DNA of 46,072 bases from a virus. Lineage: Duplodnaviria > Heunggongvirae > Uroviricota > Caudoviricetes. Position 1 is the first letter of the stretch. The number at the start of each line of letters is the position of its first letter. The notes beneath the pieces were generated by a model. The model was given only the letters and a program-made list of their open reading frames with translations, had not been told where the DNA came from and did not search any database. Both the position numbers and the translations under genes were made by a program. Below, in pieces: positions 1 through 46,072 of the stretch. The stretch is from IMG/VR virus record IMGVR_UViG_3300042894_006602, one strand, 5' to 3'.

Positions 1-2867
1 GTACCGGAAGAACCGGATGTACCAGAAGAACCATCTTGACCATCAACACCAGAAACACCGGATGTACCATCAATACCTGATGTTCCGTCTTGACCAGATG
101 TTCCGGATGAACCAGCAGTGCCGGATGAACCAGATGTTCCACTGGAACCACTTGTTCCAGATGAACCAGCAGTACCAGATGAGCCAGATGTACCATTTTG
201 ACCGGATATTCCATCAATACCTGATGTTCCGTCTTGACCAGATGTCCCGGATGAGCCGGATGTTCCATCAAATCCAGATGTACCAGAAGAACCAGATGAA
301 CCACTTTGACCAGATGTTCCTGAAGAACCAGATGTACCATCAATTCCAGATGTTCCGGAAGTACCAGATGAACCATTAACTCCAGATGTTCCGTCAAAGC
401 CGGAAGTACCAGATGTACCATCAAATCCAGAGGTTCCGGAAGAACCAGAAGTTCCACTTTGACCAGATGTTCCTGATGTACCATCAATTCCAGATGTTCC
501 AGAAGAACCAGATGAACCATTTACTCCCGATGTACCATCTTGTCCTGAAGTCCCCGATGATCCAGCAGTTCCGGAGGAACCAGATGTTCCGGATGAACCA
601 CTTGTTCCATCAAAGCCAGATGTTCCACTAGAGCCAGATGTACCATCAAAGCCTGAAGTTCCGGACGTACCATCAAAGCCTGAAGTTCCTGAAGAACCAG
701 CAGTACCAGATGAACCGGATGTACCGGATGTACCATCGAAGCCAGATGTACCACTTGTACCATTTTGACCAGATGTACCATCAACACCACTTGTACCATA
801 TTGACCAGAAGATCCGGATGTGCCATCAAATCCAGATGTACCAGAAGAACCTGAACTTCCACTTTGACCAGATGTTCCAGATGAGCCAGATGTTCCATTA
901 ATTCCGGATGTACCTGAAGAGCCAGATGTTCCATTAATTCCGGATGTTCCATCTTGTCCGGATGTTCCAGATGAACCAGCAGTACCAGAAGAACCAGATG
1001 TTCCACTAGAACCACTTGTACCATCAAAGCCAGATGTACCTGAAGAGCCAGATGTGCCATTTACTCCTGAAGTTCCAGAAGTTCCATCAACACCAGAGGT
1101 TCCTGAAGAACCAGCAGTACCAGAAGAACCAGATGTTCCACTAGAACCACTTGTACCATCAATTCCGGACGTTCCTGATGAACCAGAAGATCCAGATGTA
1201 CCATCAATTCCAGATGTGCCTGATGAACCAGAAGTACCTGCTGTACCAGATGAACCATTTTGACCGGATGTTCCGTTTGTTCCATCGACGCCTGATAGAC
1301 CAGAAGTACCAGAAGACCCAGATGTTCCGTCTACACCAGAAGTACCAGAAGATCCAGATGTTCCGGATGTACCAGTTGTTCCAGATGAACCAGATGTACC
1401 AGATGAACCAGATGTGCCATTAACTCCAGATGTACCATCAACACCACTTGTACCATCTTGACCAGATGTACCAGAAGTTCCATCAAATCCAGAGGTTCCA
1501 GATGAGCCTGAACTTCCACTTTGTCCGGATGTTCCAGATGAACCAGATGTGCCATCAAAACCAGAAGTTCCAGATGATCCACTTGTACCATTTACTCCCG
1601 ATGTGCCATCAATACCAGAGGTTCCAGATGATCCAGCAGTTCCTGATGAACCAGACGTTCCACTTGTGCCATCAAAGCCAGATGTACCAGATGAACCAGA
1701 TGTGCCATTAACTCCTGAAGTTCCGGATGTACCATCAAAACCAGAAGTTCCTGAAGAACCCGCAGTGCCAGATGATCCAGAAGTTCCGGATGAACCAGAT
1801 GTACCATCAAAGCCAGATGTTCCAGAAGAACCAGATGTTCCATTTACTCCTGAAGTTCCAGATGTTCCATCAAAGCCAGATGTTCCAGAAGAACCAGCAG
1901 TTCCAGATGACCCAGATGTTCCAGATGACCCACTTGTGCCATCAACTCCGGATGTTCCAGAAGAACCAGATGTTCCATTTACACCAGAGGTTCCATCTTG
2001 TCCTGAAGTTCCGGATGAACCAGCAGTGCCAGAAGAACCAGATGTACCAGATGAACCAGCAGTGCCACTAGAACCAGATGTACCATCAACTCCGGATGTA
2101 CCCTCTTGACCAGAAGTTCCAGATGAACCAGCAGTTCCAGATGAGCCACTTGTACCAGATGAGCCAGCAGTCCCTGAAGAACCACTTGTGCCATCAAAGC
2201 CAGATGTACCATCGTTTCCAGATGTTCCGGATGTACCATCAAATCCAGATGTACCAGAAGAACCATCAAATCCAGATGTACCAGAAGAACCATCAACTCC
2301 CGAAGTTCCGGATGAACCAGATGAGCCACTAATACCAGAAGTACCATCATTTCCACTTGTTCCAGAAGAACCAGATGTTCCGTCAAATCCTGATGTTCCA
2401 GATGAGCCAGATGTTCCAGATAAACCAGAAGTCCCTGATGAGCCAGATGTTCCGTTAATTCCAGATGTTCCATTTGCCCCGTCAACTCCAGATAAACCAG
2501 ATGAGCCAGAAGAACCATCTATACCAGATGTACCAGAAGAACCAGATGTTCCAGTAGTTCCAGAAGTTCCAGAAGAGCCACTTGTTCCAGATGTACCACT
2601 ATTTCCCGATGTTCCACTTGAACCGGATGTTCCATCATTCCCTGATGTACCATCCTGTCCAGAAGTACCAGAAGTTCCGTCTACTCCAGATGTACCAGAT
2701 AAACCAGAAGTCCCATCTACTCCAGATGTACCGTCAACACCGGATGTACCTGATACACCAGAAGAACCGGATGTGCCATCATTACCTGATGTTCCATTGA
2801 TACCGGATGTACCTGATACACCAGAAGTACCATCATTACCTGATGTTCCACTTGAACCTAAAGCACC
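1..2867 (-). repeat. Gly-X-Y coding repeat tract (about 318 triplets; [21 protein letters not shown])
   Basis: 9-nt periodicity. The antisense frame has Pro at every third residue (PDVPEEP...), which is the shadow of GGN codons. Confidence 0.95.
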
Positions 2868-2969
2868 ATTCGTGCTTATCCAAGCCGTACCATTGAATAC
2901 CCAACTACTACTACCAAAAGAATAGACTTGTGATTGAGTTGGAGAAGAAGGAAAGTTTATATTTGCCAT
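1..2969 (-). CDS. Giant collagen-like (Gly-X-Y, GTS-repeat) phage fibre/structural protein, 3' end runs off the window (>=989 aa)
   Basis: Absent from the ORF track because it has no stop in the window. ATG at 2969 reads MANINFPSSPTQSQVYSFGSSSWVFNGTAWISTNGAL, an N-terminus typical of T4-like phage fibre proteins, followed by [12 protein letters not shown]... The same frame holds at positions 3-5. Confidence 0.85.
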   Translation of the reverse strand, partial: MANINFPSSPTQSQVYSFGSSSWVFNGTAWISTNGALGSSGTSGNDGTSGVSGTSGINGTSGNDGTSGSSGVSGTSGVDGTSGVDGTSGLSGTSGVDGTSGTSGQDGTSGNDGTSGSSGTSGNSGTSGTSGSSGTSGTTGTSGSSGTSGIDGSSGSSGLSGVDGANGTSGINGTSGSSGTSGLSGTSGSSGTSGFDGTSGSSGTSGNDGTSGISGSSGSSGTSGVDGSSGTSGFDGSSGTSGFDGTSGTSGNDGTSGFDGTSGSSGTAGSSGTSGSSGTAGSSGTSGQEGTSGVDGTSGSSGTAGSSGTSGSSGTAGSSGTSGQDGTSGVNGTSGSSGTSGVDGTSGSSGTSGSSGTAGSSGTSGFDGTSGTSGVNGTSGSSGTSGFDGTSGSSGTSGSSGTAGSSGTSGFDGTSGTSGVNGTSGSSGTSGFDGTSGTSGSSGTAGSSGTSGIDGTSGVNGTSGSSGTSGFDGTSGSSGTSGQSGSSGSSGTSGFDGTSGTSGQDGTSGVDGTSGVNGTSGSSGTSGSSGTTGTSGTSGSSGTSGVDGTSGSSGTSGLSGVDGTNGTSGQNGSSGTAGTSGSSGTSGIDGTSGSSGSSGTSGIDGTSGSSGTSGSSGTAGSSGTSGVDGTSGTSGVNGTSGSSGTSGFDGTSGSSGTSGSSGTAGSSGTSGQDGTSGINGTSGSSGTSGINGTSGSSGTSGQSGSSGSSGTSGFDGTSGSSGQYGTSGVDGTSGQNGTSGTSGFDGTSGTSGSSGTAGSSGTSGFDGTSGTSGFDGTSGSSGTSGFDGTSGSSGTSGSSGTAGSSGTSGQDGTSGVNGSSGSSGTSGIDGTSGTSGQSGTSGSSGTSGFDGTSGTSGFDGTSGVNGSSGTSGTSGIDGTSGSSGTSGQSGSSGSSGTSGFDGTSGSSGTSGQDGTSGIDGISGQNGTSGSSGTAGSSGTSGSSGTSGSSGTAGSSGTSGQDGTSGIDGTSGVSGVDGQDGSSGTSGSSG

Positions 2970-3015
2970 CGTTTATATTTATTTTAATTTTAATTTTTAA
3001 AGCATCTTTTTATTT

Positions 3016-6000
3016 TTAATCTATGTCTACATAAAATCTAAATAATAGAGTCAATCCTGCTACCCAATCACTATTTGCAGAGCTCATCACAGAAGCGTTG
3101 TTAGTTGCGGATAAGTAAACCATTTGAAAGCTTGTGTTATCTCTAGGAACTATCATACTATATCTCATAGCTGGTGAATTCCATCCAAATGTACTTATGC
3201 TTGGAAGTCCGTGTGTTATCAAAGTAGATACTGTTGCAGATGTTGATTTTGCTACGCTTGAACCAAATGTTAATCCAGTAGGTAGATCAAATATGTAAGT
3301 TCCACTACCAGCACTCCCGATAGTTGATTGAGAATATCGGTATTCTACCTCATATGTAGTTTTATTAACTCTACGATATCTAACTTTATCTTGAACAATA
3401 GTTCCTTTAGTAGGAGCTGTTGTTGTTGCTGATATTGAGCATGTTCCAGCATTCACCCATTCACTTCCTAATAAATTCGATCCAACACCAGAAGATGCTT
3501 CTGTTAAATCTATATAAGCACCTCTATAAGCACCACCGTTTTCAAATATTCTTAATCTATCTTGATAGATATCTATAGATACTGTACTAGCAGTTAAACT
3601 ACCATTTGGCGCAGACGCAAAATCTATCTGACCACCTTCATTTAGTGAAGCACTTATTTTACCAACAGTAATTTGACCTCCGATAGTAACATCACCGGTA
3701 GTACTCATTGTCGTACTCATAACATTACCATTTACATTTAAAGTTGAGCCATCAAATGTTAAATTAGATTCAACTGTACCATTAGGTGCAGAACCATTTA
3801 AGGTTATTAAACCATTATCAGTTGTTCCAGTTAAAAGTAAACCACTTGTTCCACTTGAACCGTTTTGACCAGAGGTTCCTGACGTACCATTTGTACCCGA
3901 ACTTCCAGAAGTTCCCGCTGTTACAATAACTGGCGCAACCCATTGAGAACTATTTCCATCATCTAAATAAATGAATTCATTACCAGATGTTAAGTCATAC
4001 CATCTATCACCAGGTAGTGGTGAAACTGGAGCTATTGATGATGCTGTAAAATTACCACTACTAACACTAATAGATGATGTAGCGATAATTTGACCATTAG
4101 CATCAGTTGCTAAAATTCCTGTTGTAAATTGAGGTAAACGAATACCTGAATCATTTAATATTGAAGTAGTTGCTCCGTTTGAACTGAAACCCCATTGACC
4201 ATTTCCAGCATAGAACCAACCAGTATCATAATCAAATTCGAAATTTATAGCAGGACTGTTGTAAGGTGCCTCGTCATTAAATATAGCTTTTCTGTTAGAA
4301 AGCCATAATGCTCTATGACCATTTGATTTCATCTCAATCTCTCCACCAAAGCCATTATAGAAACCAGTGTTTGTCCTATTAAATCTGATATGATTTACAC
4401 CAGTAGAAGCAGTTGGTCCGATAGTAATACCATACTCATCAAAAACCACTGCAGTAGCACCACCAGTAACTATAGCAAGTTCATTTGGTTCGTTATTATA
4501 AAAACCAGTGTTGACATCTCCATCAAAACTATATGATGGTTGTGTATGTGTACCTTGTGATAATAAAATCTGTGATGATGCAGTATTACCAAGTAAAAGT
4601 GTTTCGTTTAAGTTTTGATTAGGACTTATTCCTGATGTTCCAGAAACACCCGAAGTTCCATCAACTCCCGAAGTTCCATTTGTACCGGATACACCATTTG
4701 TACCGGATACACCATTTGTTCCAGAAACACCCGAAGTTCCATCAACTCCCGAAGTTCCATTTGTTCCGGATGTACCATCAACACCAGATGAGCCAGATGT
4801 ACCGGAAGTTCCACTAATACCAGATGTTCCTGAAGAGCCAGATGTTCCATTTATACCTGATGTACCGTTGATTCCAGATGTTCCGTCATTTCCAGACGTT
4901 CCGGATGTTCCACTTAAACCGGAAGTGCCAGATGAGCCAGATGTACCATCGACACCTGATGTTCCGTTAATTCCGGATGTTCCGTCAACTCCTGAAGTAC
5001 CAGCAGAACCAGATGTACCATTTACACCAGATGTACCAGATGTTCCGTCAACTCCAGATGTACCATCAGTTCCGGATGAGCCAGATGTTCCACTAAATCC
5101 TGATGTCCCAGAAGAACCAGATGTTCCATCGACACCGGATGTTCCCGCAGAACCAGATGTACCATTTACACCAGATGTACCAGATGTTCCGTCAACTCCA
5201 GATGTTCCGGAAGAACCAGACGTTCCGGAAGAACCAGACGTTCCAGAAATACCAGACGTTCCAGTAGATCCGGATGTACCGTCAACTCCAGATGTTCCAT
5301 TTATACCAGATGTACCAGCATATCCAGATGTTCCATTTATACCAGAAGTACCGGACGAACCAGATGTACCAGTGAGTCCTGATGTACCCGCAGACCCTGA
5401 AGTACCATCAATTCCTGATGTTCCAGATGTCCCGTCAATTCCTGAAGTACCATTTATACCAGACGTTCCATCTATACCAGATGTTCCTGAAGTTCCATTC
5501 GTACCGGATACACCATTTGTACCGGATACACCATTTGTTCCAGAAACACCAGACGTTCCATCAATTCCTGAAGTTCCATTTGTTCCGGATACACCAGACG
5601 TTCCATTTGTTCCGGAAACACCAGAAGTTCCATCAACTCCCGAAGTTCCAGATAAACCGGAAGTTCCGTTGATACCTGATGTTCCGTTTACACCAGAAGT
5701 ACCCGAACCACCAGCTACTGAATCAACGTAACCCTTTGTAACAAGTGAATGTGTAGTGAAGTTACCAGTGTAATCTCCATTATAAATTAGACCCTTTGCA
5801 AAGTTATCAGAAATAATCATTCTGTTATTGTTTGAACCGTCTGCTCCAATCTGAGCAGTTGTATTTAATTGGATATATGTTTGAGCTGCTGTGGTAGCAT
5901 CAGCGGTTGTTAATTGAATTTGTTGGTCATGAAGATTAATACCGGTATAAGTACCTCCACCTAATTGAGCTGTTACGCTAAAAGCATACCCAGACTGCGA

Positions 6001-8043
6001 TTGTAAATTTAGGAGAGTGTCGTAATCACCAGCAACATTTCTTAGCTTTAAATCAAATCCACCAGTTACGCCTATTTCTACGTTATTAGCACCACTTAAT
6101 TTGAAGTCTTTCGAGTTACCATTTATAGTGGTGTGTTGAGAAAGTGTACCTCCTAAATAAACAGTTCCAGAAACAATTTCTAAACCATTATCAACACTAG
6201 CAAAACCAGATATACCAGAAGTACCAGAAGAACCATTTGTACCAGAGATACCGGATGTACCATCAACTCCTGATGTACCATTTGTACCAGAAACACCAGA
6301 TGTACCATCAATTCCAGAAGTACCGGCAGTCCCAGCCGTTCCAATTGCGGGTTGTAAATTAGTATACCATTGACCAGCACCAGTGATCCAATTATAATTA
6401 TTCGTCGTGATTAAAACTAATTCACCAGTCGAACTGTCATAAGAAGAAACATCACCTTCTACCCAACTTACCCATAAAACGTTTGAAGGATCAGTTGCTG
6501 ACAATCTTAATTTTTGAGCAGGTGTATATGCTAAACCAGGACTTACAAACTTACTAAAAGTAGCACTACTTGCTTCTACAAAAGTTACTGTAGCAGAAGT
6601 TCCGTGATATAAACTTCCAGTAGCACCAACAGAACCTGATGTTCCTGACGTTCCTGATACACCAGATGTTCCACTACCACCAGTAGATGATGTGGCGATA
6701 ATTTGACCATTAGCATCAGTTGCTAAAACCGTAGAAGTCAATTGAGGTAATCTAATACCATTTGAATTCAATATAGATGTTGTTGCTCCATTTGAACTGA
6801 AACCCCATTGACCATTTCCGGCAAAAAACCAACCTGTATCATAATCAAATTCGAAATTTATAGCAGGACTGTTGTAAGGTGCCTCGTCATTAAATATAGC
6901 TTTTCTGTTAGAAAGCCATAATGCTCTATGACCATTTGATTTTATTTCAATTTCACCACCAAAACCATTATAGAAACCAGTATTAGTTCTGTTAAATCTA
7001 ATATGGTTTATCCCGGTTGATGCGGTTGGTCCGATAGTAATACCATACTCATCAAAAACCACTGCAGTAGCACCGCCAGTGACTATAGCAAGTTCATTTG
7101 GTTCGTTATTATAAAAGCCGGTATTACCATCTCCATCGAAACTATAAGACGGTTGTGTATGTGTTCCTTGTGATAATAAAATTTGGGAAGAAGCTGTGTT
7201 ACCTAATATTAAGGTTTCATTAAGATTTTGATTAGGACTTACTCCAGAGGTGCCATTTGTTCCAGAGAGACCAGATGTACCATTAATACCAGATGTTCCG
7301 TCAATTCCAGATGTACCGGAAGTACCATTAATACCTGATGTTCCATCTATTCCTGATGTACCGGAAGTACCATTAATACCCGATGTTCCTGAACCACCAG
7401 AAGTACCAGTTCCTGTAATACTAAAACCGATAGTATAAACAACAGTCGATGAAATAGTTCCATTTGATGCTAAAATTGTATTAACATTAAATGTAAATTC
7501 ATTTAGTCCACCAGTGACAGAAGATATTTGATAACTACCTAATTTTGCGTTATCACTAACATCAGTTATTGTAACAATTAAGTTAGGAGCAATTGATTGA
7601 ATATACTGTAATAATGTTGTGTAGTCAACTCCATTATCAGACTGGTAAGAAAGTATAAATTGTGTAATAGAAGAAAAAGAGGTACTATCAGAATAAAAAT
7701 ATCCTTGTGATACAATAGGCGATGAAGGCAATACATAATTTGTACCATATTCCCACCTACCACTAAGAGCACCATCGATAGCTAAATTTGATGTCCCGGA
7801 AGTTCCGTTAACTCCTGACGTTCCATTTAATCCTGAGGTTCCGTTAACTCCTGAGGTTCCATTTATTCCGGAAGTACCGGATCCACCTCCACCAGCAACA
7901 CCCTCTATTGGACTTACCACACCACTAGAATCTAATTCACTAAAGGTGCCACCGTAGAAACCAACAAATTTATAACCAGATGGTGGGTTACTTGCTGTTC
8001 CAAAAACAAGACTATTGTCTTTGATTATTATTCTTCTTGCCAT
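3016..8043 (-). CDS. 1675-aa tail-fibre-like protein with GTS collagen-like tracts, a duplicated 185-aa domain and a C-terminal beta-rich domain
   Basis: GTSG repeats interleaved with globular segments. It carries the fibre-type motif [31 protein letters not shown] and a C-terminus with [15 protein letters not shown]. Confidence 0.8.
4072..4626 (-). repeat. Copy 2 of a 555-nt (185-aa) intragenic domain duplication
   Basis: [36 protein letters not shown]...[13 protein letters not shown], near-identical to 6685..7239. Confidence 0.9.
4627..5712 (-). repeat. Central Gly-X-Y tract (about 120 triplets) of the 1675-aa protein
   Basis: Continuous GTSGxxGTSG in the translation, including near-exact nucleotide sub-repeats such as tgtaccggatacaccatt in tandem. 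Confidence 0.9.
6685..7239 (-). repeat. Copy 1 of a 555-nt (185-aa) intragenic domain duplication
   Basis: [36 protein letters not shown]...[13 protein letters not shown], the same length as 4072..4626. Confidence 0.9.
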
Positions 8044-8048
8044 TTTAT

Positions 8049-8056
8049 CAAATATA
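8049..8056 (-). promoter_or_regulatory. Bacteroidota-type -7 promoter element TATATTTG, 5 nt upstream of the ATG at 8043
   Basis: Matches the TAnnTTTG consensus of the Bacteroidota primary sigma factor. A TTTATATATA motif also lies at 8067..8076. Confidence 0.5.
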
Positions 8057-8108
8057 CATTTTGATCTATATATAAAAAATGGTAAATAACTTTTCTAAAC
8101 TTTCGGTT

Positions 8109-8330
8109 TTATATACAAAAAAGAACGTTGGTTATATTATTTCCAATTTCTTTTTCAATAATATCTCTATCTTCTTTTTGAATTTTTTCCAAAAAGGTAA
8201 AAATGTCTAATAAATCACCAGAAGTTGAGTTACCTTGTATAATGCGTGACAATCCATTACAAAGTGGATCGTAGTCTTTGCTATCATACTTTTCTAAAAC
8301 TATCCAAAGGTTTCCTTTATTGATTTTCAT
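8109..8330 (-). CDS. Hypothetical protein (73 aa)
   Basis: ORF track. TATCTTTG lies 4 nt upstream of the ATG. Confidence 0.7.
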   Translation of the reverse strand: MKINKGNLWIVLEKYDSKDYDPLCNGLSRIIQGNSTSGDLLDIFTFLEKIQKEDRDIIEKEIGNNITNVLFCI

Positions 8331-8334
8331 ATAA

Positions 8335-8342
8335 CAAAGATA
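8335..8342 (-). promoter_or_regulatory. Bacteroidota-type -7 element TATCTTTG
   Basis: TAnnTTTG consensus, 4 nt before the ATG at 8330. Confidence 0.55.
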
Positions 8343-8348
8343 AGGAAA

Positions 8349-8558
8349 TTACCTTAATTGGCAAAGTAATTCGTAGTCTTTGTCTCTACTTTTTTCATTA
8401 TTATAGTATAAAAAAGATGAAAAAGATTCTGTTTCTGGCTCATATACCTCGATAGAAAAACCACTAACAGTTCCTTTTTCAAAAGCCAAATTATTTTCTA
8501 AAATTTTATTTAGGTTAGATTTTAGTATTTTATTTTCAAATCCTTTATATTGTTGCAT
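8349..8558 (-). CDS. Hypothetical protein (69 aa)
   Basis: ORF track. Same strand and tight packing with its neighbours. Confidence 0.7.
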   Translation of the reverse strand: MQQYKGFENKILKSNLNKILENNLAFEKGTVSGFSIEVYEPETESFSSFLYYNNEKSRDKDYELLCQLR

Positions 8559-8895
8559 TTTGTGAGATTTTATCTTTAAATTGAATAAGTTTAAAAATTT
8601 TTGAATTTGGAAAATGTGAGAACTTTGATTTATTTTCTAAAATCCAATCTAAATCCTTCAGTCGTTTTTCGCACTGTTTGATATAGGTTATACCGTATCG
8701 ATGTCTTATTTGTGTAATTTCAGAAAAATCTTTATTGTAAAGTTCAGAAATATCAACATTGTCTTTAGTGATAGTTTTTTTAAAATTAGACATCCTAACT
8801 ATCAAATCAGATTTTACAGCACCAATAGAAACACCATTTCTAAAAGCTTCCGTTATCTTTCTGTCAACCATATCATTTATACGAGACTTATCCAT
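8545..8895 (-). CDS. Hypothetical protein (about 116 aa; start revised to the ATG at 8895)
   Basis: The track start (8934) falls inside the terminator hairpin. The ATG at 8895 is preceded by TATATTTGCAACT. Confidence 0.7.
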   Translation of the reverse strand: MDKSRINDMVDRKITEAFRNGVSIGAVKSDLIVRMSNFKKTITKDNVDISELYNKDFSEITQIRHRYGITYIKQCEKRLKDLDWILENKSKFSHFPNSKIFKLIQFKDKISQNATI

Positions 8896-8900
8896 AGTTG

Positions 8901-8908
8901 CAAATATA
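8901..8908 (-). promoter_or_regulatory. Bacteroidota-type -7 element TATATTTG(CA)
   Basis: TAnnTTTG consensus directly after the terminator and 5 nt before an ATG. Confidence 0.6.
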
Positions 8909-8920
8909 GTGAATAAAAAC

Positions 8921-8951
8921 AAAAAATCCACCAAAAATGGTGGATTTTTTT
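8921..8951 (-). terminator. Intrinsic terminator of the T9SS-type gene
   Basis: AAAAAATCCACCA-AAAA-TGGTGGATTTTTT perfect inverted repeat, with a T-tract on the minus strand right after the stop at 8950. Confidence 0.85.
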
Positions 8952-11838
8952 ATCTTATTACTTTTTTAATACTTCCATCATCATATACTTCAATATAAAT
9001 ACCATTTGATATAGCTTGATTATAATCAATTTCTTGTCCTAAAAGATTTAGATATTTGACAACTACTTTATCGGATGCATTAATATTATTTATAGAAATA
9101 GGACCAAATGTTTCATAGACACCATCATTATCAAATTGTTGTAATTTATAGTAGTTGATTACTGATTTTACTCCAGAGTGTTGATAAGAATATTCAATTG
9201 GTTGATTTGAGTTATTCGAACCACTAATAGTAACAATAGAATTCCAATATTCACCATCTTCGCTGTGTAGTAGATTAAAATGTGATGAATTGTATTCAGA
9301 TGCTGTTTTCCAAACTAATAAGTTGTTTCTATAACCATAAGGTATTCCTTCTAAATACATAAGTTCAACCGGAAGGGCGACTTGTATATTTATTTGATAT
9401 TCCTCTATTTCACCCCAATTATATCCACTTGAGTTATAAGCATCTGTGGTAGGTGTTCCATTCCATCTTGATAACACTCTCATTTTAACTAATGCAGTTG
9501 CGGCATCAGATGGAACTGTAAATACTTGAGTTTGTGTAGTTGCGGGAGCTTTTTGCATTATATTTTCAGACACTTCAAATATACCATCATTATCAAAATC
9601 TATCCAAGCTGCATAACCAGATGCTGTTCCTAAGAATGTAATCGGACTAGAAACTGATAAATTATAATCTGAGCCTTTAACTAAATTGGTTGAAATAGAG
9701 GTAAAGTCCTGATATGAATCTCCTAATGGTAAATCATATGTTGAATTGTTGTTTATTGTGTTTAAAGTAACATTTGAAATATAATCTCCGTCTTCTGTTC
9801 CATAAACATATGGAGGAGCGGATTGCAAAGCAATAGATATTGGTGAGGTAACTCCTGCTGGGCAAGCACCACTAACTGAAGTGGTCCTAAACCAAATGGT
9901 TGGCTGTTGTATGTTTAATATAAGAGTATATGGATTTGCTGGATTGTTTACTGTGCCGGCTACCGTTGAAAAGTTATCAAATGACCATTCAAATTTTGTT
10001 GTAGTACCACCATTTCCTGTTGTAGTAAATGTAACAGCATCGTTTACAGTTGTTGATGTTTTGTTTGCCGCTAAAGTACCTGATGTTGTAGGTGTTGAAC
10101 AAGGTGAAGTAGCACAAATTGAGAATGTTCCTTGTCCTGTACCATTACCATAACTATGAACCCTAACATAGTACGTTGATCCTATTGTTAGACTAGTGAC
10201 TGTGGTTGTTTCTGATGAGGACCCCAATGTATTATCAATACAAGCTAAAGATGTTAATCCACTACAAGTTCCACTATAAACTTGAAAAACAGCGTCTGAC
10301 ATTGTTCCTGGTGTGACCGTTATAATTTGGCTAGTTTGGGTAGCAACAAAAGAATACCAAACATCATCATCCGCTGTTCCGGTACAAGATGTTGAGGATT
10401 GGGTCGCTCCAACAGTTGTCCCATTAGTTGGTGATGTACATGAAGTTCCTGAGTTTACTGTTAATGATGGAGCACTTGAGCAGTTATTGTTTGATGGGGG
10501 TGTTACACAAGTTCTACTTATAGTGAAAGTCCCTGTTGTGGTGGTAGAATTCCAATGACCGATATAAATAAAATACACAGTTCCATTAATTGCTGTAAAT
10601 GTTGTTGTTTCATTTGTACTTGTTATATTATCAACATTAGCAACTGTGGTATATGTCCCACCACAAGATCCAGTACCACTTGTTAATACTAATAAACGAG
10701 TGTCTAAACTTTGGACTACAGTTATTGTTGTTGATTGACCATCCCCAACAAATGTATACCATACACCCATTGTACCCGTTGTAGATGAATTAGGTGCTGT
10801 CTCAGAAACAGCATTTACTGTTGTTCCTGCTAAACTAGAAGTACCACAAGGTAAACTAGTCGCCCCTGAACAATTATCGTTTGATGGTGGATTTAATGTT
10901 GTAAAAGACCAAGTATTACACCCAGTTGCTGGTCCAACAGAATTTCGTGGAACAATTTTATGATAATAAGTAGTGTTAGCATTCAACGTACCTGGATTGT
11001 AAGTAGTTCCTGCTTGATTTGAGGATACTAATGGTGGGTTTGATGCAGTTCCAAAATAAACATCATAGCCTGTTGCTGTTGCTGTTGCTGCCCAAGTAAT
11101 TGTTTGGTTTAAAGGTCGATTTGTCGCACCATTAGATGGAGACGATAGGCTAGCACATGTTGGTACTGTAGATGTAACATTATAAACAATAGATACATTG
11201 TCAATAGCTGCGGGTGGGTTTGTCCCTGCAGACCCATCATTTCTCCATTCAAATGTTAATCTATAAGCTGTGTTTGTAAAGTACGAAGCTGGTATATTTA
11301 TTGTGACCAATTGAGACGTTGATTGTAAATTATATCTTGTTCTCGTAGTGTTTGCTGTTGCAGCATTTATAATACCAGTAGGTGCAGTTCCAGTTAAAGC
11401 TTTTTGTGTACCATAAACAGGTGCAGTATTTGTTGCAGGTTCAAAATAAACAGTCATATAATCGGTTGGGGTACCTAAATAAGTTTCACCAGTTCCTTTC
11501 CAATAAAATGATAATGTAGCTGTTGCTGCATTAGTTGGTATTGTGAAGTTTCTATACAAATGCGTTACTCTTGTAGTAGTCATAGTATAAGCATTTGGGG
11601 CGGTACTTGTTGCATTTGTTATATATGCACCTCTAGAACCGCCATATGCATAAGCAGAACCTACAATCCATTGGTTTTGTGTGGCTGTCCCGGTAGTAGC
11701 CGTCCATCCGTTTGCTGCTGCGGTAGTTCCCGTTTCAAAACCACCATCGCCTGTTGGAGATAATAGAGTAGTTTGTCCTAAATTTAGGAACGGTATCAGA
11801 GTAGTGCATATTACTACTAGTAAATTAATGAGTCTCAT
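8950..11838 (-). CDS. 962-aa secreted Thr-rich surface protein with FN3-like and GEVED domains and a T9SS-type C-terminal domain
   Basis: Signal peptide MRLINLLVVICTTLIPFLNLG followed by Q. FN3-like segment (ITWAATATATGYDVYFGT). GEVED domain (DYISNVTLNTINN...YAAWIDFDNDG...GEIEEY). ALPVEL motif. Tail KYLNLLGQE...GIYIEVYDDGSIKKVIR. Confidence 0.8.
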   Translation of the reverse strand: MRLINLLVVICTTLIPFLNLGQTTLLSPTGDGGFETGTTAAANGWTATTGTATQNQWIVGSAYAYGGSRGAYITNATSTAPNAYTMTTTRVTHLYRNFTIPTNAATATLSFYWKGTGETYLGTPTDYMTVYFEPATNTAPVYGTQKALTGTAPTGIINAATANTTRTRYNLQSTSQLVTINIPASYFTNTAYRLTFEWRNDGSAGTNPPAAIDNVSIVYNVTSTVPTCASLSSPSNGATNRPLNQTITWAATATATGYDVYFGTASNPPLVSSNQAGTTYNPGTLNANTTYYHKIVPRNSVGPATGCNTWSFTTLNPPSNDNCSGATSLPCGTSSLAGTTVNAVSETAPNSSTTGTMGVWYTFVGDGQSTTITVVQSLDTRLLVLTSGTGSCGGTYTTVANVDNITSTNETTTFTAINGTVYFIYIGHWNSTTTTGTFTISRTCVTPPSNNNCSSAPSLTVNSGTSCTSPTNGTTVGATQSSTSCTGTADDDVWYSFVATQTSQIITVTPGTMSDAVFQVYSGTCSGLTSLACIDNTLGSSSETTTVTSLTIGSTYYVRVHSYGNGTGQGTFSICATSPCSTPTTSGTLAANKTSTTVNDAVTFTTTGNGGTTTKFEWSFDNFSTVAGTVNNPANPYTLILNIQQPTIWFRTTSVSGACPAGVTSPISIALQSAPPYVYGTEDGDYISNVTLNTINNNSTYDLPLGDSYQDFTSISTNLVKGSDYNLSVSSPITFLGTASGYAAWIDFDNDGIFEVSENIMQKAPATTQTQVFTVPSDAATALVKMRVLSRWNGTPTTDAYNSSGYNWGEIEEYQINIQVALPVELMYLEGIPYGYRNNLLVWKTASEYNSSHFNLLHSEDGEYWNSIVTISGSNNSNQPIEYSYQHSGVKSVINYYKLQQFDNDGVYETFGPISINNINASDKVVVKYLNLLGQEIDYNQAISNGIYIEVYDDGSIKKVIR

Positions 11839-11906
11839 ATATAAAAATTATTTTGTGCGCACTAATATATATTAAAATTATAAATAAATATCCATAAAAA
11901 AAATTA

Positions 11907-12509
11907 TTAATTATCATAATTAGTCTGTGGATGAGCAAATTTAAATTTCCAATAAAAAATTAATCCAAAAAATACACCAAAAATATGAGCTAAGTGGCCA
12001 ATGTGGTCGTTTGAATTTACAAAACAATAATAAAGTTCTACTATAATCAATGTTAAAAAAAATATATTCCTAAATTGAATCAAATTAACAAATTTCTGAA
12101 TAAATATTTCTTTTAGATTTATTTTTGAGAAGCCGTTAATAATCGAAACAGATATAGTTGCATAAACTGCACCAGATGCACCGATGATTCCAGAATTAGA
12201 ACCTAAACAATAAAGACCGGAACTAAAAATTCCAGCAAGTAAGTAAAATGATAAAAACTTATTTTTAAATAATTCTTCAACTTCAGGTCCAACAATCAAA
12301 AAGAACAACATATTGAAAAATAAATGTGTCGTGTCTGCATGAACAAAAAGATGCGTTACTAATTGATGTATACTAAAATCACTACTATAAATAGGGAAAA
12401 GAGCTAAGATATTTTCGAAGTAAAATCCAAAGATTGAAGAGATTTGGCAAATCCCAAAAACAATTAAATTTAATAATATAATTTTTTTAACCCACGTCAT
12501 TTTTATCAC
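11907..12509 (-). CDS. Rhomboid family intramembrane serine protease (start may be 12500)
   Basis: HLFFNM motif, GASG catalytic Ser, HLAHIFG His region and multiple hydrophobic helices. Confidence 0.9.
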   Translation of the reverse strand: MIKMTWVKKIILLNLIVFGICQISSIFGFYFENILALFPIYSSDFSIHQLVTHLFVHADTTHLFFNMLFFLIVGPEVEELFKNKFLSFYLLAGIFSSGLYCLGSNSGIIGASGAVYATISVSIINGFSKINLKEIFIQKFVNLIQFRNIFFLTLIIVELYYCFVNSNDHIGHLAHIFGVFFGLIFYWKFKFAHPQTNYDN

Positions 12510-12669
12510 GGTTATCTATCACAATTCTCATACAACCATGGCAAACAATAACCGGACCGTTTTTAGTCATAATCACTTTTCTATCACATTTCATTTCACA
12601 ATCCTTTGTTCCAACCGGAGCAAAATCATCTTCTATCTTACGAGGTTTTCTTTTAAATAAATCTTTCAT
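12487..12669 (-). CDS. Small Cys-containing hypothetical protein (possible Zn ribbon)
   Basis: CEMKC...CHGC motifs. Confidence 0.6.
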   Translation of the reverse strand: MKDLFKRKPRKIEDDFAPVGTKDCEMKCDRKVIMTKNGPVIVCHGCMRIVIDNRDKNDVG

Positions 12670-12995
12670 ATTATTCCTTTAATGATTAAATCTCTTCTTA
12701 ACGACTTTAATAAACTCAACTCTTCCTCAAATTGATCGAATTCATTTGTCAATTTTTTAATCTGTTCATTTACTACAGCCAAAGATACGGATTTTTTATT
12801 ATATTTTATCCAATCTTCTTTAATATAATTTGGCATTTGAGAAATGTCAAATATTTTTTGCTCTTCTTCAATCAAAAAAGAATATTCACCATCTTTTTCT
12901 ATTAAAATGGTGAAATAATTATCAAGACTATAGTTATTGATTTTTGATGTGGTGGTAATATGATTCCACGGTTTGACATTAATTTCCCTTTTCAT
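12666..12995 (-). CDS. Hypothetical protein (109 aa) ending in RRDLIIKGII
   Basis: ORF track, 4-nt overlap with its neighbour. Confidence 0.7.
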   Translation of the reverse strand: MKREINVKPWNHITTTSKINNYSLDNYFTILIEKDGEYSFLIEEEQKIFDISQMPNYIKEDWIKYNKKSVSLAVVNEQIKKLTNEFDQFEEELSLLKSLRRDLIIKGII

Positions 12996-13614
12996 TTCCC
13001 AGATTATCTAAGAATTTCTTTTCTTCAGGAGTTAAGATACTAATACCATACTTTGATATTTTATCGAGTATTTCATCAACATCAAATTTTGATTTATTTT
13101 CATCAATTATTTTATCAACCTCAGACTGATCTTGATTTTCTGTATTTTTGACAAGTTTTTGCATTTCATTAAAATCAAATTTGAATTGTTTTTCAAAATC
13201 TTGCTTTGAAAGAACTAAGCCAAAAAAGTTTACCACTTCTGATATTTCTCTTTTATATAAATGGTCTATTGCTTTAGCAATATCAGAAATAACATGTTTA
13301 TCAGCTTTATCAGATGTATAAAGGCATTTGTTATTTTGAAAAATTGCAACATCATTTTTATCAAGTAAATAAATGATGTCAATATTTCCGTGGTCCTGTA
13401 AAGTTGATTCAATGTGGACAGTCGAATTAACTCTACTTTTGAATTTAGAAAGACCAGTCGTAATATTGTCCAAAAGTTGAACATATTGTTTATTGATATT
13501 TTCTATCAATTTATCGTTCTCTTTTTTTACTTCATTTTCAACCATAGTTTTATAAACTTTGGCACCGAATAATACTCCAATCACAAAGGAAATAAATATG
13601 TAAACTGCTATCAT
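12979..13614 (-). CDS. Membrane-anchored hypothetical protein with a C-terminal DUF6576-like helix hairpin
   Basis: N-terminal TM helix IAVYIFISFVIGVLFGA and C-terminal DVDEILDKISKYGISILTPEEKKFL. Confidence 0.65.
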   Translation of the reverse strand: MIAVYIFISFVIGVLFGAKVYKTMVENEVKKENDKLIENINKQYVQLLDNITTGLSKFKSRVNSTVHIESTLQDHGNIDIIYLLDKNDVAIFQNNKCLYTSDKADKHVISDIAKAIDHLYKREISEVVNFFGLVLSKQDFEKQFKFDFNEMQKLVKNTENQDQSEVDKIIDENKSKFDVDEILDKISKYGISILTPEEKKFLDNLGNEKGN

Positions 13615-13617
13615 ATC

Positions 13618-14715
13618 TTATATATTATATACTTTTCTTCTTATTTTGATGATTAAATCATTTATAAAATTATTTTCTAATTTATCCGGTAAGTCGGAAT
13701 TTTCAAAAATATTGTCAATTTTTTCAATGTCAGTTTCGACCGAATCTATCAAAGATTGTAAATCAACTTCACCCCTTCTGATAGAAATTAACTCTTTAGC
13801 ATTTGACCTACGAACTATGATACCTTTACCCTCACCAATTTCTAAAGCCATTTCCATAAGACGTTTACAATGCATCATATTCTTACCGTCAATTTTTTGA
13901 CCATGTGATTTTACATCAATCCATCGAGCCAAGTTTCTGTTTTCTAACCACTCTTGATAAGATTTGTAGTCTTTACAATGTTGAGAATATCCATCTTTAT
14001 TATATGAAACATAGCCTTTAAACATTGACTCATATTCTTTTTCAACTGAACTTAATCTTATATCATTTGATTCTTCAAACGCAACTCCTTTGAAACCTAC
14101 AGATTTAGACAAAGAATTATCATAGTATAAACCATAAAGATCTTTACAGTGTGGTATTTTAGAAAGTCCACAATTCTGCTGAACTAGTCCTCTAAAGTTA
14201 AGCCATTCAGAAAGCTCAACAGCTCTCACACCATCATAGACGTAACAAAAGTCAATAGGTGTTTTACGAGTTACTTTATCTTTCTCCCAATTTTGTTTTT
14301 TATCCTGACCTTTTGCTTTAGAGATTTGTTGTTTAGCATATCCACCAAAAGATTTAGCGCAAACTTTAGTAATAAATTTTTGACGATTTTCTAATACTAA
14401 ATCAAAAATCGGATTTTTATAAATTATACAATCTTCAGGAGTGTTAAGTAGCTCTAAAACAGTAGGGTTATTGCTACCTAATAATTCTAAAAATCTACGT
14501 ATTTCATAGATAACAATATCATTGTTATCATCATTTATTTGTTCTTTATAAGTATTACCTAAAACATCATCTATTGATTGAATAAACACACCAGCATAGT
14601 CAGTGTCTGAAGTTTCAATATTAGTACCATATGCGTGTGATCCACGTATAACTAAGTATAGTGGTATAGCACCTGGTGATTTGTGTTGGATTATATCAAA
14701 AAGATTTTCTATCAT
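13618..14715 (-). CDS. DNA polymerase beta-superfamily nucleotidyltransferase (PF10127/RlaP-like)
   Basis: RGSHAYGTNIETSDTDYAGVF (GS...DxD), YEIRRFLELL..NNPTVLELL, K.MMHC.RL. Confidence 0.85.
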   Translation of the reverse strand: MIENLFDIIQHKSPGAIPLYLVIRGSHAYGTNIETSDTDYAGVFIQSIDDVLGNTYKEQINDDNNDIVIYEIRRFLELLGSNNPTVLELLNTPEDCIIYKNPIFDLVLENRQKFITKVCAKSFGGYAKQQISKAKGQDKKQNWEKDKVTRKTPIDFCYVYDGVRAVELSEWLNFRGLVQQNCGLSKIPHCKDLYGLYYDNSLSKSVGFKGVAFEESNDIRLSSVEKEYESMFKGYVSYNKDGYSQHCKDYKSYQEWLENRNLARWIDVKSHGQKIDGKNMMHCKRLMEMALEIGEGKGIIVRRSNAKELISIRRGEVDLQSLIDSVETDIEKIDNIFENSDLPDKLENNFINDLIIKIRRKVYNI

Positions 14716-14786
14716 TTTATATTTTAGTACGGTAAATATAATAAGTTTCTTTTAAAACTTATACAAAAAGATAAAATATAATTTCT

Positions 14787-15365
14787 ATGCATTATCAACA
14801 ACCAACAAACGATCCTTTAAATTATTATTATTTTAAAAATATGTTCTCTGAACAAGAAGTTAAAAATATACTTTTCAGCGTTCAGAGTTTGCCTTATGAA
14901 AATGCAAAAGTTTCATCGGGCGAACCATCAGCTGACATAAGAAAAAGCCAAGTAAAATGGATTCCAGAAAATGATGATTTTAGTTGGATTTATCAAAGAA
15001 TGTTAGAGGTAGCACTTGAAGCAAATCAAAAACTTTGGCACTTTGATATCTTTAACTCAGAAATGATGCAATATACTGAATATAATGATAAAGATGCTGG
15101 TCACTATAATTGGCATCAAGATCTAGGACCAGATATTTTATCTCACAGAAAAGTTTCAATTTCTGTACAACTTTCTGATCCAGTTTCTTATAGTGGTGGT
15201 GATTTGCAGTTCTGGACTGGTGGAGATTCAAATGTGATTTCAGTTCAAAAGTCTTTAGGTGAAGCTACTATTTTTCCGAGTTATATGATGCATCGTGTTA
15301 CTAAAGTATACTGGGGAACAAGAAAATCACTTGTTCTTTGGATTGGAGGTAGTCATTTTAAATAA
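14787..15365 (+). CDS. 2OG-Fe(II) oxygenase (prolyl hydroxylase/PKHD-like)
   Basis: HxD (WHQD), RKVSISVQLS, YSGGDL, FPSYMMHRV, RKSLV. Confidence 0.9.
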   Translation: MHYQQPTNDPLNYYYFKNMFSEQEVKNILFSVQSLPYENAKVSSGEPSADIRKSQVKWIPENDDFSWIYQRMLEVALEANQKLWHFDIFNSEMMQYTEYNDKDAGHYNWHQDLGPDILSHRKVSISVQLSDPVSYSGGDLQFWTGGDSNVISVQKSLGEATIFPSYMMHRVTKVYWGTRKSLVLWIGGSHFK

Positions 15366-15403
15366 TCAATCAATAATTTGATTGATATCTCTTCATCCTT
15401 CCA

Positions 15404-16747
15404 TTACTTAAATTTCTTTTTCAATTCATTCAAATCATGAACATACATATCTTTTGGATTAGTTTCTTCCATCTTTTGAATCTCGGCTTTCTTTTCAATA
15501 AAATCAGCTTTCAATTTTTCATAAATTTCTCTTGTTAGAGAGTAAATTGGCATTCTAAGTAAGTAGTCATAGGATTCATCAATCTTATCAAGTTTCATTT
15601 CTTCTATACCTATAATTATGTCAGACTTAGGCACGTTGCTAACTTTTAATTTTTCTTCAATGATAGCTTTAATAAACTTTCCTCTATTTGAAAGTATTTT
15701 TAAATCTCTATTCATTCTATCAAGTAGATACGCTTTTCTTTTGTGATAGTATTCCAATCTGAAATTAACAAAGTAGTTAATAATATCTTCTATATTTTCG
15801 AAGATTTTTAATTTACCTCCTTCATCAAGAGTTGAAAATATCTCAGTTGAAGTTTCTTCTAATTTTAATAACTTAATTAATTTCTCATCATCTAATTTTT
15901 CTAAATCTGAACGAGTGAACTTAATAGTATAATCTATATTATCTTTACAGTTATCATCATAAGAAGCAATTAACTTATCATCAACTAATTTGTCCAGTAT
16001 TTCTTCATACTTTTCATATGTCATCGACGGTGGTAATTCAGATATTTTTACAGTAGACGTATTTACTTTTTGAAACTTACCTCTAATGAACCATTTTTTA
16101 TGATTTTCTATATCTTGTATATAATCTCCTGAAAATCCATTTAAAGATGGTTTGATTGAACCTGGATTTTTTCCACTCAACACTTTTAGACAAGCATCAA
16201 TAATTATTTTAATATCTCTATTTAAGATGTTTGAGGCAAAGCCTACAGCAATTCCGGAAGAACCATTAAGCAGTACAGTTGGAACTATTGGTAAAAAATA
16301 ATGAGGTTCGATTGTTTCACCTTCTTCCTCTTTGAAATTTAATAATTCAAAGTCTTTGTAGATAAGTCTAAAATTTTCTGAAAGTTTTGTGCCGATGTAT
16401 CGTGGTGCTCCTGCTTGTGGAGACCTTAATGAACCAAACTGACCTTCTTCTTCTAAGAGCGAAGCATTGTTTTTAAACTTTTGTGCCATTGTTATAATAG
16501 CATTCGATAGTGATGCGTCACCGTGATGATAAAAACAGTCCGAAGCTACTTTACCACTTAATTGAAATACTTTAAGTGTCTTTTCGTTTCCTGTTCTCCA
16601 GATTTGATTTGCAATATGAATAATCTTTCTTTGTGTTGGTTTAAAGCCGTCAATCACCGAAGGGATTGCTCGGCCTTCAATAACATACATCGCGAACTCT
16701 TTATATTCTCCAGATAAAAATTGTGAAATAGTTTTTTGTGTTGTCAT
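15404..16747 (-). CDS. DNA topoisomerase II, T4 gp52-like (GyrA/ParC-type) subunit
   Basis: RAIPSVIDGFKPTQRK, YHHGDAS and catalytic APRY. The 447-aa length lacks a gyrase C-terminal domain, as in phage subunits. Confidence 0.95.
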   Translation of the reverse strand: MTTQKTISQFLSGEYKEFAMYVIEGRAIPSVIDGFKPTQRKIIHIANQIWRTGNEKTLKVFQLSGKVASDCFYHHGDASLSNAIITMAQKFKNNASLLEEEGQFGSLRSPQAGAPRYIGTKLSENFRLIYKDFELLNFKEEEGETIEPHYFLPIVPTVLLNGSSGIAVGFASNILNRDIKIIIDACLKVLSGKNPGSIKPSLNGFSGDYIQDIENHKKWFIRGKFQKVNTSTVKISELPPSMTYEKYEEILDKLVDDKLIASYDDNCKDNIDYTIKFTRSDLEKLDDEKLIKLLKLEETSTEIFSTLDEGGKLKIFENIEDIINYFVNFRLEYYHKRKAYLLDRMNRDLKILSNRGKFIKAIIEEKLKVSNVPKSDIIIGIEEMKLDKIDESYDYLLRMPIYSLTREIYEKLKADFIEKKAEIQKMEETNPKDMYVHDLNELKKKFK

Positions 16748-16752
16748 AAGTC

Positions 16753-16780
16753 GTATATAGTAAAAAATAATTTTTGTTTA
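16753..16780 (-). promoter_or_regulatory. Bipartite motif TAAACAAA-N8-TTTACTATATAC upstream of the gp52-like gene
   Basis: The same motif with the same spacing occurs at 17525..17552, upstream of the other topoisomerase subunit. Confidence 0.6.
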
Positions 16781-16821
16781 TTAATTCATATTCTCTGTAG
16801 TTTTTTATTAAGAATTTTTAC

Positions 16822-16831
16822 TTAATATATA
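16822..16831 (+). promoter_or_regulatory. TTAATATATA motif 4 nt upstream of an ATG (putative phage late promoter)
   Basis: Recurs upstream of leader-bearing genes at 19449, 32126, 34545, 38371 and 45216. Confidence 0.5.
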
Positions 16832-16835
16832 TGTT

Positions 16836-17519
16836 ATGAAAAGAGTAAAAGGATATCAAGACTTTCTAATACAAGAAAAATTTGATGACAATTTAAAGGC
16901 TGAACTTAAAAGAATGGGTATAACCGATGAAGATGATATTAATAAATATTTGTGGTATGCTCATAGAGGAAATTTATCTAATTACCTTAGACAAGAAGGT
17001 AAAGATTTTAAATTCGGAATGTTACTTGCGATGTTTAAAGATGCTCAAGAAGCCAAAAAAAGAACAGATTTTAAGGTAGGTTTTTTCAAAGCATTACATA
17101 GAATACTTCCTATGGCTCTTGCACCTTTCTTTCCGATAGCTGCGGTTTTTGGTATTATTTTTGGATCGACCCGAGCATTCAATAAAATAATAGGACCAAT
17201 TCTAAATGATCCAACTGATAAATATGAGAGTTTCTTAGAGGCTCTTATAAAAAGAGGAATGCAAGTAGCTGAAGGTGAAATTCCAGTTAAAGATAGATTT
17301 ACAAGAGCATTTGTTGTTTCTGATAATTTAGTTGCAGCTATAAGACCTGATGTTCTTCAAAAATTTGCATCAGAATTATCTAAAAAAATGAGTGAAGAAA
17401 ATCCCGACAAAGTTGTTCCAAACGACTACATTGAGAATGAATTGAAAAGATATCTAAATAAAGAATTTGATGTAAATCCTCCAATTTTGACAAAGGATCA
17501 GTTGATTGAAGGTAAGTAG
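16836..17519 (+). CDS. Hypothetical protein with capsid-targeting-like leader (MKRVKGYQDFLIQE) and a central hydrophobic segment
   Basis: ORF track, leader pattern and segment ILPMALAPFFPIAAVFGIIFG. Confidence 0.75.
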   Translation: MKRVKGYQDFLIQEKFDDNLKAELKRMGITDEDDINKYLWYAHRGNLSNYLRQEGKDFKFGMLLAMFKDAQEAKKRTDFKVGFFKALHRILPMALAPFFPIAAVFGIIFGSTRAFNKIIGPILNDPTDKYESFLEALIKRGMQVAEGEIPVKDRFTRAFVVSDNLVAAIRPDVLQKFASELSKKMSEENPDKVVPNDYIENELKRYLNKEFDVNPPILTKDQLIEGK

Positions 17520-17524
17520 TCTAT

Positions 17525-17552
17525 TAAACAAATCTTTTCTTTTACTATATAC
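17525..17552 (+). promoter_or_regulatory. Bipartite motif TAAACAAA-N8-TTTACTATATAC upstream of the gp39/60-like gene
   Basis: Matches 16753..16780 on the minus strand. Confidence 0.6.
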
Positions 17553-17570
17553 ATCTAAAATTTAAATTTT

Positions 17571-19415
17571 ATGTCAGTTGATAAAAAGTTTCAAAAGCTT
17601 GATGATATTGAACACGTTCTTAAAAGACCAGGTATGTATATCGGTTCAATTAAGCCACATACCGCAAACAAATGGTTAATTTCAGAAAATAGTGTTCAAA
17701 TTAAAGAAGTAACTTACAATCCTGGTTTTTTAAAAATATTTGATGAGATTATCACTAACTCAGTTGATGAATCTAAAAGAAAAGGTTCCAAACTCAATAC
17801 AATTAAAGTAACTGTAGATGAAAAAACCGGTATCATAACTATCTGGGATAACGGTGGAATTCCTGTCGTGAAACATTCAGAACATAAAGAATGGATACCA
17901 GAAATGATATTTTCTAATTTAAAAGCAGGTTCTAACTTTGATGATACCGAATCTCGAAGCTGGGCCGGAACAAATGGTGTTGGTTCAACTCTTACCAATA
18001 TTTACTCTAAATCATTTACTGTTACAACTTGCGATGGTAAGAATCAATATACACAAACTTTCTCTGACAATATGAGAAACAGAACTGTAGCAAAAGTTAA
18101 AAAAGCCACAAAAAATCATACCGAAATTACATTCTTGACAGACTATGAAAAATTCGGTCTAACTGGTATTGATAACAATCATTTTAAAATGATTGAAAAA
18201 AGAGTTTATGACTTAGCCGCTTGCAACACACATTTGAAAATATCATTTAATGGTAAGCCACTCACATTTAAAACTTTTGAAAATTACATACAACTTTACG
18301 TCAAAGATTATTTCTTTGAATCATCAAAAGATAAAAATTGGTCTTTGGGTATTTCGATTTCTGAAAATGGATTTCAACAAGTCAGTTTTGCTAACTCTAC
18401 TGAAACTTATGATGGCGGAACTCACGTTGATTATATAATGTCTCAAATTGTATCACAGTTAAGAGAATTCTTTATGAAGAAACATAAAGTAGATGTCAAA
18501 CCTTCTGAACTTAAAAACCATATGTTTTTATTTTTAGATTCAACCATAATTAATCCATCGTTCTCTTCACAAACAAAAGAGAAACTTATCACAGAGGTTA
18601 AAGACTTTGGTTCTACTTATGAAGTGACAAATAAACTTATTCAATCAATTATCAAATCGGAAATTGTTAATTCTATTTTAGACTGGATTCAACAAAAGAA
18701 GACAGCAGAAGATTCAAAACTACAAAGAGAGTTAAATAAAAAACTTTCAAAGATTAAAGTTGAAAAACTTATTGATGCTAAAGGCAAAGATCGTTGGAAG
18801 TGTTCGATTGGATTATTTGAAGGTGATTCAGCAATCTCTGCATTTAGAAAGTATAGAACACCAGAAACGATGGGAGCTTTTGCACTGAAAGGAAAGTTTG
18901 TAAATGTATCTGAAATGACTAATCAAAAGTTAGTTCAAAATGATGAAGTAGTTAATTTGATGGCAGCAGTAGGATTGAAACTTGGTCAAAAAATTGAATT
19001 AAAAGATTTAAGATACGGTCGTATTCTTTTTTATGTAGATGCTGATGTTGATGGTAACTCGATTGCCGGTCTTCTTATTAATTTCTTTCATAAATACTGG
19101 CCCGATATGTTTGAAAGGAAAATGATTTGGAAAGTAGAAACACCAATTGTTGTGGCAATACCTAAATCAAAGACTAAAAAGAAAGTTCTTTTTTATACAC
19201 AAACTGAATACAACGACTGGGAAAAGAAGAATGATATCAAGCAATGGGAAATTAAGTATAAAAAAGGTTTAGCTGCTCTTGTTGATGATGAATATCAAGA
19301 TATAATCAATAGTCCTCGTATGACTATGATTACCAAAGATGATATGTCAAAAGGATCTTTAGATATTTGGTTTGGAAAAAATTCAGATTTAAGAAAAGTG
19401 GAATTATTGAAGTAA
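17571..19415 (+). CDS. DNA topoisomerase II large subunit (T4 gp39+gp60-like; GHKL ATPase + TOPRIM)
   Basis: EHVLKRPGMYIGS, DEIITNSVDE, DNGGIP, GTNGVGS, EGDSA, DADVDG, YKKGLAA. Confidence 0.95.
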   Translation: MSVDKKFQKLDDIEHVLKRPGMYIGSIKPHTANKWLISENSVQIKEVTYNPGFLKIFDEIITNSVDESKRKGSKLNTIKVTVDEKTGIITIWDNGGIPVVKHSEHKEWIPEMIFSNLKAGSNFDDTESRSWAGTNGVGSTLTNIYSKSFTVTTCDGKNQYTQTFSDNMRNRTVAKVKKATKNHTEITFLTDYEKFGLTGIDNNHFKMIEKRVYDLAACNTHLKISFNGKPLTFKTFENYIQLYVKDYFFESSKDKNWSLGISISENGFQQVSFANSTETYDGGTHVDYIMSQIVSQLREFFMKKHKVDVKPSELKNHMFLFLDSTIINPSFSSQTKEKLITEVKDFGSTYEVTNKLIQSIIKSEIVNSILDWIQQKKTAEDSKLQRELNKKLSKIKVEKLIDAKGKDRWKCSIGLFEGDSAISAFRKYRTPETMGAFALKGKFVNVSEMTNQKLVQNDEVVNLMAAVGLKLGQKIELKDLRYGRILFYVDADVDGNSIAGLLINFFHKYWPDMFERKMIWKVETPIVVAIPKSKTKKKVLFYTQTEYNDWEKKNDIKQWEIKYKKGLAALVDDEYQDIINSPRMTMITKDDMSKGSLDIWFGKNSDLRKVELLK

Positions 19416-19462
19416 TGAATTTTGCAATAAAATTTATCGGATTCTAAATTAATATATAACTT

Positions 19463-19978
19463 ATGAAAGTTAAAAAGATTAATGAACTGTTTGGTGACAT
19501 TCAGACTGAACAACAATGGATGTTCGCATACGGCTCATTATCAAGTACTAAACTAAGATATCTGCTTTTAGAAAATGTTTCACCAGTAGTCTCATGTAAA
19601 ATATCTAAAGAATTAGGATACAAAAGAAAGTGGATTCAGAATAGATCATTAGGTAGTGTAACCTCTGGTATATTCAAAGTAGATAATCCAATAGATATTA
19701 ATGGTTTAATTTTTCCAATTGTAGATACTGATTTCATCAAGTTAGATGAGTATGAACTCGGCTATAAAAGATTTGAGATGAGTTGGAATTCAATTTTAAT
19801 TGAGAACAAAGAAAAATACACAGGTCAAAAACTTTGGATTTATATACCTGACCAGGAATATATTAAACCAGAGTTATTTTTTAGTAAACTTCCGGCAATC
19901 TATGTTGATTACTGCATGGATGGCTTCAGAGAGATATCAGAAGACTATATGATCGAATTCGCAAGAACTACTGATTAA
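19463..19978 (+). CDS. Gamma-glutamylcyclotransferase-like protein
   Basis: MFAYGSL motif and ..KLDEYELGYKR. TTAATATATA lies upstream at 19449..19458. Confidence 0.7.
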   Translation: MKVKKINELFGDIQTEQQWMFAYGSLSSTKLRYLLLENVSPVVSCKISKELGYKRKWIQNRSLGSVTSGIFKVDNPIDINGLIFPIVDTDFIKLDEYELGYKRFEMSWNSILIENKEKYTGQKLWIYIPDQEYIKPELFFSKLPAIYVDYCMDGFREISEDYMIEFARTTD

Positions 19979-20010
19979 AACTTTAGAATTTTTTTTATTA
20001 TATTTATAAT

Positions 20011-20340
20011 ATGAGAGGTCGTGCCTGGCGGAGACATATTGAAGAAAAAGTGGTGATTAAGAGGTTGAGAAGACAAACCTCTGGTCAAAAGTACTGGTCA
20101 TGGATAATAGACGCAAACAGAAATTATTATAAAAAGACAATCGTCATAGATTACTTACAAAGTGTTGAGTATTACATTGCTAAGACTATGACAACTAAAC
20201 CTTGGGACTCAAAGCACAAAGTTAAATATTCACCAAATAAAAATAAACCGTATTATCGTGATGGAAGTAAGAAATTTTCAACAAGAGAAATGGACAAAAA
20301 TTTGTTTGTAAAAATTTTGAAAGAAAATGGAATTAAATAA
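20011..20340 (+). CDS. Basic hypothetical protein (109 aa)
   Basis: ORF track, in an operon with the following genes. Confidence 0.7.
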   Translation: MRGRAWRRHIEEKVVIKRLRRQTSGQKYWSWIIDANRNYYKKTIVIDYLQSVEYYIAKTMTTKPWDSKHKVKYSPNKNKPYYRDGSKKFSTREMDKNLFVKILKENGIK

Positions 20341-20848
20341 TTTTTTACCAAAATCAGAAAATTGGTCTATAAGTAAAGGTATTATTTACTTTAAAAAAAT
20401 GCAAAAAATTCCCATTTGTATGTTGATTGATGATACACCTCATATTATTTTAGAAAATAAAATTCCTAAACAAGTAATCGAAATGACTAAAATATTAATG
20501 AAGACTGGAAGTGAGTTTTACTTTACTACACCTATGTCTGTAAATCCAGCCGGTGTCGAAGATTTTAAAAATGAAGTCATTGCAAGTTATTTTAACTCAT
20601 ATTCAAATAAAAAATTATTTGTTGGTTTTAAAAAAATTGGTTTTGATTTTATTAAAAACTTGATTAATTGGTCTGAAAAAAGTGATTCAGTTCATCTTGT
20701 AAAACCGGTATACGAAAAAATAAACAAAGAAGTTCAAAAAGAATATTATGATTATTGGCAAAAAACTAAATACTACAATTACGACCCTGAGATAAGAGAA
20801 GAATTTAGAACTCTTTGGAGGGAAATACAGATAAATAAAATTTTATAA
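20327..20848 (+). CDS. Hypothetical protein (173 aa) ending in WREIQINKIL
   Basis: ORF track. Confidence 0.75.
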   Translation: MELNNFLPKSENWSISKGIIYFKKMQKIPICMLIDDTPHIILENKIPKQVIEMTKILMKTGSEFYFTTPMSVNPAGVEDFKNEVIASYFNSYSNKKLFVGFKKIGFDFIKNLINWSEKSDSVHLVKPVYEKINKEVQKEYYDYWQKTKYYNYDPEIREEFRTLWREIQINKIL

Positions 20849-20849
20849 A

Positions 20850-21221
20850 ATGGCTAAAAAACAATCAAACATAAACACAAATATCGCTGGAAGTTTATCT
20901 GCTTTGACCGGAACATCTAGCACAACCACCACTATAACGACATCAGGTAGTAATCTTGTATATGCAGCAAATAATGGAACACTTGTTTGGTCTGGTACTA
21001 AAACAACTTATCATGTTCTAGGAGAAGATGTTGAAGTTTCAAGTAGTTATGTAGATGGAAATACAGCTATGATGATAGCAACACTTAATGTTTTAGGAAA
21101 GCCTTTCTTAGATGAACTTCATAAAAACAGTACATTTTTCCCACGGGAAATTGAAGAATACTTAGAAAAAAAATTCAAGTGGTTAGAAAGAGATAAGAAA
21201 ATAGATGACATCATAAACTAA
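20850..21221 (+). CDS. Hypothetical protein (123 aa) ending in ERDKKIDDIIN
   Basis: ORF track, with a Thr/Ser-rich N-terminus. Confidence 0.75.
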   Translation: MAKKQSNINTNIAGSLSALTGTSSTTTTITTSGSNLVYAANNGTLVWSGTKTTYHVLGEDVEVSSSYVDGNTAMMIATLNVLGKPFLDELHKNSTFFPREIEEYLEKKFKWLERDKKIDDIIN

Positions 21222-21262
21222 GATTAAATAAATCCATATAAATAAAAAATAATAATATTTTA

Positions 21263-22228
21263 ATGTTATGCGATTTAATTATTGATGGAAATTATATTTT
21301 AAGCAGATTAGTTTTCACACTACACAAAAACAATTTACTTTTTGGCGCTCTTCATAAGTCTTTAGAAAACGCCATAGGTAACTACAGAAAATGGTATCCT
21401 TTTGCTAATATTTATTTAGTATCTGACTCTAAAGAAAAATCTTGGAGAAAAAAATTAACTGGAAATTATAAAGCGAACAGGAAAAAAGATTCTGATATAG
21501 ATTGGAACTTTGTTTATACAGCTTATGGTGAATTCAAACAGTCTTTAACTGGTGTTAGAGTATTAGAAGCACCTCACATTGAAGGTGATGACTGGATTTC
21601 TTTTTTAACGACAAAGGCAAATTTAGAGGGCAGATCGACAATAATAGTATCAAATGACTATGATATCAAACAAATAGTTAAGTTCAATTTAGAACCTCTT
21701 TGGATTAACATTATGTCAAATGAAATGTACAACAAAGAAAAACTTTTTATGCCTAAAAATTACCAACTCTTTATTAATAAAGTTTCAAAACTTTCTAATG
21801 ATGACATTTTTAATCTAAATGATAATTCAGAGTTTTTAAAGTTAATGGATAGATTTCTAACCAAATATGAAATATTCGAAATCGATTCAACTGAGTCTCT
21901 TATTATCAAACTTATATCAGGTGATAAAAGTGATAATATTGGTTCTGCTTGGTCACAAACTAAGAACGGTAAGAAAAGAGGTATTGGTGAAAAAGGTGCA
22001 AAAACAATCTATGATGAATATTTAAAAGAGTTTGGTGAAGTAAGTTTGACTGACCCGGACCTTTATGAAAACATTGCTGATTTAATCTGTGAAAGGAAAA
22101 AAGTCAGTAAAACTCAAATTGAAAGTATTGTTGAAAACTTAATTGAAAATGTTAAATTAATCGATTTAAGACTTGAGAATATTCCAGAAGAGATTGTTAC
22201 AAAAATGGAACAGAAGTTTAATGGCTAA
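21263..22228 (+). CDS. 5'-3' exonuclease / T4 RNase H-like (FEN family)
   Basis: LIIDGNY, SDSKEKSWRK, YKANR, EGDDWI, SNDYD, GDKSDNI. Confidence 0.9.
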   Translation: MLCDLIIDGNYILSRLVFTLHKNNLLFGALHKSLENAIGNYRKWYPFANIYLVSDSKEKSWRKKLTGNYKANRKKDSDIDWNFVYTAYGEFKQSLTGVRVLEAPHIEGDDWISFLTTKANLEGRSTIIVSNDYDIKQIVKFNLEPLWINIMSNEMYNKEKLFMPKNYQLFINKVSKLSNDDIFNLNDNSEFLKLMDRFLTKYEIFEIDSTESLIIKLISGDKSDNIGSAWSQTKNGKKRGIGEKGAKTIYDEYLKEFGEVSLTDPDLYENIADLICERKKVSKTQIESIVENLIENVKLIDLRLENIPEEIVTKMEQKFNG

Positions 22229-22613
22229 TTTAAAGTTAGTAGCGGATGCTATGTTTACAAATAAAGTTAAGTGGGAAGACCTACCGGATGAAGAAAAGGA
22301 AACGTCGTTCTTTGTATTTAATAGATACTTTGCTAAAAAATATCCACATCTTTCTCAACTTTTGAATTTGAAAACAATAGATAAATTAACAGCAATGGAT
22401 TTATGGTATTATTATTTTAGAAATAAACCCTATCCACAATGGTTATGGTCTAAATCTGAAACTCAAAGTAAGTCAGATATTTCTGAAAAAGAATTTAAGT
22501 TATTACAAGAAAAATTAAAACTTAAAGACTTAGATTTACAATACCTAATTGATAATCATTTAGATATCATAAAAGAAGAATTAAAATATTTTAAAAATTT
22601 AGAAAAACAATAA
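22221..22613 (+). CDS. Hypothetical protein, possibly T4 gp62-like clamp-loader small subunit (start revised to 22221)
   Basis: The FFVFNRYF...LWY...QWLWSK pattern loosely resembles gp62 homologues. The ATG at 22221 overlaps the preceding stop region. Confidence 0.45.
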   Translation: MANLKLVADAMFTNKVKWEDLPDEEKETSFFVFNRYFAKKYPHLSQLLNLKTIDKLTAMDLWYYYFRNKPYPQWLWSKSETQSKSDISEKEFKLLQEKLKLKDLDLQYLIDNHLDIIKEELKYFKNLEKQ

Positions 22614-22615
22614 AT

Positions 22616-23170
22616 ATGACAACAATAATGGAAAATGTAAGCACAATGAAATGGTATATTGTTAGAGCTCAATCTAACCGTGAGAAATCTGTATCTGAAA
22701 GAATTATTAAAGATGCAGGAAAAGAACTTAATGGAAAAATCGGTAGAGTAATTGTTCCAACCGAAAAGTCATTTCATCTTAAAAACGGTAAAAAGGTACA
22801 AAGAGAAAAAGTTATGTATCCTGGATATATCTTTGTTGAAACTAGTGCTGTTGGTGAACTAAAATACTACCTTAAAGGAGTTAACGGTGCAACAGGTTTT
22901 CTTACAAATCGCGCAGGTGATGTTCAATCTTTAACTCAACTGGAAGTTGACAGAATGCTTGGAATTCAAAAACAAAAAGAAGAAAGTATTGAAATGAGTA
23001 ATCAATTTTTACCAGGAGAAGATGTAAAAGTTCTTGATGGCCCGTTTGCTGGTTTCGTTGGAACCATCGAAAGTATGAAAGACCAAAAAGTAAAAGTTGA
23101 AGTCATGATTTTTGGTAGAAAAAATCTTGTTGAACTCAACGCTCTGCAGGTAGAAAAACACAATGGCTAA
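22616..23170 (+). CDS. nusG: Transcription termination/antitermination factor NusG
   Basis: KWYIVRAQS...VPTEK...NGKK...YPGYIFVE (NGN domain) and GEDVKVLDGPFAGFVGTI...KVEVMIFGRK (KOW domain). Confidence 0.95.
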   Translation: MTTIMENVSTMKWYIVRAQSNREKSVSERIIKDAGKELNGKIGRVIVPTEKSFHLKNGKKVQREKVMYPGYIFVETSAVGELKYYLKGVNGATGFLTNRAGDVQSLTQLEVDRMLGIQKQKEESIEMSNQFLPGEDVKVLDGPFAGFVGTIESMKDQKVKVEVMIFGRKNLVELNALQVEKHNG

Positions 23171-23342
23171 TAAAAGCTTAGTTGATAAATTACTGGAAGC
23201 CTCTAACAAGATATATAAATCTTCACTGATAGGTTCCAGTAATTATATCACTGTTAATAAAAAAATAGCCGACATTATCTATCAAATAGAGAGACCAGGG
23301 ATTAGAAAGAAAAAAATCAAAAGATTATTTGATGAAGAGTGA
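23163..23342 (+). CDS. Small 59-aa ORF not in the track (MANKSLVDKLLEAS...IRKKKIKRLFDEE)
   Basis: Translated by hand. It fills the gap between nusG and the deaminase with short overlaps at both ends and carries the shared C-terminal motif. Confidence 0.7.
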   Translation: MANKSLVDKLLEASNKIYKSSLIGSSNYITVNKKIADIIYQIERPGIRKKKIKRLFDEE

Positions 23343-23967
23343 TTTTGAGACTAAATATTTAAAAGGTATTACCAAAGATATGATTGAATCACAGGGTTAT
23401 CTTTATGATGATATGAGTCCTATGGTTATTAATATGGAAGTGGTTGATAAATCAGATAAAGATTCTATAAGAATGATAATAAAAGATAAATCTGGAAAAG
23501 AGAATAACATAGATGGATCCGATAAAATAACAAACTTTATCGATGAAATTAAAACTAGATATAAACAACAAAGATATGATACGACATATTTAAATATGGC
23601 TAAAGAATGGTCTAATCTTTCTCATTGCTCAAGAATGAAGGTTGGTGCTCTAATTGTAAAAGATGGGATGATAATTTCTGATGGCTACAACGGAACACCA
23701 ACCGGATTTGATAATGTTTGTGAACTAAATCCAGAAACAACCCATTGGCATGTTCTACACGGTGAAGCAAATGCCATTCTTAAATGTGCTAAAATTGGAC
23801 AATCCTGTGATGGCGCTACTTTATATCTTACACATTCACCTTGTAGAGATTGTTCAAAACTTATTCTTCAAGCGGGCATCAAAAGATTAGTTTATATAGA
23901 AGAATATAGAGATAATCAGGGTGTGGATTTTTTAAAGCAAACTGGTATAGAAATAGTTAAATACTAA
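23332..23967 (+). CDS. dCMP deaminase with N-terminal extension
   Basis: SHCSRMKVGA, GYNGTP, HGEANAI, THSPCRDC. Confidence 0.92.
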   Translation: MKSDFETKYLKGITKDMIESQGYLYDDMSPMVINMEVVDKSDKDSIRMIIKDKSGKENNIDGSDKITNFIDEIKTRYKQQRYDTTYLNMAKEWSNLSHCSRMKVGALIVKDGMIISDGYNGTPTGFDNVCELNPETTHWHVLHGEANAILKCAKIGQSCDGATLYLTHSPCRDCSKLILQAGIKRLVYIEEYRDNQGVDFLKQTGIEIVKY

Positions 23968-24647
23968 TGGATATTTTATCTGCAATTAAGATAGAAGAAA
24001 TTTATAGATTTGATTTAAAATCTACTGTAGAGATAGCAAAGTATCTTAATATCTGGAATGGTTTGTCTCAATCAGAAAAAGATGAGTTAATAGAAATTGA
24101 CAAACCTGTTTTTGAAAAAAAATTCAGCCATCTTACTAAGGAAGAATTATCAAAAAAAATAAACGATTCCAAATTCTGGGAACAATATAATGATAAGTTT
24201 GTTTATGGTGAGATTTCTAAATCAGGTGTAAACAAATTATCAAACTATCTCAAAACATTTACTGGAAATTTCTATGACATTGGTTCAGGCAATGGAAAAC
24301 TACTAATTCATTTATCTTTAATTACAAATTTTAAAAGTTACACTGGTATAGAAATAGTAGAATTAAGGCACAAATACGCTGTCAATATAAATCAAACAAT
24401 CGGTCAAAATATAAATTTTTTATGCGGTGATGTTTTAGAAATAGATATTTCTGATGCTAATTTTATATTTTTAGATGATTTGATGTTTCCAGAGGATTTA
24501 AGAATTAAAGTAATTACTAAGATACCAAAAGAATGTTATTATCTAACTGTGTGGCAAAATCAAAATGATGAATTCATCGAAGACTGGTCGCTGGGTGTAA
24601 GTTGGCTTGAAACAGAAATGAAATTTTATTTATATAAAAAAAGATGA
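23967..24647 (+). CDS. Class I SAM-dependent methyltransferase, DOT1-like
   Basis: VYGE, FYDIGSGNGK, TGIEIVELRH, FLCGDVL...DANFIFLDDLMF, in the motif order of DOT1-family enzymes. Confidence 0.7.
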   Translation: MDILSAIKIEEIYRFDLKSTVEIAKYLNIWNGLSQSEKDELIEIDKPVFEKKFSHLTKEELSKKINDSKFWEQYNDKFVYGEISKSGVNKLSNYLKTFTGNFYDIGSGNGKLLIHLSLITNFKSYTGIEIVELRHKYAVNINQTIGQNINFLCGDVLEIDISDANFIFLDDLMFPEDLRIKVITKIPKECYYLTVWQNQNDEFIEDWSLGVSWLETEMKFYLYKKR

Positions 24648-24649
24648 GT

Positions 24650-25114
24650 TTAACTCATCTTTTCTTTTTCTAATCTTTCATGTTCTAATTCTTCCGGTAG
24701 AAGCAATCCTCTACCATATTTATCAAATCGTTCTTGATATCTTAACTTAACTCTATCAGAAATAGGAATAGGTGATCCTTCTTCATCTAACTTAACAAAT
24801 ACCATTTTAGTAGAACAAACAAGACTTTGTTTTCCGGTATGAACATTGTGTTTTCTGGCCTCTAATGCAATTGTTACAGAAGTTTTACCAAAACGATCAA
24901 CAGAAGCATAAATCTTAATAAGATTTCCAACTTTGACTGGGTTTTGAAAAACAACTTCTTCAATTTTCTTAGTTACCATTTTAGCAGAATCACAAACTTG
25001 ACAGGCATAAGCCGCCGCCGCTTCATCTAAAAAAGACATCATATTCCCACCGAAAAGATTTCCATGCACCCCTAAGTCAAGTGCCATACATATTTTTGTT
25101 GTAACTAGTTCCAT
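24650..25114 (-). CDS. Acyl-CoA thioesterase (HotDog, YciA-like)
   Basis: DLGVHGNLFGGNMMSFLDEAAA, F..PVKVG, GKTSVTI, MVFVKLDEEGSP. Confidence 0.9.
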   Translation of the reverse strand: MELVTTKICMALDLGVHGNLFGGNMMSFLDEAAAAYACQVCDSAKMVTKKIEEVVFQNPVKVGNLIKIYASVDRFGKTSVTIALEARKHNVHTGKQSLVCSTKMVFVKLDEEGSPIPISDRVKLRYQERFDKYGRGLLLPEELEHERLEKEKMS

Positions 25115-25445
25115 AATATTTATATTTTTTATTTAATAATTGTTTAAGCTTCCAGTCTCTTTCATCATCTGGATTTTGATGTTTTAGATCAGACTCTGGA
25201 AATCTAAGTAATCCACCATATAACTCAACTATATAAATTGGTTGTTTGAATCCTGATTGCCACGATATTCCAATAACTTTAGCAGTTGGATTTTTCAAAG
25301 CATGTGGCCACTTACCACCAATTACAATAACAAAATCACCCTTTGAGAACTTGAAATTGTTGTCTGTATCTGATAACTGCGAGGTCTTTGGCTTTCGCTT
25401 CAATTTCTGTATCAAAGTCAAGACCAAATGTTTTAATTTCTTCAT
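25077..25445 (-). CDS. Hypothetical SH3/KOW-like protein (start uncertain; overlaps the uvsE 3' end)
   Basis: FKFSKGDFVIV...AKVIG...YIVE...FPESDL pattern and ERDWKLKQLL near the C-terminus. Confidence 0.55.
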   Translation of the reverse strand: MKKLKHLVLTLIQKLKRKPKTSQLSDTDNNFKFSKGDFVIVIGGKWPHALKNPTAKVIGISWQSGFKQPIYIVELYGGLLRFPESDLKHQNPDDERDWKLKQLLNKKYKYYGTSYNKNMYGT

Positions 25446-26262
25446 AAATATAATCTGCGTGCGCTGTTTGTTTTCCTGAATTATCTTCTAAAGTTTTTGG
25501 AGAACTCATATGAGTTAAAGGTCTAATACCATTCCAAGTAGAATGGGCAAGTTTTAATGCTTCTTCTTGTGAGATATCTTGAGGTCCGTAGTTATGATGA
25601 TGAAAATCATGTGTAATAGGAATTCCTATTTTTTTATAAATCAAATCATATAAAATTTTAGTTGAATATTGATTTGGACCATCATCATTTTCAACTACTA
25701 ATCTTTTTTGACAAGATTCACTTAGATTATAAAATTGAAGGCAAAATCTCTCAGCTGCTTCCTCTCTTGTTGGTTTAGTTGTGTTGACATGTATATTGAT
25801 TGGATAGTAATGTGTCTGTTCTAATCCCATTAAATCCATTATTTGAGCATGTTTATTTAATTCATCAATAGCATTTTTTACAACAACTGGGTTTTCACTA
25901 GCTGGAATACAGAAGTGAGTTGGGTGAAAAGAAAGCCTCATTCCTTTGGACTTTGAGTAATCACCTATTAGTTTTAATTTATTAGATATAAGTTTAAAGT
26001 TTGGTAAATCTTCCAAATTATAGAAGCCAATACATGGGAACATATCACTTGACATTCTATAAACAAGAATATTGTTTCTAAAATTCCATTGAAGTATTTT
26101 TTCAAGATCATTAATATTCTGTATGGCTAACTCAGATACATATCCAAGACCCTTAGTCTCAAATGTTTTTTTAGTCATTCCTCTATTGACCGTCACTTGG
26201 TCTTTCTTACTTTTACCCTCGTTTATCGAGATATTAATACAACAGTATCCTATATTACCCAT
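25336..26262 (-). CDS. uvsE: UV damage endonuclease UvsE/UVDE
   Basis: IGYCCI, YRMSSDMFP, RLSFHP, INIHV, RLVVENDD, DFHHH, HAD, EAKAKD. Confidence 0.93.
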   Translation of the reverse strand: MGNIGYCCINISINEGKSKKDQVTVNRGMTKKTFETKGLGYVSELAIQNINDLEKILQWNFRNNILVYRMSSDMFPCIGFYNLEDLPNFKLISNKLKLIGDYSKSKGMRLSFHPTHFCIPASENPVVVKNAIDELNKHAQIMDLMGLEQTHYYPINIHVNTTKPTREEAAERFCLQFYNLSESCQKRLVVENDDGPNQYSTKILYDLIYKKIGIPITHDFHHHNYGPQDISQEEALKLAHSTWNGIRPLTHMSSPKTLEDNSGKQTAHADYIYEEIKTFGLDFDTEIEAKAKDLAVIRYRQQFQVLKG

Positions 26263-26266
26263 GATA

Positions 26267-26274
26267 CAAATATA
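26267..26274 (-). promoter_or_regulatory. Bacteroidota-type -7 element TATATTTG upstream of uvsE
   Basis: TAnnTTTG, 4 nt before the ATG. Confidence 0.55.
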
Positions 26275-26395
26275 CTAAAAATAATATATAATATATGATA
26301 ATTTATAGAATTTTTAATAAGATAAATGGAAAATCTTATATAGGTCAATCTGTTGTGTAAAAACTATTGGCAAACTAATAAATAAGGAATTATTT

Positions 26396-26446
26396 TTAAT
26401 ATACATTACAACCCATAGGGATGCAACAGTATCCAATATTCTTCAT
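26396..26446 (-). pseudogene. 16-codon relic of a second uvsE 5' end (MKNIGYCCIPMGCNVY*)
   Basis: Translated by hand. It shares NIGYCCI with uvsE (MGNIGYCCI) and has its own TATATTTG at 26452..26459. Confidence 0.7.
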
Positions 26447-26519
26447 AACTACAAATATACATAAAAAATAAACTAAATTCAACTATATAAATATAAAATA
26501 TATTAAAAATATATTAAGT

Positions 26520-27251
26520 ATGATAAGTGCGTTGGTAATAGGAGAGACTTGTATAGATAAATTTATTTATTGTGAGGCATTGAGATTTTCACCAGAAGCT
26601 CCAGTTCCTGTCCTGACTCAATTAGAAGTTGTTGAAAATACAGGTATGTCAGGAAATGTTGTAAGAAATTTACAATCTATTTGTGATCTAAACGTTACTC
26701 ACATACATCAAAAACAATCAATAACTAAAACAAGATTTGTTGAAAGAAAGAGCAATCATATGTTTATACGTTTTGATGAAGGAGAAAAAGACATAGATAA
26801 ATTTATAGATGATATAGATTTTAGTTTATATGATTTTGTCATTGTTAGTGACTATAATAAAGGATTTTTATCAGATAATGATTTGATTAAAATTTCAAAA
26901 TCTTCAAATCTTTCAATTTTGGATTCTAAAAGAAAACTCACTACTGATATAATTCAAAATTTTACTTTTATTAAACTGAATGAAAAGGAATTAGATAATA
27001 ATATAGAGTTTCAAAAATATAAAAACATCATCACTACTTTAGGAAGTAAAGGTTCTATGTTTTGTGGTAAAATTTATCCCAGTCCTAATCCACAAGAAAC
27101 TATTGATGTAAGTGGAGCAGGTGATACATTTACATCATCGTTTATATTAAAATACTTTCAGACAAAAGATGTTGAAACTTCAATAATTTTTGCAAATGAA
27201 ATGTCTTCAATAGTTGTATCAAAAAGAGGAGTATCAACTCCTAATCAATAG
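26520..27251 (+). CDS. PfkB-family sugar kinase, HldE/RfaE domain I-like (heptose-7-phosphate kinase-like)
   Basis: VIGETCIDKF...RFSPEAPVPV, SDYNKGFL, IDVSGAGDTF. Confidence 0.85.
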   Translation: MISALVIGETCIDKFIYCEALRFSPEAPVPVLTQLEVVENTGMSGNVVRNLQSICDLNVTHIHQKQSITKTRFVERKSNHMFIRFDEGEKDIDKFIDDIDFSLYDFVIVSDYNKGFLSDNDLIKISKSSNLSILDSKRKLTTDIIQNFTFIKLNEKELDNNIEFQKYKNIITTLGSKGSMFCGKIYPSPNPQETIDVSGAGDTFTSSFILKYFQTKDVETSIIFANEMSSIVVSKRGVSTPNQ

Positions 27252-28740
27252 TTGCAATAACTGTCAATTTTTCTAATCCTCTTTGAACCATCTTTACCGG
27301 AAAGCCCCATAGATATTTAATATGTGGTAGAACTTTATCAACTTCATTAATATCTAATTCTCTGTCATTAAGTGGAGTATATTCTAAAGTAAGACTTCGG
27401 TTACCATAAACATCTACATTATAAACTTGAATATCTGGAATATATCTACTTCTATTATAGAATTCTGAAAGAGATTGTCTAACCTTCTTATAACCCTCAT
27501 TGTTATGAATTGAACTAACTTTATAGAAGTTAGAATCTGATTCATCAGAAATTTCAAACAATCTCATATCTCTCATTACTTTAGGGGAAAGATATTGTAA
27601 GACAAATGTTTCATCTTTAAAGTTTTCAACAATCCACCTAAAATTCTCAGACCAATTTCCTTTACCGGCAATATCGGGAAACCATTTTAAATCCTCTGGC
27701 GTTGGATCTAATGACATCCTTTTTAAGTCAGAAAATATATTAAAACCAAGAGTGTATGGATTTAATCCAGAATAATATTTAGAATCAAAACCTGGCTGAA
27801 AAACCACATTAGAGTGGTGATGCATAAATTCTAACATAAAACCGTCATCTAAATATCCTTCTTCAAACATTTTATTTACTATCTCATAATGACAAAATGT
27901 AGCACAGCCTTCATTGATAACTTTAGTTTGACCCTGTGGGTAAAAATATTGAGACACCTTTCTAACAATACGAACTATTTCTCTTTGCCAAGCTTTTAAT
28001 TTAGGAGAATTTTTTTCAATGAAGTAAAGAATATTTTCTTCAGGTTGAGATGGAAATCTTTCTTTTCTTTTTCTTTTCTGATCTTCTTTTGGAAGAGTTC
28101 TCCAAATATCATCTAATAAAACTCTATCGTCTTCAATTTTTTTCTTTAATCTTTCATGCTCTTCTTTTGGAGATAATTTAGTTGGCTTTTTATACTTATC
28201 AACTCCATAGTTCATAAGAGCATGGCAAGAATCTAAAACCATCTCAACTTCTTCATAACCGTATTTTTCTTCACACTTCGCAATAAAGTTTTTAGCAAAT
28301 AACATATAATCGATAATGGAATCAGCTTGGGTCCATTGCTTAAAAAGATAATTGTTCTTAAAGAAGTGGTTGTGACCATAAGCTGCATGAGCCAGAACTA
28401 AAACCATTAGACAAGTTGTATTATCTTCCATATTATACGATATACAAGGATTTGAGTTAATAACTAACTCATAAGCAAGTCCCATTCTTCCTTTCTTATA
28501 ATTGTTAGAATTTACAACAAAATCTTTTCCGAATTTCCAGTGATTATAAGAAAGTGGAAGACCAATAAGTGAGTAAGCATCCAACATCTGTTCTGATGAT
28601 GTAATCTCAAATTGATTGGGATAAATATCCAAACCTAAATAATCTTTTGCAATTTTAGAAACTACATTATCAGCTTGAATGATTGTTTCATCATTCCAGT
28701 CAGATTTTGAAAATAGTTGTCTTATATCTTTCTTTTTCAT
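27241..28740 (-). CDS. spoVR: SpoVR/YcgB family protein
   Basis: YNHWKFGK, GLAYELVINSNPCISY, AHAAYGHNHFFKNNY, QTKVINEGCA, NPYTLG. Confidence 0.93.
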   Translation of the reverse strand: MKKKDIRQLFSKSDWNDETIIQADNVVSKIAKDYLGLDIYPNQFEITSSEQMLDAYSLIGLPLSYNHWKFGKDFVVNSNNYKKGRMGLAYELVINSNPCISYNMEDNTTCLMVLVLAHAAYGHNHFFKNNYLFKQWTQADSIIDYMLFAKNFIAKCEEKYGYEEVEMVLDSCHALMNYGVDKYKKPTKLSPKEEHERLKKKIEDDRVLLDDIWRTLPKEDQKRKRKERFPSQPEENILYFIEKNSPKLKAWQREIVRIVRKVSQYFYPQGQTKVINEGCATFCHYEIVNKMFEEGYLDDGFMLEFMHHHSNVVFQPGFDSKYYSGLNPYTLGFNIFSDLKRMSLDPTPEDLKWFPDIAGKGNWSENFRWIVENFKDETFVLQYLSPKVMRDMRLFEISDESDSNFYKVSSIHNNEGYKKVRQSLSEFYNRSRYIPDIQVYNVDVYGNRSLTLEYTPLNDRELDINEVDKVLPHIKYLWGFPVKMVQRGLEKLTVIATID

Positions 28741-30006
28741 TTAAGCTGTTTTCTTTTTAAAGAAATCTTGAAACACTGTCCAGATTTCACTCACTTCGTG
28801 TATTTTTCCAATCTCAAAATTATTTCTCTTTTCAGAAAGTAATTTATAATTACCCCAAAGGTCACCATCATTCTGACGACAGACTTCAATATAAATCATA
28901 TATTGAATTTTATTTAGGATATCAGCATCTAAAATTTTATAACAATCATCCGCATCTGCTCTGTTCCAAACATCACCATCAGATGCTTGAGCTGCATAAA
29001 TGTTCCAATCTTTTGAATATCTTTCTTTAATAATCTTATTCATCAATTCAAGAGCTGGAGCAACTACTGTACCACCTGTTTCTTTACTATTAAAGAACTC
29101 TTCTTCATTAACTTCTTTTGCTTCTGTGTGGTGTCTAATAAAAACAATATCAATTTTTTCATATTGTTTAGTTAAAAACATATAAAGAAGCATAAAAAAT
29201 CTTTTAGCAATATCTTTTTCTTTTTCACCCATTGAACCAGATATATCCATAATACAGAACATAACAGCACAAGTAGTTGGTATAGCGACTTTTTCAAAGT
29301 TATTGTACTGAAGGTCAACTTCTTCCATAAATGAAACAGATAATTTCATTTTTTTCAACTTGTCTAATTCTGTTTCTAATTCTAATCTTCTTTCTTTAGT
29401 TAGAGTATCATCTTCCAATAATTTCTCTACATCTTTAATTTTTTTATCAAAAAAGAATCCTAAAGCCATTCTACGAGCCATAGAATTTTTGAAAGACTTT
29501 ACAACATTTAATCTACTTGGATTTCCGTAATTGGAAAAGCCAGCTCTTTTTTGTTTCCAATCAACTATTGTATTAAGATGTTTTTTCACCATATCTGGAA
29601 GTTCCAAATCCGCAAAAAAGTAATCTAAAAACTCTTCTCTACTAATTGAAACAGTGAATTCATCCTCTGAAGTTGAAGGATCGTTTGAGCCCTGTCTTCC
29701 GCCTTTTCCTTTTCCACCACCATCTGGTTTTTTAATTTTATCACCAGGTACATACTCTTTATTTCCAGGATGAACATATTTTTTATCACCTGATTCTTTA
29801 TCGTAAGTAAATTGTGGTTCGGAGATTCCTTTTACTGGAACTTTTACTTTTTCTTTAGATGATGTGATATCCTTAATTCCAGAACCTTTAACAATGTCAG
29901 GTAAGGCCTTTTTGATTTGACCTTCAATCCTTTTGAGAAACCTCTGACGATTTTCAGAGGATTTCCCTTTTGGATTTTTTCTTCTATCTACTATGTTTAT
30001 TGACAT
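28741..30006 (-). CDS. yeaH: YeaH/YhbH family vWA-domain protein
   Basis: IVDRRKN..KS..NRQRF, LELP, AVMFCIMDISGSM, FIRHHT, ETGGTVVA, YAAQASDGD. Confidence 0.93.
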   Translation of the reverse strand: MSINIVDRRKNPKGKSSENRQRFLKRIEGQIKKALPDIVKGSGIKDITSSKEKVKVPVKGISEPQFTYDKESGDKKYVHPGNKEYVPGDKIKKPDGGGKGKGGRQGSNDPSTSEDEFTVSISREEFLDYFFADLELPDMVKKHLNTIVDWKQKRAGFSNYGNPSRLNVVKSFKNSMARRMALGFFFDKKIKDVEKLLEDDTLTKERRLELETELDKLKKMKLSVSFMEEVDLQYNNFEKVAIPTTCAVMFCIMDISGSMGEKEKDIAKRFFMLLYMFLTKQYEKIDIVFIRHHTEAKEVNEEEFFNSKETGGTVVAPALELMNKIIKERYSKDWNIYAAQASDGDVWNRADADDCYKILDADILNKIQYMIYIEVCRQNDGDLWGNYKLLSEKRNNFEIGKIHEVSEIWTVFQDFFKKKTA

Positions 30007-30118
30007 TGAATATTTTTTTTATTTTTCTTTTTCGTTCTCTCTTTCTTAAAAATTCAAAAAACGATTTATTCATTTGTTCTCGAGACTTATCAATATCTAT
30101 TCCTCTATCAGGTGACAT
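29984..30118 (-). CDS. Micro-ORF (44 aa) between prkA and yeaH, not in the track
   Basis: Translated by hand: MSPDRGIDIDKSREQMNKSFFEFLRKRERKRKIKKIFNVNKHSR*. It starts 4 nt after the prkA stop and overlaps the yeaH start. Confidence 0.6.
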   Translation of the reverse strand: MSPDRGIDIDKSREQMNKSFFEFLRKRERKRKIKKIFNVNKHSR

Positions 30119-30121
30119 AAA

Positions 30122-32044
30122 CTAGCCGTTCTTCCTAACTCTCAAATACCAATCTGTCAATAATTTGATTTGCTTATTAGTATAACCTCTCTCTTTCATT
30201 CTATTAACAAACTCAGAATGTTTCTTTTCCTCATCTTTAGAAGTTTTTCCAGTAAATGAGATTACAGGAATTAAATCTTCAGTTTTAGAGAATATTCTTT
30301 TCTCAATAACATTCTTAATTTTCTCATAAGAATCCCAAGAAGGAGACTTACTATTTTTAGCCTTATGTCTTAAATAAAATTGAACAATATCATTTCTGAA
30401 ATCTTTTGGATTTGCAATACCAGCTGGTTTTTCAATCTTTTCCAATTCTTCATTAAGAGCACCACGATCAAATTGTTGACCAGTTTCTGGATCTCTGTAA
30501 TCATTATCTTGACACCAATGGTCAGCATAAGTGATATATCTTTCAAATAGATTTTGACCATATTCTTGATAAGAATCTACATAAGCTTTTTGAATTTCAT
30601 CACCGATAAATTCAGCATATTTGTTAGTCATTGTCGATTTAAGAATGTTTAGATAGAATTCTTCAACTTCTTTGCTCATTTGAGCCTTAATGATCTCTTG
30701 TTCTAATACGTAAAAAAGATGAACTGGATTTGCCGCAACTTCTTCAGAATCGTGGTTGAATACTTTAGAAAGAACTTTAAAAGCGAAACGAGTTGAAATA
30801 CCATTCATACCTTCAGTGATACCACCATCATCTTTATATTCCTGTAAGGATTTTGCTTTTGGATCTGATTCTTTTAAGTTTTCACCGTTATAAACTCTCA
30901 TTTTAGAATACATTAATGAGTTTTCTGGTCTTTTCATTCTTGTCATAACACAGAATTGAGCCAACATTTCTAATGTTTTAGGAGCACAAGGTGCTTCTGA
31001 TAAAGATGAGTGTTTTAATAACTTATTGTAAATCTCAACTTCTTCATCAATACGTAGACAATAAGGAACTCTTACAATATAAACACGGTCTAAGAAAGCT
31101 TCATTCTTTTTATCATTAGAAAAAGTTTCCCATTCAGACTCATTAGAGTGAGCAAGTAAAATGCCCTGAAAAGGAATAGCTGGTAAGTTTTCAGTTCCGT
31201 TGAAATTACCTTCTTGTGTTGCTGTAAGTAACGGATGTAGTAATTTAATTGGAGCTTTAAACATTTCAACAAACTCCATAAGTCCTTGATTAGATTTACA
31301 AAGTGAACCTGAATAAGAATAAGCATCAGCATCATTTTGTGGAAATTCAGCTAATTTTCTGATATCAACTTTTCCAACAAGTGCTGAAATATCCTGATTG
31401 TTTTCGTCACCTGGTTCAACTTTTGAAATACCAACTTGTGAAGATATTGAACACTTCAGTCTTCTTACTTTGAATTTAGTGATATCACCATCAAATTCAG
31501 CTAATCTTTTTGTAGCCCAAGGTGATGGACAAGAAGGAACATATCTTCTATGAACATCATATTCTTCTTCTAACTCTGTTCTATAATTTGAGAATAAACC
31601 AAGTGGATTTTCCCACACTGGTGAAACTTCACCATCAGCTACAAGAACATAAATGTAACTTTTCTCCATAAGTTGTTTTAATCTTTCAGCTAAAGATGAT
31701 TTACCACCACCAACTGGTCCAAGTAGATAAAGAATTTGTTTCTTTTCTTCAAGACCCTGAGCAGCGTGTTTGAAAAAAGACACAATTTGTTCGATTGTAT
31801 CTTCCATACCAAAGAATTCAGAAAAAGCTGGATATCTTTTAATAACTCTATTTGAGTAGATACGGCTAAGTCTCTCGTCTAATTTAGTATCAATTAGTTC
31901 AGGTTTACCAATAGCATCTAACATTCTTTCAGCCGGAGAGGCATAAGTTAATTTATCTTTTTTACAAAGTTCTAAGTAATCCTGAATAGTTAGGTCTTTT
32001 TCAGTTTGAGTAAAATCTTTCTTGATTGTGTTTAATAGACTCAT
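30122..32044 (-). CDS. prkA: PrkA/YeaG family AAA+ ATPase / Ser-Thr kinase
   Basis: FFGME, LLGPVGGGKSSLAE (Walker A), GDENNQDISALVGK, EFVEMFKAP, AHSNESE, VRVPYCL. Confidence 0.95.
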   Translation of the reverse strand: MSLLNTIKKDFTQTEKDLTIQDYLELCKKDKLTYASPAERMLDAIGKPELIDTKLDERLSRIYSNRVIKRYPAFSEFFGMEDTIEQIVSFFKHAAQGLEEKKQILYLLGPVGGGKSSLAERLKQLMEKSYIYVLVADGEVSPVWENPLGLFSNYRTELEEEYDVHRRYVPSCPSPWATKRLAEFDGDITKFKVRRLKCSISSQVGISKVEPGDENNQDISALVGKVDIRKLAEFPQNDADAYSYSGSLCKSNQGLMEFVEMFKAPIKLLHPLLTATQEGNFNGTENLPAIPFQGILLAHSNESEWETFSNDKKNEAFLDRVYIVRVPYCLRIDEEVEIYNKLLKHSSLSEAPCAPKTLEMLAQFCVMTRMKRPENSLMYSKMRVYNGENLKESDPKAKSLQEYKDDGGITEGMNGISTRFAFKVLSKVFNHDSEEVAANPVHLFYVLEQEIIKAQMSKEVEEFYLNILKSTMTNKYAEFIGDEIQKAYVDSYQEYGQNLFERYITYADHWCQDNDYRDPETGQQFDRGALNEELEKIEKPAGIANPKDFRNDIVQFYLRHKAKNSKSPSWDSYEKIKNVIEKRIFSKTEDLIPVISFTGKTSKDEEKKHSEFVNRMKERGYTNKQIKLLTDWYLRVRKNG

Positions 32045-32139
32045 TTGATTTCGTTATTTTTTAATTTATAGTTGCTAGGATATATATTGTTTAATCTCTT
32101 TCTTAAATAAACGGAAATGAAAAAATAATATATAATAAT

Positions 32140-32706
32140 ATGAAAATTATAAAATTTACCGAATTTATTAAAGAAGATGTTATGGAAACACCATCAAACA
32201 TGACATCAACTGCTCTTACTCAACTTAAAAAAAGAATTGACAAGTTATTTGAATTTCAACAAGATGAGTTTACAGATCAGACAGAAGAAAAAGAATTAAA
32301 ACCTAAAAGAGTTCAAAAAAAGTCAAAAGAAAAAATGACTTTTGAAGATTTGGGTGTAAGATTAGAAAGTTCAGAAGTTTCTAAATATTCTAAATTACAT
32401 GATTCTTTAACTGTAAAATTTTCAGACGACCAGTTCACATATACATTAATAATATCAATCGACATCAAAGAAGGTATGCCTAAAAAAGAAGATAAATCTA
32501 TGATGTGTGATATCAAATTCAAAAAGTATGATTTGGATACCTTTGAAATAATTGGTCAACTTCCAAGTCCAATTGATGGTGATAAATCCGAATACTTGAA
32601 AGTAGAAATAGATAAAATTGACGAAGAGTATTTAATTGACTTAAAGATTAAATTAGATGATTCTACAAACGAAGAACAAGAAGAATTTGAAATAGAAACA
32701 GAATAG
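32140..32706 (+). CDS. Acidic hypothetical protein with capsid-targeting-like leader (MKIIKFTEFIKE)
   Basis: Leader pattern, with TAATATATA at 32126..32134. Confidence 0.75.
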   Translation: MKIIKFTEFIKEDVMETPSNMTSTALTQLKKRIDKLFEFQQDEFTDQTEEKELKPKRVQKKSKEKMTFEDLGVRLESSEVSKYSKLHDSLTVKFSDDQFTYTLIISIDIKEGMPKKEDKSMMCDIKFKKYDLDTFEIIGQLPSPIDGDKSEYLKVEIDKIDEEYLIDLKIKLDDSTNEEQEEFEIETE

Positions 32707-32734
32707 GAAGATTATTTATTTTAATAAATAGTCT

Positions 32735-33247
32735 ATGGCATTATTTGTAGTTTGTGGTTATCACACAATTCAGGAATTCAAAAGATCGAGATATTTTCGA
32801 GTCAACTTAGGACTTGTTCAAACAATTGACAAGGGTGGAAGAAGACTATTCAATGACAAAGATAAGTTTTCCCATTTTTACAATAATCAGTATCGTGCAA
32901 CGATTTACGGACAAGGTAACATAGGTGATTTAAAATTTTACACTGACCATTTTATAAAAGACAACACAATTGCTGTATATTACAATGAAACATTTGAAGA
33001 GTTCTTATTTGATATGAATTATGAACTAATTAAAGTAAAGGGTATTGATTTTTATATTGGACATATTTTAAAGAGTGTAGAAGAAAAATACGAAGAAAGA
33101 GTTAAAAAAGAAGAACTCAGAAAACTCGAACCTCAAAATGTTGGAAATCCAGAAATGATTACAATGAATCCAGGAGCAGTAAGTTACGCTGACTTAAAAG
33201 CATATTTGGATAAAAGGAATAAAGAAAGATATAAAAATAACTTATAG
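32735..33247 (+). CDS. Hypothetical protein (170 aa)
   Basis: ORF track. Confidence 0.75.
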   Translation: MALFVVCGYHTIQEFKRSRYFRVNLGLVQTIDKGGRRLFNDKDKFSHFYNNQYRATIYGQGNIGDLKFYTDHFIKDNTIAVYYNETFEEFLFDMNYELIKVKGIDFYIGHILKSVEEKYEERVKKEELRKLEPQNVGNPEMITMNPGAVSYADLKAYLDKRNKERYKNNL

Positions 33248-33249
33248 AT

Positions 33250-34245
33250 ATGAAACTAACCAGAGTAATAACTCTTAAAATGTCAGGCGAAGATGTAAAA
33301 TTTTTACAATCAAAATTAAAAGAATACGGATTTTTCAATAATAAAATTGATGGATATTTTGGTCAAAATACTCTAATGTCGGTTGTTAATTTTCAAAAAT
33401 CAGTTGGAATTAAAGCAGATGGTGTTGTTGGTTTACAAACTTGGTCACAAATAATACATTTTCATGCTAATAAAAATAGGTCTCAAATTGTTGCAGAAAA
33501 AGTTGAAGTAAAAGAAACCGCATCATTTGTTGGTTTAGATGGTTTAAAAATATACGATAATCTCTTAACAGACGAAGAATACTATAAAGAAGAAATATCC
33601 AAAAATACATTATGGTTACATCACACAGCTGGTGGTTCGAGACCTGATTGGACAATAGGTGGTTGGGAAAAGGATTTTCAAAAAGATGAAAATGGAAATG
33701 CAGAGTTAGATTCTTTTGGAAAACAAATACCCGTTAGAGTTGGAACTCAATATGTTATTGGTAGAAGGTCATCTTCATCAGATGATAAATCTTGGGATGG
33801 TAAAATACTTAGAGCCTTTGATGATAAATATTGGGCTTACCATTTAGGTATTTCCAGAAATTCAAGAATGTTAAACTCTAGATCGATTGGAATTGAAATT
33901 TGTAATTACGGACCACTTACACTTAATAATAACGGCGTTTTCTTTAATTATGTTAATAGACCAATCAGAGAAAATGAAGTTATTGAATTAGAAACGCCAT
34001 TCAGAGGATATAAATATTGGGAAAAGTATACAGATTTGCAATTAGAAAATTTAAGAAAATTAATACTTCATTTAAGTAGTAAATGGGGTATTCAATATGA
34101 CAAAGGTATCTATGATTTAAATTGGTTCGAGTACAATGAAAGATGGTTCACAACAGGCGGACTTAGAACTCACACACAAGTTAGAAGAGATAAGTTTGAT
34201 TTATTTCCACAACCTGAACTAATTCAAGTATTAAATAGCCTTTAG
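33250..34245 (+). CDS. Endolysin: N-terminal peptidoglycan-binding domain + N-acetylmuramoyl-L-alanine amidase
   Basis: MSGEDVKFLQSKL...DGYFGQNT..SV..FQK..GIKADGVVG (PG_binding_1). WLHHTAG, AYHLG, SIGIEICNYG, HTQVR..KFD (amidase_2). Confidence 0.9.
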   Translation: MKLTRVITLKMSGEDVKFLQSKLKEYGFFNNKIDGYFGQNTLMSVVNFQKSVGIKADGVVGLQTWSQIIHFHANKNRSQIVAEKVEVKETASFVGLDGLKIYDNLLTDEEYYKEEISKNTLWLHHTAGGSRPDWTIGGWEKDFQKDENGNAELDSFGKQIPVRVGTQYVIGRRSSSSDDKSWDGKILRAFDDKYWAYHLGISRNSRMLNSRSIGIEICNYGPLTLNNNGVFFNYVNRPIRENEVIELETPFRGYKYWEKYTDLQLENLRKLILHLSSKWGIQYDKGIYDLNWFEYNERWFTTGGLRTHTQVRRDKFDLFPQPELIQVLNSL

Positions 34246-34485
34246 TGCTTTTATAATTGATATTTTATCTTCAAGCTCTAAATCTTCAAAATCATAGTTT
34301 ATATCATATTCTGGAAGTTCAAATACATGTAATATAATTCTATTATCAAATTCATCAAATTCTATGGTATTGATAGTGCAAAAACTAAGTGGTACGTCAA
34401 CAATAATTTCACATATACCGTTTCCAAGCCTTTTAATTTCAGATAAAGCTTTATTTTTTAAATAAGAATTATATAATCCATTCAT
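34231..34485 (-). CDS. Hypothetical protein (84 aa)
   Basis: ORF track, convergent with the endolysin. Confidence 0.6.
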   Translation of the reverse strand: MNGLYNSYLKNKALSEIKRLGNGICEIIVDVPLSFCTINTIEFDEFDNRIILHVFELPEYDINYDFEDLELEDKISIIKALKAI

Positions 34486-34559
34486 ATAGATATATATTTT
34501 TTTATTTTTTTATAAATAAATAGAACCATTTTAAAAATGAAAAATTAATATATAATGAT

Positions 34560-35801
34560 ATGAAAGTTTTTAAATATTCAGAATTCTTAACTGAAAGTAA
34601 AATTGAAGAACTACTTTTAGAATCAAAAGTGGTCTTTTCTAAGAAGTTCTTAAATCTTCTTAATAGAATGAGAACAAATAAAATTGCATCTGAGTTAATA
34701 AACATATACTCAAAAGATTTTAATATACAACACAATTATATTGATATAACTGATAATAAAGAAGAAGTTTCTTTTACACCAGATAGAAAAGTTCAAGAAT
34801 TAACTAAAGATAAACCAGAAGTATATAAAGTAGGAACTCGTAGACAATTGACTCATAATTCTAGCAATGATAGTATTTTTGATAAACTTGGCTATGATAG
34901 ATATAAAGACTATTGGACACCAAATGATGGTCAAAAAGGTTTGATTAAATCAGAAACTGTAAGTCCTACATCTGGTAAAGTATTTGTTCTTTTTGAAGAA
35001 CTAACAGATGGTGACGAAAAAAGATATGCTGTTTTAAATAAAGACTGTTTAAGTTTATCAGAATTTGATGATTCTAATATATGGAAAACATCCAGAAATC
35101 CAATAAGAATTGGAAGACTTGTTAGACCACTTTTAAGAACAGCTGGTATTGCAGTAACTGATAGAGAAGTTGAAGAATTTACAAATCAATGGAAAGCAAC
35201 TTATGATTTTGCAGCAGATGTTTTAAAACAATTTGATGTTGTTAAAGGAAGCACTATTGCTTATTGGTATGATTATGAGAAATATGTTGATGGTGGTGGA
35301 ACACTAAACAACTCTTGTATGGCTGAAGTTGATTCAGATTACTTTGAAATCTACACATCTAATAAACAAGTATCTTTAGTTATACTTTATGATGATAACG
35401 GACAAGTTCAAGATGGAAAATACACATCAACTAAAATTAAAGGTAGAGCAATTCTTTGGGATGCTGAAATTAATGGAGTAAAAGAAATGTTTATGGATAG
35501 AATCTACACAACTTTTGATTCAGACACTGACTTATTCAAACAATTTGCTCAAAAAAACGGCTGGTTCTATAAAGATTCTCAAAGTATGACACCAAGAGAA
35601 AACATTACAAATGGAACATCTACGTCAAGACCCGAAATTATTGTCAAATTAGATAATGCTAACTGTGAATATTATCCTTACTGTGATACTATGTGTTTTT
35701 GTTATCCATCATCTAATGAATTAAGAAACACACAAGATGACGAAGATGGATCAATGAGAGTTCTTCGTTCAACAGAAGGTGAATATTATGATGAATATTA
35801 A
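34560..35801 (+). CDS. Conserved-looking phage protein with capsid-targeting-like leader (MKVFKYSEFLTE) and SCM...RAILW...DRIY...YPYCDT motifs
   Basis: Leader pattern, TTAATATATA at 34545..34554 and motifs seen in the translation. Confidence 0.75.
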   Translation: MKVFKYSEFLTESKIEELLLESKVVFSKKFLNLLNRMRTNKIASELINIYSKDFNIQHNYIDITDNKEEVSFTPDRKVQELTKDKPEVYKVGTRRQLTHNSSNDSIFDKLGYDRYKDYWTPNDGQKGLIKSETVSPTSGKVFVLFEELTDGDEKRYAVLNKDCLSLSEFDDSNIWKTSRNPIRIGRLVRPLLRTAGIAVTDREVEEFTNQWKATYDFAADVLKQFDVVKGSTIAYWYDYEKYVDGGGTLNNSCMAEVDSDYFEIYTSNKQVSLVILYDDNGQVQDGKYTSTKIKGRAILWDAEINGVKEMFMDRIYTTFDSDTDLFKQFAQKNGWFYKDSQSMTPRENITNGTSTSRPEIIVKLDNANCEYYPYCDTMCFCYPSSNELRNTQDDEDGSMRVLRSTEGEYYDEY

Positions 35802-35803
35802 TT

Positions 35804-36241
35804 ATGAAGATAAAAAAAACATATACAGAATTCATTAAAGAAAGTTCAGAGTTTATTGATGAAAAAACTATTAAAGAAGTTTTCATTGATTTAATTGATA
35901 TGGACTTTAGTTTCCGAATGTTAAGCAACAACATTACTTCTAAACAAAATGGAAAATGGTATATTGATATTAGCAAAAAAGTAGAAAGTAAATATGATTA
36001 TATAGAAAATGACTCTTCATATGGAGTCACTAATTTAGAACCAATGAAATTAGATATTACTAAAGTTTTAGACATTTTACAGTCGGCTAAAGAGACATTA
36101 ATGAGTATGGAATACACAGTTGGTTATGAAATTGAATTCAACTTTAATGACCAAAGTCATTTTTTTATTTCCTGTCATATTCAACACAATGATACTATTG
36201 GAGATGAAGATGATAGATTAGGTGATAATGAATGGCGATGA
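35804..36241 (+). CDS. Hypothetical protein with leader MKIKKTYTEFIKE; member of the IxDxLxxLxD paralogue family
   Basis: Leader followed by TIKEVFIDLIDMDF. Confidence 0.75.
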   Translation: MKIKKTYTEFIKESSEFIDEKTIKEVFIDLIDMDFSFRMLSNNITSKQNGKWYIDISKKVESKYDYIENDSSYGVTNLEPMKLDITKVLDILQSAKETLMSMEYTVGYEIEFNFNDQSHFFISCHIQHNDTIGDEDDRLGDNEWR

Positions 36242-36333
36242 TTTATTTCTATTACGGGATTTTAGAAAAAACAATAAAGATGATTACATGATGAAGAACC
36301 AAGAGGAAATGATGAATATTAAAAATATAAAAT

Positions 36334-36365
36334 AAAAAACCCAGTCAAATTGACTGGGTTTTTTT
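36334..36365. terminator. Bidirectional intrinsic terminator between convergent genes
   Basis: AAAAAACCCAGTCA-AAT-TGACTGGGTTTTTT perfect inverted repeat flanked by A and T tracts. Confidence 0.9.
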
Positions 36366-36378
36366 CTTAATGAGAGTA

Positions 36379-38259
36379 TTACTTAACTTCTTCAAAATCC
36401 GCATCCTGAACTTCATCGTTAGGATCAGAATCATCTGAATTGGTTGGTGCTTCCTGTGATTGTTGGTACAATCTGGTGGAAATTTGAGACCAAGCATCAT
36501 TTAAGTTTTGGATAGATTCGTCGATCTTTTCAACACTTTTTTCAGAATGAGCTGTTCTCAAATCAGACAACTTCTCGTTCAATGTTATCTTATCCTCAGC
36601 AGTAAGTTTTTCATCAAACTCTTTGATTTGTTTTTCCGTTTGGAAAATTAAAGAGTCAGCAGAATTTAATTTGTCAACCATTTCTCTTTCTTTAGCATCA
36701 GACTCAGCGTTTGCTTCAGCCTCTGCTTTCATTCTTTCAATCTCTTCTTTAGATAATTGAGAACCTCCTTCAATACGAATTTGATTTTCTTTACCAGTAG
36801 CTTTATCTTTAGCAGAAACTGAAAGTATACCGTTGGCATCAATGTCTAATGTTACTTCGACTTGAGGAACACCTCTCGGAGCTGGCATAATTCCATCTAA
36901 GTGGAAACGACCAAGTGAGCGGTTGTCACGAGCCATCGGTCTTTCACCTTGTAAAACGTGAATTTCAACAGACGGTTGATTATCAGAAGCTGTTGAGAAC
37001 GTTTCTGACTTACGGGTCGGAATTGTTGTGTTAGCTTCAATCAACTTAGTCATAACTGAACCCATTGTTTCAATACCAAGTGAAAGAGGAGTTACATCTA
37101 GAAGAAGGACGTCAGTAATTCCACCAGTCAATACAGCACCCTGAATAGCAGCACCTAAAGCAACTACTTCATCTGGGTTAACTGATTTGTTTGGCTTCTT
37201 ACCAATGAACTTTTCTACAGCCTCCTGAATTGCTGGAATTCTTGTAGAACCACCAACTAAGATAACTTCATCAATCTCAGATGGTTTAAGACCAGCATTT
37301 TTAAGGGCACTTTTTGCACAAGACACAGCTCTGTCTACAAGTTTAGCCGTCATTTGGTCAAACTGAGACTTTGTTAAACTTTTAACAAAGTGAAGAGGCA
37401 TGTTATCTCGAGCCGTAATGTAAGGAAGGTTAATCTCACTTTGAGAAGTAGAAGATAATTCAATCTTCGCTTTCTCAGCAGCATCTTTCAATCTTTGTAA
37501 AGCCATAGGATCTTTAGAAAGATCAATTGAATTTTCAGACTTGAACTCACTAACCATCCACTCGATAATCGCATTATCAAAGTCATCACCACCTAAGTGA
37601 GTATCACCGTCAGTAGATTTAACTTCAAATACACCATCACCGATTTCAAGAACAGACACATCATGCGTACCACCGCCGCAATCAAATACTAAGATTTTAG
37701 CATCTGTGTTTTTCTTATCTAAACCATAAGCCAGTGCCGCAGCTGTTGGCTCGTTGATAATTCTTTCTACTTTAAGTCCAGCGATTTCACCAGCCTCAAT
37801 AGTAGCGGTTCTTTCAGCATCACCGAAGTAAGCAGGAACAGTGATAACTGCTCTTTTCACTTCGTAACCTAAATAGTCTTCAGCAGTTTTTTTCATCTTT
37901 TGAAGAATCATAGCTGAAATTTCTTGTGGTGTGTAAATTCTATCATCGATTCTTACACCAGGAACATTAGACCCTGCATTAGTCACTTCGTAAGGAACAC
38001 GAGTTACTTCACCCTTACAAACTGAAAAATCTTTACCGATGAATCTCTTAATAGAGTAAACGGTTTTGTTTGGATTAGTTACCGCTTGTCTTTTAGCAGG
38101 GTCACCAATCTTTCTGTCTTTGTCGGTAAATCCAACTACCGACGGAGTTGTTCTCTTACCCTCAGCGTTAGTGATAACAATTGGCTCACCACCTTCTACC
38201 ACTGCAACACAAGAGTTTGTCGTACCTAAGTCAATTCCTATAATTACATCTTTTGCCAT
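36379..38259 (-). CDS. dnaK: Hsp70 chaperone DnaK
   Basis: [29 protein letters not shown]-like [25 protein letters not shown]. Confidence 0.98.
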
Positions 38260-38287
38260 ATTTTATTTATTTTTTAGTTATGCTTTG

Positions 38288-38337
38288 TCAAATTGTGTGC
38301 CATCATTTTTTACTGACATAATGACAGTCTGATGACA
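38288..38337 (-). promoter_or_regulatory. Sigma54-like promoter (TGGCAC-N5-TTGA) with three upstream TGTCA direct repeats, ahead of dnaK
   Basis: The minus strand reads TGTCA-tcagac-TGTCA-tta-TGTCA-gtaaaaaatga-TGGCAC-acaat-TTGA. The sigma54 consensus is TGGCAC-N5-TTGC. Confidence 0.55.
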
Positions 38338-38384
38338 GACACTTATTTTATAGTATTCTATTCAAAAAAGTTTATATATACATT

Positions 38385-38669
38385 ATGAAATTTTTAAAAG
38401 AATTTTCAAATTGGAATCCAGTAATCAATAAAGATGTTGAAGAATTTATTCAAAAAAATAAAACTCATCTTATGCATCTTTGGAATAAAGATAAATCAGA
38501 AGAAGAAAATATTGAACTTCTAACAAAGTATTTTAGAGAGTTTCCTGAATTAATGAACGATACCGTTGATTTAAAAAATATGACAATTCCACAAACAAAA
38601 TTTGGTATTAAAAATTCAGCACCTATTCTACAGAATATCGGAGGTGTTGCAGATTTTAGAAGTTTTTAA
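38385..38669 (+). CDS. Hypothetical protein (94 aa), weak leader MKFLKEF
   Basis: ORF track, with TTTATATATA at 38371..38380. Confidence 0.7.
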   Translation: MKFLKEFSNWNPVINKDVEEFIQKNKTHLMHLWNKDKSEEENIELLTKYFREFPELMNDTVDLKNMTIPQTKFGIKNSAPILQNIGGVADFRSF

Positions 38670-38707
38670 GCTAAACCATATTTAATTAAAAGAACTGGTC
38701 CTTCTGT

Positions 38708-39433
38708 CTAAATCTGTTTAGATTTTTCGACATTAAAATCAACGTCATACGTCCTTAACTCAAAACCTCTCCTCTCAGGGTTAAAAATATGATCATTTAT
38801 AAAGTTATAACAATCTTCACCAGTTATTTCTTCTTTCTTCTTTTTAAGATATAAAGCACAGTCAATAAGAAAATTATCAATTTCTTCTTTTTCTAAATCA
38901 AAACTATTAATTGATTTTAATTTAGTTTCAAGTGTTTCACCGCCGATTTGAGTCCAACCAGAATTTAATCCGATAGCATCTAAAAAATGTTCGACTAAAT
39001 AAATATCACCACCCCATTCATCAAAGTCACTTCCAAATGATTCCCAAATAGTTGAATTAGGACAAATTCCAATTTTGACACCATCAAATGGAACTACTTC
39101 ATAAACAGTATCTCCATAAGTTCCTGTTGCTGTGCCAGGAGTTCCACCAATAACACATCTATCATACCTTGGATAATCTTTCCAACTTGGAAGATTAGAC
39201 ATCAATTCTAAGTGTATATTTGTGTCTTCAATTGAACTTCTAAAATCTCCTAATTTTGGATCTACAAAAACATAGTCTCCTAAATCCGGCATACCTCTAA
39301 AAAGTTCAGTTTCAACTTTAGTCCAGTTTTTACAATTCTCTTTTCTGATTTTATCAAATTCAGACTCAGTAATGGTTTTAGAACCAAACTTATTATAATT
39401 TTCAAATATTTTATATGACTTCAAGTATTTCAT
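38708..39433 (-). CDS. Leader-bearing protein (MKYLKSYKIFE), putative ADP-ribosyltransferase-like fold
   Basis: ELFRG, YPRYDRCVIGGT, YGDTVYEVVPFDGVKIGIC. Paralogue of 41198..42007. Confidence 0.55.
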   Translation of the reverse strand: MKYLKSYKIFENYNKFGSKTITESEFDKIRKENCKNWTKVETELFRGMPDLGDYVFVDPKLGDFRSSIEDTNIHLELMSNLPSWKDYPRYDRCVIGGTPGTATGTYGDTVYEVVPFDGVKIGICPNSTIWESFGSDFDEWGGDIYLVEHFLDAIGLNSGWTQIGGETLETKLKSINSFDLEKEEIDNFLIDCALYLKKKKEEITGEDCYNFINDHIFNPERRGFELRTYDVDFNVEKSKQI

Positions 39434-39924
39434 TTAATAAAATTTATTCGACTTTTTTTGGGGTAATCTATTGTTAAACATCTACCTCCACTTCCAAAAG
39501 CATCGTCATAAGAAATCTCTTCTATTTCAAAATATCCAAATTTAGAATAAAACTTATTAAAATCACTTTCTGAAATTATGTTTGGCTTTATTTGTGATTT
39601 TAATGCCTCTGATTCATTTTGATTTCTCCATCTTTTAGAGACACCATTATCAGAATAAACAAAGTCAATTAAATAACCATTTACTTTTATGATAATATGG
39701 TCTTCAATTTCATCAGCTTCGATAAAATCTTCATCAAGTTTTAGATATAATAAGTCGCAATTAATTTTGTTTTTGACACACCATTCATAAAAGTCTTTAG
39801 CAAAAAAAGCACAATTGCCTAAAGATTTTTCTAAGTCATATTCAGATTCAGAGATGTATTTTTCTACTATACTCTCAATTTCTTGAACAGATTCAAACAC
39901 TTTATATGTTTTAAGCCACTTCAT
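39430..39924 (-). CDS. Leader-bearing protein (MKWLKTYKVFE) with a papain/transglutaminase-like Cys-His-Asp pattern
   Basis: LGNCAFFA...DHIIIKVNGYLIDF. Confidence 0.55.
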   Translation of the reverse strand: MKWLKTYKVFESVQEIESIVEKYISESEYDLEKSLGNCAFFAKDFYEWCVKNKINCDLLYLKLDEDFIEADEIEDHIIIKVNGYLIDFVYSDNGVSKRWRNQNESEALKSQIKPNIISESDFNKFYSKFGYFEIEEISYDDAFGSGGRCLTIDYPKKSRINFIK

Positions 39925-40180
39925 CTATTAGTTCTGCCAATTTTATATCTTTTTCAGTTATAACATCTCCAGCATCATGTGTTGATAATTTTAGAGTTAT
40001 CTTATTATATAGCCAGTTTATTTCAGGATGGTGATTTTCGGATTCACATATAACTGCAATCTTATTTATGAATTCAAATGCCTGTTGAAAATCACTAAAT
40101 TCAAATTCTCTTTGAAGTTTGCCATCAACTTTTGACCAATTTGATTGGAAAAAACCTTCGTATGTTTTTATATTTTTCAT
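39911..40180 (-). CDS. phhB: Pterin-4-alpha-carbinolamine dehydratase with an N-terminal leader (MKNIKTYEGFF)
   Basis: W...LQREFEFSDFQQAFEF...ENHHPEI..YNKITLKLSTHDAG..ITEKDIKLAELID. Confidence 0.9.
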   Translation of the reverse strand: MKNIKTYEGFFQSNWSKVDGKLQREFEFSDFQQAFEFINKIAVICESENHHPEINWLYNKITLKLSTHDAGDVITEKDIKLAELIDEVA

Positions 40181-40728
40181 GCTTCTATTCCACCAAGTGC
40201 TTTAATTTTAACAATTATATTTCTAATGCAATTGACATTCGATCCGTATTGAATATTTTTAACGGTCTTATTAACCATTTTATTTATATCAGAAAATTCT
40301 GTGTCCCAAGACCTTCCCTCGGACATACCTCTGCCTATAAAAAATGTCATTTGACAATCAAATCCTTCAAGTGTCTCTTGACACTCTTTCATTATAGAAT
40401 TAACTTCATCATCTGAGATTGCACCAAATTCAACACCAATTAAATTTCCTTTTACTTCAACTGGTGAATATTGTAAATGAAAAAAGAATATGTTTTCAGC
40501 TACATAAAATTTACCCATATCTGATCTTCCTGAACTATATTCTTCTTTAGTAACTTTTTCAATTGATGTGAATATACCATCTGTAGTATTTCCAGTTAAA
40601 TCAGATTTAATTTTTTCAACGTCAGTTAGTGGTAACAAACAATCCAAAATATGTCTTATTGATATTGGATCATAATTTTTCTTCTTAAAAAAATCAAAAA
40701 ATCCTTCGTATGTTTTAATATTCTTCAC
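40177..40728 (-). CDS. Leader-bearing hypothetical protein (GTG start, MKNIKTYEGFF)
   Basis: The first 11 aa are identical to those of the adjacent dehydratase. Confidence 0.75.
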   Translation of the reverse strand: MKNIKTYEGFFDFFKKKNYDPISIRHILDCLLPLTDVEKIKSDLTGNTTDGIFTSIEKVTKEEYSSGRSDMGKFYVAENIFFFHLQYSPVEVKGNLIGVEFGAISDDEVNSIMKECQETLEGFDCQMTFFIGRGMSEGRSWDTEFSDINKMVNKTVKNIQYGSNVNCIRNIIVKIKALGGIEA

Positions 40729-41201
40729 AACTTTATTATTAATTTTAATCCAGTAAAAGAAATAAAATCACCTAAAGTAAAATCTTCTGCTTTGTGCCAT
40801 CCTATACCAAACTCGGTTCCACCATTTTTCATTCTAAATGGTGATTTTTTTCTTTGTATTGGATGACAAGTTCTATTGTCAATTGGATCTAATTTAGTTT
40901 CTGAATAAACATACTCACATAGTCTTATAATAGTATCTTTTATTTCAAACCATAAAAATAAATTATTTGAGTATCCACTACCTGGAGGAGTAGGAGCTCC
41001 TGGAATCTCTCTGGTTTTTCTTGAGTCTAAATAAGAACCTCTCGTTATATAAACTTCTAAATGATTATCGAGGTATGGAAAACCATCTACTTCTTTGATT
41101 TCAACATTGAAATTACTATCATCAGTTATATCTAATAATATATCTCTTACTGTTTGCTCAGATACGGACTCAAATAATTTATATTTTTTTAAATATCTCA
41201 T
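40725..41201 (-). CDS. Leader-bearing protein (MRYLKKYKLFE), IxDxLxxLxD paralogue family
   Basis: TVRDILLDITDDSNF...EIKDTIIRLCEYV. Confidence 0.75.
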   Translation of the reverse strand: MRYLKKYKLFESVSEQTVRDILLDITDDSNFNVEIKEVDGFPYLDNHLEVYITRGSYLDSRKTREIPGAPTPPGSGYSNNLFLWFEIKDTIIRLCEYVYSETKLDPIDNRTCHPIQRKKSPFRMKNGGTEFGIGWHKAEDFTLGDFISFTGLKLIIKL

Positions 41202-42007
41202 AAATTTTCAGACCATATTTTTAATAATCTCAAAGCCTCTTCTCTTTTAATGTCATAAGGCAAATGATCTTGTATTCTCAACATTTTTCTACCTTCAGTA
41301 GAGTTATAGAAAAGACCTATTTTATCTCTATCTGCACCTATATTATCAAAATCATCTGGTGTTAAAAGTGCTTGCTTTTTATAAGCCTTTGCTTCCTTTG
41401 GTTGTTTTGCTTCTATTGGCTTCTCGGAAACTTTGACAGTATCATTTGTCCAAGCAAATAGGGGAAGTTTTCCCCAGTAAGGTGAGTTCATCAAGTCAGC
41501 TAACTTACCAAAGCCAATCATTTGGTCTTTGATTAAAATATTTGCAGATTCCTTACTAGCTTCTGGACTATCTTGATAACTACCACTTTCAGGTTTTATT
41601 TCAAAAAGTTCTGAACTTAATAATTGTTTTACTTTATCGTTTCTTTCCACTTTGTTATGAAATTGATAAGCTCTAAAAAACCAATCATTTATAGGCATTA
41701 CAAAACACCAGCCTAATAATGAATTATCATCAACTTTTATATTATAAAGATTTTTTCCATAAAGTGAAGTTAAATGAGGATTGTCACCATAAGATACTTC
41801 ATCCATAAAATGAACACATCTGTTCTTATCTGGAAAACCCATATCAACTAAAATATCATTAAATAATTCAGGACCAACCATTCTTCTTTCAGTCGGTGTG
41901 AATTCAACTTCTGATTCGCCATTTAGTAAATCAACATGACTAAATCTTATGAAGATTGGATTATCAACATAAGCCTCAAATAATTTATATGACTTTAAAT
42001 ATTTCAT
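41198..42007 (-). CDS. Leader-bearing protein (MKYLKSYKLFE), putative ADP-ribosyltransferase-like fold
   Basis: IFIRF, FPDKNRCVHF, YGKNLYNIKVDDNSLLGWC. Paralogue of 38708..39433. Confidence 0.5.
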   Translation of the reverse strand: MKYLKSYKLFEAYVDNPIFIRFSHVDLLNGESEVEFTPTERRMVGPELFNDILVDMGFPDKNRCVHFMDEVSYGDNPHLTSLYGKNLYNIKVDDNSLLGWCFVMPINDWFFRAYQFHNKVERNDKVKQLLSSELFEIKPESGSYQDSPEASKESANILIKDQMIGFGKLADLMNSPYWGKLPLFAWTNDTVKVSEKPIEAKQPKEAKAYKKQALLTPDDFDNIGADRDKIGLFYNSTEGRKMLRIQDHLPYDIKREEALRLLKIWSENL

Positions 42008-42012
42008 TAAGA

Positions 42013-42420
42013 CTATATATTAAAAAATACAGCCAAATTTACGATTGCTGTTGTTGAAGTTTGAAACCAATCGTCTAAATGGTCATAATCTTTTTCATCT
42101 ATATAAACTTCTATTCTTTTCGGGTCATTTTCAAAGACGACACCACATTTGAACCATCTATCATCTAAGTAAGATTTAATCTGAAGTAGTTCATCTTTTA
42201 CATCTGAGAATTTAAAACGGTTATGTTCAGCAATTATGAAATAAGGAGTGTGTTTAGAAATTCCTATATCTTGACTCAAACCGTTATTTGAAATGGTGTA
42301 GAAAAATCCTCTATCCTGTAATTCTAAAAGTGTATCTGAAATAAAATTCTTATCTTCTTCAAATTGAAGAATGTTAATTTGAGATTCATTAAAATTTTGA
42401 TATGTTTTTAACTTTTTCAT
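42013..42420 (-). CDS. Leader-bearing protein (MKKLKTYQNFNE), IxDxLxxLxD paralogue family
   Basis: FISDTLLELQDRGF...FKFSDVKDELLQIKSYL. Confidence 0.75.
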   Translation of the reverse strand: MKKLKTYQNFNESQINILQFEEDKNFISDTLLELQDRGFFYTISNNGLSQDIGISKHTPYFIIAEHNRFKFSDVKDELLQIKSYLDDRWFKCGVVFENDPKRIEVYIDEKDYDHLDDWFQTSTTAIVNLAVFFNI

Positions 42421-43439
42421 TTTTGTATTAACATTTGATATTCAACTTCATAGATATCAATAATTGGAATAGTAACTTGACGTTTTTCTTCTTTTCTAAA
42501 ATTGGTGCCGACAACATAACCATAACTTCCAACAAATTCCTTTATTGTAGAAATTACACCATCTATTAAACTCTCATTAGAGTTCCATAAGGTCCTACAA
42601 CATTTAATATTTAGAAATAACTTAGGTGTCTTTTCTATACCCATCAAAGTCCGTAGTGTATAATTTATACTTGTAAAAATTTCTAAACCATCTAATTCCA
42701 ATTCCAATAACATATCTTTTACATTACTTATGATTGAGTCACATTCTTCTAATGCTTCTAAACCATACTTTTTAATCATCCTTTCTCTAAGAATGTCTTC
42801 TTCAGTAGATTCATTTGTTTTGATATCTTTTTCAACAAACTTAACTAGCAGTTGGTCAAATTGATAGTCGATTTCTTCTCCCGATATAGTTACTAATTTA
42901 TCACCATCTAATTTACAATAAAGAGGACCGGCTGCAATATGAGTAAATTCCATATTTAAGATTTCCCAACCTTGGTCATCCATATAATGAACCATATCTA
43001 ATAGTTCTTCTTTTATTTCTGGATAAGTAAATCCTGCACTTGAGCCTCTTTTAACAATATTCGCAACTATACATTGATTTTCTCTACTTATAATTTCATC
43101 CGCAATCTGAACATTGAAATCTTTATCCCATAAACTCAAAGATAGATCTCTAAGAACATCCATATATTCTTTCATTTCATACCAATTTGATTCAAGTAAT
43201 TTAGATTTTTTTCTTTTATTCATTAAATCTTTAATGAATTTTTTAATCTCATCATCATGTTCTTTTTCAGGAAGAAAAGCATAACCTCTCATTCTAGAAG
43301 ACCATTTTATCTGACCAATTACTTCACCATCTTTAATAACATTATAAGTTTCTGTTTTAGCTCCTTTTTTAGAAGTTTGTTTAGTAAACTTTAATGAAGA
43401 CTTAGATTCAAATAATCTATATGTTTTTAAATATTTCAT
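42417..43439 (-). CDS. Leader-bearing three-module protein (MKYLKTYRLFE) with internal KLLES and KTNES junctions
   Basis: Two copies of the IxDxLxxLxD module (VLRDLSLSLWDKDF; NVKDMLLELELDGL). Confidence 0.75.
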   Translation of the reverse strand: MKYLKTYRLFESKSSLKFTKQTSKKGAKTETYNVIKDGEVIGQIKWSSRMRGYAFLPEKEHDDEIKKFIKDLMNKRKKSKLLESNWYEMKEYMDVLRDLSLSLWDKDFNVQIADEIISRENQCIVANIVKRGSSAGFTYPEIKEELLDMVHYMDDQGWEILNMEFTHIAAGPLYCKLDGDKLVTISGEEIDYQFDQLLVKFVEKDIKTNESTEEDILRERMIKKYGLEALEECDSIISNVKDMLLELELDGLEIFTSINYTLRTLMGIEKTPKLFLNIKCCRTLWNSNESLIDGVISTIKEFVGSYGYVVGTNFRKEEKRQVTIPIIDIYEVEYQMLIQK

Positions 43440-44260
43440 AGTTTAATTAACCAAATTTTAGGATTTATTCCACTTAAAACATAGTAAGACATTCTTCGGT
43501 TACCACCAACTAAATACAATTTACCACCGATTTCGATAGCAGATGAAAGTGGCATTTCACCACCTCTGCCAATATGTTCATCAAAGAAATCAAAAGAACC
43601 TCCATAATAACTAACAAATTGACAAGCTTCTTGATAAGCTTGTTTATCAATATCCGGAAAATCTTTAAATACTTGTTCGGTATTTAATCTATCTTCTGCT
43701 CCTTTTTCTTTTAAGAAATCCATAGTTTTATCATAACTAACTTTTAGTCTTTGATACTCACCAGCATCTTTTAAGAATTGTGCAAAATCACCACGACCAA
43801 TTGTCTGAGAATCATCTGCCAATTTCTTCACACCTGATTCATCTAATTGAATTATTTCACCGTTCCAAAATAACTTTCTACATAACTTTATAAATTCATA
43901 GTAAGGTTTAGCATCTACTTTTTCACCATTTTTAAGTGTGTATGTTGTTTTTCTTAATAAATCTTCAGATGTAGTTCTTAGTTCTTTAGAAGGATCTGTG
44001 TGGTTTCCATTGATATTTTCAACTTGCTGTTCAAATTCTTCTGGTTCAAAATCCATAGCTTTTCCTACAGTTCCAAAGATTGATTTATCTATTGTGAACT
44101 TTTCACCATCAATAATAAATTCTTCTGGAAGTTCATCTCTTAAGTCATTGAATACTCTAAACATTTCTTTAACTTCAAATTCAGATTGACCCCAATTTAT
44201 TTTAGTTTCTTTTGAGACAAACTCTTCTGTAATAAATTCTAAATATCTTTTAATCTTCAT
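43436..44260 (-). CDS. Leader-bearing protein (MKIKRYLEFITE) with a C-terminal ParB/Sulfiredoxin-like motif
   Basis: MPLSSAIEIGGKLYLVGGNRRM. Confidence 0.6.
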   Translation of the reverse strand: MKIKRYLEFITEEFVSKETKINWGQSEFEVKEMFRVFNDLRDELPEEFIIDGEKFTIDKSIFGTVGKAMDFEPEEFEQQVENINGNHTDPSKELRTTSEDLLRKTTYTLKNGEKVDAKPYYEFIKLCRKLFWNGEIIQLDESGVKKLADDSQTIGRGDFAQFLKDAGEYQRLKVSYDKTMDFLKEKGAEDRLNTEQVFKDFPDIDKQAYQEACQFVSYYGGSFDFFDEHIGRGGEMPLSSAIEIGGKLYLVGGNRRMSYYVLSGINPKIWLIKL

Positions 44261-45210
44261 TAGTCAATAGTTCTTTTTGGCACCAGTGTATATCCGGTAT
44301 TTTTGGATGTAAATGGTAATCTTTTAATCACTTTAAATGTGGATAATCTACTTAATGGTATGTTTTCAAGTTCTCCAGATTTATCACTAAGTATTCCACA
44401 ATGGTATATTTTGCCTTCTTTTTTATCAGACCAATCGAAATATATGTAATATATTTTTTTTGATTGTTCGTCATAGGCAATATCACCAGACATTGGTGAT
44501 AAATCTTTATTCTTAATGATTAATCTTTTGAGATGTTCTGGATCAAAATTTCTGAGGGATTGAGGATTTGATTCTTTCCAGAATTTAAACCATCTACCTA
44601 ATTTTGATTCTAATTCAGGATCGACTTGGAGATAATCTTTTGATACAAATTTAGTTGATACAAAGTTTTTTACTACTAAATCAAAGTCACCTTTAAAATT
44701 CTTATCAAAAACTAAAACAGATTGATCAGCAAGTAAAGAAATAAAATCATTATCTTGAATAATTTTAGACCAAAGTTTTTTCGCTGCTACTTTAGCAACT
44801 TGATTACTTGAACCATATCCTAAATGCTTTATGAATTGTTTGTAAATAATTAAACCAAGACCAGAACCTTTTGATTCAGGTGGTATTCCAGGAACAAAAT
44901 GTAATCTATTATTATGATATTTAACTCTTGATATAATTAAGTATTGTTTATCGTGATCAGTTTCTTTACTATAATCACCTAAAAAAGGATATTTTTTGAC
45001 AATATCATCAGGTAATATAACTCTGTATAATTCTTCAGTATCTTCTTGTTTAAATAATTCAAAATTAATTTTGATATCTTTTACATCATTTGGATTAACA
45101 ACCGGTGCCTCTGAAAAATTACCTTTAGGTGATTTAGGTATGCTTAACCAAGAATCTTCATTCGGTGTTATTGCCTCAATAGTAAAATCTAAATACCTTT
45201 TAATTCTCAT
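44260..45210 (-). CDS. Leader-bearing protein (MRIKRYLDFTIE) with a GNAT-like acetyltransferase motif
   Basis: LHFVPGIPPESKGSGLGLIIYKQF...GSS...AAKKLWSKI (acetyl-CoA-binding xxGxG motif). Confidence 0.6.
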   Translation of the reverse strand: MRIKRYLDFTIEAITPNEDSWLSIPKSPKGNFSEAPVVNPNDVKDIKINFELFKQEDTEELYRVILPDDIVKKYPFLGDYSKETDHDKQYLIISRVKYHNNRLHFVPGIPPESKGSGLGLIIYKQFIKHLGYGSSNQVAKVAAKKLWSKIIQDNDFISLLADQSVLVFDKNFKGDFDLVVKNFVSTKFVSKDYLQVDPELESKLGRWFKFWKESNPQSLRNFDPEHLKRLIIKNKDLSPMSGDIAYDEQSKKIYYIYFDWSDKKEGKIYHCGILSDKSGELENIPLSRLSTFKVIKRLPFTSKNTGYTLVPKRTID

Positions 45211-45215
45211 AACAC

Positions 45216-45225
45216 TATATATAAA
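45216..45225 (-). promoter_or_regulatory. TTTATATATA motif 5 nt upstream of the first gene of the leader-protein operon
   Basis: Same motif and spacing as upstream of other leader-bearing genes. It directly follows a terminator. Confidence 0.5.
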
Positions 45226-45250
45226 AAAAGAGAGGTTAAAAACCTCTCTT
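45223..45250 (-). terminator. Intrinsic terminator after the RNA ligase gene
   Basis: AAGAGAGGTT-AAA-AACCTCTCTT perfect stem, with a T-tract on the minus strand. Confidence 0.85.
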
Positions 45251-46072
45251 AATTATCTTCTAATTCATCTGGTTCATTAAAAAACAATCCAGAATCTTTT
45301 GATTGTAACCATTCTCTGGCTATTTCTAATCTCTTAGTTTTGTCTCTTATACTCTCAACAGCTAAGTTATAAGGCTGACATTTTTCAATCGATTTTTCCC
45401 AATCTTCAACTGAATCATAGTATTCTAAAACTTGTTCTTTAGACATTGACTTTAACTTCTCAGTTTTATCCAAACTCATAACAAAATGAAAGTTAGTATT
45501 TCCAACTCTATGATTGATAGCATAATCTCTTTTATCAGAACCTGACTTAACAAATTCCGAGTAAGCGGATGTCATTTGAGAAACCAATTTATTAATTTCC
45601 ATTTTAACAATTGAAATTATCTTTTGAATTCTTTCGTGTGCTTCTTTTTCATCTTCAGGAATTTGACCTAAGATATCATCTATTTTATCATCTAAGATAT
45701 ATCCAATAATAATATGTTCTCTATAAATATCATTTGTAAGTAGTCCGTGACGTTGGCAATACCAATCAGTTTTTATTTTAACCATATGGTCGTTATCAAA
45801 TTGAACAATCCAACCTTCTCTTTCTGCTTCAGTTTTAGACTTTTCAATTAAACCATCTAAAGTATCATCATCCTCAAAAGGAGCAATTTTAATTGAACCA
45901 ATCTTATCTAAATGGTCTTTGATATCGATATGTTTTCCGGTCTTGTTATCTCTTAGTCTTAAAAGTATCAACTCTTCTTGTGAGTATCTTAAAACTATAC
46001 GGTTGTGGGGTGCGACATACTCAAATATTGGAACAATATCATTATTCAAAGCCCAATCAACAAAAGAATTTA
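45249..46072 (-). CDS. T4 Rnl1-type RNA ligase, 5' end outside the window
   Basis: The frame stays open to the window edge (..NSFVDWALNNDIV). Motifs FEYVAPHNRIVLRY, EGWIV, MVKIKTDWY. Confidence 0.85.
   Translation of the reverse strand, partial: NSFVDWALNNDIVPIFEYVAPHNRIVLRYSQEELILLRLRDNKTGKHIDIKDHLDKIGSIKIAPFEDDDTLDGLIEKSKTEAEREGWIVQFDNDHMVKIKTDWYCQRHGLLTNDIYREHIIIGYILDDKIDDILGQIPEDEKEAHERIQKIISIVKMEINKLVSQMTSAYSEFVKSGSDKRDYAINHRVGNTNFHFVMSLDKTEKLKSMSKEQVLEYYDSVEDWEKSIEKCQPYNLAVESIRDKTKRLEIAREWLQSKDSGLFFNEPDELEDN

Follow-up and report, generated by a model that had tools for sequence, protein, structure and literature searches.

The window analysed here, a stretch of 46,072 nucleotides, is part of the genome of an uncultured huge phage that is known here from sequence alone. 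Between positions 38708 and 45210 it carries ten consecutive minus-strand genes, g10 (the first of the block) to g1, whose products all begin with a similar leader peptide. According to our ORF check, the coordinates, strand, and N-termini are exactly as first read, and the other features that the original prediction had ascribed to the locus, namely junctions that are mostly 4-nt overlaps, an upstream limit formed by a terminator and a motif, and complete divergence of the proteins past the leader, were recovered as well. Six of the nine junctions are 4-nt overlaps (ATGA or GTGA), the remaining three being a 1-nt overlap (g10/g9), a 14-nt overlap (g3/g2), and a 5-nt gap (g7/g6). Upstream, a terminator-like 10-bp hairpin with a T-run (45228..45250, minus strand) lies at the end of an RNA ligase gene and is followed by the promoter-like motif TTATATATA (45216..45224, minus strand), 5 nt before the ATG of g10; a second such motif, TAATATATA (42014..42022, minus strand), stands at the g7/g6 junction, where it overlaps the g7 stop and lies 6 nt before the ATG of g6. 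Once the first 13 residues were removed, all-against-all BLASTP among the ten proteins gave a best E value not below 0.025, and nine of the ten lack a recognisable catalytic family. The block is confirmed as a real cluster of ten tagged, otherwise unrelated proteins.

All ten block genes lie on the minus strand. The g10 product (44260..45210; 316 aa; leader MRIKRYLDFTIE) has 22 metagenomic homologues with 69 to 97% identity; their leaders follow the consensus MxIKxYxxFIxE with variation, F9 and E12 being the sole invariant leader residues. Its AF2 model (pLDDT 66.5, residues 1 to 32 disordered) retrieved mostly GNAT acetyltransferases as the best, weak Foldseek rows against the PDB (E ≥ 0.02). 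The leader of g9 (43436..44260; 274 aa; MKIKRYLEFITE) is identical to KTYQEFIAE of T4 ipII/ipIII in six of nine residues and differs in class between g9 orthologues; a C-terminal GGNRRM motif is nearly invariant (G, G, R, and R in all, M in at least 90%), and searches of g9 against Pfam, the PDB, and the phage collection gave no match. Homology to g8 (42417..43439; 340 aa; MKYLKTYRLFE) was found in three Mahaphage records over the first ~80 residues only and at unrelated genome positions. No protein family was matched by g7 (42013..42420; 135 aa; MKKLKTYQNFNE), nor did g6 (41198..42007; 269 aa; MKYLKSYKLFE), which has its own promoter-like motif upstream, match the families and phage collection searched. 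The weak homologues of g5 (40725..41201; 158 aa; MRYLKKYKLFE) in the relative W01 are also leader-bearing, and g4 (40177..40728; 183 aa) starts with GTG and has the same leader, (M)KNIKTYEGFF, as g3. For g2 (39430..39924; 164 aa; MKWLKTYKVFE), the Atlas matches are unnamed viral clusters only.

The g3 product (39911..40180; 89 aa) consists of the leader MKNIKTYEGFF and a pterin-4a-carbinolamine dehydratase domain (residues 13 to 88), assigned by Pfam Pterin_4a (94.3 bits) and NCBIfam NF002017 (81.4 bits; cut-off, 80). About 80 phage-type homologues have leader variants, some of them doubled, and the most distant homologues (38 to 54% identity), which are bacterial-type, have none. A pterin dehydratase is an odd cargo for injection. 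This domain is the member of the originally proposed list of enzyme-like folds that stood; GNAT for g10, ParB for g9 (a weak Atlas ParB_N feature match), and ART for g1 (weak VIA rows, Z ≤ 4.2) are to be taken as weak leads.

The leader of g1 (38708..39433; 241 aa; MKYLKSYKIFE) is kept in 83 homologues, and in the AF2 model (pLDDT 85.7) residues 1 to 11 fall under a pLDDT of 50. BLASTP relates g1 to AUZ94865-68, 70, and 71 (gp53 to gp56, gp58, and gp59) of Agrobacterium phage Atu_ph07, with E values of 3e-13 to 5e-10. A remnant of the g1 C-terminus (38663..38707, minus strand) lies behind an in-frame TAG that stands where the homologues have a nearly invariant Trp, and read-through would yield TEGPVLLIKYGLA, which matches the tail conserved in every homologue; TAG serves as a normal stop codon here, ending 9 of the 46 window genes.

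The leader consensus spans 11 to 12 residues, M-[KR]-x-[LI]-[KR]-x-[YF]-x-x-F-E, and both AF2 models place the leader outside the fold, as a disordered segment. Its codons vary synonymously, as in g3 and g4, whose identical 11-residue leaders are encoded by DNA with four synonymous differences and different start codons (ATG versus GTG); what is constrained is therefore the peptide. At the putative cleavage site, the residue after hydrophobic-x-Glu is in most cases Ser, Asn, or Ala; the F-E site is missing from g3 and g4, where just T-Y-E-G is present. The original prediction regarded the tag as a special feature of the operon, which did not hold, since four more window genes, all on the plus strand, carry it: MKRVKGYQDFLIQE (16836..17519; promoter-like motif 4 nt upstream), MKIIKFTEFIKE (32140..32706; promoter-like motif upstream), MKVFKYSEFLTE (34560-35801), and MKIKKTYTEFIKE (35804-36241). 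One of the 14 leader genes in the window has a Pfam family, versus 22 of the 32 others (p = 2e-4).

The closest complete relative is LR745206.1 (W01; 634,780 bp), a Mahaphage-type genome whose PrkA and DnaK are 85% identical to those of the window. There, the profile of the 14 window leaders matched 96 of 916 N-termini at 8 bits or more, versus 15 of 3119 internal-Met windows; a PSSM of eight window leaders found 52 N-termini of at least 12 bits in a related complete genome, versus a mean of 1.7 when columns 3 to 11 were permuted. A leader scan of this kind had been proposed as a check, and it showed enrichment at N-termini, with no tag on the topoisomerase, kinase, chaperone, or repair genes of the window. 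The strict leader DNA pattern is present in 52 IMG/VR stretches, many of them on 100- to 480-kb contigs. As judged from these scans, the tag is genome-wide (about 10% of the genes in the relative) and clade-wide. In the relative, P3 is often Thr or Phe instead of Leu/Ile, the product homologous to 34560-35801 belongs to an 8-member paralogue family, and the tagged enzymes include RNA ligase 1, a CCA-adding/PolyA_pol enzyme, and a 2H-phosphoesterase fused to an exonuclease. To our knowledge, none of these enzymes is known as a packaged protein of T4, and tagging ~10% of all genes goes far past anything known for that phage. The tag appears portable between protein bodies, since the pterin domain begins at residue 13 with leader variants across its phage-type homologues and none on the most distant ones, and since g9 and g10 orthologues switch leader class.

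The window contains 12 copies of the promoter-like motif T[AT]ATATATA, versus 3.5 expected. In LR745206.1, this motif is found upstream of 43 of 96 leader genes (45%) versus 132 of 820 others (16%; p = 1e-9), as well as upstream of the portal, protease-scaffold, capsid, and giant structural ORFs and of some non-structural genes, e.g., a class I aminoacyl-tRNA-synthetase-like ORF. That tagged genes and head genes have this motif in common points to their probable co-regulation.

The block is flanked by conserved genes. Upstream lies the RnlA-like RNA ligase (45249..46070, minus strand; weak T4_Rnl1_C match), whose N-terminus is beyond the window and which is 55% identical to the product of LR745206.1 positions 470485-471747, which has RNA_lig_T4_1 and starts with MKLFKYIEFINE. 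Downstream lies a phage DnaK/Hsp70 (36379..38259, minus strand; HSP70, 826.9 bits), without leader and 85% identical to its counterpart at 473636-475510. Between the two there are ten genes here versus ~3 in the relative, and homologues of g1, g8, and g10 in related genomes have other positions and other neighbours. Together with the internal promoter-like motif, this replaces the notion of a conserved single operon: by gene order, RnlA and DnaK enclose a variable slot for cassettes.

The proposed likeness of the leader to the T4 capsid-targeting sequence (CTS) was recovered by scanning the N-termini of 105 T4 ORFs (NC_000866) with the profile of the 14 window leaders, which ranked ipIII (16.1 bits), ipII (15.9 bits), and ipI (9.6 bits) as the top three, the fourth ORF scoring 5.2 bits. 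In T4, the internal proteins with the CTS are injected, one of them, IPI, having an anti-restriction role (PMC3012670). The T4-type head module is described here from relatives rather than from the window's own phage: LR745206.1 encodes a gp20-like portal (E = 4e-21), a gp23-like capsid protein (E = 6.6e-6), and the gp21-family prohead protease that the original prediction advised looking for. The latter has an N-domain matching the bona fide Peptidase_S77 of Atu_ph07 (E = 7.7e-25), keeps the GE[FL][DN]HP and VSSR motifs of T4 gp21, and is fused to a scaffold-like region whose tandem repeats contain about a dozen [LI]AE sites.

The location of such proteins can be gauged from published virion proteomes of two jumbo phages in culture, whose leaders differ in sequence from that of the window. 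In Atu_ph07, 17 of 18 genes with M[KR][WFYL]xx[LIFM]xE are in the virion proteome (odds ratio, 79; p = 6e-12), by a pattern (M[KR]Wxx-L-x-E type) set after inspection of the gp53-63 array and for virions that were PEG purified, so that some contamination is possible. The genes were matched to the proteome by exact molecular weight and gene order, and the proteome reports presence in virions, not ejection. Six members of the main family are the g1 homologues (gp53 to gp56, gp58, and gp59), all of them in the proteome, as are five of the six leader genes unrelated to this family (p = 0.0015). In Ralstonia phage RsoM2USA, ORF89 (RsoM2USA_89), which starts with MKTFKQFLSE and is the second-best match of the window leader profile in that genome, was identified in a band that ranks among the ten most abundant of the virion.

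All the indirect tests run agree with, and support, the core idea that a CTS-like tag directs unrelated proteins to the head. We consider it likely that the ten genes form one local group within a much larger accessory set, about one gene in ten in these Mahaphage-type huge phages, with an N-terminal propeptide of the T4 CTS type. By analogy with T4 and the cultured phages, the tagged proteins probably enter the virus particle and may be injected along with the DNA. We infer the following course, from scaffold binding and cleavage to packaging in this phage, injection, and effector activity. Tagged genes would be transcribed from the TAATATATA-type promoter class, as head genes are; the 11- to 12-residue leader would dock the new protein on the scaffolding core of the assembling prohead; the gp21-family protease would cut the leader off after Glu; and the mature protein would stay in the head beside the DNA, probably to be delivered to the host at infection. 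The RnlA-DnaK interval would be a slot into which tagged cassettes are shuffled. The original proposal of a payload library loaded by a head tag is thereby kept in part: the T4-like tag, the head module, the shared motif, and the two proteomes favour it, its restriction to the operon is dropped, and its fold list is narrowed to the pterin dehydratase plus weak leads.

It is unlikely that the leader targets proteins to the prohead merely for assembly or DNA packing (core, scaffold, condensation), with enzyme-like domains that are incidental or inactive. The scarcity of catalytic families in the block, the small leader genes that adjoin head genes in the relative in the manner of T4 gp67/gp68, and the restriction of the Atu_ph07 data to virion presence would fit such a role; however, close relatives differ greatly in their cargo, which occupies a variable slot, so that an accessory or arms-race function fits better than core assembly, clear enzymes are tagged both here and in the relative, and the T4 precedent is one of injected proteins, of which IPI acts against restriction. 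A tag for another purpose, such as recognition by the phage Hsp70, timed degradation, or some other intracellular address, with a convergent likeness to the T4 CTS, is quite improbable: the T4 ORFs that the window profile singles out are precisely the three internal proteins, virion location is predicted by analogous leaders in both cultured jumbo phages, relatives encode the matching protease together with a scaffold rich in [LI]AE sites, and the promoter motif is common to tagged and head genes. In favour of this alternative, DnaK directly adjoins the block, Hsp70 client motifs alternate basic and bulky hydrophobic residues as the leader does, and the tagged proteins are very many, with RNA-repair enzymes among them that are unexpected as head cargo.

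The remaining two explanations do away with the tag as an address, and both are deemed very unlikely. Conservation at the RNA or translation level would make the peptide a functionless by-product of an A/T-rich 5′ start on leaderless or Shine-Dalgarno-less mRNAs of a Bacteroidota-type host; the A/T-rich leader codons fit, and the distance of only 4 to 6 nt from the end of the motif to many start codons points to transcripts that are leaderless or nearly so. Yet this spacing is the same in untagged genes, most block genes are internal, overlapping, and without a motif of their own but still keep the leader, and synonymous codons vary freely as Tyr, Phe, and Glu are kept. Moreover, column-permuted PSSMs of the same composition match ~30 times fewer N-termini, and this peptide layout is shared by T4, a phage with Shine-Dalgarno sites, and by phages of 37 to 41% G+C. 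Least probable is that the ten proteins diverged as paralogues from one ancestral gene with the leader as the best-kept remnant, although true tandem arrays with a common leader exist (Atu_ph07 gp53-63), as does the 8-member leader-bearing family of the relative. Against it, similarity beyond residue 13 is not detectable, g3 has a canonical Pterin_4a domain that is leaderless in its cellular-type relatives, the models of g1 and g10 differ in architecture and weakly match different fold classes, and orthologues swap leader class independently of the body.

According to our analysis, the minus-strand genes at 38708-45210, named here from g10 (the first, upstream gene) to g1 (the last), form the block set out in the original prediction: all ten ORFs are present, and their N-termini are exactly those claimed. 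All ten bear a short N-terminal peptide (the leader, or tag), and similarity is gone after residue 13. Coupling by 4-nt overlaps, said to be the rule, was found at six of the nine junctions, the others being a 1-nt overlap, a 14-nt overlap, and a 5-nt gap (g7/g6). The upstream bound is likewise as described, with a terminator-like hairpin at 45228-45250 closing the ligase gene, followed by a promoter-like motif of the T[AT]ATATATA class (forms TAATATATA and TTATATATA), here as TTATATATA, 5 nt before the first ATG. Since a second copy of this motif overlaps the stop codon of g7, 6 nt ahead of the ATG of g6, the block may hold two transcription units.

The source of the window is a T4-related huge phage. 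Encoded in it are split topoisomerase II subunits, a FEN-type nuclease, dCMP deaminase, UvdE, and NusG (a NusG/Spt5-like factor, 22616-23170, plus strand, untagged), together with a PrkA-DUF444-SpoVR trio, DnaK, an RnlA-like ligase, two giant collagen-repeat proteins, and a GEVED/T9SS-type surface protein. A rhomboid-family membrane protease (11907-12509, minus strand) and a 2OG-Fe(II) oxygenase (14787-15365, plus strand) are also untagged. Neither tRNA genes nor Rfam families were found within the window, and megablast of 38000-46072 against the phage collection returned no match. A 60-nt stretch taken from the window had no exact match in IMG/VR or among the JGI metagenome contigs. The window's PrkA is 85% identical to ORFs in the uncultured-phage records LR745206.1 and LR756502.1 (635 and 642 kb), which we place with the Mahaphages of Al-Shayeb et al. 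2020.

In T4, the capsid targeting sequence (CTS) is a 10- to 20-residue propeptide which takes internal proteins to the scaffolding core, is cut off after Glu by the gp21 protease, and can package foreign proteins (PMC3012670; PMC5694885; for the CTSs of IPI, IPII, and IPIII, Mullaney & Black 1996, as reviewed in both). When a profile made solely of the 14 leaders in the window was run against 63 kb of T4 (N-termini of 105 ORFs), the likeness to the CTS proposed in the original prediction was borne out: ipIII (16.1 bits), ipII (15.9), and ipI (9.6) ranked as the top three, the fourth ORF scoring 5.2. By this objective criterion, with the three T4 internal proteins placed first by the window profile, the leader and the T4 CTS are the same motif. 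In NC_000866, ipII and ipIII begin with MKTYQEFIAE and ipI with MKTFKEFTS, so that the T4 pattern M-K-x-[YF]-x-E-F-I-x-E can be compared with M-K-I-K-R-Y-L-E-F-I-T-E and M-K-Y-L-K-x-Y-K-x-F-E in the window. As in T4, the peptide has 10 to 20 residues, sits at the N terminus of unrelated proteins, and ends in hydrophobic-x-Glu like gp21 sites. This site followed by a small residue fits seven of the ten leaders, which end in I/V/L-F-E (g1, g2, g5, g6, and g8), I-T-E (g9), or F-N-E (g7), whereas g10 has T-I-E and g3 and g4 have only T-Y-E-G. Unlike the T4 CTS, the window leader has an extra basic-hydrophobic turn (K-Y-L-K) at its front, and it is carried in the window's clade by roughly a hundred proteins per genome, enzymes included, as opposed to three genes in T4; in addition, the protease is fused to the scaffold, and the function of the clade's leader is predicted from sequence.

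A further comparison is offered by the phiKZ-like giants (SPN3US, phiKZ, and 201phi2-1), which resemble the proposed system in that a gp21-family protease cleaves after Glu, that numerous proteins from inside the head are ejected into the host, and that diverged proteins keep conserved N-termini (PMC5694885). Their ejection and inner-body propeptides are cut after A/S/G-x-Glu by gp21-homologous proteases, but they mostly exceed 100 residues, have no common short motif, and belong to only ~8 processed proteins (PMC5694885). The clade's tag is instead short, T4-like, and far more numerous.

To follow the tag through an entire genome, the closest complete relative, LR745206.1, was fetched whole (634,780 bp) and 916 ORFs were called. 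The leader profile matched 96 N-termini, compared with 15 of 3119 internal-Met windows (at least 8 bits), and a PSSM built from eight window leaders matched 52 N-termini, while its column-permuted versions averaged 1.7. Glu falls within positions 7 to 14 in 94 of the 96 leaders, with Ser, Asn, or Ala at P1' in 62 of these 94, a statistic which is partly circular because the profile itself includes Glu. The tagged genes cluster (30 adjacent pairs versus 10 ± 2.9 expected), and as their longest run is five, the window's run of ten is exceptional. A strict leader DNA pattern was found in 52 IMG/VR stretches, many of them on 100- to 480-kb contigs. As a mark of an operon cassette, the tag thus holds for the ten-gene run but is not exclusive to it, as it also occurs on four other genes of the window (16836, 32140, 34560, and 35804) and on 96 of 916 in LR745206.1.

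With regard to the kind of gene that is tagged, a Pfam family was recognized in 1 of the 14 tagged genes of the window versus 22 of the 32 untagged ones (p = 2e-4), and the outcome named in the original prediction as refuting, a leader just as frequent on replication and metabolic genes, was not seen, none of the window's replication, repair, kinase, or chaperone genes being tagged. The 20 long tagged proteins of LR745206.1 comprise 17 without a Pfam family and three RNA-end enzymes, namely, an RNA ligase 1, a PolyA_pol/CCA-type enzyme, and a fusion of a 2H phosphoesterase with an RNase T-type exonuclease. The 2H phosphoesterase part of this last protein (LR745206.1, 448257-449573) has a weak Acb1-like match, and the product is a candidate packaged enzyme that might act against cyclic-nucleotide signalling or in RNA-end repair.

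The tag is a portable element outside the protein fold. Approximately 80 phage-type homologues of g3 bear assorted leader variants, some of them doubled (e.g., MKRIKTYTLFERVSEETKLFES), and the most distant homologues, with bacterial-type N-termini, are without a leader; the leader class also switches among orthologues of g9 and of g10. In the AF2 models, residues 1 to 11 of g1 and 1 to 32 of g10 are disordered, low-confidence tails. Tandem double leaders were seen in some homologues of the pterin dehydratase encoded by g3 (P0111, P0118-P0125, and others) and of g1 (P0017, P0048, P0064, and P0067), and look like tag duplication or the footprint of recombination between tags. In the 154-aa metagenomic protein P0114, a g7-like C-terminal segment is joined directly to pterin dehydratase; either homologues of g7 and g3 are adjacent in another phage and were read as one gene, or they are truly fused.

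The original prediction called for a gp21-like protease elsewhere in the genome; the evidence comes from relatives, the two closest complete ones having such a protease together with gp20- and gp23-like genes. The head module of LR745206.1 is in T4 order, with a gp20-like portal (E 4e-21) and a gp23-like capsid protein (E 6.6e-6) whose N terminus resembles that of gp23. Between their genes, 198546-200669 encodes a 707-residue protein of which the first ~200 residues are a gp21-type protease: its match to Pfam Peptidase_S77 is sub-threshold (E 1e-4), its match to gp204 of phage Atu_ph07, a bona fide S77 protease, reaches E 7.7e-25, and it can be aligned with T4 gp21 at the His (GEFDHP) and Ser (VSSR) motifs. 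The rest is a 500-residue scaffold-like region of tandem 14-residue repeats (YSEY[IL]AENLDKNI) and then a very acidic stretch, the repeats yielding about a dozen [LI]-A-E sites which resemble the end of the T4 CTS. Protease and scaffold, separate genes in T4 (21 and 22), are therefore one fused protein in this relative.

Virion proteomics could be drawn upon through g1, which has 83 metagenomic homologues with the leader kept and, by tblastn, homologues in three cultured jumbo phages, Atu_ph07, SCTP-2, and RsoM2USA. In Atu_ph07, which has homologues of gp20, gp21, and gp23 (PMC6102473, Table S3) and in which we detected Peptidase_S77 at 77.5 bits, the g1 homologues belong to a run of consecutive minus-strand genes, all starting with M[KR]W[EHQND]QL[TN]E, whose computed molecular weights agree in order, and to 0.01 kDa, with those of gp53 to gp65 in the virion table (PMC6102473, Table S5). 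Across the whole genome, 18 ORFs fit M[KR][WFYL]xx[LIFM]xE, and for 17 of these the virion table has an entry (odds ratio 79, p = 6e-12). Of the 18, twelve belong to the g1-like family, and five of the six unrelated ones are also virion proteins (p = 0.0015); the assignment of gp381 was checked by counting annotated CDS. This link between leader and virion is drawn by the present analysis, as the main text of PMC6102473 contains neither "internal" nor "prohead protease".

The Atu_ph07 array resembles the window's block in comprising more than ten consecutive minus-strand genes with a short leader ending in L-x-E, in a phage with gp20, gp21, and gp23 homologues, and in the presence of its proteins in virions (PMC6102473, Table S5); six of them are g1 homologues. 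It differs in being one paralogous family and in the leader sequence itself. Within it, the consecutive genes of gp53 to gp63 (Atu_ph07, 39484-50592), with the common leader M[KR]Wx-Q-L-[TN]-E, have all their products detected in virions. For gp53 (87 kDa), the abundance peaks in gel band 9, which lies far under the size of the protein and suggests processing; N-terminal processing is reported in neither the Atu_ph07 (PMC6102473) nor the RsoM2USA (PMC8504454) paper.

RsoM2USA encodes a Peptidase_S77 protease at 103 bits, and among its 479 ORFs the second-best match of the window profile is ORF89 (RsoM2USA_89; start MKTFKQFLSE), one of the ten proteins that the most abundant virion bands yielded (PMC8504454). 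Leaders resembling that of T4 IPI, M[KQT]TFK[QE][FY]L[ST]E, form a small family of this phage's own and are located on g1-family homologues (RsoM2USA_404 and _405) and on the abundant virion protein ORF89. A match by molecular weight between an ORF at 339 kb and virion ORF438 was rejected as a coincidence, since position and ORF numbering disagree. The g1 family bears a different, lineage-specific leader in each phage lineage, as is expected if the assembly machinery of each lineage reads its own leader.

The location of the block is best described as a variable slot. Its flanks are kept in LR745206.1 (RnlA ligase, 55% identity; DnaK, 85%), and between them stand ten genes in the window versus about three in the relative, one of which partly matches g8; only g5 and g8 of the ten have homologues in that genome. 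Homologues of g10 on two long contigs have entirely different neighbours, and those of g1 and g8 are ~440 kb apart in LR756502.1. Conserved flanks and scattered homologues thus make the block a variable cassette slot, so that the predicted operon stands as a contiguous, mostly overlapping block but not as a fixed operon, especially as it may comprise two transcription units. The variable internal-protein loci of T-even phages are alike in having conserved flanks around unrelated, rapidly exchanged genes with only an N-terminal tag in common, and their diverse, defence-countering products share the CTS alone (PMC3012670). The window slot differs from them in its ten genes and up to two transcription units, and in that none of its genes is homologous to a T-even internal protein or is known for anti-restriction activity.

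Among the enzyme-like folds listed in the original prediction, only the pterin dehydratase is secured, whereas GNAT (g10), ART (g1), and ParB-like (g9) are weak leads. The product of g3 is a pterin-4a-carbinolamine dehydratase (PF01329) according to both Pfam (94.3 bits, cut-off 26) and NCBIfam (NF002017, 81.4, cut-off 80), and its Pterin_4a domain begins at residue 13. For g10, the top Foldseek rows obtained with a medium-quality model are mostly GNATs and weak (E 0.02 to 0.2, TM 0.2 to 0.4), and a G-x-G-L-G stretch is conserved, with G115, G117, L118, and G119 invariant; neither a Pfam match nor a PDB sequence match was found. In g1, 10 of 32 VIA-align rows are ART-fold proteins (Arr, AvrPphF, Tpt1, SpvB, PARPs, and DarT), weak at Z of at most 4.2, and the conserved R46, S67, and E112 are only suggestive of an ART triad. 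The confident g1 model gave no PDB match by sequence or Foldseek, AFDB clusters returned solely uncharacterised proteins, and hhalign against T4 Alt gave no match. The ParB_N lead of g9 is faint (ParB_N clusters make up only 5 of its 100 Atlas feature neighbours); its GGNRRM motif is nearly invariant, and no match was found in Pfam, in PDB by sequence or profile, or in the phage collection, where g6 also had none. PHROGs and NCBIfam searches over the block returned only phrog_12810 (unknown function, g1) and the dehydratase (g3), and no fold or family lead was obtained for the six payloads besides g1, g3, g9, and g10.

The g1 gene terminates at a TAG in place of a nearly invariant Trp (38663-38710, minus strand), and the 13 codons past it still encode the C-terminal tail TEGPVLLIKYGLA conserved in all homologues. 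Either a recent nonsense mutation or a variant of the sequence, this TAG costs the protein 14 residues; stop-codon recoding was rejected because TAG ends 9 of the 46 genes in the window. The tail remnant overlaps by 7 nt the end of the convergent gene at 38385-38669.

Taken together, we deem it likely that the block is a variable cassette of head cargo carrying a T4-type capsid-targeting propeptide, by which the tagged proteins would bind the scaffold, be cleaved, be packaged in the window's phage, and be injected. Other explanations fare worse. The leader codons for Lys, Leu, Tyr, Phe, and Glu differ synonymously between genes, and g3 and g4 encode the same 11-residue leader with four synonymous differences and a different start codon; the explanation that the common element is a signal in the RNA instead of a peptide is contradicted by at least two independent results. 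The same number at least speaks against a hidden paralogy of the ten proteins, among which, with the first 13 residues removed, no pair does better than E = 0.025, in keeping with the claimed divergence past the leader. A purely structural cargo, to be set beside the dehydratase and the RNA-end enzymes, and a different protein-level function of the tag, to be set beside the virion proteins of Atu_ph07, are each in conflict with two or more independent results.

Beyond the T4-type cassette of head cargo, a wider reading is conceivable, to which we give slightly less than even weight: about a tenth of Mahaphage-type genes, roughly a hundred proteins, would be CTS-addressed head cargo injected with the DNA and comprising RNA-repair enzymes, pterin dehydratase, and many orphans, the leader would co-vary with the protease and scaffold of each lineage, and slots such as that between RnlA and DnaK would serve for the exchange of tagged counter-defence cassettes. 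Systems of this kind are known from T4, and the novelty lies in the scale and in the occurrence in huge phages; no description of such tagging turned up in full-text literature searches for the CTS with huge phages, jumbo phages, or metagenomes. If the CTS-cargo reading is true, the injected proteome of uncultured phages becomes readable directly from their sequence. Should the tag work as in T4, the protein set carried in the head of a huge uncultured phage could be predicted in the same manner, a set of first-wave enzymes and counter-defence factors present before phage gene expression and about thirty times as large as the three internal proteins of T4. A purpose would then be explained for a sizeable share of huge-phage orphan genes, variable cassette slots would be marked as places to seek new anti-defence proteins, and short lineage-specific packaging tags would be at hand to load foreign proteins into large capsids.

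The promoter-like motif T[AT]ATATATA, which resembles the T4 late promoter TATAAATA, occurs in 12 copies in the window versus 3.5 expected, a number reached in none of 100 shuffles, and all copies but one lie at most about 30 nt upstream of a gene start. Motif sites include 8067, 11863, 13619, 16823, 19450, 32126, 34546, 38372, 42014, and 45216; seven of the genes preceded by the motif are tagged or weakly tagged, and the others include the gene of a 1675-aa collagen-repeat protein and the T9SS-type gene. In LR745206.1, the motif precedes 175 of 916 genes and is found within 45 nt upstream of 43 of the 96 tagged genes versus 132 of the 820 others (odds ratio 4.2, p = 1e-9), and it also stands ahead of the portal, protease-scaffold, and capsid genes and several ORFs of more than 1000 aa. 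The distance from motif to ATG falls into two classes, of which the shorter (4 to 6 nt) suggests leaderless or near-leaderless mRNAs, while the longer (17 to 32 nt) is the class ahead of the portal, protease-scaffold, capsid, and giant ORFs.
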